DNA of 64,000 nt, from the NCBI GenBank assembly GCA_036444275.1, contig JAZGAD010000010.1, positions 14,271 to 78,270 of the forward strand, read 5' to 3'. Under the pieces are notes generated by a model that saw nothing but the letters and a program-made list of their open reading frames with translations, was not told where the DNA came from and made no database searches. How positions within the stretch are numbered: position 1 is the first letter of the stretch; each line of letters opens with the position of its first letter. Source of the DNA: Candidatus Hydrothermarchaeales archaeon. Its GTDB lineage: Archaea > Hydrothermarchaeota > Hydrothermarchaeia > Hydrothermarchaeales > JAZGAD01. The translations under genes and the position numbers were made by a program. Shown in pieces: positions 1-64,000 of the stretch.

Positions 1-106
1 TTATTTCATCACAGTTTTAACGAAATTGAGGGTAGTGAAGATAATTCCTATAAGAATAAAATGCATCCCAGATTATTTCATTTCTTTCCGCATCTAAAGT
101 TGCGTG

Positions 107-1327
107 TTATACACTGTTGGGATTTTGGCTTCTTATTAGTTCTTCTGAAAGTTGAATGAACTCTTTTGCCATACGCTTCTTATCAAACATTTCTTCGACT
201 CTCTTTCTTCCATTCTCACCAAACTCTTTCGCAAGACTTTGATTGGAGAGAAGTTCAAGGATACGATCTGCTAACTCTACAGGCAACCTATCCTCATTCC
301 GATTAATTAAAAATCCTGTTTTGCTGTGAACTACAGACTCTACCATCCCACCAGAGCGTGTGACTATAACCGGATTCCCGCAGGCCATTCCCTCAACCGG
401 GCCAAGCCCGAATGGTTCGTTCCCAATGGTCGTGTAGATTAAAATATCACAAAGAGAAACGATTTTAGGAATATCGTGATGGGTATAATCACTTATATGG
501 ATATTTTCTCCAAGATTGTTATCCTGAATAAATTTATCTATTTCCAAGTCATATCTTGCCAATTCGTCCATATCCTTAAAAATCCTCTTCTTCCGTCCAG
601 TCAGGACCATTAGCGCTCGAGGAAATTTTTTTATTACGATGGGCATGGACTTAATTGCCGATAATATTCCTTTCCGGGGTAGAAATCTTGCATTGTTAAG
701 AATTACTTCCCTGCCCTCAAAACCGTATTTTTTCTTTAATTTTTCCTTTTCTTCCTTTGTGCGAGGAGTAAATAGATCAAGATTTATGCCATGCATTATT
801 ACAGTCCATTTATCGCTTGGGATATTAGGTTTTTTTGAACCCAATGAGTTCTTCATATACTTACTAATTGTAACAAGTCTATCCCAGGAAATTTTTTCAA
901 TTATTTGCCACATAATATCCATTGATCGATCTTTAAAGACATCATTATGGAGAACCAAATAGCAAGGGATGCCTCTTTCAGCGCATGCATCTTTTAATGC
1001 TCTTGAGAGATCGTAGAAATCCATATGGAGGTTATGAGCCTGTACTAGATTTATTCCCTGATCGTCTAAAAATTTATCAAACATTTGTTTTGAGGTATCA
1101 TAAATATTTTCAAACCCTTCAATAATAGAGGGAACCATTTCATCAACGCGTATAACATTTACTCCCTCTACAACTTCAATGCTTGGAGTTCCTTCACAGC
1201 TCCCGCAGAGAACATGCACCTCTGCTCCTTGTCTCACCATTTCTGGGCATATGGTCAAAAGATGCGTCTCAACTCCACCAATAACGGGAGGAAATGCCCA
1301 GTGAATAACCCCAACTTTTAATTTTAT
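107..1327 (-). CDS. GT4-family (GT-B) glycosyltransferase
   Basis: ORF 107-1258 with EPFGLGPVEGMACG and RKG motifs; the frame stays open upstream to 1327 (KLKVGVIHWAFPPVIGGVETH, a typical GT4 N-terminus). Confidence 0.85.
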   Translation of the reverse strand: MKLKVGVIHWAFPPVIGGVETHLLTICPEMVRQGAEVHVLCGSCEGTPSIEVVEGVNVIRVDEMVPSIIEGFENIYDTSKQMFDKFLDDQGINLVQAHNLHMDFYDLSRALKDACAERGIPCYLVLHNDVFKDRSMDIMWQIIEKISWDRLVTISKYMKNSLGSKKPNIPSDKWTVIMHGINLDLFTPRTKEEKEKLKKKYGFEGREVILNNARFLPRKGILSAIKSMPIVIKKFPRALMVLTGRKKRIFKDMDELARYDLEIDKFIQDNNLGENIHISDYTHHDIPKIVSLCDILIYTTIGNEPFGLGPVEGMACGNPVIVTRSGGMVESVVHSKTGFLINRNEDRLPVELADRILELLSNQSLAKEFGENGRKRVEEMFDKKRMAKEFIQLSEELIRSQNPNSV

Positions 1328-1398
1328 ATTTTCTCAGCTCCAACGTTAGAGTACGTCACCGATTATTATGTTTATGACCTATATTATACCTTGGTAGG

Positions 1399-1600
1399 AT
1401 GGGCTTCTCATATTTGGGGTGAAGGAGGCGTTGAGGAGCCTTGACATCAGAAGGAGCTACAAAGTCCTAAGGCACTGGATCCAGCGTCTTGGGGTCCTGC
1501 GCTAAAGGCTATTTCGAAAAGGGCGAGGCCAGCATAGCAGTGGCGAACGAGACCAAGTCAAGATAGACTGGAGGTGGTCAAAATCTAAAGTTGACACCAC
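1399..1600 (+). pseudogene. IS6-family transposase remnant
   Basis: Frameshifted fragments read GFSY/VKEALRSLDIRRSYKVLRHWIQRL, IAVxNETK and KIDWRW..VDT, resembling the archaeal IS6 N-terminus and DET motif; stops present. Confidence 0.55.
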
Positions 1601-1650
1601 CGAGATGATACCGAAAAGTTATATCTAAGGCCGCCTAGAGTCTAGAGTAT

Positions 1651-2814
1651 ATGGCCAAGGATATACTGGTGGGCATACCGGCAATAAACGAAGAGGCGAC
1701 TATAATCCATGTTTTGAATACTGTAGCTGAGGGCTTAAGCGACAACTTTCCCGAGTACAAGTCCATCATATTTGTGGCAGATGGTGGTTCCACAGATAGA
1801 ACTGTGCGGCTGGCAGAGTCTTTTAGGGATAGGTTTAACATAAAAAAGGTTGTGGAAAGGTCTAAGGGAATAGGAAAGGGCGAGGCTGTCCTCAGGATCA
1901 TGAAGATGGCTCGCGCGATGAAGGCGAGCATGGTTGCGATTATAGACAGCGACTTGCTGAGCATCCAACCTTCTTGGGTGGACTTTCTCCTTAGACCCTT
2001 GGCCTTCGGCATGGCTGATTTCACAACTCCCAGATATATCCGAGACAAGCATGACGGCGGTATAACCAAGCACCTGAGCTATCCAATGATAACCGCCCTA
2101 TTCGGCAAGGAGATCAGACAACCCATGGGTGGGGAATTCGGCATGAGCCTAGGTCTGGTCAAGAAGTGCCTTAAAAACCCTTTTTTCCCCAAGGATTTCG
2201 GCATTGACACATTCATGACGTCAGTGGCCCTTGCTAATAATTATAGGATCCATGATGTCCCCTTGGGACCAAAGTTCCATGAGTCCACCCAGAAATACCT
2301 AGCGCCGGAGAATCACCTCTTACCCATGTTCGAACAGGTGTGTACAGCCCTTTTTAACATGATGAAGTACTACGAGAGTAACTGGAGGTCCAGGGTTATA
2401 ACAGTAGGGCGCACACGACCTAGGAGGATTAACAGGTATAAAGGGGCACTGCCAACGCCTACCAAAGTAGATCCCGAGTGCTTCTATAAAGCGGCGGTGA
2501 TGAGGATAGACGAGTACGAGGAAGCCATGAAAGAGACATTTGGAAAGAGTGGATCAGACACAGTGAAGAGCATGGTGGAAAGCAAGACTATGCCCTCTGA
2601 GTTCTGGATCGAGAGCATTTTTAGATGCGCTGCTCACTATAAGAAGACGATGTCTCCAGATACCGTAAAGGTCTTAGCAGGGTTGTGGCTGACGAGATAT
2701 GCAAATTTTGTTGAGGAGACTAAAAACATGAATCTCTACGGGACGGAAGTATTGGTGTACGATCAGATGCTATCATTTCTGAATAAAAGGGACTATCTTT
2801 TGAGCATATACTGA
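1651..2814 (+). CDS. GT2-like glucosylglycerate/mannosylglycerate synthase (Ggs-like)
   Basis: DGGSTD, DSDL, PRYIRDKHDGGIT, IRQPMGGEFG and FGID motifs. Confidence 0.75.
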   Translation: MAKDILVGIPAINEEATIIHVLNTVAEGLSDNFPEYKSIIFVADGGSTDRTVRLAESFRDRFNIKKVVERSKGIGKGEAVLRIMKMARAMKASMVAIIDSDLLSIQPSWVDFLLRPLAFGMADFTTPRYIRDKHDGGITKHLSYPMITALFGKEIRQPMGGEFGMSLGLVKKCLKNPFFPKDFGIDTFMTSVALANNYRIHDVPLGPKFHESTQKYLAPENHLLPMFEQVCTALFNMMKYYESNWRSRVITVGRTRPRRINRYKGALPTPTKVDPECFYKAAVMRIDEYEEAMKETFGKSGSDTVKSMVESKTMPSEFWIESIFRCAAHYKKTMSPDTVKVLAGLWLTRYANFVEETKNMNLYGTEVLVYDQMLSFLNKRDYLLSIY

Positions 2815-2860
2815 CTATTTCTGATATAAACAAAGTCATTACAAGAGGCTGGATGATAAA

Positions 2861-3511
2861 ATGAACAATGACAAATTGAAGCTGGCTGCCTTCGACATAG
2901 ACGGCACATTATTAGAAGGGCGGAGTATCTTCCACTTAGGCAGGAGCTTTGGCTTCTTAAAAGAGGCTGAAGAACTCATCTACAGTAGCCTCCCCTTATA
3001 CAAGGTCAGCGAGGGGCTTGCCAAGCTCATGAGGGGTATATCCCTTGAAGATGCCCTAGAGGTCGTTAAGCGCATTCCTCTCATGAATGGGGCTGAGTAT
3101 ACCATTGCCGAGCTTAGATGCAGGGGGTACAAGCTGGTGATTATAACAGATAGTTACGACTTCGTCGCTGCGTACTTCAAAAGGCTGCTAAAGATGGACG
3201 CTACTTCCTCTAACAAACTATTGGAAGAGGACAAGGTCTTTACCGGAGAGCTTATTATGCCTAGGGGCTGCACGAGCGAGGAAGAGTGCAATTATCCTTC
3301 AGTATGCAAGCAAGCGGCTCTCCTAGGCTTCATGAAACAGTATGGGGTCTCTAAGAAGAACACAATTGCTGTAGGGGACAATAAGCCAGACCTATGCATG
3401 CTTCAAGAGGCTGGCATGGGCATAGCCTTCAACCCAAAGGTTCCAGAGCTGGAGAAAGCGGATGTGGTTATAAGGGAAAAGGATATGAGAAGAATCCTGG
3501 ATTATATATGA
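2861..3511 (+). CDS. HAD phosphatase, SerB-like
   Basis: FDIDGT motif I, conserved K, GDNKPD motif. Confidence 0.8.
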   Translation: MNNDKLKLAAFDIDGTLLEGRSIFHLGRSFGFLKEAEELIYSSLPLYKVSEGLAKLMRGISLEDALEVVKRIPLMNGAEYTIAELRCRGYKLVIITDSYDFVAAYFKRLLKMDATSSNKLLEEDKVFTGELIMPRGCTSEEECNYPSVCKQAALLGFMKQYGVSKKNTIAVGDNKPDLCMLQEAGMGIAFNPKVPELEKADVVIREKDMRRILDYI

Positions 3512-3538
3512 GATGAGGCCGCTAAGCCGCTGAGTAAA

Positions 3539-4906
3539 ATGTTTGGAGCTATTAAGAACCGGAAAGAGCTCATAGATACAGGTGTGTCTGAAGCCGATAA
3601 AAAGGCAAGACGATTAACCATTGAAATTCTAGAAGCTGGCCTGAAGGCCGCAGATCCACGAAAAGCCGTGAAAAAGGTGCTGTCTGTTAGAGATGAGAAC
3701 CTCGTCGTAAAAGGCAAGGCTTTCAGCCTGCACGATGTGGATAGAATATACGTCGTTGGCGCTGGAAAGGCCAGTGGCGCAATGGCAGAGGCGGTAGAAC
3801 AGGTTTTGGGGCGGAGAATTACTGGGGGTTATGTGAATATATTGAAAGGCACCTCTGACATGTTCAAAGTCAGCAAGGTAGTCCTAAACGAGGCGAGCCA
3901 TCCAATACCTGACGAAAACGGCGTTAGGGGTACTAAGAAAATCCTGCGTTTAGTCGAGAACACTGGCAACCGCGATCTAGTTTTGGTCCTTATATCCGGA
4001 GGGGCGTCTGCCTTGATGCCCTTGCCTGCAGAAGGTCTTTCCATGAAGGACAAGCAGAGAGCAACGAACCTGCTCCTGCAGTCTGGGGCAGTTATTGAAG
4101 AGATAAACGTGGTTAGAAAACATCTGTCAGGGGTTAAAGGCGGGCAGCTTGCTAGGGCCATTTATCCTGCACGTTGTATCGGGCTTTTGCTATCTGACGT
4201 TGTCGGCGATGACATAAGCACCATAGGCTCAGGTCCAACCGCTCCAGATAAAAGTACTTATGGCGATGCCTTCAACGTGCTTAAAGGCTACGACCTAGTA
4301 GAAGGCTTACTTCGTATCGCCCAGCACCTTGAAAAAGGTATGAAGGGTTTAATTCCAGAGACGCCGAAACCAGATGATGAGAGTTTTACTGCTACGGAGA
4401 ACTTCATCATAGGCAGCAACGAGGCAACGCTAAAAGAAATGGCACTACGAGCAGGGGAGTTGGGGCTTAAAGCAAAAATACTGGATGCTCAAATGACCGG
4501 GGAGGCCAAAGAGGCAGGGCGTAAATTCGCTGAACAGATAAACTTGTGGTCAGCGTCTGGGGGTGGTACTGCCTTATTGCAAGGTGGAGAGACCACTGTG
4601 ACGGTTAAGGGCGCAGGAAAAGGAGGCAGGAATCAAGAGTTCGTGCTGGGTGCCCTCTTATCTCTCCGGGAGAAAGGCGTTGCCATTGCGTCTATGGGTA
4701 CCGATGGGGTAGATGGCTCAAGTGATGCTGCTGGTGCTATCATTGACGGAAACTCGCAGCGAATGGGAAGAAGAATGAGCCTAGATGCAGAGAGATACCT
4801 AGTCAAGAACGACTCAAACACCTATTTTTCTTTGCTGAAAGAATGTATTGTCACAGGGCCAACCGGTACAAACGTCAATGATATAGTAGTTGGTGTCGTG
4901 GTATGA
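3539..4906 (+). CDS. gck: Glycerate 2-kinase (MOFRL family)
   Basis: GAGKAS, ISGGASAL, GGETTV, GGRNQE, TDGVDG, TGTNVND. Confidence 0.9.
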   Translation: MFGAIKNRKELIDTGVSEADKKARRLTIEILEAGLKAADPRKAVKKVLSVRDENLVVKGKAFSLHDVDRIYVVGAGKASGAMAEAVEQVLGRRITGGYVNILKGTSDMFKVSKVVLNEASHPIPDENGVRGTKKILRLVENTGNRDLVLVLISGGASALMPLPAEGLSMKDKQRATNLLLQSGAVIEEINVVRKHLSGVKGGQLARAIYPARCIGLLLSDVVGDDISTIGSGPTAPDKSTYGDAFNVLKGYDLVEGLLRIAQHLEKGMKGLIPETPKPDDESFTATENFIIGSNEATLKEMALRAGELGLKAKILDAQMTGEAKEAGRKFAEQINLWSASGGGTALLQGGETTVTVKGAGKGGRNQEFVLGALLSLREKGVAIASMGTDGVDGSSDAAGAIIDGNSQRMGRRMSLDAERYLVKNDSNTYFSLLKECIVTGPTGTNVNDIVVGVVV

Positions 4907-5007
4907 CAAAAAAACCGATGCCATAGGCAAGTCGTAGAAGTACAGCAGATACTGCATATACCTGCAAAATGTTTAAATTAACTCATGCTTAAGGAAGGAC
5001 CGAGAAA

Positions 5008-6198
5008 ATGTTCGTTAGCTTGTATAATTTTTTGGATGATGTAAGAGGCGGCTTCCACTTCGGCGAGGTGAAGATGAATGATACTACGCTGCGTGATGGT
5101 GAACAGACGCCAGGTGTAGTATTCTCCTTAGACGAGAAGGTCGAGATAGCCCGTTTACTGGATGGAATAGGTGTGCAGCAGATAGAGGCAGGAACGCCGG
5201 CGATGTCCCCCGAGGAGGAGAATGCAGTAGCCTCTGTAGCCAAGGAGGGCCTAAATGCTAGCACCATGGGCTGGGCGCGTGCTGTTCAAAGCGATGTTGA
5301 TGCTGTCCTTAGAACAGACGCAGATGCCATCGCAATATCCATCGCAACGTCTGATATCCACCTCCAGTACAAGCTGAAGATGACCCGGGAGGAGATACTT
5401 GACAGAGCGACGCAGATGGTGGAGTACGCTAAGGACCATGGCTTATACATATCCTTGAATTCTGAAGACGCTACTAGGACTGACTTTGCATTCCTCAAGG
5501 AATTCGGTCTTAAGGGTAAGGAAGCCGGCGCCGACAGGCTCAGGGTATGCGATACTCTTGGCGTATTGATTCCTGCTTCAAGCAAATACCTCGTAGCTAA
5601 GGTCTTAGAAGAGATCAAGATTCCTGTGGAGATTCATGCCCACAACGATTATGGTTTAGGAGTTGCCAATGCATTAGCGGCCTTTGAAGCTGGAGCAGAG
5701 TGGGCGTCCACTACGGTAAACGGTCTCGGTGAGAGGGCCGGTAATTCCTCGCTGGAGGGGATCATCATGAGCCTGTTGAAGCTGTATAACTTGGACGTGC
5801 CCTTCAATATAAACAAGCTCTTCGAGATATCCCGCTACGTAGAGAAGGCAAGTGGCATCCCGGTGCCTGTGAATAGAAGCGTTGTTGGCAGCCACATGTT
5901 CACTCATGAGTCAGGTATTCATGTGGATGGGGTACTAAAATTCCCCTACACCTATGAGTCCTTTTTACCTGATGAGATAGGTGCGAGTAGGCGTATAGTA
6001 ATAGGTAAGCACTCAGGGAAGCACGCAGTGTGGGACAAGCTTACGGAGTTGGGTATAGACACAGATAAGGAGCAGCTCATCGCCATCCTGGAAGCTGTGA
6101 AGCAGTCTAGTATGGAGCGCAAGAGTGCTCTAACAGATGCCGAGCTAAAGAAGATAGCTTTGGGGATCATAGGGAAGGCCGAGAAGATACAGAATTAG
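5008..6198 (+). CDS. Homocitrate synthase/NifV-like DRE-TIM acyltransferase (possibly Re-citrate synthase)
   Basis: [28 protein letters not shown]; no LeuA regulatory domain. Confidence 0.8.
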   Translation: MFVSLYNFLDDVRGGFHFGEVKMNDTTLRDGEQTPGVVFSLDEKVEIARLLDGIGVQQIEAGTPAMSPEEENAVASVAKEGLNASTMGWARAVQSDVDAVLRTDADAIAISIATSDIHLQYKLKMTREEILDRATQMVEYAKDHGLYISLNSEDATRTDFAFLKEFGLKGKEAGADRLRVCDTLGVLIPASSKYLVAKVLEEIKIPVEIHAHNDYGLGVANALAAFEAGAEWASTTVNGLGERAGNSSLEGIIMSLLKLYNLDVPFNINKLFEISRYVEKASGIPVPVNRSVVGSHMFTHESGIHVDGVLKFPYTYESFLPDEIGASRRIVIGKHSGKHAVWDKLTELGIDTDKEQLIAILEAVKQSSMERKSALTDAELKKIALGIIGKAEKIQN

Positions 6199-6230
6199 CC
6201 TGCATTGTTTTGCTGAATGGAGGTTTTATA

Positions 6231-7091
6231 TTGAAGATAACCATAGTGGGTGCTGGCAACATCGGCGCCGCTACTGCATTTTTATTATCAGAACGAAAGC
6301 TGTGCGGCCAGCTTGCCTTGATCGATGTAGTTGCTGATAAAGCCGCAGGGCTCGCTCTAGATTTGCTTCACTGTAAAGCGCAGCATGGTGTAGACATCGT
6401 TGGAGGTACTGACTACAGTTTAGCTAGAGATTCGGATATGGTAGTGATAACCGCTGGGATACCCAGGATGCCCGGGGATAGCAGGCTTGACCTCCTTAAA
6501 AAGAACTTTGGAATAATGAAGGGAGTAATCCAAAACCTAGTACAATATACTAATGGCATAGTCTTAGTAGTATCCAATCCCGTGGATGTCCTTACCTACA
6601 TAGCCTTGAAGGAATCAGGCATGGCTAAGGAAAAGGTTGTTGGCCTGGGCACAATGCTTGACACTCTCAGGCTTAGATCTTTACTCCCCGAGTCGTTGGG
6701 CATTGATCCTTCAAGTGCATTCGTCATTGGGGAGCATGGGGATAGTATGCTACCTGTATCTGGCGCAGGGGATAGGGAAGCACTACTGAAGTTTTTCAAT
6801 GAGGTTCGTTTCAGCGCAGCCGAGGTCATAAGGATGAGGGGCTATACCGCTCTAGCACCTTCCATGGCTATTGCAGAGGTCGCTGAGGCAGTTGTTAGAG
6901 ACCAAGGAAAGGTCCTCCCTCTTTCAGTCTATCATGAAGAGTATGACCTATGCATAGGCGCACTAGCAAAGGTTGGTAGAGAAGGTGCTACTATGGTGAA
7001 TATGAAACTCACGGAAGAAGAGGAGAGGGATTTCCTGAAGTCCGTGCAGGTATTAAAGAAAGCACTTGCCGACTTGGGTTATCAAGCCTAG
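6231..7091 (+). CDS. mdh: Malate dehydrogenase (LDH-like)
   Basis: GAGNIG, AGIPRMPGDSRLDL, SNPVD, GEHGD; TTG start at 6231 assumed. Confidence 0.85.
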   Translation: MKITIVGAGNIGAATAFLLSERKLCGQLALIDVVADKAAGLALDLLHCKAQHGVDIVGGTDYSLARDSDMVVITAGIPRMPGDSRLDLLKKNFGIMKGVIQNLVQYTNGIVLVVSNPVDVLTYIALKESGMAKEKVVGLGTMLDTLRLRSLLPESLGIDPSSAFVIGEHGDSMLPVSGAGDREALLKFFNEVRFSAAEVIRMRGYTALAPSMAIAEVAEAVVRDQGKVLPLSVYHEEYDLCIGALAKVGREGATMVNMKLTEEEERDFLKSVQVLKKALADLGYQA

Positions 7092-7168
7092 CTTTTAAAC
7101 GGCTTTGGCTTCCCTACCTTTTTATATAAAACTTAATCATAAACGCTAACTGCACTGGAGCCTTTAAT

Positions 7169-9082
7169 ATGTTGAATCTGACTCAGAAGATAATAAAGGA
7201 GCACCTCGTAGAGGGAGAGCTTCGCCCCGGAGAGGGGATCGGCATAGGGATAGATCAGACCCTGACACAAGATGCCACTGGTACGCTGACTTATCTCCAG
7301 TTCGAGGCATTAGCCCTGCCGTGTGTGAAAACCAAGCTTTCTGTAAGCTACGTGGACCACAATACTCTTCAAACCGGCTTCGAGAATGCCGACGACCACA
7401 GGTATCTCCAGAGCGTTGCAGCTAAATATGGCATCTATTTCTCTAAGCCTGGAAACGGTATATGCCACCAGGTGCACTTGGAGAGATTTGCTGTGCCTGG
7501 CGAGACGCTGTTAGGATCGGACAGTCATACCCCCAACGCTGGTGCACTCGGGATGCTCGCAGTAGGTGCAGGCGGCTTGGATGTGGCTATGGTTATGGCT
7601 GGTATGCCCTTTTACTTGGAGATGCCTAAGGTATTAGGCGTCAAACTTAAGGGCAAGCTCGCGCCGTGGGTAGCTGCTAAGGATGTCATTTTAGAGCTCC
7701 TTCACAGGATGGGTGTTAGTGGAGGTGTCAGCAAGATAATCGAATACTATGGCGAAGGTGTTGCTTCCCTATCGGTTACGCAGAGGGCTACCATAACCAA
7801 TATGGGAGCTGAATTAGGGGCTACAAGCTCGATATTTCCGTCAGATGCCCAAACAAAGGAGTACTTGAAGAGGCAGGGACGCGCCGATGTATGGAAGCAG
7901 CTGGAGGCAGATAACGATGCCGAGTACGATGAAATGCTGGAGATAGACCTCTCCTCTCTTGAGCCCATGATAGCCCTACCTTCGAGTCCTGGCAATGTTC
8001 GGAAGGTGAGTGAAGTAGAAGGCTTAAAAGTGCACCAAGTTCTCGTCGGCAGCTGCAATAACTCCTCCTGCAGCGATTTAATGATGACTGCAGCTGTGCT
8101 CAAGGATAGGAAGATTCATCCTGATGTGAGCTTTGCCGTATCTCCTGGCTCCAGACAGGTTCTCTTGGATATAGCTAGTAACAACTCTTTGTCTGCTATG
8201 GTAAAAGCTGGAGCTAGGATACTGGAGAGTGCATGCGATGGTTGTATAGGCATGGGGCAAGCACCCCCTACCGATGTAGTGTCCCTCCGCACTTATAACA
8301 GGAATTTTTCTGGGAGGAGCGGTACCAAGGACGACAAGGTCTATCTATGCAGTCCTGAAGTAGCGATTGCAAGCGCTGTCAATGGCGTGCTCACAGATCC
8401 ACGGAAGCTTGGAGATGCACCTAAAATAGAGCTTCCTGAGAGGTTTGATATAGATGATTCTATGATTCTGCCACCGGTTGAGAAGCCCGACGAAGTCGGG
8501 ATAATCAAGGGTCCAAATATAAAGCCCTTGCCCTTGCGTGGACCCCTTGTGGATGTGCTAGTGGGTGAGGTTTTGCTTAAGGTCGGTGATAACGTGACTA
8601 CCGATGCTATAATGCCTGCTGGCGCAAAGGTGCTTCCATTGAGGAGTAATATTCCTGCGATAAGCGAATATGCCTTCTCTAACGTTGCTCCGGACTTTGT
8701 GAGACGTGCAAAGGAGAAGAAAGGCGGCTTTATCGTGGGCGGTATTAATTATGGTCAAGGCTCATCTAGGGAGCATGCTGCTGTAGCACTCATGTACCTA
8801 GGGGTCAAGGCAGTTTTAGCTAAGTCCTTCGCGAGGATCCACAGGGCGAATCTCATAAACTTTGGGATAGTGCCGCTTGAGTTCGCCAATGCTGACGACT
8901 ATGAGCAGGTGATGGCTGGAGACACGATAGAAATGGGAATCAAAAATGCAATTGGAAGTGGCCGAATATCGATCTTTAATAAAACAAATAAAATAAATGC
9001 TAGCTGCGACTTAAGCCCACGTGAGGCGAAAGTCCTGCTAGCTGGAGGGTTACTGAACTATACGAAGGGTTTGAGCAGGTAA
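7169..9082 (+). CDS. acnA: Aconitate hydratase (short Aquifex/archaeal type)
   Basis: QDATG, DSHT, GSCNN, CDGCIG, NRNF, GSSREHA. Confidence 0.85.
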   Translation: MLNLTQKIIKEHLVEGELRPGEGIGIGIDQTLTQDATGTLTYLQFEALALPCVKTKLSVSYVDHNTLQTGFENADDHRYLQSVAAKYGIYFSKPGNGICHQVHLERFAVPGETLLGSDSHTPNAGALGMLAVGAGGLDVAMVMAGMPFYLEMPKVLGVKLKGKLAPWVAAKDVILELLHRMGVSGGVSKIIEYYGEGVASLSVTQRATITNMGAELGATSSIFPSDAQTKEYLKRQGRADVWKQLEADNDAEYDEMLEIDLSSLEPMIALPSSPGNVRKVSEVEGLKVHQVLVGSCNNSSCSDLMMTAAVLKDRKIHPDVSFAVSPGSRQVLLDIASNNSLSAMVKAGARILESACDGCIGMGQAPPTDVVSLRTYNRNFSGRSGTKDDKVYLCSPEVAIASAVNGVLTDPRKLGDAPKIELPERFDIDDSMILPPVEKPDEVGIIKGPNIKPLPLRGPLVDVLVGEVLLKVGDNVTTDAIMPAGAKVLPLRSNIPAISEYAFSNVAPDFVRRAKEKKGGFIVGGINYGQGSSREHAAVALMYLGVKAVLAKSFARIHRANLINFGIVPLEFANADDYEQVMAGDTIEMGIKNAIGSGRISIFNKTNKINASCDLSPREAKVLLAGGLLNYTKGLSR

Positions 9083-9094
9083 AGGACTGCACAT

Positions 9095-9241
9095 TTATTT
9101 AGCAGCGCCGATCCTGAACATTTTCGTTCCACAGTTAGGGCAGACTCCCTGTACTGCGGGCTTGCCATTTTTGAGAGTTACCTGCTTCGCGTCCTTTATT
9201 TCCCTTTTAGCCTTACATTTCACACAATATCCTGTTACCAT
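9095..9241 (-). CDS. Small Zn-ribbon protein (DUF5679-like), 48 aa, below the ORF-track cutoff
   Basis: Manual translation MVTGYCVKCKAKREIKDAKQVTLKNGKPAVQGVCPNCGTKMFRIGAAK. Confidence 0.85.
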   Translation of the reverse strand: MVTGYCVKCKAKREIKDAKQVTLKNGKPAVQGVCPNCGTKMFRIGAAK

Positions 9242-9425
9242 TTAATCAACTCGCATCTTCGTAGGCGTTATCGATATAAAAAACTTCCTATTTTGGTTTC
9301 CAGCCGCATAAAGAAATAGAGAAATAGATTTTTGACAGCATGCGATGAGGGTAGGACGAAGAACCGCAGCCTCCTCTAGCAGGCCTTGTAGTACTGGACC
9401 ATTACCCCCTGTGATGCGTATAATG

Positions 9426-9836
9426 TTAATGGTTGATTATCTTCAAAGCCTCTTCTTTAAATTCGTCAAAGTCGTTAAGGTGGTTTTCTAGGACATCAAA
9501 GACCTTTTCATCTTCTATGACTTCATAATGATGAACCAAGATATTTCTCATCCTCTTCATACTTTTAAGATTAGCAACCGTTTTTTCTGAGAGGTCTTTG
9601 GATAATTTATCTACTGCACTTTCGTCTCCGGCAGGAAGGCCCAGCTTCTTCATCTTAACCAGCAGGTATACAACGTCCGTAACTATTTCAATTAAGAGGT
9701 GCAGCAACCTCTCGCATACCCTCTTTGTCTGGAGGCTTGACTTGTATTCCTCAAGACTTTTCGGTATTATGGACCTTAACTCCTCCAGGTAAGTGTCAAG
9801 GAGGTCCAGCTTGGTGAGAATCCTGTCCCTATCCAA
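9426..9836 (-). CDS. HepT/DUF86 HEPN RNase toxin
   Basis: RNILVHHY (RX4HXY) motif; TTG start overlaps the MNT stop. Confidence 0.85.
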   Translation of the reverse strand: MDRDRILTKLDLLDTYLEELRSIIPKSLEEYKSSLQTKRVCERLLHLLIEIVTDVVYLLVKMKKLGLPAGDESAVDKLSKDLSEKTVANLKSMKRMRNILVHHYEVIEDEKVFDVLENHLNDFDEFKEEALKIINH

Positions 9837-10212
9837 GGGCCACACTCTCCAGATAAGCTCTGTATCTCGGGTAATAGTCCTCAAAATACCTTGAAGTTTT
9901 GATGCTTATGTCGTAGAGGGCATCTTCATCTTTGCAAAGGAGAACCTTCCCCTCTTTTAAAACCCGGATCTGTATGTAGAGAGGGAGCTCTTGATATGTG
10001 TGGATGTCCAGGTCGAACTTTCCTATGTACTCAAGACCTTTTTTTGCCAAGTTCACCGTTTCTTCTCTGGATGGAGCAACGACCAGACAGACATCTATAT
10101 CCCTGGAGGCCTCATCCCTTACATAGCTGCCGAAGAGGATGACAGCTAGGATATCCTTGTCTTTCTTCGCTTTTTTGGTGAGCTTTTGAATTTGGTCTTT
10201 TATTGGTGGCAT
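9829..10212 (-). CDS. MNT nucleotidyltransferase antitoxin
   Basis: LFGSYVR..RDIDVC motif; coupled to the HEPN gene. Confidence 0.85.
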   Translation of the reverse strand: MPPIKDQIQKLTKKAKKDKDILAVILFGSYVRDEASRDIDVCLVVAPSREETVNLAKKGLEYIGKFDLDIHTYQELPLYIQIRVLKEGKVLLCKDEDALYDISIKTSRYFEDYYPRYRAYLESVALG

Positions 10213-10361
10213 GATTGAAATTTTGCTTTGGTAGCACTTAAAAGTTGGGTTAGATGATGAGGGATGCGTATGGAATGGCCAATTACTGCGGGCTTGGGAA
10301 AGCTTTCCCAATTTCTTTACTCATAGTAAAACTTCTTTACTTTATGTAGGCGGAAGACAAG

Positions 10362-10592
10362 ATGATTGCCAAGTCAGGGAAGATAAGTTCAAAGGGACAG
10401 ATTACTCTTCCGAAGGTGTTTAGGGAGCAATATCACCTAAAAGAGGGAAAAGAAGCACTGATGGTGCCAACGAAGGAGGGCATCCTGATAAAACACAAGA
10501 GGGAGTCTTTGAGGGGGATTCTTGTAGGAAAGATTGATACGGAAGGGTTCATTAGAGACCTCAAGAAGCTCCGGGAAGAATGGGAGCTATGA
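10362..10592 (+). CDS. AbrB/MazE/SpoVT (VapB-like) antitoxin
   Basis: KISSKGQITLPK motif. Confidence 0.85.
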   Translation: MIAKSGKISSKGQITLPKVFREQYHLKEGKEALMVPTKEGILIKHKRESLRGILVGKIDTEGFIRDLKKLREEWEL

Positions 10593-10612
10593 GCTATGTG
10601 GTGGATACAGTT
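10589..10612 (+). pseudogene. VapC/PIN toxin stub
   Basis: ATGA overlap with the antitoxin stop, reads MSYVVDT (PIN N-terminus), then similarity is lost. Confidence 0.5.
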
Positions 10613-10665
10613 AACTCTAACTTTCTATACACATGCCTAAATATAATAAAAGCAGGTTATAATGC

Positions 10666-11529
10666 ATGCAGATCGGAGTCGACATCGGTGGGACGAATAT
10701 TGAAGCCGCCCTCGTAGAAAGGGGTAAAGTTACTAAAAAAGCAAAGCGCAACACCGAAGCGGATAAAGGCAGAAAAGTAGTCCTCAAAAACATCGTTGAC
10801 GTGATAGCCGAGGTTTTTACCACAAGCGTAGAGGCGATAGGCGTAGGCATAGCCGGGCCATTCGATCAAAAGAAGTTCGTTATGCTTCAGTCGCCCCACA
10901 TTCCCTGCCTTGTCAATTTCCCTATTAAGGATTTTCTGGAGGAGACGTTCAAGGTCAAGGTCGCTGTCGGCAATGACGCGAGGATGTTCACTCTAGGCGT
11001 ATACGAGTTTGAATATAAAGACGTCAAGGATCTCGTAGGTCTAACGCTGGGTACCGGCGTTGGCGGCACTGCGATAATAGATGGAAAGATGGAGGAGAAT
11101 CCAAGGGATACCAGTGGGGAGATAGGGCATATCGTTATCAAAAAAAATGGGAGGCGGTGTGGTTGCGGTGCGAGGGGTTGCATAGAGGCTTATGTTTCGG
11201 GCAGTGCAATTGAAAGGCGGTATAAGGCATTAAGCGGCAAGTCTTTGGACGCGGAGGCGATAGCCGATAATGCAGTGAAAGGCGATAAGACAGCAAAGTG
11301 GGTTATAGAGGAGGCCGGAATTCAGCTTGTAAAGGGACTTACAAAGATTGTCGAGAAATACAGGCCAATGGTTATTGTCATCGGTGGAAGTGTGGCGAAC
11401 ACTGAGGATATTTTAGAAATTGCAAAAAAGGAGTTCAGGAAATTAATGCCAGATGCAAAGGTGAAGGTTGAAAAGTCTAGGCTAAAGGATGCTTCTTTGC
11501 TTGGTGCAGCGAAGTTTGCTGAAGGCTAA
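10666..11529 (+). CDS. ROK-family sugar kinase (glucokinase-like)
   Basis: GVDIGGT, ND, GTGVGG, GEIGH, CGCGARGCIE. Confidence 0.9.
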   Translation: MQIGVDIGGTNIEAALVERGKVTKKAKRNTEADKGRKVVLKNIVDVIAEVFTTSVEAIGVGIAGPFDQKKFVMLQSPHIPCLVNFPIKDFLEETFKVKVAVGNDARMFTLGVYEFEYKDVKDLVGLTLGTGVGGTAIIDGKMEENPRDTSGEIGHIVIKKNGRRCGCGARGCIEAYVSGSAIERRYKALSGKSLDAEAIADNAVKGDKTAKWVIEEAGIQLVKGLTKIVEKYRPMVIVIGGSVANTEDILEIAKKEFRKLMPDAKVKVEKSRLKDASLLGAAKFAEG

Positions 11530-11584
11530 TTATGTATTCTACGCACCCGGCGCTAAATACTTCAGCGTTATTACATCATTTGCT

Positions 11585-12628
11585 CTAAAATTCCTTCCTG
11601 TGTGGTTCAACGATTACCTTGAGGGATTCCTTTGCATCGGCGACGAGTTGAAATCCCAAGCCGGTTTCTTCCAAGTTTAATCGATGCGTAATCATGTCGT
11701 GCACATTCACATCTCTCGCGCTGATCATTTCTAGAGCTTTTGCTAGATCTTGAGGGCTAGCCCCATATGAAGTCATTAATGTAACCTCGTTGCGCCAAAG
11801 TTCATTTACAGGCACAGGCAGGTCAACCCCTGGCTTTGTCGGTGCGAAGAATATAACAGTACCTCCGCGATCCACAGATTGCAAAGCCTGGGCGAAGGTG
11901 TTAGTTGCTCCAGTGCAGACGATTACACGATCAGCAAGTGTGTTTTCATTGACTTGGCGCAAGCGGGTAGGCACATCCTCCTCTGCATGTATAACGACAT
12001 CTGCTCCAAATCGCCGTGCCGCATTCAAACGATACTCATTGATGTCCGTGGCAATTACTCTCTCTGCTCCCTTTACTCTGGCCAATTGCACATGAAGCAG
12101 TCCGGAGATGCCACTGCCTAAGACGAGTACACTATGGCCCTTCTTTACATTCCCTAGTCTTTGCCCCCGAAGTACGCAGGCCAGAGGCTCGATAAACGTA
12201 CCATCTTCATAAGATACCTCGTCGGGTAACAGATACACACCCCTCTCCACGTTTATTCTCGGGACACGAATGTATTCTGCGAAGCCACCTGGATCGAAGT
12301 TCGTTTTGTGTAAGGTTTCACATGCAGTATGGTGCCCGCTCAAACAGTAGCGGCATTCGTTGCAAGGTACGTGGTGGGAAACGAAAACCCTATCACCTGT
12401 TTTATAACGCTTCACGCCATCGCCGACCTCAACTATTTCGCCTGTTACCTCGTGGCCTAGTACAAGGGGCGCCTTTTTGACCCGGTACCACTCCATAACG
12501 TCGCTGCCGCAGATGCCACTCGCCATGACCTTAAGTAATATCTCTCCAGGATTGATCTTGGGCGTTGACATCTCCTCCAGGCGCACATCTTGGTTATTGT
12601 AATACATTGCTACGCGCATGATGCCCAA
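11585..12628 (-). CDS. Zn-dependent alcohol/polyol dehydrogenase (MDR family)
   Basis: CGSD, GHE, CxxCxxC..C, GSGISG. Confidence 0.9.
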   Translation of the reverse strand: MGIMRVAMYYNNQDVRLEEMSTPKINPGEILLKVMASGICGSDVMEWYRVKKAPLVLGHEVTGEIVEVGDGVKRYKTGDRVFVSHHVPCNECRYCLSGHHTACETLHKTNFDPGGFAEYIRVPRINVERGVYLLPDEVSYEDGTFIEPLACVLRGQRLGNVKKGHSVLVLGSGISGLLHVQLARVKGAERVIATDINEYRLNAARRFGADVVIHAEEDVPTRLRQVNENTLADRVIVCTGATNTFAQALQSVDRGGTVIFFAPTKPGVDLPVPVNELWRNEVTLMTSYGASPQDLAKALEMISARDVNVHDMITHRLNLEETGLGFQLVADAKESLKVIVEPHRKEF

Positions 12629-13162
12629 TTAGTCGCCCAGATAAAAGAAATTTGTGGTCGGAATGCTTTGCTTGTCGTTGCTATCTAAATAAAGGAGTCC
12701 TTCCTTGCTGCAAGGATAACTTTTTTTTAATTTTTGTACCTGATTAAATTAATGTTATATGGTCAGCAGATAGCAAGCCGCTTGCAAGGGCATAATATAT
12801 AAAAAATCCTCAACTAAACAATCAGAACCTTCATACTCGCTTAAGCACGAGGATCACCGCGTGAAATGAATACTTTTAATTCGCTGCCTCTGTAGGTGCA
12901 GGAGCCCAAATTATATTCTTTTTTTAGGTTATAGAATCCAGCATGACAAAATTGACACTCATCTATTCAACTATGTAAACCGAATGTATATGCCTCGCAA
13001 ATGGCTATAGTAACTACAAAGAGAGATTCGGGATTAAGAGGTTTAAAAATACAGCCACTAAGATAAACGTGATCCTGAGCATATGCCGTGAGGGAGAAAT
13101 GTTAAGAGGAAAGAAAATCGCGGCACGATTGGAAAGGCAGAGTCCGCGGAGGGGTAGATGAG

Positions 13163-15814
13163 ATGGCTGAAGGGCAAAGCGATGTGGATGTAATATTCTC
13201 GAAGGCGACTGAGCTTCACAACAAGGGTGATCTAAAAAAGGCCGCGCAACTCTACCACGAGGTTTTAGAAATAGATGAAAGCAACGCTAAGGCTTACGTC
13301 TTATTGGCTAATATCCTTTATTACTCTGGTGAGTCTATAGAGGCGGAGGAGTACTGTCTTAAGGCGATAGAGGTAGACCCAGATTACGCTATGGCGTATT
13401 TCAACATTGGCGTGATTAAACAGGATAAGGGGGACCTTGATGGGGCTGTGGAATTCTATGAAAAAGCCATCGAGAATAACTCAGAATACCCTCAAGCATA
13501 CTACAACCTTGGGGCCCTACTCAGGGATAAAGGTGATCTCTTCGAGGCGTTCAAAAATTTCAAGAAGGCCCTGGACCTAGATAAAAACGCCACGATATCG
13601 AAGGAGGAGATGGAAAAGATCTTCGATAGGGTTCAAAATGAGGTGATGAGGAGGGAGATAATAAGGGATGCAGAAGAGCTTCTTATGGAAGGGGGGGTGA
13701 TGGAGAAAGAAGGCGATCTAGAGATGGCGGTGGAGTTCTACAAGCGCGCCATAAAACTGAATCCAGAGTCTATAATCGCTTGTTACCTGCTGGGCATGGT
13801 ATATGAGAAACTAGGGGATATGAGGCTTGCTCTTGAAACCTATAACCGCATATTGGACATTGACCCAGATGTTGGCCTCAGGGATGCATCCCTCGAATCA
13901 ATCAAATTACTAAAGCACCTCACCGGCGTTCCTTTGCTTAGCATTGAGGATTTATCAAAGACTGCTGAGGCATTCCAGCATCGTCTTCGTGAAAAGCCCA
14001 GAGAGATGCTTTCATTCAGGGATTTCATCACAGAAGCCAAGTCGGAAGGACTAGAGTATTTTCTCAAGCAAGGGATAAAGGTGGAATCCCAAGGTGATAT
14101 AGATGAGGCCATCAAGGAGTACAAAAGGGCGATAGAGGCTAATCCTAGGGCCTCCCTTCCGTATTACCTGCTGGGGTTGTGCTTCGAATCCACGGACGAT
14201 ATGGACGGCGCTATTGAGAATTATCAAAAGGCAGCAGCTCTCGATTCTAATTTATCGACTAACGATTCTTGGGTGTTGAGTGCTCTTTTATCCGATAATC
14301 TCGGTGGCATAACGATGAATGCATATGAATGCTTTGAGACATTAAACAACTTCAAGAAATCCGCTGGCAAGAAAGAGGGAGGTTCTTTGGTAGCATTCGC
14401 CAAGAAACGTATCAGCAGAAAATCCGTAGAGGAGCTGAAAAAGGGATATCTCCTGGATTCTGGTGGAAATGCGAGTGGTGCTTTACAGAAATTCAGGGAG
14501 GCGGTTAGGATAGACCCCAACAACGCCATAGCATACGTTATCCTCGGGCTAGCTCAGGAGAGCCTAGAGGTCCCAGATGAGGCGATGAAGCAGTATACGA
14601 AGATGGATGAGCTCGATTTCAACAGTGCTAGCAGGGATGTCCCAGATGCGGTTTTAGACATCGTAAACGAATATATGACAAGGACCACAGCTAGTGGGCA
14701 TAGGGTGGGGTCGGTTCTGACCAAGTACATAGAGCTGGTTGTAAAAAATCCTGATAAGATGCTCGAACTCCTAGATTATATCGAGGACATAAAACTGGAT
14801 TCAATCTCGAGTATAATACGCGGGCATCTAAAGGACGAAGTAGTACCGAAAGAAGGTGGAAGGATAATAAAGGATGTTGAGGACTTCCGGGTTGAAGCAG
14901 CGGAGAGACAGAAGGAGGTACCCAAGCAGGTTGGCGTGGGAGCTGATATGGTTTCCTTTATTTGGAAGTACAAAACTGCTAGGACGATAAAAAGCATCGC
15001 TATTGATTCGCATGGGAGTAGCACACTAGCAGGTTCGGAGACTGGCGTGCTATACCACCTCGATAAAAATGGTGGTCTACTGAGGAAGCTTCAGATGGAG
15101 GCCGCAGTTATCGACCTAGATGTATCTCACGATGCGGCCCAAGCGGTAGTCGCGCTTCAGAATGGTGTAGTGAGACAAATAGATTTGAAAAAGGGCGAGG
15201 TCCTATGGGAGATAGACTTATCGAAGAATAGCCCTCGGAGCGTAGCCGTCTCCAAGGATGGAAAGCATGTGGCAGTTGGATTGCAGGATTCCCATATAGC
15301 CAAGCTATCGAGGGGTCGGGTTGAATGGATGCGCGCTACGAGGGGCTTCATATCGGGGGTTGGTATATCTAAGGATGGTCGGATCATAGTAGGTGCCTCC
15401 GATGAAGGCAACCTTTACGTAATAAAGGAAGGAGTTGATCTAACGCCCGATGAAGAGTTCATTTCCCTCCATAAGCCCCTGAGGACGATGGCAATATCGC
15501 CCGATGGGAAGTATGTAGCTGCCAGCACGGATGATGGAGACGTTTACCTATTCGACGAGAAGAAGAATGTCCTTTGGAAGCGTGAACTTGGGCAAATAGC
15601 CTATGGTTTATGCGTATCCAAAGACGCTAGGCACGTAGTAGTTGGGTTGTCTAATGGTAAGGCTTTACTCCACGATCGTGAAGGGAGATCGTTATGGGAA
15701 TATTCCAGTGGGGACAATATTTGGGATGTTGATATCAGCGAGGACGGAAAAAGCATCGTCTTAGGATGTGGGCTCGTCTTTGGCGGTGTTTACCTGCTGA
15801 AGTCAACCGTATGA
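13163..15814 (+). CDS. TPR-repeat protein with C-terminal WD40/PQQ-like beta-propeller
   Basis: Multiple TPRs (AYFNIG, AYYNLG, YLLG) and repeated ISxDG...W blades. Confidence 0.85.
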   Translation: MAEGQSDVDVIFSKATELHNKGDLKKAAQLYHEVLEIDESNAKAYVLLANILYYSGESIEAEEYCLKAIEVDPDYAMAYFNIGVIKQDKGDLDGAVEFYEKAIENNSEYPQAYYNLGALLRDKGDLFEAFKNFKKALDLDKNATISKEEMEKIFDRVQNEVMRREIIRDAEELLMEGGVMEKEGDLEMAVEFYKRAIKLNPESIIACYLLGMVYEKLGDMRLALETYNRILDIDPDVGLRDASLESIKLLKHLTGVPLLSIEDLSKTAEAFQHRLREKPREMLSFRDFITEAKSEGLEYFLKQGIKVESQGDIDEAIKEYKRAIEANPRASLPYYLLGLCFESTDDMDGAIENYQKAAALDSNLSTNDSWVLSALLSDNLGGITMNAYECFETLNNFKKSAGKKEGGSLVAFAKKRISRKSVEELKKGYLLDSGGNASGALQKFREAVRIDPNNAIAYVILGLAQESLEVPDEAMKQYTKMDELDFNSASRDVPDAVLDIVNEYMTRTTASGHRVGSVLTKYIELVVKNPDKMLELLDYIEDIKLDSISSIIRGHLKDEVVPKEGGRIIKDVEDFRVEAAERQKEVPKQVGVGADMVSFIWKYKTARTIKSIAIDSHGSSTLAGSETGVLYHLDKNGGLLRKLQMEAAVIDLDVSHDAAQAVVALQNGVVRQIDLKKGEVLWEIDLSKNSPRSVAVSKDGKHVAVGLQDSHIAKLSRGRVEWMRATRGFISGVGISKDGRIIVGASDEGNLYVIKEGVDLTPDEEFISLHKPLRTMAISPDGKYVAASTDDGDVYLFDEKKNVLWKRELGQIAYGLCVSKDARHVVVGLSNGKALLHDREGRSLWEYSSGDNIWDVDISEDGKSIVLGCGLVFGGVYLLKSTV

Positions 15815-15827
15815 TCGCTCACTCTGA

Positions 15828-15842
15828 AAAAAAGATTTAAGA
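15828..15842 (+). promoter_or_regulatory. BRE/TATA-like promoter of the tRNA
   Basis: Purine run followed by TTTAAG about 30 nt upstream of the tRNA 5' end. Confidence 0.5.
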
Positions 15843-15866
15843 TTATCAGCTTCTAAAACCATTTTT

Positions 15867-15939
15867 GGGCCCGTAATCTAGTGGCTATGACGTCAGTCTC
15901 ACATACTGATGGCTCCCGCTTCGAATCGGGGCGGGCCTA
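15867..15939 (+). tRNA. tRNA-Val(CAC), possibly degenerate
   Basis: Acceptor GGGCCCG/CGGGCCT, anticodon arm TCAGT-CT-CAC-AT-ACTGA, TTCGAAT loop. Confidence 0.8.
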
Positions 15940-15976
15940 TAATCGGCAAATAGTTTTGTAGCAAAAAGGAGAATAT

Positions 15977-17536
15977 CTACTTAAAACCTTTTTCGATATT
16001 CATTCCCTTCTCTTTCCCCTTTCTCCTCATCAAGAATATTCGGTTTATCCCAGAGATCATCGCCTCAACAGAGGCCATGACTATGTCCTCTCTAGCCGCT
16101 CTTCCTGTAGCTAGGTGCCCTTTCCCGTCCTCCAGTTTTACCATTACCTCGGCCAGAGCGTTAGAGCCCCCTGTTATCGCCTCAAGGTGATACTCAATGA
16201 GCATAATATCCTCTATGTCCTGCACTGTGCTTCTTATGGCATTCATGGCAGCGTCCACCGGACCTACGCCTGTATCAGCCCCCTTTATCTCCTTGCCCTT
16301 GAACCTCAGGGTGACAGAAGCAGTAGGCGTGATGCGATTTCCTGTCATCACCGTCACTTCCTTGAGGTCGACGAGCTTTTCCTTCCCGCCGAGCTCTCCC
16401 ACCACTGCCTCTGCTATTGCTTGAAGGTCAGCGTCAGTCACGCGCTTACCCTTGTCCCCAAGGTCCTTGACCCGATCAGTTATATCTAGGAGTTGGTCCT
16501 TGTTCACAGAGACGCCCATATCCTTGAGCATAGCCCCTATGCCATGCGTTCCAGCGTGTTTCCCAGAGATAAGCCTGCGCTTATGGCCAACCATTTCAGG
16601 CGTCATAACGCCAGGCTCAAAGGTGGCGCTCTTAGAGATCACGCCATGTGTATGTATGCCTGCCTCATGTGAAAACGCATTCTCACCTACTATAGGGAAA
16701 TTTGGAGGCATCCTTATGCCGGTAAACCTCTCCACTACCTTAGATGTCTCATAGAGGTACTGTGTCCTTATATTCGTCTTCACGCCGTAGATGGAGACCA
16801 GACTCATTACCGCTTCCTCCAAGTCAGCGTTTCCAGCGCGCTCGCCCAGGCCGTTCACAGCCACCTGGATCTCCCTAGCACCTGCTTCTACAGCGGCAAG
16901 AGTATTCGCTACAGCCAATCCGAAATCGTTGTGGCAGTGGACATCGATTGGGATCTTTACAGCTTCATAGACCTCCTCAGTCAGCTTGCGCATCGCCGAG
17001 GGTATCATCACCCCAACAGTATCAGGGATGTTAATAATGTCAGCCCCGGCATCTTCGGCAGCCTTGAACACTCTAATGAGGTAATCCAGATCCGTTCTAG
17101 TCGCATCCATCGCAGAGAAGAGGCACTCCACACCATGGTCCTTTATGTACTGCACAGAGTCTCCAGCCATCTTTACTATCTCTTCCTTGGATTTCTTGAT
17201 GGTGTACTTTATCTGGATGTCACTGGTTGAGACGAAAGTGTGCACTAGATCCACGTTACAATCCAGGCAGGCGTCTATGTCTCCTTTTTTTGTCCTGGAA
17301 AGACCGCATACAGTCGACTCGAGGCCCTCGGCAGCGATCCTTGAGACAGCTTCCTTCTCACCCTTCGAGGATATTGGAAAACCAGCCTCGATTATGTCTA
17401 CACCCAGCTTGTCCAGTTGCCGAGCAATAATCAGTTTTTCCTCGCTGGTCAGAGAAACCCCAGGTGTCTGCTCCCCATCACGGAGGGTGGTGTCAAAGAC
17501 ACGGACCTCCTTAGGCAGATTCATATCCTTCTTCAC
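15977..17536 (-). CDS. leuA: 2-isopropylmalate synthase (or citramalate synthase paralogue)
   Basis: [22 protein letters not shown] plus C-terminal regulatory domain (GVGPVDA). Confidence 0.8.
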
Positions 17537-17577
17537 GGCGCTAATGCCGTAAAAAGTAATCCCGTCCTTTCATTTTT

Positions 17578-18813
17578 TTAACCTCCCTCGAACTTTGCAG
17601 GCTCCGGATATAAATCTTCCCCAACTTTATCCTTGCTTCTCGCTTCTTCTTTCTTTTTCTCCTCCATTGGTTCATTCACCAGGCCCTTCACATCGTCATA
17701 GATAAGCCTGAAGTCCTCTTCCACACTGTAGAGCTTGCCGTCCAGAGCCTTGAGCCTGTCGAATATCCTAGAAAGCTTCTCTGAGTAGGTCCCGCGGCTC
17801 TTCAGCATCTTTCCCAGCTGGTAGAAGTACCTGATCCTCTCGCTGCGTTTTACCCCTGACAATGCAACCATCACCTCTAGGTCCTTCTTATCTGGAGAGG
17901 GAATGTCTCCTCCCCGCACCTCTACTCCACCTATGTTCTTCTCCACCCACAGCCTCGCTGGTATACTCCCCATGAAATCAATGCTCCTGGGCCCAGATAC
18001 TACGACCAAAGCCTTCTGAGCCTCGCCGACCTCGAATGGAAAGAGCATGTCAGCCGCTGCCTTCTCGGTAAGGGATACCACGAGCTCTGGCTTGCTAACG
18101 GTCTCCAAGTGCTTGGAGAACAAACCGGAGCGCTCTTCCCTTAACACATAGCTGCCTATGCCTATACTGCAGATGCCATTGAGTGTGTTTGTCACGTCCG
18201 TAGCAGTAACCACATTCTCCCCTAACTCCTCCTTGGACTTGTATTCGCCTATATCGAAGAGCTTTCTGAAATACCAGAAGAGCTGCTTATTGATGTGATT
18301 GTACCAAGGCCTCAACCTACGGCCACCCCTCAAGCGGTCGTTATCAATAGGGAATACTGCGTCGAATTTCGCTACGATATTCCTAAAGCACTCCGAGAAA
18401 TTAATTGCTGCCCTCTCGGGATCCTCTTCAGAGGGCAGGACGCCCATGCAGTAGACCGGCTCGGTAAAGCTTCTCTTAAGTTCTTCAGCGAGGACATCGA
18501 CAGCTCCACCTGTGCCCCCACCCATAGCCGAGATTACGAGTATGCAGTCCATCTCATCTTTTATTGAATCCATTCGATCCACTATTCTGTACTTCTCAGC
18601 CTCCATTATCTCCCGCCCGATCTCCAGCTCACCTCCAGTGCCATTTCCGTCCATCACATTATCGCCTAATAGGAGTTTATAGCGGTAGTCGAAATACTTC
18701 ACGTCAGAGTCCTCTGAGTCCATTAGGATGCCGGTATACGGCTCCTTAGAAGTCAGAAATAAGTCAGCTATCCTACACCCAGCTCTGCCTACACCAATAA
18801 TGAAAGGCTTCAA
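17578..18813 (-). CDS. cetZ: CetZ-like tubulin/FtsZ-superfamily protein
   Basis: IIGVGRAGCRIA, GNGTG, GGGTGG, IDND, ENVV..DVTNTL, VRGGD. Confidence 0.75.
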   Translation of the reverse strand: MKPFIIGVGRAGCRIADLFLTSKEPYTGILMDSEDSDVKYFDYRYKLLLGDNVMDGNGTGGELEIGREIMEAEKYRIVDRMDSIKDEMDCILVISAMGGGTGGAVDVLAEELKRSFTEPVYCMGVLPSEEDPERAAINFSECFRNIVAKFDAVFPIDNDRLRGGRRLRPWYNHINKQLFWYFRKLFDIGEYKSKEELGENVVTATDVTNTLNGICSIGIGSYVLREERSGLFSKHLETVSKPELVVSLTEKAAADMLFPFEVGEAQKALVVVSGPRSIDFMGSIPARLWVEKNIGGVEVRGGDIPSPDKKDLEVMVALSGVKRSERIRYFYQLGKMLKSRGTYSEKLSRIFDRLKALDGKLYSVEEDFRLIYDDVKGLVNEPMEEKKKEEARSKDKVGEDLYPEPAKFEGG

Positions 18814-18910
18814 TGAACTCCACCTAATTTTCTCTATTTAAAGAAGCTTGATAAATCTTTCCTTTTTTGGTGAAGTGTGAAGCGTAACTTTTAAATCTTA
18901 ACAGTGTGCA

Positions 18911-19462
18911 TTGAAGTCGATGATACCTCGAAAGATGTTTTTGACCAAGGGAGTGGGAAGGCACAAGGAAAAGCTGCAGTCCTTCGAATTAGCACTTAGG
19001 GATGCGGGCATAGAGAAGTTTAACATTGTACGGGTCTCTAGCATCCTGCCTCCAAAGTGTAAGATCATCTCCCGGGAAGCTGGCCTTAAAAAGCTGGAAG
19101 CAGGGCAGATCATTAACTGCGTTCTGAGCGAGAATGCCAGCAACGAGCCCAACCGCCTTATAGTTGCTTCCATCGGTTGTGCCATCCCAGCTAACAAGGA
19201 CCAGTACGGCTACCTCAGCGAGCACCACTCATTCGGCGAAAAAGAAGGCAAAGCTAGTGACTATGCCGAGGATCTAGCGGCCTGCATGCTGGCAACTACC
19301 TTGGGCATCGAGTTCGACGTGGACAAGAGCTACGATGAGCGTAAGGAAGTCTGGAAGATGAGTGGCAAGATAGTCAGGACTAGGAGCCTAACACAGTCAG
19401 CCATAGTAAACCCAAGCGGAAAGTGGACCACTGTTATTGCTGCCGCGGTCTTCATACCTTAA
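18911..19462 (+). CDS. pdaD: Pyruvoyl-dependent arginine decarboxylase
   Basis: SFELALRDAGI, NIVRVSSILP cleavage site, YGYLSEHH. Confidence 0.9.
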   Translation: MKSMIPRKMFLTKGVGRHKEKLQSFELALRDAGIEKFNIVRVSSILPPKCKIISREAGLKKLEAGQIINCVLSENASNEPNRLIVASIGCAIPANKDQYGYLSEHHSFGEKEGKASDYAEDLAACMLATTLGIEFDVDKSYDERKEVWKMSGKIVRTRSLTQSAIVNPSGKWTTVIAAAVFIP

Positions 19463-19589
19463 TTTAATCCCCGTGTTTTAGACACATAGTCATTAGAGAG
19501 AAAAGTTCAACTTCTGGAGAATCTCTTTTTTTGTGATTTTGTGATATATAAATAACGAATTTTATATAGCAATTTTCATATTCTTCTAT

Positions 19590-20495
19590 ATGAAGAAACT
19601 TTTACTGTTACTGTTGCTCCTGCTCCTTCTGAGCCCTGCGCTCGTTCATGCTACTCAACTAAGATCATACAAGATATTGGCAGAGATAAAGGGCGGGATA
19701 GTCCATGAGGAATTGTTGATCTCCCTTTTCAATGATGGTCAAAGCGAACTCATCTCAGGCTCGATTACTGCCCCCATATCTGCTGAAATAGTCTCTATTA
19801 GAGATACCTACGGCCAGCTGGGCTACCAGATACAGAGTGATGGCATTCAAACTATGAATTTCAATTTTAGCATTCCTATTCACCCCGGTGAAGAGCGTTT
19901 GGTGATTGCGAGTATTAAGGCTCCTTTGATCACGCAAAAAGAGGAATATTCTGAATATCTCTTGGTATTCACGCCAAAGCAGAACATCTCTGACTTTGAG
20001 CACGTCCTCAAGCTTCCGAAGAACGCTGAACTATACTCCCCAAGGGAATCATTTTCAATGGTGGTGCCTGAAGGAAAGATCTCAGAAGAACCTAGTGCCA
20101 TAACCCTAACTTGGAGGATGGGCCTGAAAGCAAACGAACCAACTGTCTTCCTGGTGAGATACCGCGTTCCAGCATTTCCCTGGGAAAAGCTTGCCTATGC
20201 ACTGTTCGCCTTGGGCAGCTTGCTGGCAGGTGCTTTCTTAGGCAATAAATTTTGGATTAGGCGTAAGAGGGCTAAGACCATCAAGTCCCTTAAAATCTTA
20301 AATGAGAGGGAAAGATTTGTATTAGAGGAGATAATAAAGAATGAAGGGATAAAGCAGCGTGAGCTTATAGGTAAACTCGGCTACACCAAGTCGAGCCTGA
20401 GCAAAATCCTGTCTAAATTAGAGGCCCGGGGTCTGATTAGAAAGGTCAAATCCGGGAAGGTAAACAGGCTTTATCCCGGTGAGAAAATAAGATAA
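19590..20495 (+). CDS. Membrane-anchored wHTH regulator with extracellular domain
   Basis: Signal peptide, single TM helix, C-terminal wHTH (IKQRELIGKLGYTKSSLSKILSKLEARGLI). Confidence 0.75.
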   Translation: MKKLLLLLLLLLLLSPALVHATQLRSYKILAEIKGGIVHEELLISLFNDGQSELISGSITAPISAEIVSIRDTYGQLGYQIQSDGIQTMNFNFSIPIHPGEERLVIASIKAPLITQKEEYSEYLLVFTPKQNISDFEHVLKLPKNAELYSPRESFSMVVPEGKISEEPSAITLTWRMGLKANEPTVFLVRYRVPAFPWEKLAYALFALGSLLAGAFLGNKFWIRRKRAKTIKSLKILNERERFVLEEIIKNEGIKQRELIGKLGYTKSSLSKILSKLEARGLIRKVKSGKVNRLYPGEKIR

Positions 20496-20587
20496 GGCAA
20501 TAGTCAGCGTATAGTTGAAACAGTTGCTGCAATAGAACTAAGCATAGTTTCCTCCTAGATATAGTCAAAAACAAGGAGGTTTAAGAA

Positions 20588-21667
20588 ATGAGATCGAAAA
20601 TCTTTGCGATCGTCGCTGCCGTGATGTTGATTACAGCTAGTTTCGCTGTGGTGGCAGCACAAGAAACGCCAAAGGAGCTAAAGGGCAAGAGGCTCCTACA
20701 CAGATACCACGTTGCCTACCATCATGCCGAGCAACTGCGTATAGGCATGGAAGCAGTTATAGACTATATGGGCGACGCTAATGCAGGAAAGCTCGAAATC
20801 ATAAAGGGCGATTTTGTAGCAAAAGAGGACGAGTTGAAGACAGTAGCTGAGAACAATGACTTCAAGGGATTCAAGCAAGTTATGGCAGACATGCGGGGCT
20901 TAGTAAAAGATTTTAAGACTGAGTCGCATGCCCTCCTGGAGAACAAAGTTGGAGAGGCTCAGACCATGGTTGCTAAAGCATTGCAGGAGAATAGGGAATA
21001 CTTGAATTCTCTGGTAGATAATATAAACAGCGCCAGGGAGGGAGTCGAGCTTGAAGCCGTAGACGAGGCTACTGAGACATCTGAAGAGAAGGCTGATAAG
21101 GCATCTGCTAAAGGGGTTGACGTCAGCAAAATACAGGCAAAGCTGCAGGAGATAAAAGAGAAGAGAGAAACACTTAAGAGCAAGATTGAAGCAGCCATAG
21201 AATCCTGCAGTGGAACAGGAATCGGCAAGTGCGATACCCCTGAGGCACAGGAATATAAGGCACTAAGAAAAGAGATAAAAGAGGACTTCAAGGAACTCAG
21301 GGAAATAGCCAGAGAAACAGGGATGAAGCATCGGGTTGCCAATCTCCTAAAGGCATCTCGCCGTGCATTCGAAGCTGTTCAGAAACGCATCGCAGCCGCA
21401 GAGGAGCAGGGAGCTGATGTTGCTGTTGTAAAGGCAAAACTGGACGAGGTAAAAAGCATGATCGACTCAGCAGAAGTGAAATACGAGGCAGGCGACTATC
21501 GAGGCGCCATCGAGGATCTCAAGGCATCTAAAGTTGCATTTGTATCAGCAGCACGCGAGGTCAAAAGTCTGAGACAGACTAGGAAAACAGAGAAAGCAGG
21601 TGCGACAGAGGAAACACCCAGGGAAACAGGGAAACCAGAGAATAAATCTAAGGGAAAAGGTAGGTAG
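20588..21667 (+). CDS. Secreted alpha-helical/coiled-coil protein
   Basis: GGAGG RBS, signal peptide, K/E/A-rich helices. Confidence 0.7.
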   Translation: MRSKIFAIVAAVMLITASFAVVAAQETPKELKGKRLLHRYHVAYHHAEQLRIGMEAVIDYMGDANAGKLEIIKGDFVAKEDELKTVAENNDFKGFKQVMADMRGLVKDFKTESHALLENKVGEAQTMVAKALQENREYLNSLVDNINSAREGVELEAVDEATETSEEKADKASAKGVDVSKIQAKLQEIKEKRETLKSKIEAAIESCSGTGIGKCDTPEAQEYKALRKEIKEDFKELREIARETGMKHRVANLLKASRRAFEAVQKRIAAAEEQGADVAVVKAKLDEVKSMIDSAEVKYEAGDYRGAIEDLKASKVAFVSAAREVKSLRQTRKTEKAGATEETPRETGKPENKSKGKGR

Positions 21668-21680
21668 ATGGGGTGAAGCT

Positions 21681-21908
21681 GTGAGATCGAAATCTATTTT
21701 GCTGGTACTGCTGGTCGTCGGTGCGCTATTGAGCGGTTGCGTATCTAAGAAGCCAGCAGCACCTACTACCACCCAACCACCTATTACAGAGGCGCCAGAG
21801 GCCCTTGAGGAGTCATTTCCCGACGTAACAGCTCCTACCGAAGAGATAGAGATTACAGAACCAGACTTCGAACTGAATGAAACCGTAGACCTGGGCTCGA
21901 TCCTCTGA
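21681..21908 (+). CDS. Small acidic lipoprotein
   Basis: GTG start, hydrophobic stretch, LSGC lipobox, P/T/E-rich tail. Confidence 0.7.
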   Translation: MRSKSILLVLLVVGALLSGCVSKKPAAPTTTQPPITEAPEALEESFPDVTAPTEEIEITEPDFELNETVDLGSIL

Positions 21909-21913
21909 GCCCC

Positions 21914-21932
21914 TTTTTTTCTTTTCTTTTTT
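21914..21932 (+). terminator. Oligo-T archaeal terminator
   Basis: TTTTTTTCTTTTCTTTTTT right after the lipoprotein stop. Confidence 0.6.
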
Positions 21933-21948
21933 CTTACATTATATGAGC

Positions 21949-22256
21949 TTAATAGCGGCCGGTATAGACTAACCTGCCAAGCGAAGGACTCAGTTCCTCA
22001 ATTTCTCTCAATATTTCAACCAGCTTTTCTCCGCTTTCAGTGAGGCAGTAGGTTACTTTGGGCGGATACTCAGCTATCACCTTCCTTTCAACGATCTTCA
22101 GCTTTACCAGTTCTTTCAACCGCCTGCTTACCGTGGTGTAGTGCCCCAGTTCATTTATCTCAGACTATCTCGCCTCCTCTTTCTCTTTCAAAAGAAGTAA
22201 ACCCAAACCTACAACTAGGAATACAAGAGATAATGCAAGTCTCGTAAGCTTTCCAT
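21949..22256 (-). pseudogene. HxlR-type wHTH regulator pseudogene
   Basis: Reads EAR*SEINELGHYTTVSKRLKELVKLKIV..AEYPPKVTYCLTESGEK with an in-frame stop and a broken 5' end. Confidence 0.6.
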
Positions 22257-23515
22257 TAAAGGGTTACATGAATCTTTCTTTTGACGTAGTTTTTCAGCAT
22301 GCTATCTATAACTCTATACCTACCTGTTCCTATCTTCCTAATGAACCCTCTCTGCTCCAGCCTCTTGAGATATGTTATTATCTCTACTGGAGTAGATCTC
22401 AAGACGTTTTTTGATATCTCTGAGGGGGATTCTAAATCGTGCCCAATCATCTCGACATAGGTCTGGAATACCTTCCCCTTCGTAGGGCTTATCTTGCTTA
22501 AATCCTCCTCGAACACGTGCATCAATCCTTCCACTTCAAAGACTCTCTCCTCCAATTTTTTTATAACATCAATTGGTATCTCCTCTCCCCTTACAACCTC
22601 CCTGCATATATTCTCACCAAACCAATTCAGATACGCAGGGTGTCCCTTCGTAAAATTAACGATCTCATTGATCACCTCGTGAGAGGTCACTCTTTCTAGA
22701 CGATCGAATCTATCCTTAAGGAAACTACAGGCGGAGTCATAATCAAATTCACCTATCCATTCTATAGGAATATGCCCGCCAAAGGGTTTTCTCAATAGGA
22801 TATGCTCCATCATGCCGATATTTGATCCAGTGAGGACATAAGCTACTCGTTCCTGTTTTTGTAAATGCCTCCTGAAGGCTGGAAGAAAATCAAATGGACG
22901 CCTAAAACCACCGACCTCTTGGAATTCGTCCAGCATCAATACAAAATAGAGCCCGCTTTCACTGCTTATAGTCTCAGTCAAACTCATGGTATCCTCAAAG
23001 AGTCTCACTAGCTCCTCTGGCGACGGTTTTCTTTGCACTGCGATTTTTTCGAATTCTATCCTAAATCTTAGATATTCCGAGACAGCCCTTATCTCCAAAG
23101 CCTTCATTTTACCCAAAAGTTCTGATAGCGCTGAAATAAGCCTATCCTTTGTCCCTACAACAAAATCTGTAACCTTAAGCTTGATCTTTTCCTGTAAGCC
23201 CGCATGCTCAAAATATGCGTCCAGTACAGAATTCCCCCACAATCCCAAGAACAACTCAAAGGTTAGCTCAGCCTGCCTCTTTATCTCCCTTCCCTCACAG
23301 TCTATCAGAACAGGGATTACACCTTCCTCTGATAGCTTATCCATAAGCACATAGAGGATTGAAGATTTGCCGATTCTTCTGGGACCTACAAGGGCATAAT
23401 TATGCTTAATGCCCTTTTTTACCTGTAAGAGCTTATCCAGGAGAAAATCTATCTCTCTCTCCCGATCGTAGAACAGCCATGGCTCAACCGGACCACCAAA
23501 TTTGAAGTCAATCAT
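22256..23515 (-). CDS. Archaeal ATPase (AAA/ATPase_2) with C-terminal wHTH
   Basis: FYDRERE, GPRRIGKS Walker A, LDEFQ Walker B, GHP motif. Confidence 0.85.
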   Translation of the reverse strand: MIDFKFGGPVEPWLFYDREREIDFLLDKLLQVKKGIKHNYALVGPRRIGKSSILYVLMDKLSEEGVIPVLIDCEGREIKRQAELTFELFLGLWGNSVLDAYFEHAGLQEKIKLKVTDFVVGTKDRLISALSELLGKMKALEIRAVSEYLRFRIEFEKIAVQRKPSPEELVRLFEDTMSLTETISSESGLYFVLMLDEFQEVGGFRRPFDFLPAFRRHLQKQERVAYVLTGSNIGMMEHILLRKPFGGHIPIEWIGEFDYDSACSFLKDRFDRLERVTSHEVINEIVNFTKGHPAYLNWFGENICREVVRGEEIPIDVIKKLEERVFEVEGLMHVFEEDLSKISPTKGKVFQTYVEMIGHDLESPSEISKNVLRSTPVEIITYLKRLEQRGFIRKIGTGRYRVIDSMLKNYVKRKIHVTL

Positions 23516-23517
23516 AG

Positions 23518-23551
23518 TATAGCACAAGTGCTATATAGCAGCACTGCTATA
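23518..23551. promoter_or_regulatory. Tandem palindromic operator TATAGCA-N4-TGCTATA x2
   Basis: Two overlapping 18-bp inverted repeats between a minus-strand TATA box and the ATPase ATG. Confidence 0.6.
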
Positions 23552-23646
23552 TAAATCTGCCTCCGAAGCTACGATAATGCAAATCTCGTAATCCATTGCC
23601 TGATTTTTCCAAATATTATATAAATCCAGCAGGAAACGTATAGAGT

Positions 23647-23982
23647 ATGATGCCAAAGGTAAATCCAAGGCAGATGAAGCGCATGATGAAGCGCATGGGC
23701 ATGGAGACAGAGGAGCTGGAAGCCATAGAGGTAACGATCAAGACAGCTGACAGCGAGATACGCATTGAGAATCCCAGCGTTGTCGTGGTAAAGGCCATGG
23801 GGCAAAAGACCTATCAGATCACTGGCGAGGAACATGTGGAGGCAGTGACAGCGATACCTGAAGAGGATGTAAAGCTCGTTGCTGCGCAGGCAAAGGTCAA
23901 CGAGGCAGACGCTAGGGAAGCCCTTGAGAAAACCGATGGAGACCTAGCAGAGGCCATCATACTTCTGGAAAATAAAAAATAA
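23647..23982 (+). CDS. nac: Nascent polypeptide-associated complex protein
   Basis: NPRQMKRMMKRMGM and C-terminal UBA (GDLAEAI). Confidence 0.95.
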   Translation: MMPKVNPRQMKRMMKRMGMETEELEAIEVTIKTADSEIRIENPSVVVVKAMGQKTYQITGEEHVEAVTAIPEEDVKLVAAQAKVNEADAREALEKTDGDLAEAIILLENKK

Positions 23983-24026
23983 TCTTGTTTTATACCTACA
24001 AAGAGGGAAGAAAGAAGACTGTGACA

Positions 24027-25283
24027 TCAGCCCACTACGCTAATGTCTAAAAATTCTATACTCGGGGTATATGCAGAAGACACCTGCCGGTAATCCTTGC
24101 CGAAGCCCCCGATGTTTTTAAAGAGCTGGAATATATTCCCAGATATTATAGCCTTTTGCACTGCTTCGCCGTTGAGGAATGCGTTCCTGGTTTCCACCGA
24201 GAAATCACCAGATACCGGGTTAGAGGTATGCGCTCCTATCAAACCATGCACTACTAAGCCCTTTTCGCTAGGCTTTCCTCTACCCGAGAGAACTAAATTC
24301 GTGGCATCGATATAAGGGAGGGAGGCATAGGAATCTCTTTCAGCATTGCCTGTGCTCTCCTTTCCATCTTTCCCAGCGGTATATGTATCGTATAGATAGC
24401 CCTTTAGTACTCCGTCTCTTACAAGTTCTGTCTTTTGGGAGCTTATTCCCTCGCCATCGAATTTAGAAGTAGCGAGACCATTTTTTAGGGTGCCGTCGTC
24501 TACAATGTTGAACCTTGAGAATAATTGTTCGTCTATCTTCCCAGCCAGCTGAGAACGTCCCCTTTGAACATTGTCGGCGCTGAAGGAAGGGATAAGCACA
24601 TTCTCCACTAGATCAGCCACTGCTGGGGGCTTTAGGGTAATATCTGTCTGCAGTTCGCCTATTTCCATCGCCTTTAGCGAGCTGCGTGCCAGTTCAGCTG
24701 CCTTCCTCCCGATCTCTGCAAAATCCAAGTCCAGTTTCCTCGAGGAATCATAGTAGAGAGCCGATGCAGGCTGATCATCGTCTGCGACTGCACTCAGCAC
24801 TGCAGAGCACCACGTGCCCTGGTCAGCTCCATAGAGACCATGGGTGTTCCATATCTCGACCTCTGAACTACTCCATGATATAGATCCATAGCTAGCTATC
24901 ACACCCCGCCCAGCACACGGAGCTACTAAGGCGTCTACAAATTCAGGAGCCTGCTCCAAATCCAAATCTGCTATATCCTCGTCGAACACTCCTAACTCCT
25001 TGTATCGCTCTTGATGTGGTAAAGCAACGTGGGGATCGCGCTCGCTGGCCTTAGCTACCTTTAAAGCACTATTGAGGACTTCCTCGCTCAGACTATTCGA
25101 ATATGCGAAGCCCATGTGTTTATCCTTTATCACTCTAACGCCGTAGCCTGATGAAGAGCTCTCCTTGAAGAGGTCCATCTCCCCCCGCCACAGCTCCAAT
25201 GTGTGCCCGCGGCTGCTAGATAAATAGATCTCGGCTTCGTCAGCCCGCTTAGCTAGGTAATCTAGTGCTTCGTCAGCTCTCAA
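24027..25283 (-). CDS. pmbA: PmbA/TldE-family protein
   Basis: FDGEG, SNPVSGDFS; paired with TldD. Confidence 0.85.
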   Translation of the reverse strand: MRADEALDYLAKRADEAEIYLSSSRGHTLELWRGEMDLFKESSSSGYGVRVIKDKHMGFAYSNSLSEEVLNSALKVAKASERDPHVALPHQERYKELGVFDEDIADLDLEQAPEFVDALVAPCAGRGVIASYGSISWSSSEVEIWNTHGLYGADQGTWCSAVLSAVADDDQPASALYYDSSRKLDLDFAEIGRKAAELARSSLKAMEIGELQTDITLKPPAVADLVENVLIPSFSADNVQRGRSQLAGKIDEQLFSRFNIVDDGTLKNGLATSKFDGEGISSQKTELVRDGVLKGYLYDTYTAGKDGKESTGNAERDSYASLPYIDATNLVLSGRGKPSEKGLVVHGLIGAHTSNPVSGDFSVETRNAFLNGEAVQKAIISGNIFQLFKNIGGFGKDYRQVSSAYTPSIEFLDISVVG

Positions 25284-26641
25284 TGCACCGTACCTCCTAC
25301 CGTAGCGAAGGTCCGCATATGAGGTCCACCATCCCCTACTGGAACCGACTGTGCCCCTTTGCCGCAGAAGCCTATGTGGATACCGAAGTCTTTGCCAACT
25401 GCATCCACGTTTTTCAGAATATCCAGGGTCCTGCCAGATAGCGCCACATCTCTTACTGGAGTGGTTATCTCGCCATTTTCTATAAGGAATCCCTCCTCTG
25501 CGCTGAATTGGAATACTCCTCGCACCGTGTCTACCTCACCGCCCTTGGAGCCCTTCAAGTATACGCCTTTCGCCACGTCCACGATCTCTTCGAATTCAAA
25601 GTCCCCTGGCTCAAGGTAGGTATTGCTCATCCTGACCAGGGGTTGATAGGCATAGCTCTGGCTCCTTGCATTCCCAGTGTTAATGTGTCCCATCTCTGAA
25701 GAGGTCTCCCTAGAGTGGAGATAGCTCTTCAGGACGCCGTTCTTTACTACCACCTTCTTCATTGCCCTAGTCCCTTCTGAATCATAGAAATAAAAACCAA
25801 ATGATCCATCTATTGTAGGGTCGTCGAAGACCGTGACCAACTCAGATGCTATCGCCTTCCCCAGCTTATCCTCCAAAATGGATTCTCCTTGTATGACGTG
25901 ATCAGCCTCCACAGCATGCCCTAAGGCCTCATGGATGAATACGCCTGTCAACTTTGAGTCGAGTACGACCTGGAAATTGCCCCTAGGAGCTTCTTTAGCA
26001 TCAAGCAGGCTAAGTGCCTTCTCACCAGCCTTCCGCGAGGAATCTCCAACTTTTTCCAGTGCCTCTAACCCGGCAGTAGCTCCGAGTCTCTCCAAGCCGA
26101 TCTGAAGCTTCGCCCCTTTCTTAGCGAAGACCGAGGAGAATACTGCGACCCTTGGATACTCTGCCTCTATACGGCTTCCCTCAGAATTTAAATAGCTAAT
26201 CCTAGTGTTGGAGTCGAAGTAAGAGAATGAAGAACTTACTATCCCATCAAGATCTGCGATGGCGTCTTCGGCCGAACTCAAAATCTCTCTCTTCTCTTCA
26301 ATACCCACAGAGGCCGGGTCTATTCTTGGCTTAACCTTGACCCTATCCTCTACTGCATCTACGACTTCGAACTTTATCTCCCTCTTTACCCTTTTGGCTA
26401 TCTTATAGGCCCTTGTAGCGAGGGCATAGATATCCTTCAAATCATTGGAAGATGCAAAACCCCAGCCCTTATCCAGTACCCTTATGCAGATGCCTGAGAG
26501 CTCGCCGGTAGAGATATCCTTGGCTACGCCGTCCTTAGACAGAATGCTGGTCGTCTTAGAACTCTGTAGGGTTACATCTACAAAACGGGCTGGTATCTCT
26601 AAAATCTTCTCTATCTCCCCATCCCAAGATTCAGGCTCCAT
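25280..26641 (-). CDS. tldD: TldD metalloprotease
   Basis: HEALGH, RMSNT, CGK motifs. Confidence 0.9.
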   Translation of the reverse strand: MEPESWDGEIEKILEIPARFVDVTLQSSKTTSILSKDGVAKDISTGELSGICIRVLDKGWGFASSNDLKDIYALATRAYKIAKRVKREIKFEVVDAVEDRVKVKPRIDPASVGIEEKREILSSAEDAIADLDGIVSSSFSYFDSNTRISYLNSEGSRIEAEYPRVAVFSSVFAKKGAKLQIGLERLGATAGLEALEKVGDSSRKAGEKALSLLDAKEAPRGNFQVVLDSKLTGVFIHEALGHAVEADHVIQGESILEDKLGKAIASELVTVFDDPTIDGSFGFYFYDSEGTRAMKKVVVKNGVLKSYLHSRETSSEMGHINTGNARSQSYAYQPLVRMSNTYLEPGDFEFEEIVDVAKGVYLKGSKGGEVDTVRGVFQFSAEEGFLIENGEITTPVRDVALSGRTLDILKNVDAVGKDFGIHIGFCGKGAQSVPVGDGGPHMRTFATVGGTVH

Positions 26642-28523
26642 GCTTCTTCGGCAATGGCTTTTCTATCCCAGCCGGGAGGGGTATTAGGTCCCTGATCTTC
26701 TCTAAGAGGCTCTCTTTATCGGTGCCCCACGCAAAGGCCTGCTCCAGTGCCTGGGAGAGCTTCTTCACCGGTACAATCTCTATCTTGCCCTGTAGCTTCT
26801 TATCCAGCATCACATCCTTAGCATTTGCAGAGGGAATTATGACACGTTTTATACCCGCTGCTGCAGCTGCCTCGATCTTGGCTGTAACGCCCCCAACTGG
26901 TAGAATGTCGCCCCTGACGCTGAGGCTGCCTGTCATGGCAACACTCTGGTCCACTGGAATGTCCTCTAGGGCCGAAATAACCGCCGTTGCTACTGAGACG
27001 CTTGCGCTGTCGCCTTCTACCCCCTCATATGTCTGGAGGAACTGGATATGCACGTCGTATTTAGAGATGTCCTGGCCGGTATGCTTCTTAATGAGGGCAC
27101 TCACGTTCTGAATCGCCTCCCTAGCTATCGTGCGTAGCTTGCCAGTTGCAATAATCTTTCCCTCTTCTCTACTCTGTGCTGGTGCAACCTCGGCGACTAT
27201 GGGGAGTATTACGCCGCTGTCGTCACCGATGACCGCTAATCCATTAACCCTGCCTATCTCCGCTCCTTTCACTACGTAGATATCGTAGTCCTTCCTCATG
27301 CTTATGTATCTCTCAGCCAGTTGCTGCTCCAGGGTCTTGGCTATAGTTTTTGCCTTTGCAACGTGTTTGGCCGTAACAATCTCAGCATTCTCGCTCCTCG
27401 CTACGTCGCCGGCTGTTCTAATCAAGCCGCCGAGGCCACGGAGATTAAGGGTTATCTTTCCCCGTCTACCAGCCCTTTTCCTAGCCTCTTTGATCACGGC
27501 TTCCACCGCTTCCTTGGTGAAGTGGGGTATCTTCTTGTCCTTTATCACCTCTTGAGCGACGAACTGCACCAGTTTCTCCCGGTTCTTTGGTGTATCATCC
27601 ATGACATCCTTCATGTAGACCTCGTATCCATAGCCTCTGATCCTGCTTCGAAGCGCTGGATGCAGCTTCCTAACTGCTTCTAGATTGCCGGCTGCAATGA
27701 GGATGAAGTCGCATGGTACTGGTGTGGTTCTGACCATAGCGCCGCTGCTTCTATCACTCTGCCCAGTGATGCTGAATTCCTTCTCCTGCAGAACGGTCAA
27801 AAGGTGCTGTTGGGACTCCATGCCTAGAGTCGAGATTTCATCGATAAAGAGCACGCCCTTGTTAGCCCTATGTATTGCACCCGCCTCTATCAACTCGTGG
27901 GCAGGCGTCTCTAGGCCACCTGACTGGAAAGGGTCATGCCTAACGTCACCCAGGAGAGCGCCGGCGTGTGCACCGGTTGCATCCACAAAGGGAGCTTTCT
28001 TCTTGCCTTCGTTGTCTAGGAGGATCTTTGGAACCATGACATCCTCTTTGACCTTTATGTACTGCCTCCCCATGAGTAGGAAGACCGATGCTATGATCCC
28101 GCCGAACAGAATATAGGGCTGGGGTGGTACCGCTAGGAAACCGTAGTAGAGTACGAGGAATAATATAGCGATGAACAATACCTTGAACATGGTGTTTACC
28201 GGAGCCTCTGCCTTCCTCTTTTGCTCTTTGTAGCGGGCCACTATCTTTTTGCCTTCGCCAGCCTTGACGGCCTTCGCCTCTGGGTTGTTTTTATCAGCTA
28301 GATTAGGATGCACAAGGATGTCCTCCAACTCCTCCACCGGCAAGAGCTCAGACATAGCAAGGCCCAACATACTCTTCCCGGTACCCGGCGCTCCGATCAG
28401 GAAGACATGGCGCTTTTGCTTAGCGGCTTTCTTAAGTACCTCCACCGCATGCTCTTGGCCAATAACTTGGTCTACCAGATTCTGCGGGACTTTTATCTTC
28501 TCGGTTGTTTTATATCCCTTCAT
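26631..28523 (-). CDS. lonB: Archaeal membrane Lon protease LonB
   Basis: GAPGTGKS, TM insert, DEI, EGDSAS..K dyad. Confidence 0.95.
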   Translation of the reverse strand: MKGYKTTEKIKVPQNLVDQVIGQEHAVEVLKKAAKQKRHVFLIGAPGTGKSMLGLAMSELLPVEELEDILVHPNLADKNNPEAKAVKAGEGKKIVARYKEQKRKAEAPVNTMFKVLFIAILFLVLYYGFLAVPPQPYILFGGIIASVFLLMGRQYIKVKEDVMVPKILLDNEGKKKAPFVDATGAHAGALLGDVRHDPFQSGGLETPAHELIEAGAIHRANKGVLFIDEISTLGMESQQHLLTVLQEKEFSITGQSDRSSGAMVRTTPVPCDFILIAAGNLEAVRKLHPALRSRIRGYGYEVYMKDVMDDTPKNREKLVQFVAQEVIKDKKIPHFTKEAVEAVIKEARKRAGRRGKITLNLRGLGGLIRTAGDVARSENAEIVTAKHVAKAKTIAKTLEQQLAERYISMRKDYDIYVVKGAEIGRVNGLAVIGDDSGVILPIVAEVAPAQSREEGKIIATGKLRTIAREAIQNVSALIKKHTGQDISKYDVHIQFLQTYEGVEGDSASVSVATAVISALEDIPVDQSVAMTGSLSVRGDILPVGGVTAKIEAAAAAGIKRVIIPSANAKDVMLDKKLQGKIEIVPVKKLSQALEQAFAWGTDKESLLEKIRDLIPLPAGIEKPLPKKHGA

Positions 28524-28648
28524 TTCCTCCTCGACCTTAGAACAATAAGCGTTGGTAAGTTCGATTTCTGCCCTTATATACCTTTAGCATAATTTATATA
28601 CTACCTCCCGTAAAACACTTCGCCAATTGTAACAACAGGAGACTTGAA

Positions 28649-29518
28649 ATGCCTGACATTATCATCGGAGGAAGCACTTGCCAAGCCCTGGCGAAGGAGA
28701 TAAGCGACGAGCTTCAGGTTGAACTGGGAAGCCTGTCGGTGAAGAGATTCCCAGATGGCGAGATATACCTCCGCGTTGAGAGTGATGTGAAGGGCAAGAG
28801 CTGTGTTGTAGTACAGTCTACATGCAGACCTCAAGATTCAACTTTCTTCGAGCTTTTATCCCTCATCGTGACCCTGAAGGAGCTTGGCGCTAAGGAGGTC
28901 AAGACGGTAGTACCGTACTACGGCTACGGTAGGCAGGACAAGAGCTTCAATCCTGGAGAAGCGGTCACCGCTAGGGTGGCAGCGAAGCATATCAGCATGC
29001 ATTCAGACGAGTTCTATACGCTTAACATCCATGAAGAGGGGATCCTGAAGTTCTTCAATATTCCAGTACATAGCCTAGATGCTTCTCCTGTACTGGGGGA
29101 GTATTTCAAAGGCTACAATCTGGAAAAGCCAATAGTTATAGGGCCTGATAACGGCGCTTCTAGACTTGCAAAAGGCACAGCAAGCGTTATTAAATGTAAA
29201 TTTGACACCCTGGAGAAACGTAGGATAGCACCCGGTGAAGTGCAGACGGAGGCCAAGAAGCTGGCAGTCGCAGATAAAGATGTGATACTCGTGGACGACA
29301 TGATAGATTATGGGAGTACGATGCTGGAAGCTATTTCAATACTCAAAGCCCAGAAGGCAGGAAACATCCTTGTTGGATGCGTGCACCCTGTGCTCACTGG
29401 AAACGTCGTCGGCCGCTTGTTCTCCTTTGGTGCTATAGACGTGATAGCTACGAATACCATATCTTCGCAGATCAGCTTCATAACCGTCTCAGGCATAATA
29501 GCTGAAGCACTCCGCTAG
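28649..29518 (+). CDS. prs: Ribose-phosphate pyrophosphokinase
   Basis: RFPDGE, PYYGYGRQDK, VDDMID. Confidence 0.9.
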   Translation: MPDIIIGGSTCQALAKEISDELQVELGSLSVKRFPDGEIYLRVESDVKGKSCVVVQSTCRPQDSTFFELLSLIVTLKELGAKEVKTVVPYYGYGRQDKSFNPGEAVTARVAAKHISMHSDEFYTLNIHEEGILKFFNIPVHSLDASPVLGEYFKGYNLEKPIVIGPDNGASRLAKGTASVIKCKFDTLEKRRIAPGEVQTEAKKLAVADKDVILVDDMIDYGSTMLEAISILKAQKAGNILVGCVHPVLTGNVVGRLFSFGAIDVIATNTISSQISFITVSGIIAEALR

Positions 29519-29550
29519 ATTTTTACAGTTTATTGTAGACTAATAGAGCG

Positions 29551-30564
29551 ATGCGCGTATTCTTCCAACTCTCCGGAGAGCATTCAACACTCCCTAAAGC
29601 TGAAGCATTAGCAGTTCTTGAAGCATCTAGTGTGGATTTCAAGGTCTTATTATCTCTGGACCAAGTCCTTGTAGTGGAGGCAGATGCAGGGAATATAGAC
29701 GGAATTCACGAGCGTCTGGCAATGAGCCACGGGATATGCGAGTTCTACGGTGCATGTCGTCCTGCCTTGGAGGAGCTTATAGAGATCGCACGTGGGATAG
29801 ATTTGTCAGGCAGTTTCGCTGTCAGAGTCAAGAGGATAAAAGACTACTTCGGGGAGGTAAGCACCATGGAGTTAGAGAGCGGGATAGGCGGGCTATTGAC
29901 AAAAAAGGGATATAAGGTAGATCTTGAAAACCCTGAGAACATCATCCTCGGCATATTGAGCAGTGAATTCGTCTTGGGCAGGGTACTATACGAGGTGGAC
30001 CGCTCCCAGTATGAGGCTCGTCGGCCCCATAGGCGGCCGTACTTTCGCCCGGGTGTTATGCTTCCGAGGATCTGCCGTGCCATAGTCAATCTAACTAGGG
30101 TCAAGAAGGGGGAGAAGTTCATAGATCCATTCTGCGGTACAGGCGGGTTCCTGATAGAAGCGGACTTGGTAGGTGCGAAGGTCTATGGGTGTGACGTTGA
30201 CAAGGAAGTGCTAGAGGGCTGCAAGGTAAACCTCCAGCACCATGGACTAACGGATTATCACTTGGAGGCAGTGGATGCCAGGGAATTGAAAGAGGTGTAC
30301 CCAGAAGCATTTGATGCGTTAGCTGCCGATCTTCCATACGGCATCTCATCCAGCACGCATGGCTCTAAGCTTGAAGAGCTGTGCAGCCAGTCCATGGAAT
30401 CCTTTTTCGAGATATTAAAGCCAGGGGGGTATGCCTGTGTCGTTGCTCCATCCCAAGTGCCCTTAAAGGATATAGCCGCTGCAGCGGGATTCAACGTCGT
30501 AGAGGAGCACTTGGAGAGGATTCATCGTAGCCTGACGAGGAGAATCTTGGTCCTGCAAAAATGA
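29551..30564 (+). CDS. THUMP-domain tRNA G10 N2-methyltransferase (Trm11-like)
   Basis: THUMP domain plus DPFCGTGG and DLPYG. Confidence 0.85.
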   Translation: MRVFFQLSGEHSTLPKAEALAVLEASSVDFKVLLSLDQVLVVEADAGNIDGIHERLAMSHGICEFYGACRPALEELIEIARGIDLSGSFAVRVKRIKDYFGEVSTMELESGIGGLLTKKGYKVDLENPENIILGILSSEFVLGRVLYEVDRSQYEARRPHRRPYFRPGVMLPRICRAIVNLTRVKKGEKFIDPFCGTGGFLIEADLVGAKVYGCDVDKEVLEGCKVNLQHHGLTDYHLEAVDARELKEVYPEAFDALAADLPYGISSSTHGSKLEELCSQSMESFFEILKPGGYACVVAPSQVPLKDIAAAAGFNVVEEHLERIHRSLTRRILVLQK

Positions 30565-30581
30565 CTACTTTAGCAATTTGA

Positions 30582-31079
30582 TCAAATTAGTGATCCATGT
30601 TTCGCAGCGATCTTTTCAAGGGCATATGCAGCATAGCTCCTGACCTCCAGTGAGGTATCTTTTAAAGCTTGCTGTAAAGGCTTGATAGCCCTCTTATCTC
30701 CGCTCTCGCCTAAGGCGAAGGCAGCATACCTCCGGACGAACTTGGATTTGTCCTTCAGTGCCTGGATAAGGAGGGATGTCCCCCTCGCATCTGCGTAGCG
30801 CAGCTGTAAAGCGATGATCCTCCGAACGTTCCAGTCAGCTTCTTCTTGGAATGCGTTGATGATGGCGTCATATGCCTTTGAATATCCTTTTTCACCCAGC
30901 TCGCCCAGGGCATAGGCAGCACGCCATCTTATCTTTTTGTCTTTATCCCTTACAGCCAGTATTAAGGGATCTATTGCTTCCGGGTCAGCGAGTTCACCCA
31001 GCTCGTATGCAGAGTGCATTCTGACTTCAGGTGACGTGTGCTTCAATTCTTTTATCAATTTTTTCACAGATTTCCTCAT
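30582..31079 (-). CDS. HEAT-repeat (PBS lyase-like) protein
   Basis: Repeated VRxxAAxALG. Confidence 0.85.
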   Translation of the reverse strand: MRKSVKKLIKELKHTSPEVRMHSAYELGELADPEAIDPLILAVRDKDKKIRWRAAYALGELGEKGYSKAYDAIINAFQEEADWNVRRIIALQLRYADARGTSLLIQALKDKSKFVRRYAAFALGESGDKRAIKPLQQALKDTSLEVRSYAAYALEKIAAKHGSLI

Positions 31080-31113
31080 CTTACTCCTTCATATACCTAT
31101 GAAAGACTAATAA

Positions 31114-31752
31114 ATGCTCATGAGCGATGCTGCACTCCTAGATAGGCTGAGAGATGACATTATGAATTTCGATTTCGAAGACATAGAAGAAGCTTGCCTA
31201 CACGCACTTGAAGCTGGAACCCCTATAGCAGAGATCGTGGATGCCATGCAGGAGGGTATGAAGACAGTGGAGATGCGCTACCAGAGGGAGGAGTATTACC
31301 TGCCTGAGCTCGTCATGGCCGGAGAAACAATGAATGAAGCCCTCGCCGTCCTCCGCCCGCATATGGGGAAAGAAGTTCAAAAAGGGATAGTGGTAGTTGG
31401 AACCATAAGAGGAGACCTCCATGATGTGGGAAAGAATCTTCTGGGAAACCTCCTTGAGGGTGCTGGCTTCTCGGTCTATGATCTCGGGGTTGATGTAAAG
31501 GCAGGGGATTTCATACAGGCAGTGAAAGAGAGGCAAGCAGGTGTGATATGCATGTCTGCCCTTATCTCAACTTCATTGAGGGAGATGCCAGCTGTAATTA
31601 AGTGCCTTGAGCAAGAGAGCTTTAAGAGACAGATTAAGGTCCTAGTCGGAGGAGGTGCTGTCAGCAGAGGTTTCGCGGAGAGAATAGGTGCAGATGCCTA
31701 TGCCAGTGACGCTCTAGAAGGCGTGGCGATAGTGAAGAGATGGCTTGCTTAG
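31114..31752 (+). CDS. Methyltransferase-system corrinoid protein
   Basis: GDLHDVGKN (DxHxxG), SAL, GGG, GADAY. Confidence 0.9.
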   Translation: MLMSDAALLDRLRDDIMNFDFEDIEEACLHALEAGTPIAEIVDAMQEGMKTVEMRYQREEYYLPELVMAGETMNEALAVLRPHMGKEVQKGIVVVGTIRGDLHDVGKNLLGNLLEGAGFSVYDLGVDVKAGDFIQAVKERQAGVICMSALISTSLREMPAVIKCLEQESFKRQIKVLVGGGAVSRGFAERIGADAYASDALEGVAIVKRWLA

Positions 31753-32054
31753 AGGTTTTTCATCAATATTCTTATCCTTAAGTGAAATCTGTACCTCCTC
31801 TTTCCATCCTTCATGCCCAAGTATTTCGTGCTCTCTGATATCTTGCCGTTGAGGGATCTCGCAATCCTAGATGCCGTCCTCCTAGCTACGCCCAGGGATG
31901 AAATATACACGTCCAAACCTCTACCAGACCTTGGTTGGAATATCTCCCATTCTACCCCTCCTGTAGCATATCTCTTTGTAATACTACGTACGACCTCGCG
32001 TTGTTCCTCTGTTAGCTCGTGATTAGCCCTGATTTGGATGAGGGCCTCATGCAT
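31749..32054 (-). CDS. NMD3 C-terminal-like small protein
   Basis: EALIQIR, GLDVYISS, KYLGMKDGKRRYR. Confidence 0.6.
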   Translation of the reverse strand: MHEALIQIRANHELTEEQREVVRSITKRYATGGVEWEIFQPRSGRGLDVYISSLGVARRTASRIARSLNGKISESTKYLGMKDGKRRYRFHLRIRILMKNL

Positions 32055-32314
32055 GAATATAATAGTAGAACGACAGCGATAAATAATTGCAGGAGGGGAA
32101 TTCGAAAACAAGTCTCTCTTTTTTAAGTTTCTTTCGGGTTCTGATAAGGGGACTGGGACTAGAAACTTTTTATATTTTCTTCGAGTTTCTGCTGTTTCTT
32201 AAAAATCCATATGAGCTTTTCCCCGTAACTCATGTTGTCCCACTTTTCTGGTTTCTCTATACTTTCCATGTTTTTAGCGGTTTTTCGGCGCCTATATTAT
32301 AGCTTTCCTTCGTC

Positions 32315-32327
32315 TTCTTGAATACCA
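32315..32327 (+). repeat. Left copy of 13-bp direct repeat TTCTTGAATACCA
   Basis: Identical to 44249-44261. Confidence 0.55.
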
Positions 32328-32491
32328 GAAATCGAAACGCCTTAATATAAGAATTATCTCGTATGCTTATCTGGCAGAAGGTGGGCTGGTTATTATCCTA
32401 AGCTGGAGGTTCTAGTGTTAGTGTTAAACCGGCGATGAGTTTTTATTGAAGTGCTCGGATAAATTACGGATAATGGCGGAAATAAATAGGT

Positions 32492-33509
32492 ATGGATACG
32501 GCTGGGAGGATAACCGTCAGCTTCCCATATAATCCTTCCTACATTACAAAGATAAAAAGCATAAAAGGTCACAGGTGGCATCCTGAAGAAAAATACTGGC
32601 GTGTGCCATACTCTGAGCTTGAAAACCTCTTATCTGTCTTTGATGGCGAGAAGGCTGATATCGACTCCGCTCTCTATTTCGAGCCCCTGAGAAAAGAGCT
32701 TGCATCGAGGAAGTACAGCCGGAGAACGATGAAGATGTATCTGCAGTACAATGAGGATTTCTTGAGGTTTGCAAGGAAAACTCCTTACAAGATTTCCAAT
32801 AGCGACGTGAGGGATTATCTGTATCACTTGGCGGAGGAGAGGGATGCATCTGCCTCTACCCTGAATATTGCTATAAATGCGTTGAAGTTCTACTATGGTG
32901 AGATCTTAAAGCGGGGGTTTGCTTATGGGATTAAGAGGCCTAAGAAGGATAAGAAAATGCCCGTTGTATTAAGTCCGGAGGAAGTTTCCAAGATTTTATC
33001 TTCACTTTCAAACATCAAGCATAAAGCCATTCTTATGCTTATGTATTCTGCTGGATTAAGAGTTGGTGAAGTTGTGAAGTTGAGGGTTGAGGATATAGAT
33101 ACTGGAAGAAAGTTAATTCATATCCGTGGTGGGAAAGGAAGGAAAGATCGCTATACTATACTTTCAGATGTTGCATTGGAGACCCTCAAAGTATATATCA
33201 ACGCCTGCAATCCAGAAAATTGGCTTTTTCCTGGGGGGAAAGGATAGAGGGCATGTTACCACAAGAACTGTGCAAAGGATATTTGAAGATGCCGTCAGAG
33301 AGGTCGGTGTTGGCAAAGACGTTAGCGTTCATTCTTTGAGACATAGCTTTGCAACACATCTATTAGAAAGCGGCGTAGATTTGAGGTATATTCAGGAATT
33401 GTTAGGGCACAAAAGCAGTAAAACGACAGAGATATACACTCATGTGAGCAACAAGTCTTGGAGCAGAATAAAAAGCCCTCTGGATCTAATTCAAAGAGGT
33501 GGGACATGA
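32492..33509 (+). pseudogene. Integron-integrase-like tyrosine recombinase split by a 1-nt frameshift
   Basis: SAM-like N-domain, [34 protein letters not shown]; break at the G6 run 33233-33238. Confidence 0.9.
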
Positions 33510-33536
33510 GGGAGTTTGGTAGCATCCGGGATGGGT

Positions 33537-33606
33537 ATATGCGCAATGCAGATATAATTCTAAATAGGGATGATATACGCAATGCGTATATGAACGAGTT
33601 AGGCGA
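33537..33606 (+). other. attI-like site
   Basis: Two related palindromes 36 bp apart followed by GTTAGGC core at 33598-33604. Confidence 0.7.
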
Positions 33607-33654
33607 AATTTTTAAATCGCCTTTATAAGAACTTAAAAAAGGAATGTGAAATAG

Positions 33655-35055
33655 TTGAATATGAAAGCTTTAATACTTGCCGCTGGAGACGGTGGCAGAT
33701 TGGGCAACTTAACTAAAAATAAACCCAAGCCCCTGATTAAACTTTTGGGATTAACTTTGATCGAAAGAGTAATATTAACTGCAAAACAAGCAGGCATTAA
33801 AGAATTCGTGATAGTTTTTGGTTATCTGGGTGACAAAATAAAAGCAAAATTGGGAACTGGAGATAGGTATGGAGTAGAAATAAACTATATCGAAAATAAT
33901 GACTGCCAAAAAGAAAATGGGATCTCTGTATTAAAGGCCAAAGGATTGTTAAATGAAAACTTCATCCTGTTAATGTCAGACCATATCTTTGATAATCGTA
34001 TTCTGAAAGAACTTATCGATTATGATACAAAAAGTTCAGTTGTTTTAGCTATTGATAGAAGAAAATCTCTACCAGGAGACACAAAGGTTCTGGAGAAGGA
34101 AGGAAGAATTGTTGATATCGGTAAAAATATAGAAGAATCAAACTGCATAGATACGGGTATCTTCTTGTGCTCACCAAAAATATTTTCTCATATTGAAGAA
34201 GCAGTAAAAGAAGGTAAAACTGAGCTTGCACATGATATTGCTAAAGCTGTTAAGAACAGAGATGCAGAAATATTCGACATCACGCAAATTAACAGCTATA
34301 TCCCGAGCATGCGGAAGGAGATTAAAGCTTTCTGGATAGATATTGATACAAAGGAGGATTTAATCAAAGCAAAAAAGCTTTTAATTGAGAATGCCTGTAA
34401 AGGACGAAATGACCTGCTTGCAACCTATGTGAATAAGCCAATAGAAAATTTTATTGTAAGCAGATTGGCGAACACGCAGATTACACCAAACCAGGTTACT
34501 ATACTAACAAACATAGTTGCTTATACATCCACATTTTTATTTCTCGAAGGATATCTATTGTTTGCTTCCATTCTCACCTTTATCGTTTCATTTATGGACG
34601 GTGTGGACGGAAAACTTTCAAGAGTGAAAATAGCCTTTTCAAATATTGGGAAAATGGAGTACGCCTTCGATTTTCTTTATGAGCATTCATGGTATATCGC
34701 CTTAGCCATCTATCTATCAAAGGACTATGGACTATCAGCGATTTTACTGTGCACATTCATACTCCTGTTTGATGGTTTTTCTCATTTTTGCAGACAGGCG
34801 TTTGGGAAGGCAATAAAGGACCGCCCATTAACAGATTATGGACGAATTGAACGGCTATTCAGAAAATTTGATGGTAGGAAGAACAGTTATATAATTTTTA
34901 TCTTAATAGGTGTTTTGCTAAATGCACCTTTCTGGTCATTAGTTGCAATATCTGTATGGTCATTGGTCAGTGCTATATTTTATTCTTCAAGGGCGATTTT
35001 GCATTTATATCGAGCCGATAAATCAACTCAGGGACCATATGGGAGCAAAAGATGA
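33655..35055 (+). CDS. Bifunctional inositol-1-phosphate cytidylyltransferase / CDP-alcohol phosphotransferase (IPCT/DIPPS-like)
   Basis: LAAGDGGR..KP NTP-transferase domain fused to a TPNQVT..DGVDGKLSR membrane domain. Confidence 0.85.
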   Translation: MNMKALILAAGDGGRLGNLTKNKPKPLIKLLGLTLIERVILTAKQAGIKEFVIVFGYLGDKIKAKLGTGDRYGVEINYIENNDCQKENGISVLKAKGLLNENFILLMSDHIFDNRILKELIDYDTKSSVVLAIDRRKSLPGDTKVLEKEGRIVDIGKNIEESNCIDTGIFLCSPKIFSHIEEAVKEGKTELAHDIAKAVKNRDAEIFDITQINSYIPSMRKEIKAFWIDIDTKEDLIKAKKLLIENACKGRNDLLATYVNKPIENFIVSRLANTQITPNQVTILTNIVAYTSTFLFLEGYLLFASILTFIVSFMDGVDGKLSRVKIAFSNIGKMEYAFDFLYEHSWYIALAIYLSKDYGLSAILLCTFILLFDGFSHFCRQAFGKAIKDRPLTDYGRIERLFRKFDGRKNSYIIFILIGVLLNAPFWSLVAISVWSLVSAIFYSSRAILHLYRADKSTQGPYGSKR

Positions 35056-35132
35056 AGATAAGAATGATGTGGCTTGGGAAGGTCGTCAACGGACCTTCCA
35101 TCCACCTGAAATTAGTAGGGAGGGCTTGAACA

Positions 35133-36257
35133 ATGAAGATCGCTTACGTATCAACCTATCTCCCCAAACAGTGTGGGATAGCCACCTACACGGATTATCT
35201 CATTCACGGTCTCAGAGAGGTGGATCCGGCATTGGAGATTAAGATCATTGCCGAACAAGGAGCATCTCCTATCAAACAAGATAAACTTGAAGTGATCCCC
35301 TCCTGGGATAGAAACGAGGATTATGTAGAACCTATCATCTCACGCACAAAGGGTGCAGATGTAATCCACATTCAGCACGAATACGGCATATACAAATTTG
35401 ATGATAGATTACCATTATTACTCCAGGGATTGGACCCAGATGCCCGGAAGGTGATAACCATCCATTGCGTGAGACCAGCTCAGTTCTCCGAAAGAGATGC
35501 TGTAGATGAGAATTTTGCAGCAAAAATCGCTCAACTTGCCGATCAGGTCATCGTACACCTTGAGTCGCAAAAAGCAATCCTGACACGACTTGGAATACCA
35601 TCAGGAAAGATTCACATTATTCCCCATGGAACAGTGCTTAGTGATGAGGATAAAGAGGCTTCACGGAAGAGGCTCGGACTGCCCAAGGACGCAAAGATAC
35701 TTCTCATGTTCGGGTTTGTCAAGAAACACAAGTGTTTACACATCGTTCTTGAGGCCCTCGTTGAGATATTGGAGAAATTCAAAGATATATATCTATTTGT
35801 GGCCGGAGGTCTTGCTCCAATAGCCTCACAGAAGGACAGGGACTATGCAGAATATGTGGGCAAGAGGATAGCGGAACTGGGGCTTCAGAAGAACGTCATC
35901 TACCCAAACAGGTTCTTTCCCAACGAAGATGTGCCATATCTGTTGGGGGCATCTGACATTATCCTGTTTCCTTACTATGAGGAGGACCGCTCTGCCTCGG
36001 GCTCATTTCACCTGGCCATTGGTGCGAAAAAACCAGTTATTGCTTCGAGGATACCCAAGTTTGAAGAACTGAGAAATATCTGCGATGAACTTCTTGTCCT
36101 TCCGTATAACTCTTCGGGAATTGCAAAAGTAGTCATTCGTCTTTTTGAAGACTCAAAATTTCGGCAGTATGTAGTCAATCGCACCGAAGAATACAGAAAT
36201 CTTACCTCCTGGCAAACCGTAGCGCACCAACACTTGAAATTGTATAAGGGAGTTTGA
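35133..36257 (+). CDS. GT4-like glycosyltransferase
   Basis: CGIATY, HIQHEYG, FGF..KK, PY...SASG. Confidence 0.85.
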   Translation: MKIAYVSTYLPKQCGIATYTDYLIHGLREVDPALEIKIIAEQGASPIKQDKLEVIPSWDRNEDYVEPIISRTKGADVIHIQHEYGIYKFDDRLPLLLQGLDPDARKVITIHCVRPAQFSERDAVDENFAAKIAQLADQVIVHLESQKAILTRLGIPSGKIHIIPHGTVLSDEDKEASRKRLGLPKDAKILLMFGFVKKHKCLHIVLEALVEILEKFKDIYLFVAGGLAPIASQKDRDYAEYVGKRIAELGLQKNVIYPNRFFPNEDVPYLLGASDIILFPYYEEDRSASGSFHLAIGAKKPVIASRIPKFEELRNICDELLVLPYNSSGIAKVVIRLFEDSKFRQYVVNRTEEYRNLTSWQTVAHQHLKLYKGV

Positions 36258-36258
36258 G

Positions 36259-37299
36259 ATGAAGATAGGAATGATGACCGCTTGGAACCAAGATGTAGGA
36301 CCTTCTATTCATGCCGAGCTGATCGGCAGAGAATGGGTGAAGATGGGTCATGAGCTTAGAATTTTTTCCTTCCTTAAGTCAGATTTTCATGGCACAGCCA
36401 TTGTTGGTCAGGATGAGGAGTATGTGCTCCGATGTTTTACTACATCTACGGCAGAAAGACCATTTTTGGATGCTCGTCCCTTCGTAGAATTCCATCCCGA
36501 TATTTTCATTACCCAAGATCTTGGGACGTTGCCAATGGATGCTCTCGCAAAGATTTTCCACCTTATAAAAAAAGAAGCAAAGACGATAACCGTGATCCAC
36601 GATCGAATGCTTTCATCAAATCCATCTTTTTATCAATTTGAATGGGATGCGATTATTTGTAGCGATAAAAGGTACGTAGAATTTCTTAAAGAGGCTTATC
36701 CAGAGGAAAAAATCTATGTAATACCCCATCCATACAATAAGTGGAGAGCCGGGGATAAGATTCGGGCAAGAAAGAAATTAGATCTGCCACTCGATAAGAA
36801 GATTATCCTGAACTTTGGTCAAAGAGTAAAGGATTTCAAAGAAACACTTCCTGCGATTTCCGAACTTCAGTCCAACTATCCGATTCTTGTTTTGGTAGTT
36901 ACCAGAGAAGAAATAGAAGAACTCAGAAGAGAAACAACTTTACCAATTGAGATAAGGGAAGAGAGCCCATGTATAGAAAGGGTTTATGAGTATTTACACG
37001 CATCAGATGCCATGGTACTTCACCGTAAATCTATTGAGGGGATTGTCTATTCAAGCACCACTTATCAGTGCTTAGGATCAGGTTGTTCCGTCGTTGCGCT
37101 AAACTCAAACTTCTTCCAGCCATTTGGTGTGGAAGTCTTAAAATATGATGACTTAGCGGGCTTAAAGGAGTGCCTAATCGATATATTTAAAGAAGGAAAA
37201 AGATATAAAACAGCAAAATTATTAGCGGAAAGGGTGGTAAAAAGAAATACTCCACAAGAGATAGCAACTAAATTCATTAAACTTTTTGAATCGCTGTGA
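36259..37299 (+). CDS. GT-B glycosyltransferase (paralogue of 38056-39099)
   Basis: MKIGMMTAWN..HAE..W.KMGH N-terminus shared with the paralogue. Confidence 0.7.
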   Translation: MKIGMMTAWNQDVGPSIHAELIGREWVKMGHELRIFSFLKSDFHGTAIVGQDEEYVLRCFTTSTAERPFLDARPFVEFHPDIFITQDLGTLPMDALAKIFHLIKKEAKTITVIHDRMLSSNPSFYQFEWDAIICSDKRYVEFLKEAYPEEKIYVIPHPYNKWRAGDKIRARKKLDLPLDKKIILNFGQRVKDFKETLPAISELQSNYPILVLVVTREEIEELRRETTLPIEIREESPCIERVYEYLHASDAMVLHRKSIEGIVYSSTTYQCLGSGCSVVALNSNFFQPFGVEVLKYDDLAGLKECLIDIFKEGKRYKTAKLLAERVVKRNTPQEIATKFIKLFESL

Positions 37300-37307
37300 T
37301 GGGTAAA

Positions 37308-37424
37308 ATGAAATCTAAAACTTTTGTTGGTAGAGAGAATAAATTAAAGCTACTGGAACACTATTTTGAAGAAACCATCAAAAACAAAAAAAGGCATTGT
37401 TATTTTGCTTACATGAGGAAATAG
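37308..37424 (+). pseudogene. Archaeal ATPase N-terminal fragment
   Basis: MKSKTFVGRENKLKLL.. (FVGRE motif) then truncated. Confidence 0.4.
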
Positions 37425-37427
37425 GTA

Positions 37428-37772
37428 TTGGCAAACAGACGCTTAACACCCTGGGGCAGCTGGCAGGTTCTTGCTGAAGGCCGAGAATATAAGGTAAAAC
37501 TGATTAAAGTGAAGCCAGGGCACCGCTTTAGCCTCCAGTTGCATAATCGTAGAGATGAGCACTGGATGGTTGTTTCAGGTCAAGCAAGAGTAGAGATTGG
37601 AGACAAAACAGTTAAAGCTAAACCCGGAAAATACATATTCATTCCTAAAAAGACGAAGCACCGGCTGCAAAATCCGGGAAAGAGTCGTCTCGTGGTAATT
37701 GAGGTTCAAAGGGGTAAATATCTAGAAGAGGACGATATTGTTCGCCAAGAAGATAATTATGGAAGGTCATGA
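37428..37772 (+). CDS. Type II mannose-6-phosphate isomerase cupin domain
   Basis: PWGSW, SLQLH..RDEHW, HRLQN, EVQRG.YLEEDDIVR. Confidence 0.9.
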   Translation: MANRRLTPWGSWQVLAEGREYKVKLIKVKPGHRFSLQLHNRRDEHWMVVSGQARVEIGDKTVKAKPGKYIFIPKKTKHRLQNPGKSRLVVIEVQRGKYLEEDDIVRQEDNYGRS

Positions 37773-38032
37773 AACTTAATTCAGAGATTTTTAGAGAGCA
37801 CGATATAAGGGGAGTGGTTGATAAGGACTTGGATCCGGAGGTGGTGGAAGAAATTGGTAGGGCCTTTGGGGCTTATATTGGGAAGGGTAAGGTGGCGGTA
37901 GGACAGAGGGGATATTGAGATAATGAGCAAAGATTTAAAACTTAGCAACTAGAGTTAGAAGAGATTAATGATATCTTCATCGAAAGGCTTAAGAAGTATC
38001 CTCAAATGGACATTAAGCCGTTTAGAGGATAA
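37769..38032 (+). pseudogene. Phosphomannomutase/phosphoglucomutase remnant (internal deletion)
   Basis: MKLNSEIFREHDIRGVVDKDL..IGRAFG..VAVG then stop at 37918; a possible C-terminal remnant follows. Confidence 0.75.
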
Positions 38033-38055
38033 TTATTTTGGAAGGAGGCTAGAGG

Positions 38056-39099
38056 ATGAGAATTGCTATGATGAGTGCTTGGAACACAGATAGTGGAGTA
38101 GCTGTACATGCAGAACCATTGGGCAAAGCCTGGATAAAGATGGGACATAAGTTAACTGTATTTACTTTCATCAAGGATGACTTCCATGGGGAGGGGTTTA
38201 CCGGCGAAGATGAGGAGTATGTAGTCAGATGTTTTGGCACTCAAGAGCATACCAACTTCTTAGACCCCCGGCCTATCCTCACCACGGACTTTGATATCTT
38301 CGTAGTTCAGGATTTAAGGATACTTCCAGTAGAAAAATTAGCCAAAGTATTTAGCCTGATTAAACAGCGGGCCATGACAATACATATAGTTCATGAAAAT
38401 AAATTACCTGATGATGCCTGGTTTTATCAATTTGACTGGGACAAGGTAGTCTATTTTGATCAGAGGCAGGAATTCCTAAAAGAGATATACCCTGACGCTA
38501 AACTTATCCCTTTTCCTTGTTATGAACTAAGAAGGCGTGATAAGCTTGAGGCAAAAAAGAGGTTAGAGCTCCCCCTGGATAAGAAAATCATCTACTCTTT
38601 TGGCCAACGCGGCTATCATTCCTATCTTCGAAACTTACCTGATGAGATTAAAGATAAGGCAGTGCTTCTACATGTTGTCTCCAAAGAATACCAGATGCTT
38701 GAAGAGGAATCTCCTCCCGATTGGATGATTATTAGAAGAGAGGATGTTTTATCCCGCGAGAAATTTAATGACTATCTCTTTGCCTCGGATGCGGCTATTT
38801 TTCATAAGTTCCAGAGCCGTTATCATGCCGTTGTTTCCTCTACGGTCTTTCAGGCATTAGGTTGTGGTTGCCCAATCTTAGTTCCCCGGCAATCGGATTT
38901 CTTTCATCCTATGCAGAATGAGGTCATACGTTATGGAGATACTCCCGACTTAAATAGGAAGCTGCTTGAATTATTTGGAGATGAACAGACATCTCAAACA
39001 GTCCAAGACGCAGCAGAAGGGTTTGTGTCAATGAATTCACCAGAAAAAATTGCCAAAAGGTATATCGGGCTATTTACTGAGGTCTTAAGAGCAAGATAA
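38056..39099 (+). CDS. GT-B glycosyltransferase (paralogue of 36259-37299)
   Basis: MRIAMMSAWNTDSG..HAE; VSST.FQALG.GCP. Confidence 0.7.
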   Translation: MRIAMMSAWNTDSGVAVHAEPLGKAWIKMGHKLTVFTFIKDDFHGEGFTGEDEEYVVRCFGTQEHTNFLDPRPILTTDFDIFVVQDLRILPVEKLAKVFSLIKQRAMTIHIVHENKLPDDAWFYQFDWDKVVYFDQRQEFLKEIYPDAKLIPFPCYELRRRDKLEAKKRLELPLDKKIIYSFGQRGYHSYLRNLPDEIKDKAVLLHVVSKEYQMLEEESPPDWMIIRREDVLSREKFNDYLFASDAAIFHKFQSRYHAVVSSTVFQALGCGCPILVPRQSDFFHPMQNEVIRYGDTPDLNRKLLELFGDEQTSQTVQDAAEGFVSMNSPEKIAKRYIGLFTEVLRAR

Positions 39100-39134
39100 G
39101 ATGTGCAAGAAAAATTTTATCATCGAGCCATTTT

Positions 39135-39407
39135 GTGGATTATCCAAACAACCCAATTTTAGCTCCGGCAAAAGGTTTCACCTCACAAGGAATATATAAC
39201 CCTACAGTGATTAAAGAAGGAAAAAAATTCTTTATGCTATTCAGGGCTGAGGCAGAAGATGAGTTGACGGGAAGGATAGGGCTTGCTAAAAGTAGTGATG
39301 GCATCCAATTTAGCTTGCACCCCGAACCAGTAATAGTGCCTTCTGCGGATTTCGATAAGTTCGGCTGTGAAGACCCCCGGGTGGTGAGATTTAAAGATAC
39401 TAAGTAA
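39135..39407 (+). pseudogene. Truncated GH130-like glycosidase/phosphorylase
   Basis: NPIL..YNP..RIGLA.S.DG..GCEDPRV then stop. Confidence 0.75.
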
Positions 39408-39410
39408 AAT

Positions 39411-39661
39411 GTGGGAAGAATCAAGATTGCTATTATAGGAGTAGGCAACTGCGCCAGTTCTCTGGTGCAAGGTTTATGGTTCTATAAAGATTCATCAGAA
39501 GAAAAAGTTATCGGCTTAATGCACTACGATGTTGGTGGGTACAAGGTATGGGATTTGAGGTAGCGGCTGCCTTTGATATCGATAAGCGAAAGGTTGGCAA
39601 GCCCTTGAATGAGGCGATATTTGCCAGGCCGAACTGCAGGAGAATTTATAAAATTATTTAA
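39411..39661 (+). pseudogene. ino1: Inositol-3-phosphate synthase fragment, frameshifted
   Basis: [18 protein letters not shown]..., frameshift near 39553, then [25 protein letters not shown]. Confidence 0.85.
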
Positions 39662-39685
39662 CAAGTTGTTATAAGGGGTAATGTA

Positions 39686-40855
39686 ATGAACACTTTGGAA
39701 GAATTAGGAGATGGCAAGGTTATCGAAATCGAATCAGGAGCGACCATTTTTAAACTGGAGTCCGATGAAAAAAACCCTATTGTCAGACCCCAAGACCTCG
39801 GGCTCACCTGGAATGAGAATGGCGAATCGAAGATTGGGGCAGTTTTCAACGGTGGGGCTGAATTTTTCGAGAATAAGGTTATTCTTTTGCCAAGGTGTCA
39901 TAGAGATTACCGAAAGGGCGAATTCTTTGACGAAAAGTTAGGCATTGAGAGGACCTGCCTGGAAAACTACATTTCCGAGGTTTGGCCTTTGGTGAGCGAG
40001 GATGGCGTCCACTTCACCAGATTCCATAACGTGGTAATCCGGGGCGATGGCACCGACCATCAGGACTTTACCTACGGAATAGAGGACATCCGAATCGTTA
40101 AGTACGGCCGGAGATACCTGCTGATCGGGTGTGGGAAGATAAAACCTCCGTTTAAAGGCGGCAATGCGGATCGAATTGCCATTTACACAACCAAAGATTT
40201 TGTGAAGATTAACTATCAGGGCATAGTGGACTCCTTTGACTCGCGCAATGCGGTTCCCTTCTCCGAGCCGGTAAATGGACAACACTGGATACTCCTGCGT
40301 TTTCATACTAATATTCACATAGATTTTCTTGAAGCCGGCATAAATCAATTGCTGAATCCTTCCCAGCACACAGAACAGTGGGATGAAATCTATGAGCGAC
40401 AGAGCCAGAATCTCCTTTTAGAAGCTGGGCACTACCCGCACGAAAAGCAGAAAATCGGCCCGGGCCCCCAGGTGCTCAGAACCGATAGGGGTTGGTTGCT
40501 CATCTACCATGCTGTTGGTGAGATAGAATATAATATCTGCAAAGCCTACGGGTTGACGGAAAAAATTGAAAGAGGATACTCCATCTGCGCTGCCCTTTTG
40601 GACTTAGACGATCCACGAAAGGTGCTTTGTCGAACCAGAAATCCAATCTATATTCCTTCAACCCCTTACGAATTATATGGTAACGATCAATATCCAGTGG
40701 ATGTGTCTGCAGTCGTTTTTCCCATGGGTGCTATTGTTCGAAAAGAAAAACTGATTCTCTATGCCGGAGCTGGCGATAAATACATCATCCTTTTGAGCTG
40801 CGATCTTGATAACTTAGTTAATTATTTATGGGAGTATTGCAAGTACATTGCATAG
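39686..40855 (+). CDS. GH130-like glycosidase/mannoside phosphorylase
   Basis: AVFNGGA, GIEDIRI, KIGPG, WLLIYH, VVFP.G, YAGAGD. Confidence 0.8.
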   Translation: MNTLEELGDGKVIEIESGATIFKLESDEKNPIVRPQDLGLTWNENGESKIGAVFNGGAEFFENKVILLPRCHRDYRKGEFFDEKLGIERTCLENYISEVWPLVSEDGVHFTRFHNVVIRGDGTDHQDFTYGIEDIRIVKYGRRYLLIGCGKIKPPFKGGNADRIAIYTTKDFVKINYQGIVDSFDSRNAVPFSEPVNGQHWILLRFHTNIHIDFLEAGINQLLNPSQHTEQWDEIYERQSQNLLLEAGHYPHEKQKIGPGPQVLRTDRGWLLIYHAVGEIEYNICKAYGLTEKIERGYSICAALLDLDDPRKVLCRTRNPIYIPSTPYELYGNDQYPVDVSAVVFPMGAIVRKEKLILYAGAGDKYIILLSCDLDNLVNYLWEYCKYIA

Positions 40856-40879
40856 GAACTACCATTGACTTGGCACATC

Positions 40880-40949
40880 GCCTAACAACGGCTAAAAGGC
40901 TCCGCCCAAATTTGCTCCGCTAACTTCTTTTATCCGCAATACGTTAGGT
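40880..40949 (+). repeat. attC-like site 1
   Basis: GCCTAAC-A-ACGGCTAAAAG ... ACTT-CTTTTATCCGC-AATAC-GTTAGGT. Confidence 0.8.
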
Positions 40950-40997
40950 GAAATGCCTAAGCCCGCTTTGATGGTAAAATTAAAATAAGAATATGTC

Positions 40998-41318
40998 ATG
41001 GGTGACTGTATGAAAGGCAAAAACACTCTTACAGAAATAATGGACATCTTTAAAAAATATGAAAAGGAACTGAACAGAAGGTACGGGATCAAAAAGATTG
41101 GGATATTTGGCTCGTACCTAAGAAGCGAAGCTGGAGAGGAGAGCGATCTAGATATACTTGTAGAATTTGAACAAGACGTAGATATAGGGCTTTTAAAATT
41201 TGTAGAGATAGAGAACTATCTGAGTGACCTTCTTGGTGTTAAAGTGGATTTGGTGGAAAAATCTGCATTAAAACCGAGGATAGGACGGCGTATATTGAAA
41301 GAGGTTGTTTACGCATGA
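40998..41318 (+). CDS. MntA-like nucleotidyltransferase antitoxin (cassette 2)
   Basis: [16 protein letters not shown] (GSX10DXD). Confidence 0.9.
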
Positions 41319-41659
41319 AGAGAGAGGTTGGAGACTATATTCAAGATGTCATCGACGCTACGAATAAAGGCATGAGATTTGTTGAGGGTGTGGAATATGA
41401 AGATTTCATTCATGATGATAAAACCGTATTTGCTGTGATAAGAGCTATAGAGGTTATTGGTGAAGCAGTCAAAAATATACCTGAAGATGTAAAAATGGAG
41501 TATCCCGAAATTCCCTGGAGAGATATTGCCGGAATGAGAGATAAGCTTATTCATGCTTATTTTGGAGTTAGCATCAAAAGAGTATGGAAAGCTATAAAAG
41601 AAGAAATTCCTCCATTAAAACCTGTATTTGAAAAAATGCTTAAGGACTTAGAAAAATGA
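41315..41659 (+). CDS. HepT/DUF86 toxin (cassette 2)
   Basis: [16 protein letters not shown] (RX4HXY); ATGA coupling to the antitoxin. Confidence 0.9.
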
Positions 41660-41735
41660 GGTCTATAATATTCGGTAGGCTTGGGTACTCTGCGGATTTG
41701 CATTGCAAATCCTTGCCCTCGCTATCGCTCGGGTC

Positions 41736-41886
41736 GCCTAACAGGCGGGTATGCGGTTCGAAATGATGAAAAGTGGTCTCACCCAGATTCCTTTGACAAC
41801 GGTTATATTCAGCTTTCACATTGCTCTCACCTGATGAAATCGGGATGCTCGCAGTCGGCACTTCGCATACCCGCGAAACGTTAGAC
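41736..41886 (+). repeat. attC-like site 2
   Basis: GCCTAAC-AG-GCGGGTATGCG ... ACTT-CGCATACCCGC-GAAAC-GTTAGAC; perfect 11-bp arms. Confidence 0.85.
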
Positions 41887-41930
41887 GCAATAAATTTCAA
41901 TAGTTTGATTTTATATGGAGATATACAATC

Positions 41931-42365
41931 ATGAAAAAGTTTCGAGATGTCGATGAGATAAAAGTAAAATTAGAAGAAGTGAATGCCTTATTTGAAAAAG
42001 GTGATCTTGCATGTTTTTTGTATCTATCAAGTTATATTGAAGATCGCCTGAAACGTAATCTAATGGTTCATTGTTTGTCAGAAGACAGATATTCTAAAGA
42101 GATTGAACATTATATTTTCAACTTAAATCTCTATAATTTAATTGAAATATCCAACTTATTCGGATTAATTACTAAAGAAACTTATACGGATTTGGAAATT
42201 TATAGAAAGTTTAGAAATGAATTGTTTCATGATGCAATTTTCAATGAAGCAATTGATAGAGAGTATGAGAAATATTATTCATTAGGTTGTAAAATAATAT
42301 GTGAACTTCATGACACGGGTGTCGAAATATGCGACGCAATAACCAAAAAAGTAGACATTTCCTAA
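41931..42365 (+). CDS. Putative HEPN-domain protein (cassette 3)
   Basis: Helical protein with IE..L and RNELFH (RX4H) motif; GGAG RBS; AT-rich. Confidence 0.65.
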   Translation: MKKFRDVDEIKVKLEEVNALFEKGDLACFLYLSSYIEDRLKRNLMVHCLSEDRYSKEIEHYIFNLNLYNLIEISNLFGLITKETYTDLEIYRKFRNELFHDAIFNEAIDREYEKYYSLGCKIICELHDTGVEICDAITKKVDIS

Positions 42366-42375
42366 AATTTACATC

Positions 42376-42459
42376 GCCTAACAGAGCGTATCTGGTTCGC
42401 TATCGCTCACCTAAATCTCTCCCGTTGCCTGAACTTCAGATACGCTCGGAACGTTATAT
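42376..42459 (+). repeat. attC-like site 3
   Basis: GCCTAAC-A-GAGCGTATCTG ... ACTT-CAGATACGCTC-GGAAC-GTTATAT; perfect 11-bp arms. Confidence 0.85.
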
Positions 42460-42515
42460 GCAATTTCAAAGAAGTTACTATTCCCCAATTTGAGTTATTA
42501 AAGGAGGTCTAACTT

Positions 42516-43427
42516 ATGTCAATGAAGTCTAAAAGAAAAGACCCCACACCTAAACAGAAAGAAAAATTGCTCTCTATGAATGCGGGAGTTTGCTGTGTAT
42601 GCAAAACAAGAGGGCAAGGTGTTAATTTTCATCATATTGACGGTGACAATACCAACACTGTCATTGAAAACTTAGCTGTTCTTTGCATCAAGGATCATGA
42701 TGCATATCATAGACCTCAGGTTTATACAGAGATGAAACATTTAGAGCTTGGAGCTGAAAAGATATTAAAATGCAAGCTTGAATGGGAATCATTTATAAAA
42801 GCAGCACAAAAAGAAAGTCCCAAAGTGCTAGCTGTAATAAATATTTACGGGACTGAAGAAAGCATACATTCTATGAGATTAATTTTCCAGACAATTGAAT
42901 CAAAAATAATTTTTGAACGACTATATCATCTACTTACAGGATCACCTAAAAGTTGGATAGATTCTGCAATTGATGAAGTTCGCTGGCTTGGATCAAATAT
43001 TCCACTTTCAATAGTAGATAAACCACTTCCAATTGAATATTGCCCTTGCTGTGATAAATCTTTAGCGAATGTAATTGATAGTAATGTTGCAAAGAGGATA
43101 ACGGCAAGCAATTGGGAACAAAATTCTATCTGTTCTATTTATATCAATCCTTCACAACCTTCTTTGGCAATTATACTATTGTATGAAAAAGAAGTTCTTC
43201 TTACCGGATCACTTCATAAATGTGGTGAATGCCTACATTTCATTTGTGATAATTTCGAGGAAAGAGTTCCAATTAAAAAATCGCCCAGCGTGAGAACTCA
43301 GGCAACTAGAATTTTATCTAAAGTTTTAAGTGAGTGGCACCCAGCCCAAATACTTATTGGAACAGGAGATGAAGATAATCCTGAGATCATTGACAATTTG
43401 AACCTATCACGAATATGGGAGAATTAA
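42516..43427 (+). CDS. HNH endonuclease-domain protein with unknown C-terminal region (cassette 4)
   Basis: CCVC..HHIDG..N....NLAVLC..DH..H; AGGAGG RBS. Confidence 0.75.
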   Translation: MSMKSKRKDPTPKQKEKLLSMNAGVCCVCKTRGQGVNFHHIDGDNTNTVIENLAVLCIKDHDAYHRPQVYTEMKHLELGAEKILKCKLEWESFIKAAQKESPKVLAVINIYGTEESIHSMRLIFQTIESKIIFERLYHLLTGSPKSWIDSAIDEVRWLGSNIPLSIVDKPLPIEYCPCCDKSLANVIDSNVAKRITASNWEQNSICSIYINPSQPSLAIILLYEKEVLLTGSLHKCGECLHFICDNFEERVPIKKSPSVRTQATRILSKVLSEWHPAQILIGTGDEDNPEIIDNLNLSRIWEN

Positions 43428-43465
43428 GATTATTACTCAAATAACTCAAATTATGATGAAACGGC

Positions 43466-43528
43466 GTATAACAGAGCATACCTGGCTTCGTGCCTTCGGC
43501 GGACTTCAGATACACGCAACCGTTAAGT
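43466..43528 (+). repeat. attC-like site 4 (degenerate arms)
   Basis: GTATAAC-A-GAGCATACCTG ... ACTT-CAGATACACGC-AACC-GTTAAGT. Confidence 0.75.
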
Positions 43529-43569
43529 GAAAAAGCCCAAAGTTTATTGAATTAAAATGAGGCAAATCC

Positions 43570-44094
43570 GTGAAAGATAATAAACTTCAACAGCTCAAAG
43601 TTGTAATCTCCCTTCTTGAGAAGTATAATAAAATCGAAGAAAAATTAAAAGAGCTCAAAATCGTTCGAACGAGAAAGGTTATCTCAGAAGTTGGCGAGTG
43701 GTATGTCTCTATTCTTTTTAATTGTAAAATAAATACTAACCCGTCTGAAAAAGGATTCGATTGTATTGACCCTGAGACTGGGAAGAAGATTGAAATAAAG
43801 ACTATCAGAAAATCAGAAAGTAATCCTATTGGCTATAGGTTATCTAAGGATAAAGTCGAGCGGCAAATTTTTGATGAACTTATTATTTTGAGGTTGGGAG
43901 ATAATTTTCGGATAAGACAATTGTTTAAGTTGGATAGAGATGATATTTCGGAGGAGAATTTTTCCCTTCTTAGCAGTGCGAAATATAATTTGAGTTGGAA
44001 TTCCTTAAAAAAGGGAAACTTCGAAGTTACTCATGAAAATGCTTTACAAAGAGGGTTAGATGATATAGAAGTATTTAGAATGCTAATGGAATAA
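43570..44094 (+). CDS. PD-(D/E)XK nuclease-like protein (cassette 5)
   Basis: SEVGE..KGFDC...IEIK motif. Confidence 0.7.
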   Translation: MKDNKLQQLKVVISLLEKYNKIEEKLKELKIVRTRKVISEVGEWYVSILFNCKINTNPSEKGFDCIDPETGKKIEIKTIRKSESNPIGYRLSKDKVERQIFDELIILRLGDNFRIRQLFKLDRDDISEENFSLLSSAKYNLSWNSLKKGNFEVTHENALQRGLDDIEVFRMLME

Positions 44095-44107
44095 TATGGG
44101 CTTCTTC

Positions 44108-44183
44108 GCCTAACAGTGTGTTTGCGAAGTGCCGAAGGCATTTGGGTGAGCATGATGCACCGCAAACACACGAACCATTACGC
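44108..44183 (+). repeat. attC-like site 5 (core GTT changed to ATT)
   Basis: GCCTAAC-A-GTGTGTTTGCG ... CGCAAACACAC-GAACC-ATTACGC; perfect 11-bp arms. Confidence 0.8.
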
Positions 44184-44248
44184 GACATTGCGAAATATAA
44201 GAATTTGCGTCTTTTAGATATTCAAAATGGAAATTTCAGGCGCAGTTA

Positions 44249-44261
44249 TTCTTGAATACCA
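44249..44261 (+). repeat. Right copy of 13-bp direct repeat TTCTTGAATACCA
   Basis: Identical to 32315-32327. Confidence 0.55.
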
Positions 44262-44337
44262 AAAGTGACCTAGTGAATTTCCTAAATACTTAAATACAAT
44301 CCATAATCCCTTTTTATTATCTGAATGGGGACGAAGT

Positions 44338-45048
44338 ATGAGAAAGATACTCCCACTAGCTGTCATCCTTATCTTGATCCTAGCGGTCGGCTACTTTTAC
44401 TTGTCTCAGAGACCGAGAGAAGAACTCGTAGGCTCCGAGGCAATAGGAGAAAACGCCCGAATTCTCACCATTAAGACCGAAGTCAAGGGCGTAGAGCACA
44501 CGAGGCATGACATAGAGTACACCAGAGAAGAACGGACTTTCAGGAACTATTTCGACTCCAAACTGAGGCCTGCATTGGCCTGGATAAAAGGAAACGCACC
44601 TGAAGATGCTGTCTTCCTCTGTTGGTGGGACTATGGGCATATGATACGTGGCTATACCGAGAGAGACGCAGTGGTATATAGTCCTTCTAAGGGCATAATG
44701 GAGACTGTATCCAGCGGCAAGTGGGACACCTCCGCTAGTGGAGACTTCTCTACAGAGGAAAGGATAAGAGAAGTAGCTCTAGCCCTAACAGCAAGAGATC
44801 CAAAAGAAACTCTTGATATAATGAAAAAATACAGAGCTAACTATGTCTTTATAACCGCAGAGGATTCTGCGAAGAGCTTTGCCATCTTCTCTAGCTTGGG
44901 CTACGACCCCTCTGAGTATCTAGTGGATTGGAAGCCTACAGAGAAAGCCATGGAAACTATGCTCTTCAAGATGCTCGGGCACGAGCGGGTAGAGGGCTTG
45001 AACCTGCTGTATTCAGATGAATTCGTGAAAATCTATGGGCTAGAATGA
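44338..45048 (+). CDS. Stand-alone STT3/AglB C-terminal-domain protein
   Basis: One N-terminal TM helix; ALAWIK.N..VFLCWWDYGHMI motif; YRANYVFI. Confidence 0.75.
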   Translation: MRKILPLAVILILILAVGYFYLSQRPREELVGSEAIGENARILTIKTEVKGVEHTRHDIEYTREERTFRNYFDSKLRPALAWIKGNAPEDAVFLCWWDYGHMIRGYTERDAVVYSPSKGIMETVSSGKWDTSASGDFSTEERIREVALALTARDPKETLDIMKKYRANYVFITAEDSAKSFAIFSSLGYDPSEYLVDWKPTEKAMETMLFKMLGHERVEGLNLLYSDEFVKIYGLE

Positions 45049-45450
45049 AAGGGCCTACTACTATTTCTGGCTTTGGAACTTACCTCGAAGTCTGCTGCAA
45101 TCTTTTCCTCAAAGGCCTTTCTATCGCTCCTAGCAGTAACTCCTTCCGTCTCTAAGAGCCCATACATTCTCTACAGAGAGACCCCGCATTATGGTATAGC
45201 CCTTCGTTGCTCCAGAAGGCTGCATCCTGATGTCTAAACAGGAAGTGTCGATATCGCCACTCACATCTAGTTTCTCAAGGCTCGCAGGAAGGCGGGTTAG
45301 AGTCTCTCTTCTTGTGCTTTTGGTGGGATGATCGAAAATCTCGAGCTCGGTTTTTGTGCGGGAAACCTAATATGTTAGAATAACTATTACAGTTCTCATG
45401 ATCATGCAATATGTACGTGTACGGGAAAATAAAAACGTTGGTGTGTTGCG

Positions 45451-46248
45451 ATGCGGTTAGCATCGATTGTCATGATAGCCCTTCTCAGATACGAGACAAC
45501 GAAAAGGTGCATAGAGAGCATTTTTGAGAGAACCATGGCGCCCTTTGAGCTGATAGTCGTCGCTGTGGACTGTGAGAAGAAGATGAGAGAATTTTTTGAG
45601 GACCTTCAGAGGAAAAAGAAGAACCTAAAGGTCATCCATATAAAAAGCGGTCTGGGAACAACCGGCTCCAGAAATGTCGGCATACGAGCCTGTTCTGGGG
45701 ATTATATAGTGTTTATGGACAACGATGCTCTTGTGAGCGAGGGATGGTTGGGAAAGTTGGAGAGGGTGGCTGAAAGCTCTCCGGATATCGGCCTTGTGGG
45801 CCCTAAAATCCTCAGGAAGAGCGGTGAGATTTATTATTGCAGCAAGTATATGAACGCGAAAGTGGAAGGGGGAAAAGTGGTGGAGATGGGCCTCAGCAAG
45901 ACAGAAGTCTATAGCGGTGATGACCCCGAGGTCAACAGACAGGAGGAGGTGGTGTGGTATCCCACCACAACCCTGCTCGTAAAAAGGGAGGTGATAGAAA
46001 AAGTTGGGGGTTTTGATGAAGCATTTTTTCTTGTGGATGAGGACAAGGACCTCTGTCTGAGCGCGAGAGAAGCTGGCTACAAAACAATATATGCGCCATA
46101 TGCAGAAGTTGTTCACCTTCACGACTATCGTCTGGTGGATAGGCACAACACCTACCACAAGAACTTCAGGCTCAGGATGGACCTGATAGAAAAGGACAAC
46201 AAAAATTTTGAGAAGAAGTGGGGCCTGAGACTTGTTGACATATGGTAG
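45451..46248 (+). CDS. GT2-family glycosyltransferase
   Basis: RNVG, FMDND, GGFDE, EDKDLC, H motif. Confidence 0.9.
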   Translation: MRLASIVMIALLRYETTKRCIESIFERTMAPFELIVVAVDCEKKMREFFEDLQRKKKNLKVIHIKSGLGTTGSRNVGIRACSGDYIVFMDNDALVSEGWLGKLERVAESSPDIGLVGPKILRKSGEIYYCSKYMNAKVEGGKVVEMGLSKTEVYSGDDPEVNRQEEVVWYPTTTLLVKREVIEKVGGFDEAFFLVDEDKDLCLSAREAGYKTIYAPYAEVVHLHDYRLVDRHNTYHKNFRLRMDLIEKDNKNFEKKWGLRLVDIW

Positions 46249-46394
46249 AAAGATACTCGATGAGGGCGAAGTTTAACTATTTAACTCTAATGAGGTAAAT
46301 GGCTTTGGAACAAAAATACCTCAGCTCATCTTCCTTAAAGCGGTGGACCTATACCTGCTCGATCTTTATATTAGGGTTACGATGATTATGATAC

Positions 46395-46910
46395 CTATGG
46401 TCTTGCCTTCTTTAGAAGCTCGTACAACTCTCTTGCAAGGCCATTGAATTCATACTCCTCATCCCAGAAATCGCCTACGTCATAACCCTTTCTCTCGTAC
46501 TCCAGTGCCTGGATTAGAAGCTCTAACTTATCGGCCTGCTTCACCGATTTAGCCTCAGGGCTCTTGCCCTTGACATACTCCCCCCACAGCTTTCTGTATC
46601 CAGGAAAATGTTTCAATGCCTCGTCTATGGCTCGCTCCTCGATCTCCCTTTTCTCAGGATATCTTGGAGAAAATATGCTGATATCCCCAACCCTCGCCTC
46701 TTGGAGGTCATGTAGGAGGGCCATCCTTATAACCTTCTCAACATCTAGCTTTTCCTCATCGGCAAGAAGCATCGAGAGGAATGCCACGCCCAGTGCATGC
46801 TCTGCAACGCTCTCTGCCTCGCGAACGCCCCTAAGCTTCCAGCCCTCTCTAGAAGTCAGCTTAAGTCTTTCCACCTCTTCTATAAGCCTCAATAAATGCT
46901 TGGCATTCAT
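46395..46910 (-). CDS. HD-domain hydrolase (YfbR/HDDC2-like)
   Basis: REGW, ESVAEH, LLHD..E..GD, ADKLE. Confidence 0.9.
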   Translation of the reverse strand: MNAKHLLRLIEEVERLKLTSREGWKLRGVREAESVAEHALGVAFLSMLLADEEKLDVEKVIRMALLHDLQEARVGDISIFSPRYPEKREIEERAIDEALKHFPGYRKLWGEYVKGKSPEAKSVKQADKLELLIQALEYERKGYDVGDFWDEEYEFNGLARELYELLKKARP

Positions 46911-46958
46911 CTTTCTAGACTATGGTACTAATTTTATATAAAAATGAATTGAAAAGAT

Positions 46959-47855
46959 ATGACTATGGAGATAATATTCCTAGGTACAACGGCAGCGGTA
47001 CCAAGTGTCGAGCGTGGTCACTCAGCCATAGCATTGAGATACCTGGACGAGGTGCTCTTGTGGGACTGTGGCGAAGGCACCCAGCGGCAGCTAATCAGGG
47101 CTAAGATCAGCTACATGAAGATAAAGAAGGTCTTCGTTACCCACTTTCATGGCGACCACTTCCTTGGTATACCGGGCTTGATCCAGACCATGTCATTCGC
47201 TGGTAGAGAAGAGCCCCTTACAGTATACGGCCCTAGGGGGATAGACAAGCTATTGAAGAACATCTTAGCACTAGGTGATTATACGCTGCGCTTCGAGGTA
47301 GTGCCAGAAGAGATAGACGATGGATTTCATCTGGAGGAAGAGAAGTACGTTATAAGATGCCTAAACGTGGAGCATTACACCCCTACATATGCCTTGGTCT
47401 TTGAGGAAAAGAAGGGAAGGGAGTTTCTGCCTGAGAAGGCCCTAGCACTGGGTTTGAGACCCGGCCCCAAGTATTCTAGATTGCAGTGTGGAGAAGCAGT
47501 GGAACACGAAGGTAGGACAATCCAGCCCGACGATGTGCTTGGAGACAAAAAAATGGGCTACAAGATCGTTTATTCCTCTGACACCAGGCCCTGTAGCAAC
47601 GTGATAGAGGCATGCAAGGATGCAGTATTAATCCATGATGGCACTTTCGACGAGGAGCGGAAGAAAAATGCCATCGAGACCATGCATTCCACATGCGCAG
47701 AGGCGGCAGAAGTTGCGAGAAAAGGCGGTGCGAAGAGCCTTTACCTGACCCATATAAGTCCCAGATACAAGGACACCGAGGTCCTGCTGAATGAGGCTAG
47801 AAAGATTTTTGACAACTCTAGGGTGGCGAGGGATTTCTTGAAAGTAGAAATGTGA
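46959..47855 (+). CDS. rnz: Ribonuclease Z
   Basis: DCGEGTQ, THFHGDH, GP exosite, THISPRY. Confidence 0.95.
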   Translation: MTMEIIFLGTTAAVPSVERGHSAIALRYLDEVLLWDCGEGTQRQLIRAKISYMKIKKVFVTHFHGDHFLGIPGLIQTMSFAGREEPLTVYGPRGIDKLLKNILALGDYTLRFEVVPEEIDDGFHLEEEKYVIRCLNVEHYTPTYALVFEEKKGREFLPEKALALGLRPGPKYSRLQCGEAVEHEGRTIQPDDVLGDKKMGYKIVYSSDTRPCSNVIEACKDAVLIHDGTFDEERKKNAIETMHSTCAEAAEVARKGGAKSLYLTHISPRYKDTEVLLNEARKIFDNSRVARDFLKVEM

Positions 47856-47865
47856 TTGTGCAAAG

Positions 47866-48894
47866 ATGATTAATCAAGAGTTAAACCAGGTTGTTAAGGA
47901 CCTACGGAGTTTTGGACTGAAAAGATACATGAGCAAGAAGCATGCTGCACACGTCTGGAGAGAAAAAGACTACCTTGATGGCACTGTTGATGCCGGCGTA
48001 ATAATCCTTCCTACCCGCGGATGCAGATGGGGGAGAACCTCTGGTTGCACAATGTGCGGCTATGTATATGACTCCGACCCTTCAAGTAGCCAAGGCGAAC
48101 TTGTAAAGAAATTCGAGGAAGCTATAGGAAGACTACAGGGAGTGGAATACCTGAAGATCTTCAACTCAGGCAGCTTCTTTGATCCTAAAGAGCTGAGCTC
48201 AAATACCAGGCAGAAGATCCTTTCCATGGTGAATGGAAGAGGGATAAGGAGGGTACAGGTAGAATCAAGACCTGAGTTCCTGGAGGATAAAGCATTGGGA
48301 GAGGCCAAGGAGGCTTCGGAAGCTGAACTGGAAATCGGCCTCGGCCTGGAGACTACTAATGACGACATACGAAGAGACTGTATCAACAAGAACGCCACAT
48401 TAGAAGATTTTAAAGAAGCCATTGATCTCTGTAGACGTAGCGATATCCTCGTGAAGGCATATCTCCTGCTAAAGCCGCCCTTCCTGACTGAGAGAGAAGC
48501 GCTAAGAGATGCAGTGAACTCTGCAGTTGAAGCACAAGCGCTAGGAGCATCGAGGATATCTTTCAATCCTGTGAATATACAGAGGGGCACCCTGGTGGAG
48601 TATTTATGGAAGAGAGGGGAATACCGGCCTCCCTGGCTGTGGAGCGTTTTAGAGGTGCTGAAGGAAACAGCAACCAAGATTAAGGTGCCGGTGCTGAGTC
48701 ATCCAACGGCAGCTGGCAGAGCCAGGGGAGCGCATAACTGCGGCCGGTGCGACAGCGAAGTGCGCGATGCGGTAATGAATTTCTCAATCACACAGGATGC
48801 CAAGTTCTTAAATGGTCCAGCCTGTGACTGCATTGATATATGGATGGATCATCTGGAGTTGGAACAGTTAACACACGGTGTAATAGCCAGATAA
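47866..48894 (+). CDS. Archaeosine-synthesis radical SAM enzyme RaSEA
   Basis: TRGCRW....GCTMCGY, FNSGSF, ESRPEF, KPPFL, RPPWLWS, GAHNC. Confidence 0.85.
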   Translation: MINQELNQVVKDLRSFGLKRYMSKKHAAHVWREKDYLDGTVDAGVIILPTRGCRWGRTSGCTMCGYVYDSDPSSSQGELVKKFEEAIGRLQGVEYLKIFNSGSFFDPKELSSNTRQKILSMVNGRGIRRVQVESRPEFLEDKALGEAKEASEAELEIGLGLETTNDDIRRDCINKNATLEDFKEAIDLCRRSDILVKAYLLLKPPFLTEREALRDAVNSAVEAQALGASRISFNPVNIQRGTLVEYLWKRGEYRPPWLWSVLEVLKETATKIKVPVLSHPTAAGRARGAHNCGRCDSEVRDAVMNFSITQDAKFLNGPACDCIDIWMDHLELEQLTHGVIAR

Positions 48895-48933
48895 GAAGAA
48901 AATAACTATGCATAATTGCTTTCATTCAATTTT

Positions 48934-50292
48934 TTATCCCGTTGCTTTTGCAAGGAAATTCTCGATCATCTTGGGATAGGAGAGCACATGTAAATGGGAG
49001 TAACTGGCTAGAGTATTCCCACGGAGAATGCCGTCCCTTTTTCCATCTATGCCTCTCCCCCTTATCATCTCGCAGACGTATTCAACGTCGCCTAAAAGCT
49101 TAATAGTCGAGTGATGGAACTCGTGCCCCACTAGAGTGGCACCGCTATCGCTTATAGGGTTATCCTTCTCGACCCTGCTTACAGTATATCCTAGGGCTTG
49201 AAACGTCGACTTCATCTGGGTCTTAATCGGCAGGAAGCCCACCATATCGTACTCCCTGCCCCCGGTGGTCATCTTCTCTCCGAGATACATCAAGCCGCCG
49301 CACTCTGCATAAACTGGATTACCGGACTCACAGAAATCTAAGATCTCACCCTTGAGGGAGGTGTTCTCCTCCAGCTTCTCTGCGAATACCTCTGGGAATC
49401 CTCCCCCGATGTAGAGAGCATCCACATCAGGAAGTCTGCGGTCTTTCATGGAATCTATGTATAACACATGTGCCTTGGCAGCGAATGCATCTATGGTGTC
49501 CTCGTAGTAGAAATTAAACGCCCGATCCCTGACTATACCAATCGTTACGCCCAAATCGTCATCCTTGAATAGCTCGTTCTGCTCAATCTCCTCCATACTA
49601 CCAGCATCCATAGCCAGTTCGATTATGCCGTCAACGTCAACGTGCTTCTCTACGAACGCGCTGAGGTACTCAAAGAGCTCATCTATCTCCTCCCGTTCAT
49701 AGGCAGGTACCAAGCCGAGGTGCCTTTCAGGTATCCCTACCTTCGGGTCTCTGGGTAGCGCTCCAAAGACCTTCATATCTGCTAACTGCTCTACAGCGAG
49801 CTTTGCCTTTTGGATATGCCTCTCAGAGCCCAGCCTGTTCAGAATTACTCCTTTCACGTTTACGCCCTCATCAAAGACCTTGAAGCCCATGGTAATGGCA
49901 GCAGCGCTCCTAGCAATGCGTTCCACGTTGGCTATAACGAGGGTAGGAGCAGACAAGACCTTACTCACATGTGCAGTGCTCCCCCTTTCATCCAAGGCAT
50001 CATGGGAATCGAAAAGTCCCATGGCACCTTCTACCACCGCGATATCAGCTCCCTGAGAATTCCTGGTAAAGCACTCTTTTATGTCACCATCTTTCATCAT
50101 GAAGCCGTCAAGGTTTCTCGAGCGCCTGCCAGTGGCAAAATTGTGGTAGCTGGGGTCTATGAAGTCAGGTCCGGTCTTGAAAGGCTGTACTTCGTAGCCC
50201 CTGTTACGGAGTGCCCTCATTAGACCTATAGAGATAACAGTCTTACCAGCCCTGCTATTCGTCCCTCCCAGCACTACCCTGGGTATATCCAT
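48934..50292 (-). CDS. cbiA: Cobyrinate a,c-diamide synthase family (CbiA/CfbB)
   Basis: GKT, GPDFID, EGAMG, ERHLGL, AECGG, GHEFH. Confidence 0.8.
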   Translation of the reverse strand: MDIPRVVLGGTNSRAGKTVISIGLMRALRNRGYEVQPFKTGPDFIDPSYHNFATGRRSRNLDGFMMKDGDIKECFTRNSQGADIAVVEGAMGLFDSHDALDERGSTAHVSKVLSAPTLVIANVERIARSAAAITMGFKVFDEGVNVKGVILNRLGSERHIQKAKLAVEQLADMKVFGALPRDPKVGIPERHLGLVPAYEREEIDELFEYLSAFVEKHVDVDGIIELAMDAGSMEEIEQNELFKDDDLGVTIGIVRDRAFNFYYEDTIDAFAAKAHVLYIDSMKDRRLPDVDALYIGGGFPEVFAEKLEENTSLKGEILDFCESGNPVYAECGGLMYLGEKMTTGGREYDMVGFLPIKTQMKSTFQALGYTVSRVEKDNPISDSGATLVGHEFHHSTIKLLGDVEYVCEMIRGRGIDGKRDGILRGNTLASYSHLHVLSYPKMIENFLAKATG

Positions 50293-50347
50293 GTCCTTAA
50301 AATACGTGGCTGAATACTTATCCCTTACGGCAGAGGCAGAGTCGAAG

Positions 50348-51481
50348 TCAAGAATCGAATACTTTTTGAGCTGCTTTTACCCCTCTTCCCAACTCAACCT
50401 CATGTCCAAGGTGCTTGAGGGTTACTTCCAATGCCTCCAGCGCTGAGGTGAGGTCTGAGTAGCTGATGTTTCCCATGTGCCCTATCCTAAAGATCTTGCC
50501 CTTTAGCGTTGCCTGGCCGCCTGCAAGAAGAATCCCAAAGTCCTCTTTCATCTTCTTCCTAATATCATCGGCATTCACACCTGGAGGGGCTTTGATAGCA
50601 GTGACCGTGTTGGACGCGTCCTCGTCTCTTGGAAGCAGCTCGAGGTTCAATGCTTTAACCGCCTCTCTAGTTGCACTCGCGAGCTTTCTATGCCTTTTGA
50701 TTCTCTCCTCCAAGCCTTCTTTCTTAACAGCTCGAAGAGCTGCTCTCAAGCCGTATACCAGGGACACTGATGGCGTGAACGGCGTGGTACTCTTTCGTAA
50801 GGCCTTCCTATAAGAGGCCAGATTCAAATAGTAATTTCTGGTCTCGTTGCTCTCAATAGCTTTCCATGCCTTGTCGCTTACGCTGAGCATCGCCAGTCCA
50901 GGAGGTGCTGCAAGGCACTTCTGAGAGCCAGCTATGCATATGTCGACGCCCCATTTGTCTACTTCCACGTAGTCCCCACCTATAGATGTAATGGCATCCA
51001 TGATGAAGAGGAGATCGTGCTTCTCAGCAATCTCTGCTATTGCCTTGGCATTGTGGAGAACGCCGGTAGACGTCTCGTTGTGGGTTAGGGTTATCGCTTT
51101 TGCGTTGCTCTCCTCAACTACCTTCTCTACCTCTTTTGGGTCGGCTGCAGAGCCCCATTCAACATCCACCAACCTTGCTTTTCCACCATAGCCCTTGACT
51201 ATCTCTGCAAAGCGCTCAGCGAATTTTCCACCAGTTATGCATACGACTTCGTCCCCCTCACCTATGGTGCTTGCAATAGCTGCGTCCATGGCGGCAGTGC
51301 CAGAGCCCGTGATCAGTACTACATCATTCTTGGTTTTGAAGATATCCTTTAAATTCCCCCAACACTCCTCTAGAATCTCCTGGAAATCCGGTGTCCTATG
51401 ACCAATAACCGGCTCGGCCATAGCCTGGAGCACTTCCTTGGATAGCTCCACAGGTCCTGGGATCAATAACTTCTTCTGCAT
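50348..51481 (-). CDS. Class V aminotransferase (serine/alanine-glyoxylate type)
   Basis: PGP, HNETSTG, DAITS, GSQKC, FRIGHMG. Confidence 0.9.
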   Translation of the reverse strand: MQKKLLIPGPVELSKEVLQAMAEPVIGHRTPDFQEILEECWGNLKDIFKTKNDVVLITGSGTAAMDAAIASTIGEGDEVVCITGGKFAERFAEIVKGYGGKARLVDVEWGSAADPKEVEKVVEESNAKAITLTHNETSTGVLHNAKAIAEIAEKHDLLFIMDAITSIGGDYVEVDKWGVDICIAGSQKCLAAPPGLAMLSVSDKAWKAIESNETRNYYLNLASYRKALRKSTTPFTPSVSLVYGLRAALRAVKKEGLEERIKRHRKLASATREAVKALNLELLPRDEDASNTVTAIKAPPGVNADDIRKKMKEDFGILLAGGQATLKGKIFRIGHMGNISYSDLTSALEALEVTLKHLGHEVELGRGVKAAQKVFDS

Positions 51482-51493
51482 ATTACTAATACC

Positions 51494-52255
51494 TCACTTT
51501 ATAATCTCTGCAATAGTCCCTTCATCGTAGTCACTAAGCTTCATGTCCTCTATAGAGTTTAATCCTATTGCTTTGGCAGTCTTCTCTAATCCGAATTCAA
51601 TATTCTTGCTGGGCACTATGATGTAGGCCTTCAACTCTCCAATGCCTAGTTTACGGGCTGCCAAGGCTCTATGATGGCCGTCCACCAGCAGCGTCTTATC
51701 CCCAGACTTTAGTACTACTATAGGCTCTGCCAAACCCCTCTTCATCTCATATTCCCTGCCTCGAAATTCATCAGGATGTATCTTGCCCTGCGTCGGCATT
51801 AAGTCCTTGATCTTCACCTTTCCCATCCTTACTATCGTCTTAACTGTATAGAGCTTCTCTAGGGATTCAGATATCTTTCTTACTTTATCCGGGGTAGCGC
51901 GCTCTATATGAGACCTTATGACGTCGGCATTAGTGATTATGCCAATAAGCATTCTATCCTTGTCCACCACCGGGAGTCTCGAGTAGCCCATCCTGAACAT
52001 CACCCTAGCAGCGTCCGTCAAGTTGGTATCTGGGAAGGTAACCACCACCTCGCCGCTCATGGAGTGTTCGACTGTCTTCCTCTTCTTAAACACCATGTCC
52101 CTGATGGTGATTATACCGACAAGGCGGCCGTCTTCGACTACTGGAAAGCCGTCGTGGCTGCTCTCCCTCACCAGCTTTAATACTTCATCGAGGGTCTGCT
52201 CCGGCTTAACGGTTATGACCTTGCTGGACATGTAGTTTTTTACTTTGGGCTTCAT
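51494..52255 (-). CDS. CBS-pair plus ParB/Srx-domain protein
   Basis: Two CBS domains, then PTQ..EPI..DGHHRALA. Confidence 0.85.
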   Translation of the reverse strand: MKPKVKNYMSSKVITVKPEQTLDEVLKLVRESSHDGFPVVEDGRLVGIITIRDMVFKKRKTVEHSMSGEVVVTFPDTNLTDAARVMFRMGYSRLPVVDKDRMLIGIITNADVIRSHIERATPDKVRKISESLEKLYTVKTIVRMGKVKIKDLMPTQGKIHPDEFRGREYEMKRGLAEPIVVLKSGDKTLLVDGHHRALAARKLGIGELKAYIIVPSKNIEFGLEKTAKAIGLNSIEDMKLSDYDEGTIAEIIK

Positions 52256-52326
52256 TATGCCACTTCTCCACGCCGTAATTAATAACGTTTTCGAAATTAA
52301 TTAATAAGTTAACACAATACCGTCTA

Positions 52327-52530
52327 ATGATGAACACCCGAAGCATGCTCATACTCATAGTACTAGTTCTTTTAGCATTGTATGTAATCCAGGGCTCAAA
52401 AGAGGCCCTAGAACCTACTGGAAACGTCTCCCAAACGACTGAGTATCCCCATACTAAGGAAAAACCCCTATCACCTAGAGATTTCATAGGCAGGCCTCGT
52501 CCCCGGCCAAGGGTCCCGAATACCTCTTGA
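52327..52530 (+). CDS. Small membrane/secreted protein
   Basis: N-terminal hydrophobic helix; coupled to the next ORF. Confidence 0.45.
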   Translation: MMNTRSMLILIVLVLLALYVIQGSKEALEPTGNVSQTTEYPHTKEKPLSPRDFIGRPRPRPRVPNTS

Positions 52531-52772
52531 TCATGGCCAAAAAAATTTTGAAGGAACTAGAGTGGCACCCCGGAAAATCCCTAAAAGGGGTGGAGATCAC
52601 GTACCTACATAGAGGTGCACCCGGGGATTGCATCACGATATCTACTGAGAGCATTTCCAGGTTGGAAAAATCCTTCTTCGTTCTAGAAAGAGCTGGGAGA
52701 GAGGTAATGATCCCCTATCACAGAATCTTAGAGTTAACGAAAGGGGAAGAGGTACTTTGGAAGAAAATTTAA
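52527..52772 (+). CDS. DUF504/MJ1316-like RNA-repair-domain protein
   Basis: W, YLHRG, IPYHRI motifs. Confidence 0.8.
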   Translation: MIMAKKILKELEWHPGKSLKGVEITYLHRGAPGDCITISTESISRLEKSFFVLERAGREVMIPYHRILELTKGEEVLWKKI

Positions 52773-52790
52773 TGGATATTCCTTCATCAC

Positions 52791-53435
52791 TCAGTCCAGT
52801 TCACCCTGCAGGAGTTCCCTAGCATTTCTCAAGCTGATTTCCGCCTGCTCTCTACCGTTCATTGCTATCGGGCCGTGTCCTGGGTAAAGGGTATCGAAGG
52901 ACATCTCTGATAGCTTTTCAAGGGACCTGAGCATCTGCCTTCCATTGCCCCCAATGTCGACTCTGCCGAAACCTCCATCTGAGAAGAGCGTGTCACCAGA
53001 GAAGAGCATCTTTCTATCCCTGTCAAAGAGGCATATACTTCCAGGGGTGTGCCCAGGAGAGTGCACTACCTCGAGGATATGCTCCCCTAGCTCAAGTTTA
53101 TCTCCCTCTACAAGTAGTCGATGGAACTTGGTGGGACGCTCATCATCGAAGAGTCTATAGGTCCCGTAAAAGCTGCCTGAAACAAGCGCATTTGCATCGT
53201 CACGATGAAGATACACCCTTACCTCATTGAATTGTCCATCGCCGCCGCAGTGATCAAAATGGGCATGGGTATTAATGATCATATCCAGTTGTTCTCCCTT
53301 TAGTGCCTTTCCGACTTCTCTCGCTATCCTGTCGTCTAATCCCGCTCCAGCGTCAATGAGAACTTTCTTAGCATCCTGTATTAGATAGGCGTTGCAGTCA
53401 GTGCCGCTGCTCATTATTGGTGTTATCCCATTCAT
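52791..53435 (-). CDS. Metallo-beta-lactamase-fold hydrolase
   Basis: THAHFDH, PGHT, GD, PGHG. Confidence 0.9.
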   Translation of the reverse strand: MNGITPIMSSGTDCNAYLIQDAKKVLIDAGAGLDDRIAREVGKALKGEQLDMIINTHAHFDHCGGDGQFNEVRVYLHRDDANALVSGSFYGTYRLFDDERPTKFHRLLVEGDKLELGEHILEVVHSPGHTPGSICLFDRDRKMLFSGDTLFSDGGFGRVDIGGNGRQMLRSLEKLSEMSFDTLYPGHGPIAMNGREQAEISLRNARELLQGELD

Positions 53436-53445
53436 GTTACCTTAC

Positions 53446-54546
53446 CTAGTCCAGATTCCACAAACCCTTCTCTCTAGCGAAGTTGATTGCCTCCACTACC
53501 TCTTCCCTGTCAACAGCCCTCGATATATCCCCGAACTTGAAGGCTTGGAACTCAGGATGGTATTGCCCCATAATGTTCACCCTTACCTCGTTATCCAAGT
53601 TTTCAGCGATCCATGCTAAAATTGGCTTGGAGCAGCACTCCACGTGATTCGGCAGTACGAGGTGGCGGATTAGTAACTCTGCGTGCTCTCTAGCCAGCAA
53701 GTGATTCCTAGTGATGATATCCCAGTAATTTTTGACCTTCGAGAGCCTCTCGGCACAGTCGTTGCTACCATATTTGAAATCCGTCAGATAAACATCGACA
53801 ACACCGTTAAGAAGCTTCATGGTTTCGCTGCTCATGTACATGTTGGAGTTCCAAACCACCGGCACGTTCTCGTCGAGGTGCATCAGCATGTCCAGTATTG
53901 TATGAAGGTTTGGTGTCGGTTCTCCACCAACGAGGTTTATATTCTTGCTCTTTTCAAGGATCCTGCGCTTTTTCGCAAGCTCGGCCAGTTCCTTACCAGT
54001 GATAGGCCTGCCGGTTTCTCTCTGCCTGGAGATAGTCCAATTCTGGCAGAAGACGCAGTATAATGTACAACCAATGAAGAAGAAGGTGTGAGACGGCACA
54101 AGGCAGGCTTCTTCTCCCATGTGCAGGAACTCTGTTGAGAGCCTTGAGGTCTTATCTAGGTTGCAGAAGCCCAGCTTCTTTTCACCTCTATTTGCACCGC
54201 ATCTTCTCTCACAGAAGTGGCAGCTCTTCAATATCTCGTTGGCTATAACCAGCTTCAAATCCAATAGAGACGGCTCATGCACCTTAAGCTCAGGCGTTCC
54301 CTCCTTATCGTCGATCTCTCTTTTTACTTTCACAAATTCCTCAATCTTCTTATCATGCACTCTCCAGAGGGCTTCCAGTGGAGCATCTAACGCAGCATCG
54401 TCTATCCCTATGCTCTTGCAGATCATGAAGTTCGCGGGCTTCCTATTGCTGGATACTTCCACATACCTGCCCAGGGCTTTCACTACGCCATCCTCTTCAA
54501 AGGCAGTAACAGAATCGGGACGAAGCAGCCAATACATAGACATCAC
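53446..54546 (-). CDS. PflX-like radical SAM protein
   Basis: CHFCERRC, CTLYCVFCQN, GGEPT, RHLVLP. Confidence 0.85.
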   Translation of the reverse strand: MMSMYWLLRPDSVTAFEEDGVVKALGRYVEVSSNRKPANFMICKSIGIDDAALDAPLEALWRVHDKKIEEFVKVKREIDDKEGTPELKVHEPSLLDLKLVIANEILKSCHFCERRCGANRGEKKLGFCNLDKTSRLSTEFLHMGEEACLVPSHTFFFIGCTLYCVFCQNWTISRQRETGRPITGKELAELAKKRRILEKSKNINLVGGEPTPNLHTILDMLMHLDENVPVVWNSNMYMSSETMKLLNGVVDVYLTDFKYGSNDCAERLSKVKNYWDIITRNHLLAREHAELLIRHLVLPNHVECCSKPILAWIAENLDNEVRVNIMGQYHPEFQAFKFGDISRAVDREEVVEAINFAREKGLWNLD

Positions 54547-55166
54547 AAGTTAATACAACCTAGCAACTTAAAAAAATCATGTATAGATTCGAGAGTATGG
54601 AACTCTCAGATGCCTCGGCGGCTTGAATACAGGAGTAAGTGGAAATGAAATCAAAAGATGAGTTGAAGAGAGAATGATACAATTGCTCACGGTAGAGGGT
54701 TAAATGGAAAACAGGTAGTAGGTTAGAATATCGATCAAGCGTGCATCAATTCTAAACGTTAAATTTTTATATCGTGAACTTTTATTTTGGGACGTATGAA
54801 GCTACGATATCCTCACTTTCCATCCGCCTATCGGGCAGAAGTCATTGTGTTATCAGGTGTAACTGGAGGCTCGCTGATGTCTACCGGCTACCAGGTGGGA
54901 GCATTACTACTTATTTTAGCAGTAGCTACTTTTTTGCTTCCTCTCCCTCAATAGATTTAGAGACTTATCCGATCGTTGTCACTCAAAATAGTTCCTCTTC
55001 CTTCTTGTTTAATTTCTCATTTCCAGAGATGGATTCCCTCGTTTAATGCGGTTACTCTCTCTTAACAAGTTTGTCCATCTAAGACCTATAGCATTTCCGA
55101 TATCCCTTTCATTCAATTCTAGAAACCCTTCACATCTACATAGAGAAAGAGTTAAAATCAAAGAAG

Positions 55167-55511
55167 ATGAAAAATATATCCATGGATGAAACAGGTTTGA
55201 GAAAAGAGGCCATAGACAAATTTGTTGAAAGAGCTCAAGAATATGGAGGTAGGATAGAAAAGATCATCCTTTTCGGCAGTTATGTCAGGGGGGATTTTAC
55301 AAAAGAAAGCGATGTCGATGTCCTTGTGATATGGAAGGGCAAGCAGCTTGATGGCTGGAATTCGCTAGAGAGAATTGTGACGGATATTCTCATCGAATTT
55401 GATGTTTTGATTTCTCTGAAAATCATCTCGCCTAAGGACTATAGAACCATGGTAGAACTTGGGATGCCATTCATTCAAAGCATTGAGAGAGAGGGTGTGG
55501 TCCTTGGATAG
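55167..55511 (+). CDS. MNT nucleotidyltransferase
   Basis: LFGSYVRGDFTKESDVD. Confidence 0.9.
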   Translation: MKNISMDETGLRKEAIDKFVERAQEYGGRIEKIILFGSYVRGDFTKESDVDVLVIWKGKQLDGWNSLERIVTDILIEFDVLISLKIISPKDYRTMVELGMPFIQSIEREGVVLG

Positions 55512-55881
55512 AGTGGGATATCACCTAACTGAGGCTGGAGAGAGGCTTGAGACAGCGAAAATTCTCTTGGAGAACAGGCGTTCCAAGGATGCCATAAGCA
55601 GGGCATATTACTGCATGTACCACGCTGCAAAGGCCATCCTTCTGACAAAGGACCTTTCTCCCAGGACTCATAAGGGCTTGATACAAAAATTTGGGGAGGA
55701 ATTCATTCGGACTGAAAAGATTTCAAAGGAGTATAGTTCTATGTTATCTAAGGCTGAGGACCTTAGGGAGCACGCCGATTATGATGTGGTCCGGGAGTTT
55801 ACCATGGAAGAAGCAGAGGCCGTGGTAATGGATGCTGAGAAATTTCTAGAAAGGATAAGAGAGTTCTTAAAAGAAGAATAA
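55504..55881 (+). CDS. HEPN-domain protein
   Basis: SRAYY.MYHAA, THKG, REHADY. Confidence 0.9.
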   Translation: MDRVGYHLTEAGERLETAKILLENRRSKDAISRAYYCMYHAAKAILLTKDLSPRTHKGLIQKFGEEFIRTEKISKEYSSMLSKAEDLREHADYDVVREFTMEEAEAVVMDAEKFLERIREFLKEE

Positions 55882-55979
55882 GTGGAATTGAAGGGATTTT
55901 GACCTGCGCTAAGGAATCCCGCCCAGGGCAAGATGGTAAGATCGACCACGATACTATTGTTTGGTTCCCTCTTTCACAA

Positions 55980-57341
55980 CTACTCCAGTTTCTCCTTCAG
56001 TTTTTCCAGTACTGTATTGGGATCAGCCCTCCCCTTCGTCTTCTTCATCACCTGCCCAACTACGTAGTGCAGTGCTTCCTCTTTGCCTTTTAGATAATCC
56101 TCCACTGCTTTTGGGTTCTCTCTAACCGCCTCTTCAACTGCCTTTTCGACGACATCCTCCTCCTTGATTCTCACCAAGCCCAACTCCTCTACTATCTCCC
56201 GCGGCGACTCTGAAGTGCCTATCAGCTTTTCGAAGACCTTCTTCTCGGCCTTCTTGGTTATCTCGCCTTGGGTGGTCATGTTCAAGAGCTCTACTATCCT
56301 ATCGCTGTTCAGCCCGCTTTCTCTAAAACTCATGTTCCTGAAAGTGAGAACACGCTTTATCTCATGCCTGAAGACAGAGGCAGCAAATTTTGGGTCCATC
56401 GCTCTGCACACCTCCTCGAAGGTGTCGGCCATCTCTATTTCGCTTGTTATAGCCCAAGCATCATCTCTTGGGATATTGTAGTCCTTTATGAACCTCTTCA
56501 ACTTCATGTGCGGCGGTTCAGGCATCTCTGCCCTTATCTCGGTGATCTTATCCTCAGTTATCAGCAGTGGGGGTATATCAGGGTCAGGGATGTAGCGGTA
56601 GTCCTCGGCCTCCTCCTTGACCCGCATCCGCTTAGTGATCATCTGGGCCTCCAAAAAAGCCCTTGTCTCACGCTTAACCTTTACGCCGCGCTTCATGAGG
56701 CTTCGCTGTCTCGTCATCTCGAACTTCAACGCCTTATAAGCGCCTCTCACAGAGTTTATGTTCTTTATTTCCACCCGAGCTCCGCCTTCTAGAGAGATGT
56801 TGGTATCCATTCGCATTGTGCCTCCCTCTGGGCGCACCTTGCCTGTATACTGCAATACCTTGGTGAGCTCCCTCATGAAGCCTCTAGCTTCCTCTGGGGA
56901 GGTTATATCAGGTGCCGTTACTATCTCCACCAGCGGCACGCCTGAGCGATTGTAGTCCACCTTTCCAGTAACCGGATCGTATTTCCCTGGGTCCTCCTCC
57001 AAGTGCACCTCCCATATCCCTACACCATTAAGCTCTCCATCCTTGGCTATCGGCAAAGAAGTACGTTGATACCCGCTAGGCAGATCAGGATAGTCATAGT
57101 GCTTCCTCTGGATGTAGATGGGTTCTTTTATGATTTCACAGTCAAGCATCAATGCTATCTCCACCGCTGCATCTATTGCGTCGCGGTTAACAGGCATAGG
57201 TTTAGAGCCAGGCATACCGGTGCATACCTCACATACGTTGGTATTCGGAGGTACCTCGCGGTAATTCGTCGGGGAATCACAGTAAAGCTTAGTTGGAGTA
57301 TTCAACTGCTCATGTATCTCGAAGCCGATAGTTACCTTCAT
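55980..57341 (-). CDS. gatB: Asp/Glu-tRNA amidotransferase subunit B
   Basis: GFEIH, HLEEDPG, NRSGVPLVEIVT, EIKNIN, DYRY.PDPD, YqeY tail. Confidence 0.95.
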   Translation of the reverse strand: MKVTIGFEIHEQLNTPTKLYCDSPTNYREVPPNTNVCEVCTGMPGSKPMPVNRDAIDAAVEIALMLDCEIIKEPIYIQRKHYDYPDLPSGYQRTSLPIAKDGELNGVGIWEVHLEEDPGKYDPVTGKVDYNRSGVPLVEIVTAPDITSPEEARGFMRELTKVLQYTGKVRPEGGTMRMDTNISLEGGARVEIKNINSVRGAYKALKFEMTRQRSLMKRGVKVKRETRAFLEAQMITKRMRVKEEAEDYRYIPDPDIPPLLITEDKITEIRAEMPEPPHMKLKRFIKDYNIPRDDAWAITSEIEMADTFEEVCRAMDPKFAASVFRHEIKRVLTFRNMSFRESGLNSDRIVELLNMTTQGEITKKAEKKVFEKLIGTSESPREIVEELGLVRIKEEDVVEKAVEEAVRENPKAVEDYLKGKEEALHYVVGQVMKKTKGRADPNTVLEKLKEKLE

Positions 57342-57356
57342 ATTCCTCGCCTCACC

Positions 57357-57905
57357 TTACCAGATATACCTCTCTGTGATCTCATCGATGGAACGCTGCA
57401 GCTTTTTGATTTCCTTCGTACTGGGCGCATCCTCGCTCTGGAAACCTTGAATCACCTCTACGATGCCTTTAACTTGGCCGATAACACTAGCGAAATCATT
57501 CATGGTAGTATTAAGCTTGGAGTCAGCTTGATAGAAATAGGAATTAGCATCCACTATATCCCTGTATGCATTAAGGGATTTTAGGATTGCATCCTTCTTC
57601 TTGGCGGAAACCTTGTCTTTCAATGATTCTATAGTCTTAGTAGATGCAGTACTGACCTCCTGGACCTGCTTCAGTATCCTGCTAAATTCCTCTTTTACCT
57701 CTGAGTAACTCTTGCCTAGAACCTCATAGGCCTCCGAAAGAGTAGAGGCAACCTCCTTGATCTCTACCGCACGTGCATCCTTGGCTCTGATCTTCGTTGA
57801 TATGCCCAATCTTATGGCAAGGTTTGTGAGTTTTGCCTCTGCATCCTTGACCTTTTTGTCAAGGTCTTCCAGTTTTATAAAGAAGTCTCCAAAGTCTAAT
57901 ACCAT
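57357..57905 (-). CDS. Hypothetical coiled-coil protein between gatA and gatB
   Basis: Full ORF tightly packed in the operon; heptad-rich. Confidence 0.7.
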   Translation of the reverse strand: MVLDFGDFFIKLEDLDKKVKDAEAKLTNLAIRLGISTKIRAKDARAVEIKEVASTLSEAYEVLGKSYSEVKEEFSRILKQVQEVSTASTKTIESLKDKVSAKKKDAILKSLNAYRDIVDANSYFYQADSKLNTTMNDFASVIGQVKGIVEVIQGFQSEDAPSTKEIKKLQRSIDEITERYIW

Positions 57906-57906
57906 C

Positions 57907-59280
57907 TCAGCACCTCTCAAAGGCATACATAGTATTCAAGATTCTTTGTTCATCAAGGGGCGTTCCCTGGACTTGCAGACCAACTGGTATGCCTTCAACC
58001 TCGCCTGCTTTTAGCACTCCTGCGGGTATCCCGGCGAGATTCGTTGGGACTGTGAGGACATCGTATCCGTACATGACGAGGGGGTCTTTGATCTCGTCCC
58101 CTAATCTATGCGGCAACTTCGGTACAGTTGGACCAGCAATGACGTCGACATGTCTAAGCGCCTCCAGCATTTCTTTTTTGATAAGTGATCTGAACTGCAG
58201 AGCCTTCTTGTAGTACCTCCCTGAGTACTCCTTCTGGCTTATGTAGCGCCCAAGCATGATCCTGCGCAGCACTTCGCGCCCGCAGACCTCTTCTATCTTG
58301 TAGCCATATCTCCTGCCGTCGAATTTCCTAGTGGCAGAGAAGAACTCCACAAAGACCGTAAGATAATAGGTGGACAGGCCCTTCCCCAGGTTGGGTAGCT
58401 TCACCTCAACGAGCTCAGCCCCCTTGTCTTCTAGTTTTTTAAGCGCCTTGTTTATCTCCAGCATTATATCTGCATCGGTGAACTCTTCAAATTCTCTGGC
58501 GATGCCTATTTTATAGCCTGAGATATCATCACTCAACTCTGAGTATCGCCCGTTCGGATTTTTGATAGTGGTGCACTCCTTTAGGTTGTATCCCGCGATG
58601 ATCTCAAGCATAAGCCCTAGGGAATACACGTCTCTCGCAAGAGGGCCTATCTGGTCAAGGCTCATGGCTAGATCAATGAGGCCGTATCTCGGTACAAGGC
58701 CATAGGTCGGTTTCAAGCCAGCGACACCACAGTGGGAAGCAGGGTTCCTGATAGAGCCGCCGGTATCGCTTCCAAGGGCTATGTCACAGAAGTCGGCGGC
58801 CACAGCAGCAGCTGACCCAGACGAAGAACCGCCTGGTATCCTTCCAGGAGCGCTTGGGTTCTGTATGGGCCCAAAATAGGAGGTCTCCCCAGAACTTCCT
58901 GCTGCGAACTCATCCATATTGGTCATACCGATTATCACACCATCCTCCTGTTTTATGCGTTCTATTACCGTAGCATCGTAGGGGGCGACATAGTTCTCCA
59001 GGGTCTTAGAGGCACATGTAGCACGGAGCCCACGGACATTCATATTCGACTTTATAGCTATGACTAGCCCAGCCAGCTTTCCACCCTCACCACGCTCTAT
59101 CTTCTTGTCTACCTCCCTTGCTTCTTCCAATGCATTATTATTAAGATCTATGAAGGCATTTATCTCCGCGTCTCTCCTCTCGATTTTTTCCAAGAAACTG
59201 GATACATTCTCCTCTGCTGTCTTGGACTGCGTCTTCAACTCGGTATTCTCAGATCTACCCATTGTCGCTACTCCACCCAC
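57907..59280 (-). CDS. gatA: Asp/Glu-tRNA amidotransferase subunit A
   Basis: GGSSSGS, GSDTGGSIR amidase signature. Confidence 0.95.
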   Translation of the reverse strand: MGGVATMGRSENTELKTQSKTAEENVSSFLEKIERRDAEINAFIDLNNNALEEAREVDKKIERGEGGKLAGLVIAIKSNMNVRGLRATCASKTLENYVAPYDATVIERIKQEDGVIIGMTNMDEFAAGSSGETSYFGPIQNPSAPGRIPGGSSSGSAAAVAADFCDIALGSDTGGSIRNPASHCGVAGLKPTYGLVPRYGLIDLAMSLDQIGPLARDVYSLGLMLEIIAGYNLKECTTIKNPNGRYSELSDDISGYKIGIAREFEEFTDADIMLEINKALKKLEDKGAELVEVKLPNLGKGLSTYYLTVFVEFFSATRKFDGRRYGYKIEEVCGREVLRRIMLGRYISQKEYSGRYYKKALQFRSLIKKEMLEALRHVDVIAGPTVPKLPHRLGDEIKDPLVMYGYDVLTVPTNLAGIPAGVLKAGEVEGIPVGLQVQGTPLDEQRILNTMYAFERC

Positions 59281-59504
59281 TGCCCCCTCTCCATGACGAA
59301 GTTCCCATCTTCGTCGAGTTTTGGGGCATTCTTCTTAGCTACTTTCTCGAATTTCCTGTCCACTCTGGCTTCGCCGCTCTCCCGGGTCACGTTTATATCT
59401 TCTACCACATAGTAGGTCTCAGCCAGATCTATATCCCCAAGCGCCTCAGATAGCTCCCGGAGGACCTTCTCCCCCTCTGCTTTAATATCCTCTTCTCTGA
59501 CCAT
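59268..59504 (-). CDS. gatC: Amidotransferase subunit C (archaeal short form)
   Basis: Position upstream of gatA; ETYYV..N.TR..NAP motif. Confidence 0.8.
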   Translation of the reverse strand: MVREEDIKAEGEKVLRELSEALGDIDLAETYYVVEDINVTRESGEARVDRKFEKVAKKNAPKLDEDGNFVMERGQWVE

Positions 59505-59564
59505 ATTATCCCTCTTTCTTAGTTGTTCTCTATAATTATACTTACATTAAGTTTAAGCAACGCC

Positions 59565-60347
59565 TCAGCATAAGGATTCTAAGTATTCTCTTAGGCTATT
59601 CTTATTTTGCTTGGCAATCTTCCTCAAGGCTTTATCTACCCCAGTAGAGTATTGAACCGCCTTCTTTTTGCTCTCTATTATCCCCCTAGGTAAGCCTCTC
59701 CTCTTTGCTACTTCCCTAAGGATGAACTTCCTCACATCGCCCTTAATCTTGAGGTCTATAGGGATATTTAAGGCCATGTTTACCAACTCCTCATCTAGAT
59801 ATGGGGCTTTTAGTTCCAATTCATTGGCTCTTGCGATAGCCTCATCCCTCTTGATATCCACTTGCAGGAGTTTTTCTAGGTCTTGGACTAAAGACTTTTC
59901 CAGTTCTTCCGGGGGCATGCGTAGATATCTGTGATATCCTGCAAAAAGCTCGTCAGCCCCCTGCCCGATGAGTATAGCTTTCATACCATCGCTTTTGGCT
60001 TCTTCACAGGCAGCATAGAAGGGAATTCCAATGGAGACATGAAGCGGGTCCCGATTCTTAATAGCAGCTATAACCCTTCTTGCATATCCCTCCAGCTCCT
60101 CGTGTGCAAGCTCCCTCAGCTTCACATCAAACTTGAAGAACTCCTCTATCCCTCTAATATGCTCAAAGTCATGAGAGCCCGGCATAGCTACAGAATAAAG
60201 TGTTGCTTCCATATTCAGATCCTCATATATCTTAGCAATTAACGAGCTGTCCAGCCCGCCTGAGAAAAGGATACCAGTAGCTTGACTAGATGTACACCGC
60301 TCTACAGCTCCCTCTAACGCAGAGTCCAAATCGACGATATATTTCAT
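59565..60347 (-). CDS. Asparagine synthase C-terminal domain only
   Basis: FSGGLDSS, GQGADELFAGY, PYLD, KKAVQY; no Ntn glutaminase domain. Confidence 0.85.
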   Translation of the reverse strand: MKYIVDLDSALEGAVERCTSSQATGILFSGGLDSSLIAKIYEDLNMEATLYSVAMPGSHDFEHIRGIEEFFKFDVKLRELAHEELEGYARRVIAAIKNRDPLHVSIGIPFYAACEEAKSDGMKAILIGQGADELFAGYHRYLRMPPEELEKSLVQDLEKLLQVDIKRDEAIARANELELKAPYLDEELVNMALNIPIDLKIKGDVRKFILREVAKRRGLPRGIIESKKKAVQYSTGVDKALRKIAKQNKNSLREYLESLC

Positions 60348-60527
60348 AGTCCCACTAACCTCCGCATATTCCTCCCAAAGATGATCATATCTTCTCTTCC
60401 TACTCTAATATTACAATTATTACAACCTAGGCAATATTTATCTGTCCTTTCATAATTTTTAATTTGAATTTAATAAGAAGTATAGTAACATATCCCGGTT
60501 TATGATCCTTGGAATATATGTGATCCT

Positions 60528-61202
60528 ATGAAACTCGCAGCTCTTACTTCAGGAGGGAAAGACTCTCTATTTGCAGCCTATATCATGCATTCCCAAGGGT
60601 TTAAAATAAAATATCTCCTAACGGTTCTCCCAGAGAGATCAGATAGCTATATGTTCCATCACCCCAGTGTTCGCCTCACTAGTTATCAAGCGAGAGCAAT
60701 GGGAATCCCGCGTCTAACAAAGGGTACAGAAGGTGAGAAGGAAAAGGAGCTGGAAGACCTAAAGGCACTCATTAGCTCTGTGAAAGGTGAGATTGAAGGC
60801 GTTGTTAGCGGTGCTTTATTTTCGAAGTATCAAAAACAGAGGGTTGACGCTATCTGTGAGGCATTAAATCTGCGATCCTTTGCACCTCTGTGGCATAAAG
60901 ACCCAGAGATGCTCTTAAGGGAGATGCTGGACGCTGGCTTTGAGATAATAATCACTGCGGTTGCCGCTATGGGACTGGATGAAAACTGGTTGGGTAGGAG
61001 AATCGATGAAAGATGCATCGAGGACTTGAAAGATCTACACAAGAAATATAAGATTCATATCTGTGGCGAAGGCGGGGAGTTTGAATCCCTAGTACTAGAT
61101 ATGCCTCTCTTTAAACAAAGGTTGGAAATCGTGAAAGCTAGGAAGGAATGCGGAATCTCTGGAACTTATGCAATCGAGCAGGTAAAGTTAGTCAATAAAT
61201 AA
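60528..61202 (+). CDS. Diphthine-ammonia ligase-like PP-loop ATPase
   Basis: SGGKDS, SYMFH, GEGGEFES. Confidence 0.85.
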   Translation: MKLAALTSGGKDSLFAAYIMHSQGFKIKYLLTVLPERSDSYMFHHPSVRLTSYQARAMGIPRLTKGTEGEKEKELEDLKALISSVKGEIEGVVSGALFSKYQKQRVDAICEALNLRSFAPLWHKDPEMLLREMLDAGFEIIITAVAAMGLDENWLGRRIDERCIEDLKDLHKKYKIHICGEGGEFESLVLDMPLFKQRLEIVKARKECGISGTYAIEQVKLVNK

Positions 61203-61445
61203 TTCTGGTTTGCTCTATACAATGCAGCTATGGTTCTCAAACACATACTCCACTTGGTGTCTTTTTGAAGAGAAAAAGGAAATCCATATATAAAGATTGA
61301 CAGAATGTAGTTATGAGGGGGATGACAGAGTTCTTAAAGCCTCTGGACTTCTGGACCTTAAACTACAAAACCATGAACATGAACCAAAATTTATTTATAC
61401 CTTTATAAGATAACTAACCAAGTATTCAAATAGAGGAGGATTATT

Positions 61446-62921
61446 ATGCCTGAGGCTGAGACTTCTAAAAGAATGACTGAATTAGAGATTGAACAAGAGG
61501 CTATACTGGCCACCATTGATGAGTTGCAGAAGGCATTTGAGGTTGGGGAGCTAGAAGAGGAGGATTATAAAACATCAAAAGAGCATTACGAGGAGAAATT
61601 AAAGTCCATTGACGCTGAGATTGAGGGGCTCAAGGGGGAAGTAGAAGTAGAAGCAGAGGCACCAGCAGAAGCACCTGCGGCTGAGGTTACCGCCGAGGCT
61701 GAAAAAGTGGACTATTCCGAGATGTCTTGGGACGATTTGAGAGCTCTTGCCAAAGATAAAGGAATAAGCCTCGGAAAGGGTGTGACAAGAGAGACGGTTG
61801 AGGAGGAACTTAGAAAACTGGATGAAGGAGTAGTAGAGGCACCGGCAGAAGTAGTAGAAGTAGTGGAGGCAGAGGCGGTTGAGGTAGAGGTACCACCAGA
61901 AGTAGTAGAAGTAGAAGCACCACCGGTGGAAGCAGTAGTAGTAGAAGTACCGAAGGAGAGGCCTCCACCGAAGATGGAGATAGATCCCTCGATTAGGGCT
62001 CGGGTCGAAATGATCAGGGGTGAAATACCTTCCTTGAATTCTACCCTCGTTGGATTGAATATGAAGAAACAGATTAGCGAGTCCAGTTTAAAAGTTCTGA
62101 AGAAGAACCGCGATGATGGCTTGATTGATGACGCCACGTATGATAAGCTGAAGGAGAAATATGAGGAGGAACTCGCTACAGGCAATGACAAAATAAAGGA
62201 GATCACTTCTGAGATAAACGCCCGGAAGAATGTCATATCCAAGTACGATGCCTTGTCAGAGGTCCAATCCAAATATCAAAATGTACTGAACGGTCTGCAG
62301 GATACACTGTCTGGCAAGCGGAGGGAATTGGATTTTCTAGAGTCCGGCAAGCTGTACATAGTCTCTAACGCCAAAGAATATCTAAAGCAGATTACGGAAA
62401 ACTTACAAGTTATAGAGGATGAAAGTGTTGCTACTGGCGTACCCTACCCTAATAAGGAATTCCTTAAGGGGAGAAAGGACGAGATAAAGCAGGAGAAGGA
62501 TGTACTAGCCGAGCTTACGATCAAACTCGACAATTTCCAGACTCTTATTGATTCTTTAGAGAAGGAAAAGGAAAGCGGAGAAGTAGACGAGGATACCTAT
62601 TCGGTCCTTAAGACTGAGTATACCAAGGAAAAAAACCGGACCGAAGAACGCATGAACAAACTCACGGCCCACTTGAAGATGATGGAGTCTGTAATGGGGG
62701 GCTATGACAAGTTAAATGAGGCTATCGTGACCTGCAAATCCTTCATAGACATCACCAGGGACTCCCTTACGAGAATTTGGCTCGAGGATGATATAAGCAA
62801 GAAAAAAGAGGAAGCAAATAAGAAGACCTATGAGATAAGGAAGCAAGAAGATGAGCTGAGTTCCAAGCTTGAGGTACTGGAGGAGGAACTGTCGAAATTA
62901 TTGAAGGGTACATTAAGCTAG
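61446..62921 (+). CDS. Acidic coiled-coil protein with HeH/Rho-N-like motif and V/E/A/P low-complexity linkers
   Basis: Three G-x-(L/I/V)-(D/E)-(D/E)-x-x-Y hairpin motifs; YSEMSWDDLRALAKDKGI; GGAGG RBS. Confidence 0.75.
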   Translation: MPEAETSKRMTELEIEQEAILATIDELQKAFEVGELEEEDYKTSKEHYEEKLKSIDAEIEGLKGEVEVEAEAPAEAPAAEVTAEAEKVDYSEMSWDDLRALAKDKGISLGKGVTRETVEEELRKLDEGVVEAPAEVVEVVEAEAVEVEVPPEVVEVEAPPVEAVVVEVPKERPPPKMEIDPSIRARVEMIRGEIPSLNSTLVGLNMKKQISESSLKVLKKNRDDGLIDDATYDKLKEKYEEELATGNDKIKEITSEINARKNVISKYDALSEVQSKYQNVLNGLQDTLSGKRRELDFLESGKLYIVSNAKEYLKQITENLQVIEDESVATGVPYPNKEFLKGRKDEIKQEKDVLAELTIKLDNFQTLIDSLEKEKESGEVDEDTYSVLKTEYTKEKNRTEERMNKLTAHLKMMESVMGGYDKLNEAIVTCKSFIDITRDSLTRIWLEDDISKKKEEANKKTYEIRKQEDELSSKLEVLEEELSKLLKGTLS

Positions 62922-63000
62922 AACCAGAGCGGTGCCAGCGAAGTGAAGTTAGAGCTAAAGCCCGATGTTATAGCTCCATATAATAAAGTGGATAGAGACG

Positions 63001-63438
63001 TTAATTTAAAACTTTTTTATAGCAAGTTCTGTTGAATTCGCTGTTTCCACAGCCTTTGCATCTAATCATAAAATACGTTTCGTCCTCTGTATAATCCGTA
63101 TAAGAACTACCTTCTAAGTTATCACTCCCACACCGAGGACAGACTCTCCAGCCAAACATATTCCCTGCTTTAATACCCTCAGTATCATAGACTTTATTAT
63201 GATATAATCCAATGTTTTTTTTGTTGCGATGTTTGCTAGTTCCTAGTTCTGTATCACCTAGTAATTCTAACCGTAACCTCTCAAGGTCTTCTTTTATTGG
63301 GTTTAAGTCCCTGGAACCTTTTGCATAATAATGGCGTGCTATAAAGTAAGATAAGATTCCTGCTAGGGTAGGTCTTGCTATTGAGGAGGATACTAGATTT
63401 ATCCTCAGCAATATTCTTCTAATTATTAGATTTACCAT
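63001..63438 (-). CDS. Hypothetical protein with C-terminal Zn ribbon
   Basis: CPRC..CKGC; AT-rich. Confidence 0.55.
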   Translation of the reverse strand: MVNLIIRRILLRINLVSSSIARPTLAGILSYFIARHYYAKGSRDLNPIKEDLERLRLELLGDTELGTSKHRNKKNIGLYHNKVYDTEGIKAGNMFGWRVCPRCGSDNLEGSSYTDYTEDETYFMIRCKGCGNSEFNRTCYKKVLN

Positions 63439-63678
63439 TGTTCGGGGAATTAATTAGTTATTCTTCTTAAAAATATCGGTGATATGGACTATGTGTAACA
63501 ACTATTAGCTGTATTCGGTCTTAAATCCATCGCCTACTTTTGCAGTTTTTCCGCATCTTCATGTATAAGAACTACCTTCTTAGTTACTACCTTAGGATTA
63601 TTCTTCTCAAGGAACTCCATGAGCTCTCCAGGAAAACTTATATATTTTTCCCGATAAATATAATCGTGAGATGAAAAA

Positions 63679-64000
63679 ATGGAACAATCCATACGTCCTA
63701 AAATAATAATCGGCGTTTCTGCTCTTCTTGTTGGGGGGGTTCTTCTCCGCCGCCTTTCCGGTAAAAGAGAAAACTTAGTAACAGCTGGCAAACGGGCTAG
63801 CAGGCTGACTGGGGAAGAATTTTCTAAATTTGGGATAACTGCTGATATGTTTGTTGAAGGGCATTGGTGGGGTATGGAGGTAGAAGGTTTAACACCCTTT
63901 GCAAAGCAGGTGCTGAAAATCCCTTCCTCGGTTAATGGCCTTTGGGTGGATGAAACAAACCTCTGGGCGGTAAGGTGCGATATAAAGTCCGCTGATATAG
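63679..64000 (+). CDS. Partial hypothetical protein with N-terminal TM helix
   Basis: Open from ATG 63679 to the window end: MEQSIRPKIIIGVSALLVGGVLLRRL... Confidence 0.55.
   Translation, partial: MEQSIRPKIIIGVSALLVGGVLLRRLSGKRENLVTAGKRASRLTGEEFSKFGITADMFVEGHWWGMEVEGLTPFAKQVLKIPSSVNGLWVDETNLWAVRCDIKSADI

Follow-up and report, generated by a model that had tools for sequence, protein, structure and literature searches.

The locus described here, which lies in the 64,000-nucleotide stretch of archaeal DNA that was analysed as a whole (the window), is with a probability of roughly 0.7 a non-canonical type of chromosomal integron and belongs to a recurrent variant with an insertion-less integrase of the IntI clade. 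The anatomy of the locus, the covariation within its sites, the conserved attI-like region and the recurrence of the arrangement across taxa with different cargo have been computed in this work (Table 1). No description of such an integron variant was found in the literature searched. A tyrosine recombinase, an att core, five units and their hairpin sites had been claimed in an earlier note made from the sequence, and every one of these elements was recovered exactly in place.

Table 1. Features of the integron-like locus (positions are those of the window).
Feature	Position	Strand	Details
IntI-like tyrosine recombinase without IntI-specific insertion	32492..33509	+	Pfam, TIGR02249, alignment A2
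N-terminal extension, ~60 residues, before SAM-like core-binding domain	32492..32690	+	SAM_4 match starts at residue 64
attI-like region	33535..33604	+	palindrome 1 33535-33555; palindrome 2 33573-33591; GAACGA 33592-33597; core GTTAGGC 33598-33604
Unit 1, 7.3 kb, six genes and a gene fragment, glycan synthesis	33599..40943	+	
Cassette 2, MntA-like nucleotidyltransferase and HepT-like RNase, toxin-antitoxin pair	40944..41880	+	
Cassette 3, 144-aa protein without family match	41881..42453	+	
Cassette 4, 303-aa protein, weak HNH nuclease motif	42454..43522	+	
Cassette 5, 174-aa DUF6998 protein, type II methyl-directed restriction enzyme-like	43523..44177	+	PADLOC mREase_II E 2.1e-12
Site 1	40880..40949	-	R'' 40880-86 GCCTAAC, R' 40943-49 GTTAGGT; R1 76.2 bits
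Site 2, long variable loop	41736..41886	-	R'' 41736-42 GCCTAAC, R' 41880-86 GTTAGAC; R1 65 bits
Site 3	42376..42459	-	R'' 42376-82 GCCTAAC, R' 42453-59 GTTATAT; R1 83.5 bits
Site 4	43466..43528	-	R'' 43466-72 GTATAAC, R' 43522-28 GTTAAGT; R1 57 bits
Site 5, last in array	44108..44182	-	R'' 44108-14 GCCTAAC, R' 44176-82 CATTACG; R1 66.8 bits

Recombinase, attI-like region and cargo

The open reading frame of the recombinase is split over two frames (32492-33247, then 33243-33509 in the +1 frame), with both pieces matching Phage_int_SAM_4 and Phage_integrase in Pfam and displaying between them the full set of conserved catalytic-region motifs (alignment A2). The absence of the IntI-specific insertion, as claimed early on, is borne out by several comparisons. 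The NCBIfam profile TIGR02249 aligns at positions 4-178 and 234-313 of 315 and leaves 179-233 unmatched (144 and 106 bits, with a cut-off of 265), chain residues 180-238 of the IntI4 structure 2a3v face just 17 residues in a homologue, and the same TIGR02249 gap is seen in 10/10 related recombinases. The C-terminal SPLD tail of the recombinase aligns with the SPLS that ends the 2a3v chain, a tail of this kind being regarded as general among IntIs. The N-terminal extension bears a weak, sub-cut-off likeness to the HARP domain PF07443 (residues 8-48, E 0.0043, 17 bits versus a Pfam cut-off of 25), with HARP matches at E<=0.1 in 12 of 25 family members and a best value of 3.3e-4.

In a quick-search tree of 39 proteins, the only two canonical IntIs included fall together with the N-extended family and with further relatives lacking the insertion, forming one group against XerA/XerC/XerD (SH-aLRT 100). 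The recombinase is therefore considered a homologous variant of the integron integrase and not an independent invention, so that the term 'parallel' platform of the earlier note proved too strong.

The GTTAGGC core, which had been noted 90 bp after the recombinase stop and lies 89 nt past it, is part of an attI-like region with two palindromes, in which the crossover would be located after G33598. The layout of two palindromes followed by GAACGA-GTTAGGC is equally found after the stop codons of homologues in 12/12 aligned loci, bacterial and archaeal, with AGTT being invariant in all of them.

Downstream of the core five co-oriented units follow, the boundaries of which fall, as previously described, exactly between G and TT (G/TT). 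The cargo is unrelated from unit to unit, as claimed, in units 2-5, and its toxin-antitoxin and restriction-like genes are typical of integrons. Unit 1 is atypically large and not a typical cassette, and a scan with the covariance model R1 identified no internal site. Its products are an NTP-transferase/CDP-alcohol phosphatidyltransferase, three glycosyltransferase-like proteins, a cupin of the mannose-6-phosphate isomerase type and a GH130 protein, next to which it carries a GH130 fragment; its GC content is 0.36-0.46 versus ~0.47 for the genome. A contig of run X8 matches the window from 33601 on, 73 different letters preceding that point. The 5' TTAGGC of unit 1 is complementary in full to its own R'' GCCTAAC, and the 5' TTATAT of cassette 4 agrees with its own unusual R'' at 6/7 positions and with the in-array R' GTTAAGT at 4/7; by the logic of cassette ends, both units fit their own R'' better than the adjoining R'.

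Geometry and covariation of the attC-like sites

The model R1 was built from the five window sites, with the minus strand taken as the folded bottom strand. The sites are more than a chance pattern: in the 64-kb window the model finds only these five, at 57-84 bits, the sole further matches being three weak ones (26.2, 13 and 11.8 bits) that lie opposite three of them on the other strand, and in the 1.49-Mb genome it finds three more single sites. The hairpin running from RYYTAAC to GTT at the end of each unit, a further claim of the earlier note, is upheld to the extent that a site ends all five units, but the degenerate R' of site 5 ends in ATT. With respect to folding energy, site 5 clearly beats shuffled sequence (z -3.6), while the other four sites have no clear advantage (z -1.4 to -1.9 for sites 1-3 and +0.97 for site 4); support is therefore derived from conserved position and covariation and not from stability. 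Already in the window, the L stems of sites 2 and 3 differ at four pairs with both sides changed (alignment A1), and in site 4 three L-stem pairs form G.T wobbles that exist solely on the bottom strand.

In alignment A4, which comprises a sample of 45 sites drawn from the window and from 20 further loci and is biased towards pairing by having been fitted to the model, 91.7% of cells are paired. Both sides change in 10/11 L-stem pairs, and the covariation score of 0.61 compares with 0.18 for shuffles (0/500 as high) and with 0.05-0.10 when partners are slid. The non-classical geometry noticed at the outset is equally found in this sample, with a 5' arm spacer of 4-5 nt in 42/45 sites, a 3' arm spacer of 1 nt in 45/45 and an L stem without bulged base in 33/45. 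Classical features are the R boxes, the G/TT boundaries and a G following AAC. Two class 1 attC sites (aadA1 and dfrA1) fold with a two-sided spacer and, on the 3' arm, two bulged bases, in agreement with Bouvier et al. (2009; PMC2727003), and R1 assigns them just 12.1 and 2.6 bits.

The platform might be real and its enzyme nevertheless Xer-like, acting on a double-stranded half-site consisting of L', spacer and R', with the hairpin potential being incidental or that of a terminator. This alternative, which we regard as unlikely, draws on the missing I2 helix, regarded in experimental work of the field (Escudero et al., 2020; PMC7790495) as the innovation underlying single-strand recombination, on scores of the recombinase that are as good against XerA (4a8e, 175 bits) as against IntI (2a3v, 163 bits), with NF040815 at or near its cut-off in 10/10 homologues, and on the resemblance of the L'-GAAC-GTTA half to CGTATAT-GAACGA-GTTAGGC in attI. 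However, half-site use provides no cause for the complementarity of L'' and L', the pairs of which covary, and the wobbles are biased, 15 G.T cells for the bottom strand facing 1 A.C cell, equivalent to a top-strand wobble, which indicates folding of one particular strand. Moreover, the CTX phage provides a precedent in which Xer enzymes, although I2-less, carry out exchange of a single strand pair at a phage site of folded single-stranded DNA (PMC3442271).

Recurrence with homologous recombinases

A covariance-model scan for co-occurrence had been proposed with the earlier note, in which hairpins unlinked to this recombinase family elsewhere were to count against the reading; the association was found to recur. 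Among 80 loci encoding homologues (848 kb), R1 has 51 matches at E<=1 (33 at E<=0.01) downstream of and co-oriented with the recombinase in 263 kb, versus no array-oriented match upstream in 503 kb. Five upstream matches in divergent orientation stem from two loci with recombinases without N-extension. Where at least 2 kb of downstream sequence are available, N-extended loci have a match in 15/21 cases at E<=1 and in 11/21 at E<=0.01. The other six have no R1 match, three of them (L022, L061, L078) being unconvincing also in a cruder geometry scan, which adds a 7-site array in one locus (L082) and several sites in another (L053).

The same gene-to-site order and orientation recur in no fewer than 17 further loci spread over several phyla, with site-bearing loci including Bacillota, Nitrospirota, Spirochaetota, Gemmatimonadota and other archaea. 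One archaeon of the same taxonomic order (G004) has, one after the other, an intact 349-aa homologue, attI and two units (a methylase with a CfbBI-type restriction enzyme, and a 311-aa protein; sites of 66.4 and 45.1 bits), with housekeeping genes flanking the whole. In a complete Desulfitobacterium genome, at least eight one-gene units each have a site after them, while the array of a Chryseobacterium plasmid copy contains a group II intron and a transposase of the IS110 family, passengers typical of integrons.

It is rather improbable that the recombinase and the attI-like end are a mobile element of their own at the edge of CALINs of canonical integrons, with cassettes neither made nor moved by this recombinase. 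The patchy occurrence of the family (2/60 relatives) and the vicinity of IS91-family transposases or annotated TnpF to related plasmid recombinases are in line with such an element. Equally, many members are located on contigs of 1.3-2.5 kb or near contig ends, as multi-copy elements would be, although repeated attC sites would break contigs just downstream anyway. An element of this kind would, however, be expected to land inside arrays sometimes, while the 80 recombinase genes have no array-oriented site upstream. Site geometry, furthermore, follows the recombinase family and differs from that of the classical attC sites tested, and canonical IntI was found neither in the window's own genome (81% complete) nor in four of five other platform-carrying genomes.

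A chance location of an attC cluster (CALIN) 7 kb from an unrelated site-specific recombinase, conceivable from the 7.3 kb between the recombinase gene and the first site and from the 50 non-IntI recombinases near attC sites that Cury et al. (2016; PMC4889954) judged unrelated, is contradicted by the 51 downstream versus 0 upstream matches, by the gene-to-site order and orientation repeated in other phyla and by the conserved attI with the same GTTAGGC core, and is thus very improbable.

Frame break and relation to known systems

The frame break in the recombinase gene is a single frameshift, one extra base at the six-G run 33233-33238, and was not covered by the public contigs searched. Its location exactly at the expected position of the IntI insertion is suggestive of an ordinary archaeal integron with a decayed intI, in which one deletion removed the insertion and caused the frameshift, and an attI located downstream of intI is on record for archaeal integrons (Ghaly et al., 2022; PMC9668308). 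This explanation is hardly tenable, though, as intact homologues of ~345 aa (340-350 aa, 60-77% identity) lack the insertion as well and align without gap across the break (alignment A2), one extra homopolymer base accounts for the break, and the reported archaeal IntIs were, according to the same passages, admitted only with an IntI-specific profile match.

With classical integrons such as class 1 and the Vibrio superintegron, the locus has in common the recombinase clade, an insertion site that lies beside the gene and has a GTTRRRY core, promoter-poor cassettes in a common orientation, cassette ends in the form of an imperfect palindrome R''(RYYYAAC)-L''...L'-R'(GTTRRRY) with G/TT boundaries, a favoured bottom strand, the G after AAC, a variable loop, and toxin-antitoxin and restriction-type cargo. 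In contrast to them, the IntI-specific insertion is missing and an extra N-terminal domain is present, the gene is co-oriented with the array and has attI, with its two palindromes, at the 3' end, and in the sites the spacer is one-sided and extrahelical bases are mostly absent, as opposed to the two-sided spacer and two bulges of aadA1 and dfrA1 attC. Transcription of the gene toward the array with the att site 3' holds here and in related loci; its novelty does not, given that passages of Ghaly et al. (2022) locate archaeal attI directly downstream of intI and mention reverse-oriented IntIs of Spirochaetota.

The archaeal integrons of that study share the archaeal host, attI just 3' of the integrase gene and a cargo rich in toxin-antitoxin and restriction genes. 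As far as passages of the study tell, a majority of its arrays are without recognised integrase and its six IntIs required an IntI-specific profile match, which the present recombinase would fail; by those criteria the array would thus count as a CALIN, provided that the attC search used there detects the sites. The present family may overlap with the IntIs of Ghaly et al. Operationally, the array also equals a CALIN in the sense of Cury et al. (2016), with at least two attC-like sites <4 kb apart and no IntI-passing protein. Unlike a CALIN, however, it has at its head, here and elsewhere, a conserved attI and a specific family of recombinases and is therefore not integrase-less in a biological sense.

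XerA and other Xer proteins are likewise simple tyrosine recombinases without I2 insertion and with similar HMM scores. The present recombinase differs in that it is not a conserved housekeeping gene, groups with IntI, has an N-terminal extension and is associated with cassette arrays instead of a dif site. Members of NCBIfam NF040815, 'site-specific tyrosine recombinase/integron integrase', including IS91-associated and TnpF-like plasmid genes, belong to the same HMM family and are also insertion-less, but in most of these plasmid genes the N-terminal extension is missing, with matches beginning at residue 68-110. Smyshlyaev et al. (2021; PMC8138268) term, in a passage on an integron-like subgroup, the insertion 'not fully conserved'; a link between this subgroup and attC-like arrays was not found in the literature searched.

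Proposed mechanism and implications

What we infer only are catalysis, the use of single-stranded substrates and the part that the N-terminal domain plays. According to the proposed mechanism, an integrase of the IntI clade, with the I2 helix region absent and a HARP-like N-terminal extension in its place, would be expressed from a gene transcribed toward the array. It would act on a double-stranded attI ~90 nt past its stop codon, composed of two palindromes and GAACGA-G/TTAGGC. In the attC-like sites, the bottom strand would fold into a hairpin in which the R stem reads TAAC/GTTA, the spacer is one-sided and 4-5 nt long, the L stem has 11 bp and no extrahelical bases, and the loop is variable. 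As in classical integrons, circular cassettes would be inserted through attI x attC exchange at G/TT and excised through attC x attC exchange. The extrahelical bases and I2, which serve strand choice and hairpin recognition in classical integrons, would be replaced in this role by the one-sided spacer and perhaps also by the N-terminal domain.

The broken frame together with the degenerate last site suggests that the array may be inactive in this genome, or else the frame break may be an assembly error. As for the family at large, integrons of this variant would be missed by current IntI criteria or be called CALIN.

Layout of the array and its candidate insertion site

The array in the window, which the earlier note had described as a tyrosine recombinase gene, a core site and five co-oriented, hairpin-ended units, has been confirmed as a whole, with a degenerate R' box in the fifth site and a single break in the recombinase frame. 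Compared across genomes, it reads as one instance of a recurrent, cross-domain pairing of recombinase and sites. With a probability of roughly 0.45, we tentatively consider it one copy of a widespread, undescribed second integron class, defined by an integrase without the I2 helix and with a HARP-like N-terminus, an attI of two palindromic parts located at the integrase gene's 3' end, and attC sites whose spacer is one-sided and which carry no extrahelical bases.

Features of the recombinase-associated array and its surroundings (window positions)
Feature	Position	Remark
Corrinoid-protein gene	31114-31752	flank before the low-G+C stretch
Recombinase gene	32492-33509	spans two frames
Run of six G	33233-33238	position of the frame break
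attI-like palindromes, 19-21 nt	33535-33555 and 33573-33591	followed by GAACGA, then GTTAGGC
attI-like core GTTAGGC	33598-33604	89 nt past the recombinase stop codon; fits the GTTRRRY core
Cassette-like units 1 to 5	33599-40943, 40944-41880, 41881-42453, 42454-43522, 43523-44177	
Paralogous glycosyltransferase-like genes in unit 1	36259-37299 and 38056-39099	346 and 347 aa
GH130 fragment	39135-39407	90 aa
Full GH130 gene	39686-40855	
Stretch directly past the last site	44183-44215	ACGCGACATTGCGAAATAT
AglB-like and glycosyltransferase genes	from 44338	flank after the low-G+C stretch
Cobyrinic acid a,c-diamide synthase family protein	48934-50292 (-)	

Judged by its layout, an insertion site, the candidate attI, adjoins the integrase gene. 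The same layout is present past the stop codons of homologues from Nitrospirota, Thermodesulfobacteriota, Spirochaetota, Bacillota, Micrarchaeota and an archaeon of the same order, with AGTT invariant in 12 of 12 aligned loci. The stretch directly past the last site has been likened by eye to the attI palindromes and is possibly a remnant of the right flank of the original attI.

A recombinase without the IntI-specific insertion

The break in the recombinase frame is accounted for by a single extra base, since intact homologues align across it ungapped (recombinase alignment A2). This base may be a genuine mutation or an error of the assembly, and the window's copy may be inactive. Pfam identifies a SAM-like core-binding domain and a catalytic domain, with PF00589 in both pieces, and the active-site motifs of the tyrosine recombinase catalytic domain are conserved in the same alignment. 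The top NCBIfam model is the integron integrase TIGR02249, matched only at positions 4-178 and 234-313 of 315, the two pieces reaching 144.3 and 105.7 bits, below the curated cut-off of 265 bits; intact relatives score 204-226 bits and the canonical IntI of one carrier genome (G064) 343 bits.

The unmatched positions 179-233 represent the IntI-specific insertion, the I2 helix region near patch III. Equally, residues 180-238 of the IntI4 chain (2a3v) face only 17 counterpart residues in a full-length homologue, and archaeal XerA (4a8e) aligns as one piece. A profile scan found the insertion missing in 10 of 10 related proteins from other loci; homologues at 60-77% identity, about 345 aa in length and both archaeal and bacterial, are without it too. 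As the intact homologues and all ten relatives share the insertion-less state, it is a property of the family and not the outcome of decay. The unmatched model positions, the structural comparison and the ten relatives together uphold the earlier claim of a recombinase without the IntI insertion.

Ahead of the known domains, the first approximately 60 residues bear a sub-threshold likeness to HARP, at E 0.0043 for the window's copy and, equally sub-threshold, at E<=0.1 in 12 of 25 family members (best 3.3e-4). HARP domains have a fork-binding and junction-binding role, their function reportedly being the subject of work by Ghosal and colleagues in 2011. Activity, single-strand use and a role of the N-terminal domain are what we infer for the present system.

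Structure and covariation of the attC-like sites

The five sites that the earlier note had placed at the unit ends possess R'' and R' boxes together with a paired L box, and their loop is variable. On the bottom strand, TAAC and then G with 3-4 further bases lead into an 11-bp stem, the arms of which enclose a loop of 22-108 nt; behind the second arm come one base and GTTA. Because only one of the five sites folds with a clearly better energy than shuffled sequences, covariation has been used as evidence. Among the five sites, stem pairing is kept via two-sided changes, and three pairs of site 4 are wobbles on the bottom strand only. In an alignment of 45 sites, comprising the window's five and 40 from other loci and fitted to the model, a bias favouring pairing, 91.7% of cells pair, double changes occur in 10 of 11 stem pairs and the covariation score amounts to 0.61, as against 0.18 in shuffles and at most 0.10 with the partners slid. 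In these stems, there are 15 G.T wobble cells to 1 A.C cell, an excess that points to the bottom strand as the folded strand, as in classical integrons.

One arm has a spacer of 4-5 nt (42 of 45 sites) and the opposite arm one of a single nucleotide (45 of 45); the L stem is without a bulged base in 33 of 45. Folded likewise, the attC sites aadA1 and dfrA1 of a class 1 integron on an Escherichia coli plasmid, the classical control, had spacers on both sides, with two bulged bases in the 3' arm, and scored 12.1 and 2.6 bits, respectively, with R1, the covariance model built from the window's five sites. The earlier statement that the hairpin geometry is not that of classical attC has thus been borne out. 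In the solved IntI complex, the I2 region contacts extrahelical bases. A recombinase without I2 and sites without extrahelical bases make a coherent combination. In classical attC sites, the R''-L'' arm bears extrahelical bases and the unpaired central spacer is two-sided (Bouvier 2009); in the window's class, bulged bases are mostly absent and the spacer is one-sided. The R boxes, the G|TT boundaries and the G following AAC are shared with classical attC, and PMC2727003 stresses how the extrahelical bases matter.

Transcription terminators or REP-like repeats, considered as an alternative identity of the hairpins, leave the invariant TAAC/GTTA boxes, the complementarity of the cassette ends and the tie to one recombinase family unexplained and have been rejected.

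Elsewhere in the window's genome, three single attC-like sites were found at C27:20844-20941, C13:11939-12039 and C60:26651-26738 (loci L088-L090), with 44.5, 39.7 and 31.1 bits. The sites on contigs C27 and C13 each lie directly past the 3' end of a gene, the former approximately 300 nt from the contig end. These three may represent solo cassettes or parts of a second array.

Recurrence of the recombinase-site pairing

Co-occurrence of sites and recombinase family was assessed over 80 homologue-encoding loci (one genome per species, 848 kb) with R1; all model searches used this narrow model, and some gaps were filled by a cruder script scan that gives many false matches in AT-rich DNA. The outcome favours the pairing that the earlier note had proposed to check: of 56 matches at E<=1 in the 848 kb, 51 occur on the downstream side of the recombinase gene and are oriented as in the window, and none was found upstream in that orientation in 503 kb (vs 263 kb downstream). 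The remaining five lie upstream in divergent orientation, at two loci whose recombinases do not possess the N-terminal extension of about 60 residues.

Among the 21 loci that encode N-extended recombinases and have at least 2 kb downstream, 15 were matched (11 at E<=0.01) and six unmatched. The cruder scan of these six provided seven evenly spaced sites in L082 and several in L053, and no convincing site in L022, L061 and L078. A complete Desulfitobacterium genome has the gene with one-gene units behind it, every unit with a terminal site. Equally, the same-order archaeon (G004) harbours an intact 349-aa gene, an attI and two units with different cargo, with housekeeping genes on both sides. 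On a Chryseobacterium plasmid, the array of a further copy contains an IS110-family transposase as well as a group II intron, with one site at 24.9 bits; relatives of IS110-family elements and of group II introns target attC sites in classical integrons. In a gammaproteobacterial MAG (L034; 198-8726 and 9947-10834), a 295-aa recombinase with neither the IntI insertion nor the N-terminal extension is found in the classical divergent arrangement, adjoining four sites of the same class with 38-47 bits.

Kinship, distribution and relation to published systems

In a tree of 39 proteins, obtained by a quick maximum-likelihood search with only two canonical IntIs included, the N-extended family, four insertion-less relatives without the extension and the two canonical IntIs form one group, which is separated from XerA, XerC and XerD with an SH-aLRT of 100 and has no supported branching order inside. 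The earlier reading of a parallel gene-capture platform accordingly holds in one part and fails in the other. That the window holds an integron-like capture platform, with an integrase failing the defining IntI test and sites departing from classical attC, is largely supported by these comparisons; the word parallel is not, as the recombinase groups with IntI, and the platform would best be filed as homologous to integrons. With NF040815, the XerA model, the name of which itself also includes 'integron integrase', the cut-off of which is 220 bits, 141.8 and 91.9 bits were obtained for the window's two pieces; of 10 intact relatives, eight reach 226-248 bits, and L049 (217.9) and L069 (202.9) stay below the cut-off.

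An archaeal XerA would be expected as a conserved single-copy gene in related genomes. The window's family is patchy instead: at E<=1e-40, 2 of 60 relatives have it, and at E<=1e-90, 2 of 38 genomes phylum-wide, the window's own counted, a distribution that fits horizontal spread. The sole genome of the same taxonomic family as the window's contains no copy. Canonical IntI was found neither in the window's genome (81% complete) nor in four of five other carrier genomes; the fifth, G064, has one elsewhere. Near that canonical intI, no R1-type site was present (best 11.9 bits), and a strict motif scan, which regained just two of the window's five sites, provided nothing.

Plasmids of Clostridium, Acinetobacter and rhizobia commonly carry relatives that do not have the N-terminal extension (plasmid hits H4-H30); one of these adjoins an IS91-family transposase and one is annotated as TnpF. 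For many family members (L003, L023, L025, L046, L048, L071, L077 and others), the contig measures 1.3-2.5 kb and contains the gene alone, with coverage given as 270 in one case; in further members, the gene points toward a contig end that is a few hundred bases away. Such a pattern would be expected from assembly breaks at repeated sites or from a multi-copy element.

Archaeal integrons with attI downstream of intI have been published; integrases were accepted there only upon a match to the IntI-specific profile, six for 539 attC sites, and most arrays are CALINs, counted as integrase-less (Ghaly 2022, PMC9668308). Equally, the integron surveys let the extra domain define the integrase and list nearly no integrons in Bacillota and few in Archaea (PMC4889954, PMC9024848, PMC9668308), complete integrons being described there as almost absent in Firmicutes (PMC4889954; Neron et al. 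2022, PMC9024848), and Cury et al. 2016 mention 50 recombinases near attC sites that were judged not to be IntI (PMC4889954). The insertion is stated not to be fully conserved in an integron-like subgroup (Smyshlyaev et al. 2021, PMC8138268) and acquisition of I2 is viewed as the step toward single-strand recombination (Escudero et al. 2020, PMC7790495). No publication linking insertion-less N-extended recombinases to such arrays was found in a search of main texts that covered few subscription journals.

Cassettes, cargo and variation between samples

The cassette ends match their own sites. The start of unit 1, TTAGGC, is 7/7 complementary to its own R'' GCCTAAC, and the start of unit 4, TTATAT, is 6/7 complementary to its own R'' GTATAAC, as compared to 4/7 with the R' next in the array, the pattern to be expected after exchange of circular cassettes at G|TT. 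In a contig of the public sequencing run X8 (record 23), unit 1 is aligned from 33601 onwards with 73 other letters before it, a break at most 3 nt from the inferred crossover. Together with the differing cargo of G004, these two observations are the sole hints, and indirect ones, at excision and integration of cassettes.

A MntA/HepT pair, a protein of unknown kind, an HNH-like protein and one resembling a methyl-directed restriction enzyme make up a varied cargo of the sort typical for integrons. Unit 1 is atypical, a 7.3-kb glycan-synthesis cluster with a GH130 fragment, in which no internal site was found by R1 even with the filters off. It may be a multi-gene cassette, as the first unit of the same-order archaeon likewise comprises two genes (restriction-modification), or a fusion following site loss. 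The GH130 fragment is located shortly upstream of the full GH130 gene, and one contig of run X5 has 71 different letters in place of the 469 nt between 39232 and 39702, which makes the spot variable from sample to sample. The two glycosyltransferase-like paralogues of unit 1 share DNA repeats of 72-89% identity, approximately 1790 nt apart.

The public runs contain at most 0.37 of the sampled words per run, and the contigs of four runs cover mainly 34.8-41.2 kb, with the flanks (30.5-32.1 and 44.4-46.5 kb) and the frameshift position outside, a gap in coverage that is no evidence of absence. A joint of 33609 to 42375 in X5 was not accepted as a rearrangement, its shorter side having just 22 letters; equally, the arms at back-joints in public contigs would not pair. 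Both have been taken as cross-matches between similar sites of other arrays.

Host genome and setting of the array

The window is part of an archaeal chromosome and encodes an archaeal-type LonB (941 bits), leucine pathway genes of archaeal type, GatA/GatB and a CfbB-like amidase; the source assembly comprises 1.49 Mb in 61 contigs and is 81% complete. Between the corrinoid-protein gene and the AglB-like and glycosyltransferase genes, the G+C content is 0.33-0.46 vs approximately 0.47 for the contigs, the low-G+C stretch starting with the recombinase gene. At gathering thresholds, Rfam identifies tRNA and nothing else in the window.

The cobyrinic acid a,c-diamide synthase family protein matches the F430 CfbB model with 513 bits, a little below the cut-off of 560, which hints at nickel-tetrapyrrole metabolism of the host. 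At E<=1e-30, NF040815 finds only the integron-like recombinase in G004 (100% complete), no match in the genome G002 (98% complete) and a weak 113-bit match in G005. The order that comprises these three and the window's genome may be without a typical XerA.

Implications

If the proposed second class holds true, many arrays of Archaea, Gram-positive and other bacteria that are regarded as integrase-less (CALINs) would be complete integrons, and the I2 helix would not be needed for hairpin cassette recombination, which may predate it. A recurrent family without the additional domain that heads arrays, having an attI and a site geometry of its own, would alter the integron census and how part of the CALIN puzzle is explained. 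The view that acquisition of the I2 helix enabled folded single-strand recombination (PMC7790495) would become directly testable. Among the natural carriers of the recombinase-site pair are strains in culture whose genomes are complete, for example Desulfitobacterium and Paenibacillus. Equally, a compact pair of recombinase and site with different structural rules might find use in cassette shuffling tools.

Follow-up and report, generated by a model that had tools for sequence, protein, structure and literature searches.

Background

In the integron integrase IntI, an additional domain (I2) accommodates the extrahelical bases of attC sites and, in the words of the excerpt cited here, 'has not been identified elsewhere' (Escudero et al. 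2016, PMC4792948). Archaeal IntIs have been defined by the same IntI-specific domain; the sections of that report cited here give six such integrases, with most arrays lacking an integrase (Ghaly et al. 2022, PMC9668308). In the cited portions of a further survey, 50 recombinases that lie near attC sites and lack the IntI domain were judged 'not IntI', with four described as 'intermediate between IntI and Xer', and no complete integrons were recorded in Firmicutes (Cury et al. 2016, PMC4889954). The rAID-1 elements of Bacteroidales are described as a 5′ XerD-like recombinase with low-G+C genes in the same direction, intergenic repeats resembling those of integrons and a motif behind the recombinase's stop codon, the recombinase being defined by >44% identity to B. 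fragilis BF9343_RS08045, according to the passages cited here (Ross et al. 2019, bioRxiv 10.1101/471110). A solved HARP domain is presented as a structure-specific 'substrate recognition domain' in the title of its database entry (PDB 4o66).

Here we describe a tyrosine recombinase gene in the window (the whole 64,000-nt stretch of DNA analysed, from a contig of a Candidatus Hydrothermarchaeales archaeon) that heads a series of hairpin-bounded genes. A first-pass annotation of the sequence had proposed that the encoded recombinase lacks the IntI insertion and carries a HARP-like domain at its N-terminus. A literature search of main article texts returned no published description of an I2-less, HARP-bearing, array-linked recombinase family, and no published work joining a HARP domain with an integrase.

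Results

The recombinase gene is interrupted by a single surplus base

Two overlapping open reading frames on the + strand, ORF A (32492..33247, 251 aa) and ORF B (33126..33509), lie in two frames and represent the halves of one gene, which is split by a single surplus base within the run 33230-33243 (six G at 33233-33238). One four-letter step in the G-run restores a protein of 338 aa, with the following features:

32492..33509, + strand: tyrosine recombinase gene, 338 aa across one frameshift (Pfam Phage_integrase 2.5e-46, Phage_int_SAM_4 1.8e-18)
32504..32677, + strand: N-terminal HARP domain, residues ~5-62, as assigned by Pfam HARP, a profile match to 4o66 and predicted fold
32681..32914, + strand: core-binding (SAM-like) domain, residues 64-141 (Pfam PF13495)
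32966..33452, + strand: catalytic domain, residues 159-320 (Pfam Phage_integrase; R190, K215/218, H280, R283, H306, Y315)
33233..33238, + strand: G-run with one surplus base, the site of the frameshift (a ~96%-identical contig is one base shorter at 33233)

The protein stretch that had been quoted after frame repair in the first-pass annotation is present in the 338-aa protein, as is the full set of R, K, HxxR, H and Y residues reported there: R190, K215/K218, H280-x-x-R283, H306 and Y315 are all in place and align with those of XerA and IntI. The end of the gene had been set too short, at position 33300, and is extended here to 33509.

A hot-spring metagenome contig (526 nt; ~96% identical over 32883-33409) has exactly one base fewer at 33233, showing that a close relative is in frame, although this relative is represented by one contig only, at a depth of 3.4. 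The listed homologues of the recombinase measure 300-498 aa, all but five of them 319-385 aa, which is the size of the whole gene and not one expected from a split gene; full-length open frames were also obtained from most of the related loci. A programmed frameshift is ruled out by the whole-gene size of the homologues, by the open frames in most loci and by the ~96%-identical contig without the extra base. Given whole-length homologues and a closely related in-frame contig, the break at 33233-33238 can be attributed to a recent mutation or an assembly error. The source genome, an 81%-complete draft in 61 contigs, contains one copy of the recombinase, and a multi-copy IS-like element is ruled out for this genome by that single copy. 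Runs X1 and X3 cover parts of the stretch only, and no RNA run was listed among those containing it.

The IntI-specific insertion is absent

Two curated protein models bracket the recombinase. It scores 244 bits against the integron integrase model TIGR02249, which is under the cut-off of 265, with the match split in two and model positions ~180-230 skipped, and 243.7 bits against the archaeal XerA model NF040815, over the cut-off of 220. Alignment to the solved structure of VchIntIA (2a3v) likewise falls into two parts, with query residues 228 to 252 opposite IntI residues 173 to 239, while P. abyssi XerA (4a8e), the best PDB sequence match, is aligned in one continuous stretch. In a 70-row MAFFT alignment, IntIs carry ~41 extra residues that are found in none of the recombinase family, XerA or XerC/D sequences, and the gap facing them lies between residues ~240 and 251 of the window protein; the insertion was judged on one solved structure and four displayed of the 13 IntI rows, including those from Chlorobi and Nitrospirae hosts. 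The additional domain of the IntI type (I2, ~35 residues near patch III) is thus absent from the window protein, and the earlier claim that there is no room for it is borne out by the 2a3v alignment, the two-piece TIGR02249 match and the 70-row alignment.

The N-terminal extension is a HARP domain

Residues ~5-62 have no counterpart in XerA or IntI when aligned to the solved structures. An HMM of this domain detected the extension in 66 of the 75 rows of the family and in none of the 53 IntI/XerA/XerCD rows (0/30 for XerA); among the nine family rows without it, about six appear truly HARP-less and the others are split or cut ORFs. Two Trp residues of the N-domain are nearly invariant. When the N-domains were scanned singly against Pfam, HARP was matched by 34 of 63 members (E<=1; best 3e-6) and DUF5710 by 9 of 63, with no other Pfam family matching more than three of the 63. 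The window N-domain itself scores 17.6 bits alone against Pfam HARP (PF07443; E 0.0027) and 13.2 bits within the whole protein, below the gathering threshold of 25.

A profile built from the 63 domains retrieved 5847 proteins at E<=1e-3, of which 32 reached E<=1e-30, from 1.84 billion representatives searched. The top matches carry two to four tandem copies of the domain, and three or four HARP copies are likewise present at the N-terminus in some lineages of the family. Ten profile matches were scanned, comprising five recombinases (608-789 aa, with several copies), three SNF2 helicases and two proteins without a Pfam match; two of the three SNF2 helicases (P0147, P0229) exceed Pfam's own threshold for HARP. 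In a search of 177,635 PDB sequences, the best match of the N-domain profile was the SMARCAL1 HARP domain 4o66 (E=1.1e-4).

Structure prediction gave a concordant result. The AlphaFold model of the window N-domain (pLDDT 79.4) has the order strand-helix-strand-strand-helix-strand, and its first-ranked Foldseek match is again 4o66 (probability 0.99, TM 0.63, rmsd 1.9 Å over 42 columns), with an E-value of 0.16 that is not significant for such a short domain. When a 77%-identical homologue was modelled at full length (pLDDT 81.5), the same N-domain preceded the usual two domains, and the model as a whole matched 2a3v (4e-17) and XerA structures (~1e-15) about equally. Judged by sequence profile and predicted fold, the N-terminal domain is a true HARP domain. 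The resemblance to HARP/DUF5710 that had been proposed for the first residues therefore stands, through the Pfam matches to both families, the profile match to 4o66 and the first Foldseek rank, and a HARP-like fold is indeed predicted.

The recombinase family forms a separate clade with a patchy distribution

More than 8000 relatives were scored, and the best 120 are 49-100% identical to the window protein (49-77% when the window's own ORF is left out) and are named from Euryarchaeota, Thermoplasmatota, Thermodesulfobacteriota, Dehalococcoidia and others. Relatives often bear the NCBI name 'site-specific tyrosine recombinase/integron integrase'. At the nucleotide level, 578 related stretches were located in genome contigs, and the 80 loci kept span Altiarchaeota, Micrarchaeota, Undinarchaeota, Nitrospirota, Spirochaetota, Atribacterota, Bacillota, Bacteroidota and more.

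A tree was computed under LG+C20+F+G4 from 70 rows and 276 columns, with N-domain columns cut and insertion columns dropped; its rows are a hand-picked subset from which partial matches had been left out beforehand. The recombinase family (36 rows) forms one clade with support of 99/97 and IntI (13 rows) another with 100/99, while XerA (18 rows) has support of 63/52. Grouping of the family with XerA has support of 66/51, and grouping with IntI is not rejected (p-AU 0.455). The window protein thus nests in neither IntI nor XerA on these sequences, and the sister group of the family could be either. With its own clade outside XerA, the protein does not fall with the housekeeping recombinases, a placement that would have told against the first-pass annotation; identity to XerA over the two core domains is 35-46%.

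Distribution is patchy at close range. In 30 genomes of the same order, an intact close homologue occurs in one (G004, 67%) and fragments in four, some with stop codons. Across the phylum, just two of 38 genomes have an XerA over the NF040815 cut-off, and the archaeal genome G294 encodes both a 283-aa XerA and a family member. A bona fide XerD is present elsewhere in the genome in all five bacterial hosts tested (5/5), and two of ten host genomes encode a canonical IntI that exceeds the TIGR02249 cut-off. The patchy occurrence of intact homologues, the presence of XerD in the bacterial hosts and the scarcity of IntI argue, from gene content, that the recombinase is not a housekeeping gene.

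An attI-like site and co-oriented hairpin sites follow the gene

The recombinase gene opens a ~12-kb stretch with a G+C content of 0.34-0.42, flanked by DNA of 0.45-0.51. In the ~100 nt past the stop codon, 2-4 palindrome-like boxes followed by a core ending GTTA were seen in most of 46 loci, as judged by eye and not counted. Further downstream in the window lie five elements with GCCTAAC-type and GTTAGGY-type cores, each behind a successive gene. A covariance model, R1, was built from four of the window sites and four sites from other loci. The features downstream of the gene, with their R1 scores, are as follows:

33534..33592, + strand: two palindrome-like boxes (33534-33558 and 33572-33592) directly behind the stop codon, part of the attI-like site
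33592..33609, + strand: attI-like core, GTTAGGC at 33598-33604 (TTAGGCG complements the left core of site 1)
33599..40943, + strand: first cassette-like unit, with inositol-phosphate/glycosyl genes (Pfam), low G+C and no R1 site inside
40876..40955, + strand: attC-like site 1 (R1 78.8 bits)
41732..41892, + strand: attC-like site 2 (R1 39.9 bits), after the MntA/HepT pair (40998-41659; Pfam)
42372..42465, + strand: attC-like site 3 (R1 71.2 bits)
43462..43534, + strand: attC-like site 4 (R1 58.1 bits)
44104..44189, + strand: attC-like site 5 (R1 58.4 bits), the array end, with a right core degenerate in sequence

The first unit, at 7.3 kb, is far longer than ordinary cassettes, and the second contains the MntA/HepT toxin-antitoxin pair. 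At all seven positions (7/7), the attI-like TTAGGCG is reverse-complementary to the left core of attC-like site 1, and the cores of successive sites match at 6/7, 6/7, 6/7 and 5/7 positions, with sites 3 and 4 sharing one deviation, as read by eye; this is the pattern that cassette-wise exchange at G|TTA would leave.

A search of the window and the 80 loci with R1 returned 78 matches at E<=1, all on the strand of the recombinase. With the threshold set at E<=1e-3, the 296,594 nt searched downstream contain 51 sites and the 486,130 nt searched upstream contain one; 47 of the downstream sites remain once the training sites are removed. Thirty-nine loci have at least 1500 nt downstream; at the same threshold an R1 site is present in 20 and absent from 19, the latter mostly from Bacteroidota, for which the model may be insensitive. 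The complete chromosome of Desulfitobacterium sp. Sab5 has 13 R1 sites within 10 kb. Around further copies of the gene, 12 of 12 R1 matches lie downstream and on its strand; seven of these are independent (the G004 orthologue, G035, G357 and G359) and five repeat loci L031 and L018. Around eight canonical intI genes (160 kb), only two weak R1 matches were found. The contig ends within 500 nt of the gene on the downstream side in 31 of 80 loci and on the upstream side in 10, and such breakage behind the gene fits the presence of repeated sites downstream.

The long stem of the sites covaries: in 62 aligned sites, all 11 pairs (11/11) vary on both sides, and 87.8% of long-stem cells pair, compared with 64.7% in shuffled and 27-39% in slid controls, in an alignment that was fitted to the R1 model. 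Of the 62 sites, 56 have a 5′ spacer of 1 nt and a 3′ spacer of 5 nt between the boxes, and no more than two have bases inserted within the stem. With these spacers and a stem nearly free of insertions, the sites have a fixed bulge of 4 nt where a classical attC has single extrahelical bases. Other searches were less productive. A strict core-plus-stem regular expression found two of the five window sites and gave nothing useful around canonical intI genes, which says little on classical attC geometry; no Rfam family matched at E<=1 in 30000-47000, and a generic repeat finder did not pick out the window sites.

Discussion

The gene is probably the integrase gene of an I2-less, integron-like gene-capture platform, present here as a broken or mis-assembled copy. 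The co-oriented hairpin sites downstream, together with the attI-like site behind the stop codon, point to an integrase that would serve such a platform without I2. The platform would begin with the recombinase gene, whose stop codon is followed within ~100 nt by an attI-like site; the cassettes come next, all in the direction of the gene and each closed by a folded attC-like hairpin. Strand exchange by the recombinase would take place at the conserved G|TTA found both in the attI-like core and in the hairpin sites, presumably as a single-stranded recombination in which the hairpins are the catalytic substrate, and the constant 4-nt asymmetric bulge may stand in for the single extrahelical bases read by I2. 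The HARP domain would most likely aid in recognising or holding the folded, branched substrate. As the window copy is frameshifted, the platform at this particular locus may be inert.

The role of the HARP domain is the part of this mechanism for which an alternative has most weight. The HARP domain of SMARCAL1 is a structure-specific binder of forked and junction DNA, and is not known to act as a sequence reader. By analogy, a role for the recombinase's HARP in recognising or holding a folded or branched site is put forward with somewhat less than even confidence. The first-pass annotation had proposed that the N-domain could supply ssDNA or hairpin handling, and such a role is plausible. In lambda Int, the N-terminal domain binds arm sites, and HARP could similarly be an arm-type accessory domain that binds the 2-4 attI-like boxes rather than the hairpins, which would leave the integron-like reading unchanged. 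Box binding would agree with the recurrence, by eye, of boxes between stop codon and core in most of the 46 loci, with outer bases that depend on lineage, and members with three or four HARP copies would suit repeated DNA sites; we nevertheless regard it as unlikely, because boxes persist in the HARP-less clade of L045, L050 and L058 and because the solved HARP relative is titled as a structure-specific recognition domain (PDB 4o66). About six HARP-less family members retain the boxes, one of them (L058) with weak sites, which indicates that the architecture does not strictly depend on HARP.

The integron-like reading was also weighed against explanations that deny the recombinase a part in the array. 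The most serious of these is that the gene is a bystander or decayed relative, that the cassettes are moved in trans by a canonical IntI and that the arrays are ordinary CALINs. A canonical IntI does occur in two of the ten host genomes and the window copy is frameshifted, and the same conclusion was reached for recombinases without the IntI domain in the cited portions of Cury et al. 2016 (PMC4889954). We consider it improbable, since eight of ten hosts have no canonical IntI, since gene and sites are strictly co-oriented (51 downstream versus 1 upstream, on one strand) and since a conserved attI-like site abuts the stop codon; moreover, sites of the R1 type are nearly absent around the eight canonical intI genes, and they are built without the single extrahelical bases which, according to the cited excerpt, are read by I2 (Escudero et al. 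2016, PMC4792948).

A second such explanation, that the gene is the integrase of a conventional integrative island (window 32-44 kb) which moves whole and in which the hairpin repeats are unrelated intergenic elements, would account for its position at the left edge of the ~12-kb low-G+C stretch. It is very improbable, as no tRNA flanks the stretch (the only tRNA is at 15866), no direct repeat flanking the island appeared in the 20 largest repeat families shown, the sites accompany the gene in unrelated genomes whose cargo differs, and the core matches of successive sites are those expected for exchange cassette by cassette. That the recombinase is a housekeeping XerA resolving dimers at dif can be dismissed with near certainty: despite its score over the NF040815 cut-off, its continuous match to P. 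abyssi XerA as best PDB sequence match and its being the sole Xer-like gene found in the 81%-complete genome, it lies in a low-G+C island, is intact in 1 of 30 genomes of the order in a phylum where XerA exceeds the cut-off in 2 of 38, falls in a clade separate from the 18 XerA rows, coexists with a 283-aa XerA in G294 and carries a HARP extension seen in 0 of 30 XerA rows.

The preferred reading, an I2-less integron-like platform, bears on how integrons are recognised. Both the definition of integron integrases and their detection by software depend on the I2 insertion. The family described here is monophyletic, crosses domains, has no I2 and consistently occupies the head of cassette arrays bounded by hairpins. 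If the recombinases are active, gene capture by folded-DNA recombination would be possible without I2, the family would provide a candidate integrase for many of the 'orphan' arrays in archaea, and the HARP-recombinase fusion would make it possible to test directly how site-specific recombination can recruit structure-specific DNA binding. A broader proposal, which we offer tentatively as one possibility, is that the family constitutes a second, I2-independent lineage of integron integrases in which HARP reads folded single-stranded sites; such a lineage would account for many integrase-less attC clusters in archaea, Bacillota, Bacteroidota and other phyla, and its I2-less form could be ancestral. 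On that reading, integrons would be far more widespread than IntI-based searches show.

Comparison with known systems

With SMARCAL1-type annealing helicases (PF07443; 4o66), the recombinase has in common the HARP sequence profile and the HARP fold, here as predicted, but its HARP is joined to a site-specific recombinase whereas that of the helicases is joined to a motor. Archaeal XerA (4a8e, T. acidophilum 5hxy, NF040815) resembles it in sequence (35-46% identity), in the absence of the insertion and in the score over the cut-off. XerA is, however, typically a two-domain protein of ~270-300 aa without an N-terminal extension, whereas the recombinase has HARP at residues 5-62, a clade of its own, a patchy occurrence in low-G+C islands and a link to arrays rather than a dif context.

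The nearest printed description found is that of rAID-1, compared here by description only, in the passages of Ross et al. 2019 cited above, and its architecture is that of the window. The window has at least two co-directional low-G+C genes downstream with repetitive intergenic sequences, as rAID-1 elements are required to have. The cited description differs in making no mention of hairpins, attC, an N-terminal domain or archaea, and the window cargo is a toxin-antitoxin pair and unknown genes rather than recognised T6SS immunity genes. None of the best 120 relatives of a Bacteroidales family member is named Bacteroides.

IntI (VchIntIA, 2a3v) is likewise a tyrosine recombinase of the Xer-like branch, and 2a3v is the best structural match of the full-length homologue model (E 4e-17). 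Both systems have an attI-like site and a promoterless-looking array of cassettes, each ending in a folded imperfect palindrome with cores of the RYYYAAC/GTTRRRY type, and in both the stem sequences vary while pairing is kept. The window recombinase differs from IntI in that it lacks I2, scores below the TIGR02249 cut-off, belongs to a separate clade and has an N-terminal HARP domain; its gene is co-oriented with the cassettes, with the attI-like site behind the stop codon, and its sites combine a perfect long stem with an asymmetric loop fixed at 1 x 5 nt, where attC has single extrahelical bases.

HARP-like domains and family copies in other genomes

Using a profile HMM of the recombinase N-terminal domains (HARP-like profile), three or four tandem HARP-like copies were found to precede the usual two domains in recombinases of 608-789 aa. 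In Bacteroidota, most family members have a length of about 545 aa. The proteins concerned are as follows.

P0129, P0131, P0136, P0141, P0145 and P0273-P0391: recombinases with tandem HARP-like copies and Bacteroidota family members

The strongest matches of the profile were two small proteins, P0123 (238 aa) and P0124 (318 aa), each containing three stretches that match the profile and neither having a Pfam match.

A single Spirochaetota genome (G357; loci L031 and L212-L214) has the family gene in four or more copies, two of which gave identical scores. The sole site of the R1 type (the covariance model of attC-like hairpin sites) found upstream of a family gene is in an Atribacteria locus (L025, 9666-9753), on the same strand as the gene and approximately 250 nt 5′ of its start; a different array may terminate at this site. 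Among the 80 related loci kept (L015-L094), the contig ends within 500 nt past the 3′ end of the family gene in 31 and within 500 nt before the gene in 10, and assemblies tend to break where the array begins.

Genomic setting of the window recombinase

The gene immediately upstream of the recombinase and the first two units of the array are listed here.

31749-32111 (-): 120-aa ORF, NMD3 family match
33599-40943: single 7.3-kb unit from the attI-like core to the first hairpin site, five to six genes
40998-41659: nucleotidyltransferase (MntA-type) and HepT-like RNase pair, cargo of the second cassette

The upstream ORF matches only the C-terminal part of the NMD3 family (positions 136-243 of 243). 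The integron-like platform may have cut this gene, because its absent 5′ part would fall exactly at the start of the low-G+C region.

XerA, the archaeal housekeeping recombinase, scored above the NCBIfam cut-off in only 2 of the 38 genomes of the phylum, of which 21 have a completeness of 90% or more, and 23 of the 38 had no XerA match at 1e-30. Chromosome dimers in this phylum may be resolved by some other route.

There were no R1 sites inside the 7.3-kb unit, and its ends agree 7/7 in a cassette-like manner. Either the unit is one giant cassette, or it consists of several that merged once internal sites were lost. The MntA/HepT pair of the second cassette is of a kind of toxin-antitoxin cargo that is common in sedentary integrons.

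Follow-up and report, generated by a model that had tools for sequence, protein, structure and literature searches.

Hairpin sites, an attI-like site and a Xer-like recombinase in a Hydrothermarchaeales archaeon point to an integron-like platform of a non-canonical class

Background

Five hairpins built to one plan stand on one strand of a contig from Candidatus Hydrothermarchaeales archaeon (GCA_036444275.1, contig JAZGAD010000010.1, positions 14,271-78,270 of the forward strand; these 64,000 nt are referred to as the window). Are they recombination sites and, if so, which enzyme acts on them? Cassette arrays without an IntI are read as orphan arrays. For canonical integrons, the I2 insertion of IntI has been held to be what made folded single strands usable as recombination substrates (Escudero 2020, PMC7790495). 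An earlier note on this DNA had proposed that the hairpins are recognized as single-stranded structures under rules other than those of classical attC. The analysis below makes it likely that they serve as attC analogues, the sites at which cassettes recombine, in a gene-capture platform that resembles an integron and belongs to a non-canonical class. Platforms of this type are widespread in archaea and bacteria, with a differently built site and a recombinase that lacks the hallmark domain of IntI. In the window, a recombinase gene, an attI-like site and five cassettes, each closed by one site, follow one another on the same strand.

Five hairpin sites in the window

A covariance model was built from the window sites, with three of them and a hand-written structure as the seed. 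MAFFT alignments were not used as its basis because they misplaced the arms. Run with filters off against the 64-kb window, the model reached E <= 0.01 at five places only, with E-values from 7.6e-18 to 1.6e-6 in a search of 568,553 bases. These are the five sites of the earlier note, all on the plus strand and 64-152 nt long:

40879..40949, plus strand: site 1, arms paired at 9 of 11 positions
41735..41886, plus strand: site 2, arms paired at 11 of 11 positions, with a 104-nt loop
42375..42459, plus strand: site 3, arms paired at 11 of 11 positions, the best match to the covariance model
43465..43528, plus strand: site 4, a hybrid whose 5' arm resembles that of site 3 and whose 3' arm resembles a C27-type site, arms paired at 7 of 11 positions
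44107..44183, plus strand: site 5, the last of the array, arms paired at 11 of 11 positions, 3' box ATTA, inner part inverted

The plan initially proposed, namely a TAAC box, 1-2 nt, an 11-nt arm, a loop, ACTT, the complementary arm, 4-5 nt and GTTA, is borne out, as is the perfect arm pairing ascribed to sites 2, 3 and 5. The GTTA box holds for sites 1-4 and fails for site 5, which ends in ATTA and carries both ACTT and the loop motif CCCAAAT on its minus strand; the terminal sites of two related genomes likewise end in GAACC-ATTAC. Four of the five sites have the box GCCTAAC. The title under which the sites were first described, that they share an architecture but not arm sequence, was overstated, for the arms have a partial consensus (G.G.GTAT.TG) and the loops also share a motif. 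A scripted pattern scan of the window recovered only those sites with perfect arms. When the folding check proposed in the earlier note was carried out, site 5 clearly outdid its shuffled counterparts (z of -2.7 and -3.6), sites 1-3 gave z from -0.7 to -1.8, and site 4 gave z from +1.0 to +1.2. The structural case rests on covariation and not on folding energy, which is weak by itself.

Each of the five sites is preceded, at a distance of 10-76 nt, by an ORF on the plus strand. Hairpins placed just 3' of ORFs and oriented with them could in principle be transcription terminators, RNA elements or REP-like repeats rather than recombination sites. We regard this as very improbable, given that no terminator-like site lies in 40700-44400, against 1.9 expected, that no Rfam family matched at the sites (E <= 1), and that the genome holds eight copies only, five of these within the array, which is not the scatter of REP-like repeats. 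The conserved TAAC and GTTA boxes, the linkage to a recombinase and an attI-like site, and the cassette-wise differences between genomes, all described below, also argue against it.

A site family with asymmetric spacers and a covarying stem

The family comprises 118 distinct sites in 38 of the 151 archaeal genomes searched (a count that includes G000). The spacer asymmetry read from the five window sites proves to be a family-wide rule. The 5' spacer is 1 nt in 94/118 sites and 2 nt in 21/118, the 3' spacer is 5 nt in 84/118, 4 nt in 20/118 and 6 nt in 8/118, and in 105/118 the 3' spacer exceeds the 5' spacer of its site by 3-4 nt. A TAAC box is present in 104 sites and a GTTA box in 97, the family sites fitting the integron R-box consensus RYYYAAC ... 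GTTRRRY. A CCAAAT-like loop motif occurs in 89/118 sites and a C-TT bulge in 103/118. Counted on the plus strand from the outer edge of the 3' box, the two-base TT bulge is at 24-25 nt, in the arm that faces AAC. Canonical bottom strands have their conserved extrahelical T at this place, a likeness that would suit the plus strand as substrate.

The covariation claimed from five sites also holds in an alignment of 119 rows. In it, 91.2% of cells are paired, against 71.4% in shuffles and 35-45% with the partners slid, and the cells with changes on both sides number 357, where shuffles gave 107 +/- 11 and none of 500 reached 357; these figures come from an alignment fitted to the covariance model and thus biased toward the model's structure. 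Ten of the 12 arm pairs change on both sides, and 30 of the 100 sites having 11-nt arms form 8 or fewer of the 11 pairs. The sites are a family with fixed geometry, and their 11-bp stem covaries.

The differences from classical attC expected by the earlier note are substantiated. Spacers here are 1 + 5 nt, against 5 + 5-6 nt in four class 1 attCs from plasmids, and the unpaired spacer of 5-6 nt on each arm that typifies canonical attC (Nivina 2016, PMC5027507) is not seen. An unbroken 11-bp stem takes the place of the L box with its extra base. The two-base bulge belongs to the R'-L' arm instead of the R''-L'' arm, and the extrahelical bases of the canonical R''-L'' arm are absent: the C-TT bulge of the coding-strand R'-L' arm is the only conserved one. 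It would correspond to them only if the coding strand were the substrate, which most of the boundary evidence given below disfavours. All four class 1 attC sites went undetected by the covariance model.

The linked recombinase and its attI-like site

Two features precede the array:

32492..33509, plus strand: Xer/IntI-like tyrosine recombinase gene, whose product has a SAM-like core-binding domain and a catalytic domain in addition to an extra domain at the N-terminus
33535..33609, plus strand: attI-like site, two imperfect palindromes with a CTAAAT/CCAAAT-type spacer between them, then GAACGA and the box GTTAGGCGAAAT (33598-33609)

In the window, a +1 frameshift within six consecutive G (33233-33238) interrupts the recombinase gene. 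One sequencing run (X1), which contains a fraction of 0.29 of the sampled words and whose contigs cover 32883-33409 and the attI-like stretch only, gave a contig of 526 nt with 21 differences that is one base shorter at 33233, a change that would restore the frame. Because the frame is broken, the array may now be static in this genome, unless the break is an assembly error. The intact ortholog in G004 is 349 aa long. In alignment it lacks some 41 residues of IntI1, the IntI-specific insertion among them, and the IntI model TIGR02249 gives it 230 bits against a cut-off of 265, in a match that skips the insertion. The additional domain (I2 region) by which integron integrases are recognized is therefore missing from it. 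None of the 151 genomes yielded a canonical integron integrase, defined as a TIGR02249 match over cut-off. The G004 ortholog does pass the XerA model NF040815 (237.6 bits, cut-off 220), against which the frameshifted window gene scores 142 and 99 bits in two pieces. Since no second NF040815 match in G004 exceeds the cut-off, this ortholog may serve in a housekeeping Xer role.

The catalytic R, K, H-x-x-R, H and Y are invariant across 36 relatives, and the top matches among solved structures are VchIntIA (2a3v), then XerA (5hxy/4a8e). The N-terminal domain was modelled at a pLDDT of 90.8; its best fold matches, the XPB DRD and the SMARCAL1 HARP domain, are weak (E of 0.012-0.07, none <= 0.001), and Pfam HARP scores below cut-off and matches only 10 of the 36 relatives. 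The recombinase family is large, with E <= 1e-30 in 7,900 of 8,000 candidates scored, and its members are 50-71% identical across many phyla of archaea and bacteria, at times in several copies. That recognition follows different rules thus receives a basis which the earlier note had not foreseen, in that the linked recombinase is not an IntI.

Of 29 loci that allowed anchoring, 25, the window included, have the same attI-like layout after the stop codon of the recombinase. The attI-like site bears the same box as the family sites, and the DNA common to the window and other loci stops at 33608-33609, in that box. Across 63 loci that encode relatives of the recombinase, from archaeal and bacterial metagenome-assembled genomes (MAGs), all 46 sites are on the strand of the gene; 44 lie downstream (216,758 nt of DNA) and two upstream (329,688 nt), and of the 29 loci whose downstream DNA spans 1.5 kb or more, 20 have a site in it. 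The sites are linked to, and co-oriented with, the recombinase and the attI-like site. One genome that is 99% complete (G011) has seven sites and no match to the recombinase.

These data bear on a more conventional explanation, that the hairpins are ordinary attC sites in a CALIN, an integrase-free attC cluster of the sort known from archaea (Ghaly 2022, PMC9668308), and are moved in trans by a canonical IntI, the upstream recombinase being a host XerA that is nearby by chance. The fit of the R boxes to RYYYAAC/GTTRRRY, the small co-oriented cassette ORFs with a toxin-antitoxin pair among them, and the passing of the XerA model by the G004 ortholog are in its favour, as are reports that archaeal arrays mostly lack IntI and that IntI1 recombined 8/9 archaeal attCs (Ghaly 2022, PMC9668308). 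Still, we judge this explanation unlikely: it is opposed by the lack of any match over the IntI cut-off in the 151 genomes, by the downstream position and common orientation of the sites in MAGs of both domains, by a conserved attI-like site with the sites' own box, by a recombinase that in its identity across phyla and occasional multiple copies does not resemble a housekeeping gene, and by spacer and bulge geometry unlike that of the four canonical attCs, all of which the covariance model misses.

Cassettes and the position of their boundaries

The stretches closed by the five sites hold the following:

33610..40878, plus strand: first cassette position, a 7.3-kb sugar/inositol-phosphate island reaching exactly from the attI-like box to site 1
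40998..41659, plus strand: toxin-antitoxin cassette, a nucleotidyltransferase MNT (40998-41318) and a HepT-like RNase (41315-41659)
41931..42365, plus strand: cassette ORF of 144 aa, no family match
42516..43427, plus strand: cassette ORF of 303 aa, weak HNH-like match
43570..44094, plus strand: cassette ORF of 174 aa (DUF6998), matching the PADLOC model of a methyl-directed restriction enzyme

The MNT also matches PADLOC PDC-S09. The island encodes IPCT/DIPPS-like and GT4/GT1 proteins, a mannose-6-P isomerase cupin, a GT and a GH130 protein; no further site was found within 33610..40878 by the covariance model with filters off. In the family at large, 87 of the ORFs upstream of sites share the strand of the site and seven are on the other one, and 53/54 pairs of neighbouring sites are co-oriented, with gaps of 362-3550 nt. 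An array of ORFs with downstream sites, next to an integrase and an attI, is a feature of integrons that is found here as well, and the recombinase gene is co-directional with its array.

Related genomes differ cassette by cassette. Of 25 downstream ends of shared DNA, 16 (8 of 14 distinct pairs) are placed between -10 and +6 nt relative to the 3' end of a site; of 16 upstream starts, five are in mid-site and four at the 5' box. In the comparison of L083 with L102, the breakpoint is also in mid-site or at the 5' box. Cassette boundaries thus lie mostly at the 3' (GTTA) box.

A mirrored polarity, with the plus (coding) strand hairpin as the substrate, cut in its 5' TAAC box, and a cassette made of a site and the ORF that follows it, draws on the four upstream starts at a site's 5' end and on L102, where shared DNA stops just past a lone 5' box. 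In its favour, too, the unpaired extra features of the plus strand, a 5-nt spacer and TT at 24-25, are on the arm that faces AAC, a placement shared with canonical bottom strands (Nivina 2016), and the gene island directly before site 1 is not cassette-like. Against it, the box of the attI-like site, right after the recombinase, is of the 3' type (GTTAGGCGAAAT) and homology stops there, 16 of the 25 downstream ends fall at the 3' box, and a fully conserved 5' box beside a 3' box that is variable outside its GTTA is what would be expected of crossover in the 3' box. The minus strand, moreover, folds more stably in 109 of the 118 family sites, and the 5'-end case of L184/L187 is a hybrid site broken after its 5' arm. 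We judge the mirrored arrangement unlikely.

With exchange at the 3' box, a mechanism close to that of integrons can be proposed. Each site, as a single strand of DNA, would form two helices, the R box (TAAC/GTTA with flanks) and the 11-bp stem, and each helix would be bound by one recombinase monomer. The exchanged strand would be the minus (non-coding) one, cleaved within its 5' TAAC box in the manner of integrons, and the product would be resolved by replication. Canonical bottom strands likewise fold more stably (Nivina 2016, PMC5027507). The N-terminal domain could read the distorted parts, namely the bulged 5-nt spacer and the two-base bulge, and would then be the counterpart of the I2 insertion, which serves the extrahelical bases in IntI.

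Relation to known systems

Canonical integrons, such as those of class 1 and of the Vibrio cholerae chromosome, also have a tyrosine recombinase beside an attI-type site and an array of cassettes in one orientation, most of which have no promoter and all of which end in an imperfect inverted repeat. They have in common with the present system the R-box consensus, a covarying stem and a boundary in the 3' box, and VchIntIA is the closest solved structure to the window-type recombinase. The present system departs from them in a recombinase without the IntI-specific insertion and with an additional domain at its N-terminus, in a recombinase gene that runs in the same direction as the cassettes, and in an attI made of palindromes.

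A survey of archaeal integrons and CALINs (Ghaly 2022, PMC9668308) listed 539 archaeal attCs, with integrases defined by the IntI-specific domain and sites by a canonical attC model. Those arrays likewise come from MAGs, mostly lack IntI and carry toxin-antitoxin and restriction-type cassettes, and the co-directional gene orientation seen here is like that of the 'inverted' integrons of the same survey, the Results and Methods of which report neither a Xer-like integrase nor an asymmetric spacer (PMC9668308).

The rAID-1 clusters of Bacteroidales also place a XerD-family recombinase 5' of a co-directional array, with intergenic repeats that were called reminiscent of integrons (Ross 2019, bioRxiv 10.1101/471110); we liken them to the present system by layout only. 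They are defined by a XerD-like protein at least 44% identical to that of B. fragilis, followed by at least two co-directional genes of low GC, and differ in host phylum and in their cargo of T6SS immunity genes (Ross 2019, 10.1101/471110).

Archaeal XerA/dif is a further relative, as the G004 ortholog passes NF040815, XerA structures are among the closest fold matches, and the two binding helices of about 11 bp, some 5 nt apart, recall the dif core. Unlike XerA/dif, the present system has a recombinase with an extra N-terminal domain, conserved at 50-71% identity across bacterial and archaeal phyla with cases of multiple copies, and many sites per genome, which form hairpins with long variable loops in cassette arrays.

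Implications

Whether these platforms amount to a second, cross-domain integron class, with a Xer-like integrase, a HARP/DRD-like N-terminal domain in place of I2, a palindromic attI, and hairpins with unpaired features on the cleaved arm, is a proposal to which we give even chances. The insertion of IntI might be derived from the N-terminal domain, the sole sign of this being a weak, non-significant likeness (E of 0.86). The pairing of this recombinase with these sites was not found described in the literature searched. If the proposal is true, the I2 helix is dispensable for recombination of folded single strands, and a second class accounts for many of the arrays that lack IntI (CALINs), those of archaea as well as those of bacterial phyla described as free of integrons. 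With two natural designs at hand, what spacer length and bulge position contribute can be tested directly. A recombinase family heading arrays of hairpin sites in both domains would revise the view that I2 is required and the view that such arrays are orphans, and the cassette arrays of archaea would gain a cognate enzyme.

Five sites of one orientation

Five candidate attC analogues occupy 40879-44183 in one common orientation:

40879-40949, + strand, site 1
41735-41886, + strand, site 2
42375-42459, + strand, site 3
43465-43528, + strand, site 4
44107-44183, + strand, site 5

Each has a + strand ORF 10-76 nt upstream and the next start codon 42-57 nt beyond it. Their plan opens with a TAAC box, set 1-2 nt from the first 11-nt arm; a loop of 18-104 nt and C-TT lead into the complementary arm, and 4-5 nt separate that arm from a closing GTTA box. 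This plan, read earlier in all five, does recur in each, except that site 5 has ATTA as its 3' box and no C-TT on the + strand. Site 5 keeps the usual spacers, and its ACTT bulge and a CCCAAAT loop motif are read on the minus strand, its inner part appearing as if the loop were inverted; its ATTA box matches the terminal sites of two related genomes (loci L090 and L093). As the earlier note had it, the arms pair perfectly (11/11) in sites 2, 3 and 5. Pairing is 9/11 in site 1 and 7/11 in site 4. Folding of both strands with DNA parameters bore out site 5, which alone clearly beats shuffled sequences; z-scores were modest elsewhere, and site 4 did not fold.

A covariance model of the window sites, run with filters off, returns exactly five matches in the 64-kb window at E <= 0.01. 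The whole genome (1.49 Mb, 81% complete) adds three, one on each of contigs C27, C13 and C60; the C60 copy is decayed. Since matches are confined to these, the sites are not scattered repeats. A terminator scan over their region found 0 terminator-like sites, and an Rfam search returned no family matching them. The REP-like and terminator readings are very improbable. Contig C27 also encodes an archaeosine tRNA-ribosyltransferase, so the genome is archaeal.

The recombinase and its attI-like site

The head of the array comprises:

32492-33509, + strand, tyrosine recombinase gene, frameshifted by a surplus G within a stretch of six G
33535-33609, attI-like site, 3' of the recombinase gene
33610-40878, sugar-gene island (inositol-phosphate/glycan), 7.3 kb, filling the exact interval from the attI-like box to site 1

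A 526-nt contig of metagenome run X1 (21 differences) is without the extra G. The intact ortholog in a related genome, G004 (349 aa), passes the XerA model NF040815 (237.6 bits versus a 220 cut-off) and fails the IntI model (230 bits versus 265), the match skipping the insertion; it is 34% identical to IntI1 and misses ~41 residues of the IntI-specific region. No IntI profile match exceeded the cut-off in any of 151 genomes. The catalytic residues are invariant among 36 relatives, and among solved structures VchIntIA and XerA match best. A conserved N-terminal extension of 68 residues has a confident predicted model (pLDDT 90.8), whose best fold matches, the XPB damage-recognition domain and SMARCAL1 HARP, are weak (E 0.012-0.07, TM 0.5-0.58); Pfam HARP matches 10 of the 36 relatives, below its cut-off. 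Residues 6-42 of this domain align weakly with residues 203-233 of the IntI1-specific insertion, with an LP..W..W.F pattern in common, at a non-significant E of 0.86, in the comparison of:

L041, 1162-2211, - strand
L192, 14476-15489, + strand

The layout of the attI-like site recurs immediately after the recombinase gene's stop in 25 of 29 anchored loci; it combines two to three imperfect palindromes with a CCAAAT-type spacer and with the box GTTAGGCGAAAT. The CCAAAT-type motif stands both between these palindromes (CTAAAT in window 33535-33597) and in the loops of many sites, and may be a putative binding element common to the two. Window DNA common to other loci stops at 33608-33609; therefore, the sugar-gene island sits in the first cassette position, closed by site 1, and the five sites thus close five cassettes. 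The island may be an operon-sized block captured whole or several cassettes having lost their sites. In run X1, a hot-spring metagenome, two further contigs resemble the window over 33543-33609 alone and diverge to either side of it; they represent additional copies of the platform there.

Linkage across genomes

With the G004 protein as query, a search of species genomes recovered 63 loci (35-100% identity). Their MAG labels are archaeal (Methanophagales, Methanoperedens, Methanocellales, Thermoplasmata, Altiarchaeota, Nitrosotalea) and bacterial (including Thermodesulfobacteriota, Acidobacteria, Atribacterota, WOR-3, Spirochaetes, Aquificota and Dehalococcoidia), a cross-domain spread that binning errors could inflate. 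The covariance model finds 46 sites in 25 of the 63 loci, all 46 on the recombinase strand, with 44 per 216,758 nt downstream of the recombinase versus 2 per 329,688 nt upstream. Where at least 1.5 kb of downstream sequence is available, 20 of 29 loci carry a downstream site.

Two pairs of loci cross the domains. L184 and L187, from Pacearchaeota archaeon and Leptospiraceae bacterium bins, have recombinases 97.7% identical and a 1.8 kb array 99.3% identical; L149 and L153, one contig labelled Acidilobaceae archaeon and the other 'uncultured bacterium', have 3.2 kb in common (77%), first cassette included. Either recent cross-domain transfer or binning error accounts for this sharing.

Geometry and covariation of the site family

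Of 151 related archaeal genomes, 38 (the present one included) contain sites detected by a second covariance model. From fetched surrounding DNA we aligned 119 matches, or 118 distinct sites. Of the 118, 94 have a 5' spacer of 1 nt and 21 one of 2 nt; on the 3' side the commonest length is 5 nt (84 sites), followed by 4 nt (20) and 6 nt (8). The asymmetry first noticed in the window is thus real, family-wide and non-canonical: the 3' spacer exceeds the 5' spacer by 3-4 nt in 105/118 sites, whereas in a comparison set of four plasmid-borne class 1 attC sites (aadA1, blaIMP-1, aac(6')-IIa and dfrA14) the two spacers measure 5 nt and 5-6 nt and the 5' arm carries an extra base. Nivina 2016 (PMC5027507) likewise gives 5-6 nt per arm, and locates the extrahelical bases near positions 16 and 23/24, in the arm that faces the bottom-strand AAC. 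With filters off, our model found 0/4 of the class 1 sites at E <= 10. The C-TT bulge is present in 103/118 sites and a CCAAAT-like loop motif in 89/118.

The predicted covariation is strong in this larger alignment, which was itself fitted to the covariance model: over the 119 rows, 91.2% of cells are paired, versus 71.4% in shuffles and 35-45% with partners slid. Double-sided change occurs at 10 of 12 arm pairs, and 357 cells are changed on both sides, versus 107 +/- 11 in shuffles (0/500 reach 357). Arms of 11 nt occur in 100 sites; pairing is complete in 41 of these and reaches no more than 8/11 in 30. The latter count against the structure; many are hybrids of two arm types, for instance:

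43465-43528, + strand, site 4 of the window
contig C13, its single site
L187, 5156-5237, first site
L008, 1499-1593
L060, 3980-4070

Breakpoints of shared DNA in hybrids fall just 3' of the 5' arm or within the loop. This pattern suggests that neighbouring sites have recombined, or lost the DNA between them by deletion, at the conserved loop start and away from the boxes.

Cassette boundaries and polarity

The main cassette boundary is the 3' box of the site. When loci are compared, shared DNA breaks off downstream within -10 to +6 nt of the site 3' end in 16 of 25 cases (8 of 14 distinct pairs); of 16 upstream starts, 7 are spread from -7 to +58 nt relative to the 3' end, 5 are mid-site and 4 at the 5' end. 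Two congeneric genomes hold different cassettes at one chromosomal place, both arrays terminating, like site 5, in a GAACC-ATTAC site. Open frames upstream of sites number 87 on the site strand and 7 opposite (56 ambiguous, 12 too close to a contig end), and the minus strand gives the more stable fold in 109/118 sites. Taken together, boundaries, congeneric arrays, open-frame strand and minus-strand stability favour the classical polarity, in which each cassette consists of an ORF and the site that follows it, with crossover located in the 3' box and exchange of the non-coding strand; a mirrored polarity is improbable. The classical polarity would place the unpaired extras on the arm that is cleaved, opposite to their placement in canonical attC.

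Within the cassettes, a DUF6998 protein (43570-44094, 174 aa) is hit by a PADLOC model for a methyl-directed restriction enzyme (E 2e-12), and an MNT (40998-41318) matches candidate defence family PDC-S09. Judged by sequence, the window cassettes look defence-related.

Mechanism and relation to known systems

The site family and its geometry, the stem covariation and the linkage to a recombinase and attI-like site are established. In the proposed mechanism, the single-stranded site would form two helices of ~10-11 bp joined by an asymmetric 5-nt/1-nt junction, each bound by one recombinase monomer. The N-terminal domain would recognise the distortion of the folded site, cleavage would occur within the TAAC box, and a single strand exchange would be followed by replicative resolution, as in integrons.

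Ghaly 2022 (PMC9668308) has already described archaeal cassette arrays that for the most part lack IntI and that may include sites of the present type, and Ross 2019 (10.1101/471110) reported XerD-like recombinases at the head of integron-like arrays in Bacteroidales. The literature searched yielded no description of the recombinase-site pairing or the asymmetric site. The five-site feature is real, and it is a variant within an already known kind of system.

Follow-up and report, generated by a model that had tools for sequence, protein, structure and literature searches.

The stretch of DNA analysed here, a window of 64,000 nucleotides from a Candidatus Hydrothermarchaeales archaeon, most likely contains an integron-type cassette array, made up of a tyrosine recombinase gene, an attI junction behind it and five cassettes that each end in an imperfectly palindromic attC site, and in which the two ends of a cassette re-form the base of a hairpin (Table 1). 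The ends of one and the same cassette pair with each other and covary, and the match would arise from a single recombination hairpin that was split at insertion and left one half at each end. Recombination is proposed to cut R' between G and TT, so that an integrated cassette would keep its own outer half of the R' arm (TTRRRY and the letters following) on the left and the rest of attC on the right; joining of the ends in the excised circle would then re-form the base of the attC hairpin, which in this lineage exceeds the textbook R box of 7 bp. This base consists of an invariant GTTA (positions 1-4), cassette-specific and covarying letters (5-7), a conserved G-A (8-9), a near-invariant non-pair (11) and, in about half of the cassettes, a cassette-specific stem at 12-15 that runs on to 19 and exceptionally to 26.

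The core of this finding is ordinary, because pairing between its own two ends is the textbook hallmark of an integron cassette, and the pairing of R' with R'' is classical and largely known. What looks new is the distal stem, reaching about 15-19 bp and up to 26, together with the near-invariant mismatch at +11. In the accessible parts of the open-access literature (including PMC3053210 and PMC7439510) we found no account of a longer R arm, of a mismatch at +11 or of attC arrays whose integrases are without the additional domain.

Table 1. Parts of the cassette array, with positions counted from the first letter of the window.
Feature	Position	Strand	Description
Tyrosine recombinase gene	32492..33509	+	Two overlapping frames, 32492-33247 and 33126-33509; Pfam PF13495 and PF00589
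Candidate attI-type junction, CGTATATGAACGAG|TTA	33585..33601	+	G at 33598; about 90 nt past the recombinase stop codon
Cassette 1	33599..40943	+	7.3 kb, multi-gene (Pfam): NTP-transferase/CDP-alcohol transferase, two GT1/GT4 glycosyltransferases, mannose-6-P isomerase cupin, unknown gene, GH130; terminal attC1 40880-40949
Cassette 2	40944..41880	+	MNT nucleotidyltransferase and HepT toxin-antitoxin pair (PF01909, PF01934); terminal attC2 41736-41886, 151 nt
Cassette 3	41881..42453	+	144-aa ORF without family match; terminal attC3 42376-42459; end stem 41880-41897 with 42365-42382
Cassette 4	42454..43522	+	303-aa ORF, weak HNH match; terminal attC4 43466-43528; end stem 42453-42468 with 43457-43472
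Cassette 5	43523..44177	+	DUF6998 ORF (PF22522); terminal attC5 44108-44183; end stem 43522-43539 with 44097-44114
Distal array end, TTACGCGACATTGCG...	44178..44195	+	Left-end consensus G-A-C-A-T at +8 to +12

The five attC sites of the window, 63-151 nt long, each carry a variable loop on a paired L''/L' stem between R'' (RYYYAAC) and R' (GTTRRRY). Their consensus structure has 19 predicted pairs, six of which (in the L stem) show compensatory changes. All attC detection relied on a covariance model (R1) that was built from these five sites and favours sites similar to them; with it attC1 scored 71.8 bits and attC2 65.4 bits, and similar sites were found in 24 of 101 genomes, the archaeon's own genome counted. 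Minimum free energy folds of 47 attCs selected by the model predicted mostly a one-sided bulge of 3-5 nt between the R and L stems, followed by 10-11 unbroken pairs, and single-base bulges on the '' arm were predicted in few of them. The final base of attC5 is A (44177) instead of G, and the distal end of the array, directly after it, probably represents what was once the right half of attI. The GC content is back at the flank level from about 44400, and the recombinase gene sits within a low-GC island.

A first-pass annotation of this DNA had described the two ends of each cassette as complementary to each other. This stands for cassettes 3-5, where its counts of 14/18, 13/16 and 14/17 were reproduced, the last of them for 43522-43538 against 44098-44114 and rising to 15/18 with one more base. 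Also as described, the R'' variant of cassette 4, GTATAAC, tracks its own upstream GTTATAT (6/7) rather than the downstream GTTAAGT (4/7). For cassette 1 the count of 9/9 is right, but it is not specific to the cassette and reflects merely the family consensus, because four of the five R'' flanks read TCGCCTAAC and match its left end equally. Cassette 2 (40943-41742), which the annotation left out, has a cognate R box of 6/7 and no extension (4/11). At the 11 positions that follow the R box (8-18), the cognate ends of cassettes 1-5 show 4, 4, 8, 7 and 10 matches, and non-cognate pairs within the window at 2-5 of 11 with a single exception of 7, formed by the left end of cassette 2 and the flank of attC1. 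Cassette 3 has seven contiguous pairs starting at position 12, and the 10/11 of cassette 5 was equalled by none of 342 non-cognate pairs. When the five ends were permuted, two of the 120 arrangements reached the observed sum. The attC1 flank matches the left end of cassette 2 at 13/18; this could have pointed to an unrecombined site, a reading that was set aside, and the match was ascribed to a sub-family motif, (A/G)TGCC.

For the wider comparison 37 cassettes were assembled, of which five come from the window, one from another contig (C13) and 18 from the genomes of relatives, while five further genomes, bacterial or unplaced (Gemmatimonadaceae, Flavobacterium, Patescibacteria, Peregrinibacteria and Thermodesulfobacterium), contributed 13. 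Positions 12-15, which fall outside the covariance model on either side, were all paired in 18 of the 37 cognate end pairs and in 13 of 1332 non-cognate ones, and at least seven of the 11 positions beyond the R box matched in 17/37 and 35/1332, respectively. None of 100000 permutations reached the observed sum, and the same was true when the ends were shuffled only within arrays (25 cassettes), cassettes that share an array being non-independent samples. Since positions 12-15 have no base consensus, the signal is covariation and not a shared motif. The proportion of cognate matches was 0.66-0.78 at positions 12-15 and 0.31-0.47 at 16-19, and in two Patescibacteria cassettes 23/26 and 24/26 positions were paired. 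Because the model takes in 4 nt ahead of R'' and 2 nt past R', the search itself partly selects for the conservation seen at positions 8-9 of either side and at 10-11 of the R'' flank.

The suggestion that the stem extends well beyond the R box thus applies to cassettes 3-5 and to 18 of the 37 overall, and not to the remaining 19, which include cassettes 1 and 2 of the window. Gapped or offset complementarity did not rescue the stemless cassettes, 18 of the 19 being at background, and in seven of the 19 the R box itself is poorly cognate (at most 5/7); these seven may be mis-bounded. As about half of the cassettes are without it, the distal stem is not required for recombination.

Position 11 behaves differently from its neighbours: the left end carries A in 35/37 cassettes, the pair is A/G in 24/37 and A/C in 9/37, and a match was seen in 2/37. 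In this near-invariant non-pair the A of the left end faces a C of the R'' flank, giving A.C in the top strand and T.G in the bottom strand. The mismatch may bias folding towards the bottom strand; the calculated bias is small, with the bottom strand more stable in 20 of 32 cassettes and a mean difference of 0.87 kcal/mol. The first-pass annotation had regarded most mismatches as transitions compatible with G-T pairing on one strand. Transitions do prevail in cassettes 3-5 (7/10), but not in the 23 cassettes having a cognate R box, in which 41 transitions and 73 transversions were counted outside position 11. G-T pairing on one strand holds for the fixed position 11 only; in cassettes 3-5 five of the transitions give G.T on the bottom strand and two on the top strand, and we rejected the view that all fall on one strand.

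Folding energies, proposed as a check in the same annotation, gave two results. The energy of the whole hairpin at circle junctions made in silico did not discriminate in the window alone, since any attC there finds a perfect consensus partner in the end on the attI side. The outer stem did discriminate when 32 cassettes were taken together (bottom strand, -14.1 kcal/mol for cognate and -8.3 kcal/mol for non-cognate ends; none of 20000 permutations was as low). In the pairing of the ends, non-cognate combinations did not score as well as cognate ones, either for cassettes 3-5 or for the whole set.

The long arm could also be a neutral relic, in which a long inverted repeat dates from the origin of the cassette or of its attC, for instance through snap-back synthesis or out of a longer palindrome, and is decaying without function while only the R box is under selection. 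The signal is indeed bimodal, fades with distance and is at background from position 20, the stem is lacking in half of the set as given above, and class 1 cassettes work with 7-12 bp. We nevertheless consider this origin unlikely, as one layout (G-A at 8-9, the non-pair at 11, renewed pairing) recurs in archaeal and bacterial arrays with unrelated distal sequences, a fixed mismatch amid kept pairs would be unexpected under decay, and the two Patescibacteria cassettes have retained nearly the whole of their 26 positions.

The position of the crossover is indicated by several comparisons. An attI 17-mer identical to that of the window precedes a solitary cassette on contig C13, and the similarity between the two attI regions stops exactly at GTTA. 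With at most one mismatch the motif was found at 13 places in the genomes of relatives and at two in the archaeon's own genome, and in one relative (G004) an intact homologue of the recombinase precedes it by about 110 nt; an attI next to the recombinase gene is therefore a feature that is present, as a putative site. Where the first cassette is bounded by this independent motif, CGTATATGAACGAG|TTA, the cognate R box matches 7/7 in five of five cases. Over 32 cassettes the variable R-box positions 5-7 agree in 66-84% of pairs if the ends are cognate and in 33-37% if they are not, and departures from A at position 4 (GTTCAAC, GTTGTGT) track the R'' of the same cassette rather than the attC upstream of it. 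In contrast to the paired cognate ends, the two flanks of a single integrated attC pair at 3.67/11 against 3.83 for unrelated pairs (30 attCs), which is background, with 3/30 reaching 7/11; therefore the crossover is placed at G|TT.

In one contig of a public run (X1, depth 3.2) window position 41880 is joined straight to 44178 and cassettes 3-5 are missing, and the joint reads G|TTA because the three letters TTA fit both sides. Together the comparative evidence and this joint support a crossover at or adjoining G|TT as in classical integrons, and they agree with the annotation's proposal that the full stem exists only in the excised circle, where the two ends of one cassette meet. The cut is resolved to within G-T-T-A, because GTTA is invariant; where position 4 varies it follows the cassette. 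Circle junctions were absent from the contigs of the public runs, in which no joint goes back at a cassette boundary, and contigs would miss rare circles. Frequent joints from 40921-40924 to 42432 and from 43500 to 42431 were discarded, as they stem from other attC sites that match halves of the window attCs, and a joint from 41894 to 42363 (X6) was set aside because it has just 21 letters on one side. Runs X2-X9 contain only about 5% of the words of the window.

The recombinase gene of the window has the same orientation as the cassettes and a frameshift in a G run near 33235. The protein is IntI/XerA-like and lacks the IntI-specific additional domain (the I2 helix region near patch III): its matches to TIGR02249 cover profile positions 4-178 and 233-313 only (144 and 106 bits, cut-off 265), with positions 179-232 absent, and about 45 residues are missing compared to IntI1 in pairwise and 12-sequence alignments. 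An intact homologue (P0002) reached 235 bits on TIGR02249, on which IntI1 reached 509 bits, and passed the curated XerA-type model NF040815 with 245 bits (cut-off 220). Among four near-complete relatives searched, no match to the gene was found in G011 (99% complete) and G012 (93%), both of which have attC matches. From its distribution and position the gene appears to be accessory, adjoining attI and cassettes, and activity of its product on attC and attI is putative, the window copy being frameshifted.

These features of the recombinase bear on a second alternative, namely that a Xer-like enzyme binds the cassette ends as ordinary inverted repeats in duplex DNA, much as transposon ends or dif-type modules are bound, with no hairpin. 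The additional domain that the protein lacks is the one linked to single-strand recombination, acquisition of the I2 helix is described as the step towards it in the accessible part of PMC7790495, and the homologue passes the XerA-type model and not TIGR02249. Even so, duplex recognition seems quite improbable, since a protein reading the ends separately does not demand covariation at positions 12-15 without consensus, the flanks of an integrated site are unpaired, and the sites are complete attC palindromes in which the L stem covaries and most folds show a one-sided bulge, an asymmetry that would matter only in a folded strand. In addition, IntI1 recombined archaeal attCs in E. coli according to the part of PMC9668308 available, attCs that are perhaps of another type. 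Chance, or a family motif that makes all attC flanks in an array alike, is true of cassette 1 and partly of the (A/G)TGCC sub-family (positions 11-15, from which the 7/11 of the attC1 flank and cassette 2 arises), and is otherwise extremely improbable, being rejected for cassettes 3-5 and for the whole set.

We therefore return to the hairpin whose base is split between the cassette ends. The substrate would be a folded single strand, and the long arm may either be where the recombinase binds or act as a clamp, making the hairpin more stable in the free circle than at the integrated site and so favouring capture over loss. If the extension holds, such a preference could have a simple and testable cause in an arm that is whole only in the free circle. 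The extension would also mean that the attC sites of this lineage are longer than the boundaries set by detection tools, and that positions 5-7 and 12-15 provide an internal check, cassette by cassette, pairing both ends, so that mis-bounded, fused or rearranged cassettes could be recognised by sequence alone. Integron finders would class arrays beside domain-less recombinases as clusters without an integrase, and such arrays bear on the published view in which acquisition of the domain leads to single-strand recombination. As a tentative and rather doubtful possibility, these arrays may form an integron lineage of their own, widespread in that it occurs in Archaea and, at a minimum, in Gemmatimonadota, Bacteroidota, Patescibacteria and Spirochaetota, whose recombinase never acquired the I2 or additional domain, or lost it, and whose attC has a one-sided bulge and an R arm of 15 bp or more (with the invariant +11, T.G bottom and A.C top) in place of L-box extrahelical bases. 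Because the arm is complete only in the circle, the cassette ends would then encode both which strand is used and why capture is preferred to excision.

Compared with known systems, the array resembles bacterial integron cassettes in its RYYYAAC and GTTRRRY boxes, its L''/L' stem and its arrangement of mostly single-gene cassettes in one orientation, and also in that the left end complements the cassette's own attC and not the upstream one, with pairing that goes past the 7-nt boxes. The cognate relation of the ends is reportedly the classical argument for a crossover at G|TT, made by Hall, Brookes and Stokes in 1991; beside that work, a 1997 study by Stokes is said to cover bacterial cassettes and attC (the 59-base element), the G|TT crossover and the cognate pairing of R' and R''. 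Self-pairing reaches 9-11 consecutive nt in most cassettes according to the part of Bouvier et al. 2009 (PMC2727003) available, a statement drawn there from Rowe-Magnus 2003 and Sundstrom 1991. In ten class 1 cassettes, whose boundaries were placed by hand from gene positions and box motifs because an energy-based attC scanner gave mostly false positives, we counted 4, 7, 8, 8, 8, 8, 9, 12, 12 and 12 consecutive pairs from the G. Neither resumed pairing nor the +11 mismatch was seen in these ten, whereas here pairing resumes past the fixed non-pair to 15-19 bp, and to 26 in two cassettes. In contrast to bacterial attC, the predicted folds mostly have a one-sided bulge of 3-5 nt at the R-L junction and few single-base bulges in the L stem. 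In IntI systems extrahelical bases in the folded bottom strand direct strand choice. A further difference from bacterial integrons is the recombinase, which is without the additional domain and co-oriented with the cassettes.

The archaeal integrons of Ghaly et al. 2022 (PMC9668308) share, in the portion of that paper available, the archaeal host, attC cassette arrays, an attI next to the integrase gene (a putative site directly downstream of intI, with the canonical insertion point) and toxin-antitoxin cassettes; an extended R arm is not mentioned in that portion. They differ in the recombinase, as only proteins matching the IntI-specific domain profile are counted there as IntI, and by this criterion the present array would be a CALIN (an attC cluster without integrase), because its recombinase has no IntI-specific region. 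With XerA the recombinase shares the NF040815 match and a Xer-like length across the IntI insertion region. It differs from XerA in being encoded by an apparently accessory gene that adjoins a candidate attI and cassettes, and the sites differ from those of XerA/dif and dif modules, being attC palindromes of 63-151 nt instead of a dif of 28 bp.

The low-GC island at 32.4-44.2 kb of the window (GC 0.33-0.44 vs ~0.48 in the flanks) has the layout of an integron, its integrase gene reading in the direction of the cassettes and attI lying directly 3' of that gene, and archaeal integrons of this layout are already described in the part of PMC9668308 consulted. RNAalifold folded the five attC sites into an R stem plus an L stem of 12 pairs, and of the 19 pairs predicted in all, 6 show compensatory changes. 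Directly beyond the array (44338-46248) the host also carries glycosylation genes, namely an AglB-like fragment and a GT2, and together with cassette 1 they suggest that the integron may feed surface-glycan variation.

Recombinase, attachment sites and cassettes in the window
Feature	Position	Strand	Description
Tyrosine recombinase gene	overlapping frames 32492-33247 and 33126-33509	+	frameshift within G run
attI-type junction CGTATATGAACGAG|TTA	G = 33598		after recombinase gene, before cassette 1
attC1	40880-40949		imperfect palindrome, RYYYAAC start, GTTRRRY end
attC2	41736-41886		as attC1
attC3	42376-42459		as attC1
attC4	43466-43528		as attC1
attC5	44108-44183		as attC1
Cassette 1	33599-40943		7.3 kb, attI-proximal; six-gene sugar/glycosyltransferase (glycosylation) cluster
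Cassette 2			MNT/HepT toxin-antitoxin pair
Cassette 3			ORF without any family match
Cassette 4			303-aa ORF, weak HNH match
Cassette 5			DUF6998 ORF

The first-pass annotation had claimed that the two ends of each cassette pair with each other well beyond the 7-bp R box, and its coordinates and match counts were correct on recheck. Counting from the G of R' (GTTRRRY), the left ends of cassettes 1-5 matched the R'' flanks of their own attCs (cognate pairs) at 4, 4, 8, 7 and 10 of the 11 positions 8-18, and non-cognate pairs in the window at 2-5 with a single exception of 7; the cognate sum was reached in 2 of 120 permutations of the five cassettes. Cassette-specific pairing thus held for cassettes 3-5 but not for cassette 1, whose 9/9 match is a family consensus common to four of the five R'' flanks, or for cassette 2, which had been left out of the claim and has no extension past the R box. 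The folding-energy test proposed in that annotation did not separate cognate from non-cognate ends when limited to the window, since every attC is a perfect partner for the attI-side end. Three of the five cassettes confirm the observation, and its interpretation is supported, the principle being already known.

A covariance model built from the five attC sites detected additional sites on contigs C13, C27 and C60 of the same genome and attC-like sites in 24 of 101 genomes, its own included, and a scan with the recombinase-family alignment gave 80 loci, in several of which attC matches adjoin the gene. We collected 37 cassettes, each bounded by two successive attCs or by attI and attC: 5 from the window, 1 from C13, 18 from relatives' genomes and 13 from other loci (Gemmatimonadaceae, Flavobacterium, Patescibacteria, Peregrinibacteria and Thermodesulfobacterium). 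C13 (~11940-12542, minus strand) carries a second attI motif copy with no adjoining recombinase gene. Behind it come a lone 501-nt cassette, whose ends pair at 15/17 and whose R'' is the variant CAGATAAC, and after that two genes resembling an antitoxin/toxin pair. Contig C28 (2880-3620) of the same genome holds a small cassette starting GTTAGGCGAAA and ending in an attC-like site, and a ~65-nt AT-rich direct repeat (...GGGATTAAATATTTTT...) lies both ahead of it and within that site. On its contig C12 (31791-32410) a HicB/HicA-like pair lies between two short (~46-nt) attC-like sites.

In the position-by-position profile of 32 cassettes, positions 1-4 are almost constantly GTTA and positions 5-7 covary (cognate match 0.66-0.84 vs non-cognate 0.33-0.37). 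Position 8 is G on both sides in 31/32, position 9 is mostly A, and position 10 matches at 0.47 vs 0.26. Past a fixed non-pair at position 11 (0.06 vs 0.06), pairing resumes as a distal stem at positions 12-15 (0.66-0.78 vs 0.23-0.35), which have no base preference, and the matching is therefore covariation. It weakens at positions 16-19 (0.31-0.47 vs 0.23-0.29), and from position 20 onward both classes are at background. All of positions 12-15 match in 18 of 37 cognate but 13 of 1332 non-cognate pairs; the observed sum was reached in none of 100000 permutations of the 37 cassettes, and shuffling ends only within arrays (25 cassettes) gave the same outcome. Outer-stem energy on the bottom strand was -14.1 kcal/mol for cognate vs -8.3 for non-cognate ends, with 0/20000 permutations as low. 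Given these permutations and energies, non-cognate ends do not score as well as cognate ones, the outcome that the first-pass annotation had named as a refutation. In two cassettes from Patescibacteria, of which one spans 4 kb, pairing of the ends reaches 23/26 and 24/26.

At position 11 the left end carries A in 35/37 cassettes, and the reverse complement of the R'' flank carries G in 24 of these 35 and C in 9, so that the two sides match in just 2/37; the non-pair is A.C on the top strand and T.G on the bottom strand. The left-end base is unbiased since it lies outside the search model, whereas conservation on the R'' side, inside the model, is partly selected. Elsewhere, mismatches comprise 41 transitions vs 73 transversions, and as transitions are not enriched, the earlier remark on G-T pairing holds at position 11 only. 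In energy, the bottom strand is favoured only slightly (20/32 cassettes, mean 0.87 kcal/mol).

The distal stem is missing from 19 of the 37 cassettes, including cassettes 1 and 2 of the window, which speaks against a required role for it. Gapped local alignment found no substitute complementarity in 18 of these 19; in seven the R boxes match their cognates poorly and the boundaries may be wrong, and the boundaries of the other 12 look good. Many attCs without the distal stem, including many of those in these 12 cassettes, have a conserved flank just 5' of R'' (...CGGGTC or ...GCACTC, e.g. 41718-41735 in the window), with fuller forms ...TCGCTxTCGCTCGGGTC and ...GGTGCTAACGCACTC in the window and relatives. 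A contig from the sequencing run X6 apparently joins the left extension of cassette 3 (41894) straight to the right extension (42363), which could be an ORF-less mini-cassette, with only 21 letters on one side.

The G|TT crossover classically rests on the cognate relation of cassette ends, reportedly after Hall, Brookes and Stokes in 1991. The comparisons that follow all fit such a crossover. The two flanks of the same integrated attC pair at background (3.67 vs 3.83 of 11, 30 sites), and the variable part right of GTTA therefore belongs to the downstream cassette. A non-A position 4 tracks the cassette's own R'', the window attI and its C13 copy are alike as far as GTTA and unlike past it, and attI-bounded first cassettes have a cognate R box at 7/7 in 5/5. 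In one contig (depth 3.2) from the public sequencing run X1, which covers this stretch best and may be the source sample, 41880 is directly followed by 44178, and TTA can belong to either side; this population variant lacks cassettes 3-5, with the cut at G|TTA. Because GTTA is invariant, sequence does not place the cut more finely. In the window attC5 has A rather than G as its last base (44177), as in one relative locus (L121), and this may lock the terminal cassette.

The window recombinase (32492-33509) matches the integron-integrase model on either side of the IntI-specific insertion, which is skipped. The 31 + 10 extra residues of IntI1 at the insertion are absent from all eleven relatives in a 12-sequence alignment, and a pairwise alignment with IntI1 likewise shows residues missing; intact homologues passed the NCBI XerA-type model and failed the integron-integrase model. 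The family (4932 proteins at E 1e-10 or better, among 5924 candidates) has 60-77% identity across archaeal and bacterial sources, many of them metagenomes, and a length of ~345 aa. The window protein is extended by 60 aa at its N-terminus (FPYNPxxIxKIKxIxGxxWH...). Its relatives in Flavobacterium, Gemmatimonadaceae, Spirochaetota and Patescibacteria adjoin attC arrays as well and also lack the IntI-specific additional domain. The gene was not found in two of the four near-complete relatives searched and is probably not housekeeping in this order; in one relative's genome the attI motif and two cassettes come after an intact copy. By the criterion in the part of PMC9668308 consulted, arrays with such recombinases would count as integrase-less clusters. 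In predicted bottom-strand folds of the window attCs and 42 related sites, a bulge of 3-5 nt confined to the R'-L' arm separates the R and L stems and 10-11 uninterrupted pairs follow; single extrahelical bases, as bacterial attC sites typically have, are rare. In this model-selected set, the pattern would fit a recognition mode unlike that of IntI.

According to the part of Bouvier et al. 2009 consulted (PMC2727003), most cassettes self-pair past the 7-nt boxes, to 9-11 consecutive nt. As a control, 10 class 1 cassettes with hand-set boundaries from three plasmid loci paired consecutively from the G over 4 (12 with two transitions), 7, 8, 8, 8, 8, 9, 12, 12 and 12 nt. At two class 1 plasmid loci (L139 and L140), the aadA1 cassette after blaOXA-10 has an attI1-like AACAAAG|TT ahead of it instead of an attC, which fits the delta-attI-type cassettes named in the part of PMC12901181 consulted. 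Since the control had no pairing past 12 and no +11 mismatch, what sets the window's lineage apart from known systems is a matter of degree plus one fixed feature, and not a difference of kind. We found no description of the longer arm in the open-access literature searched; what looks new is the combination of this long interrupted arm, its invariably placed non-pair at +11, and arrays whose recombinase lacks the IntI domain.
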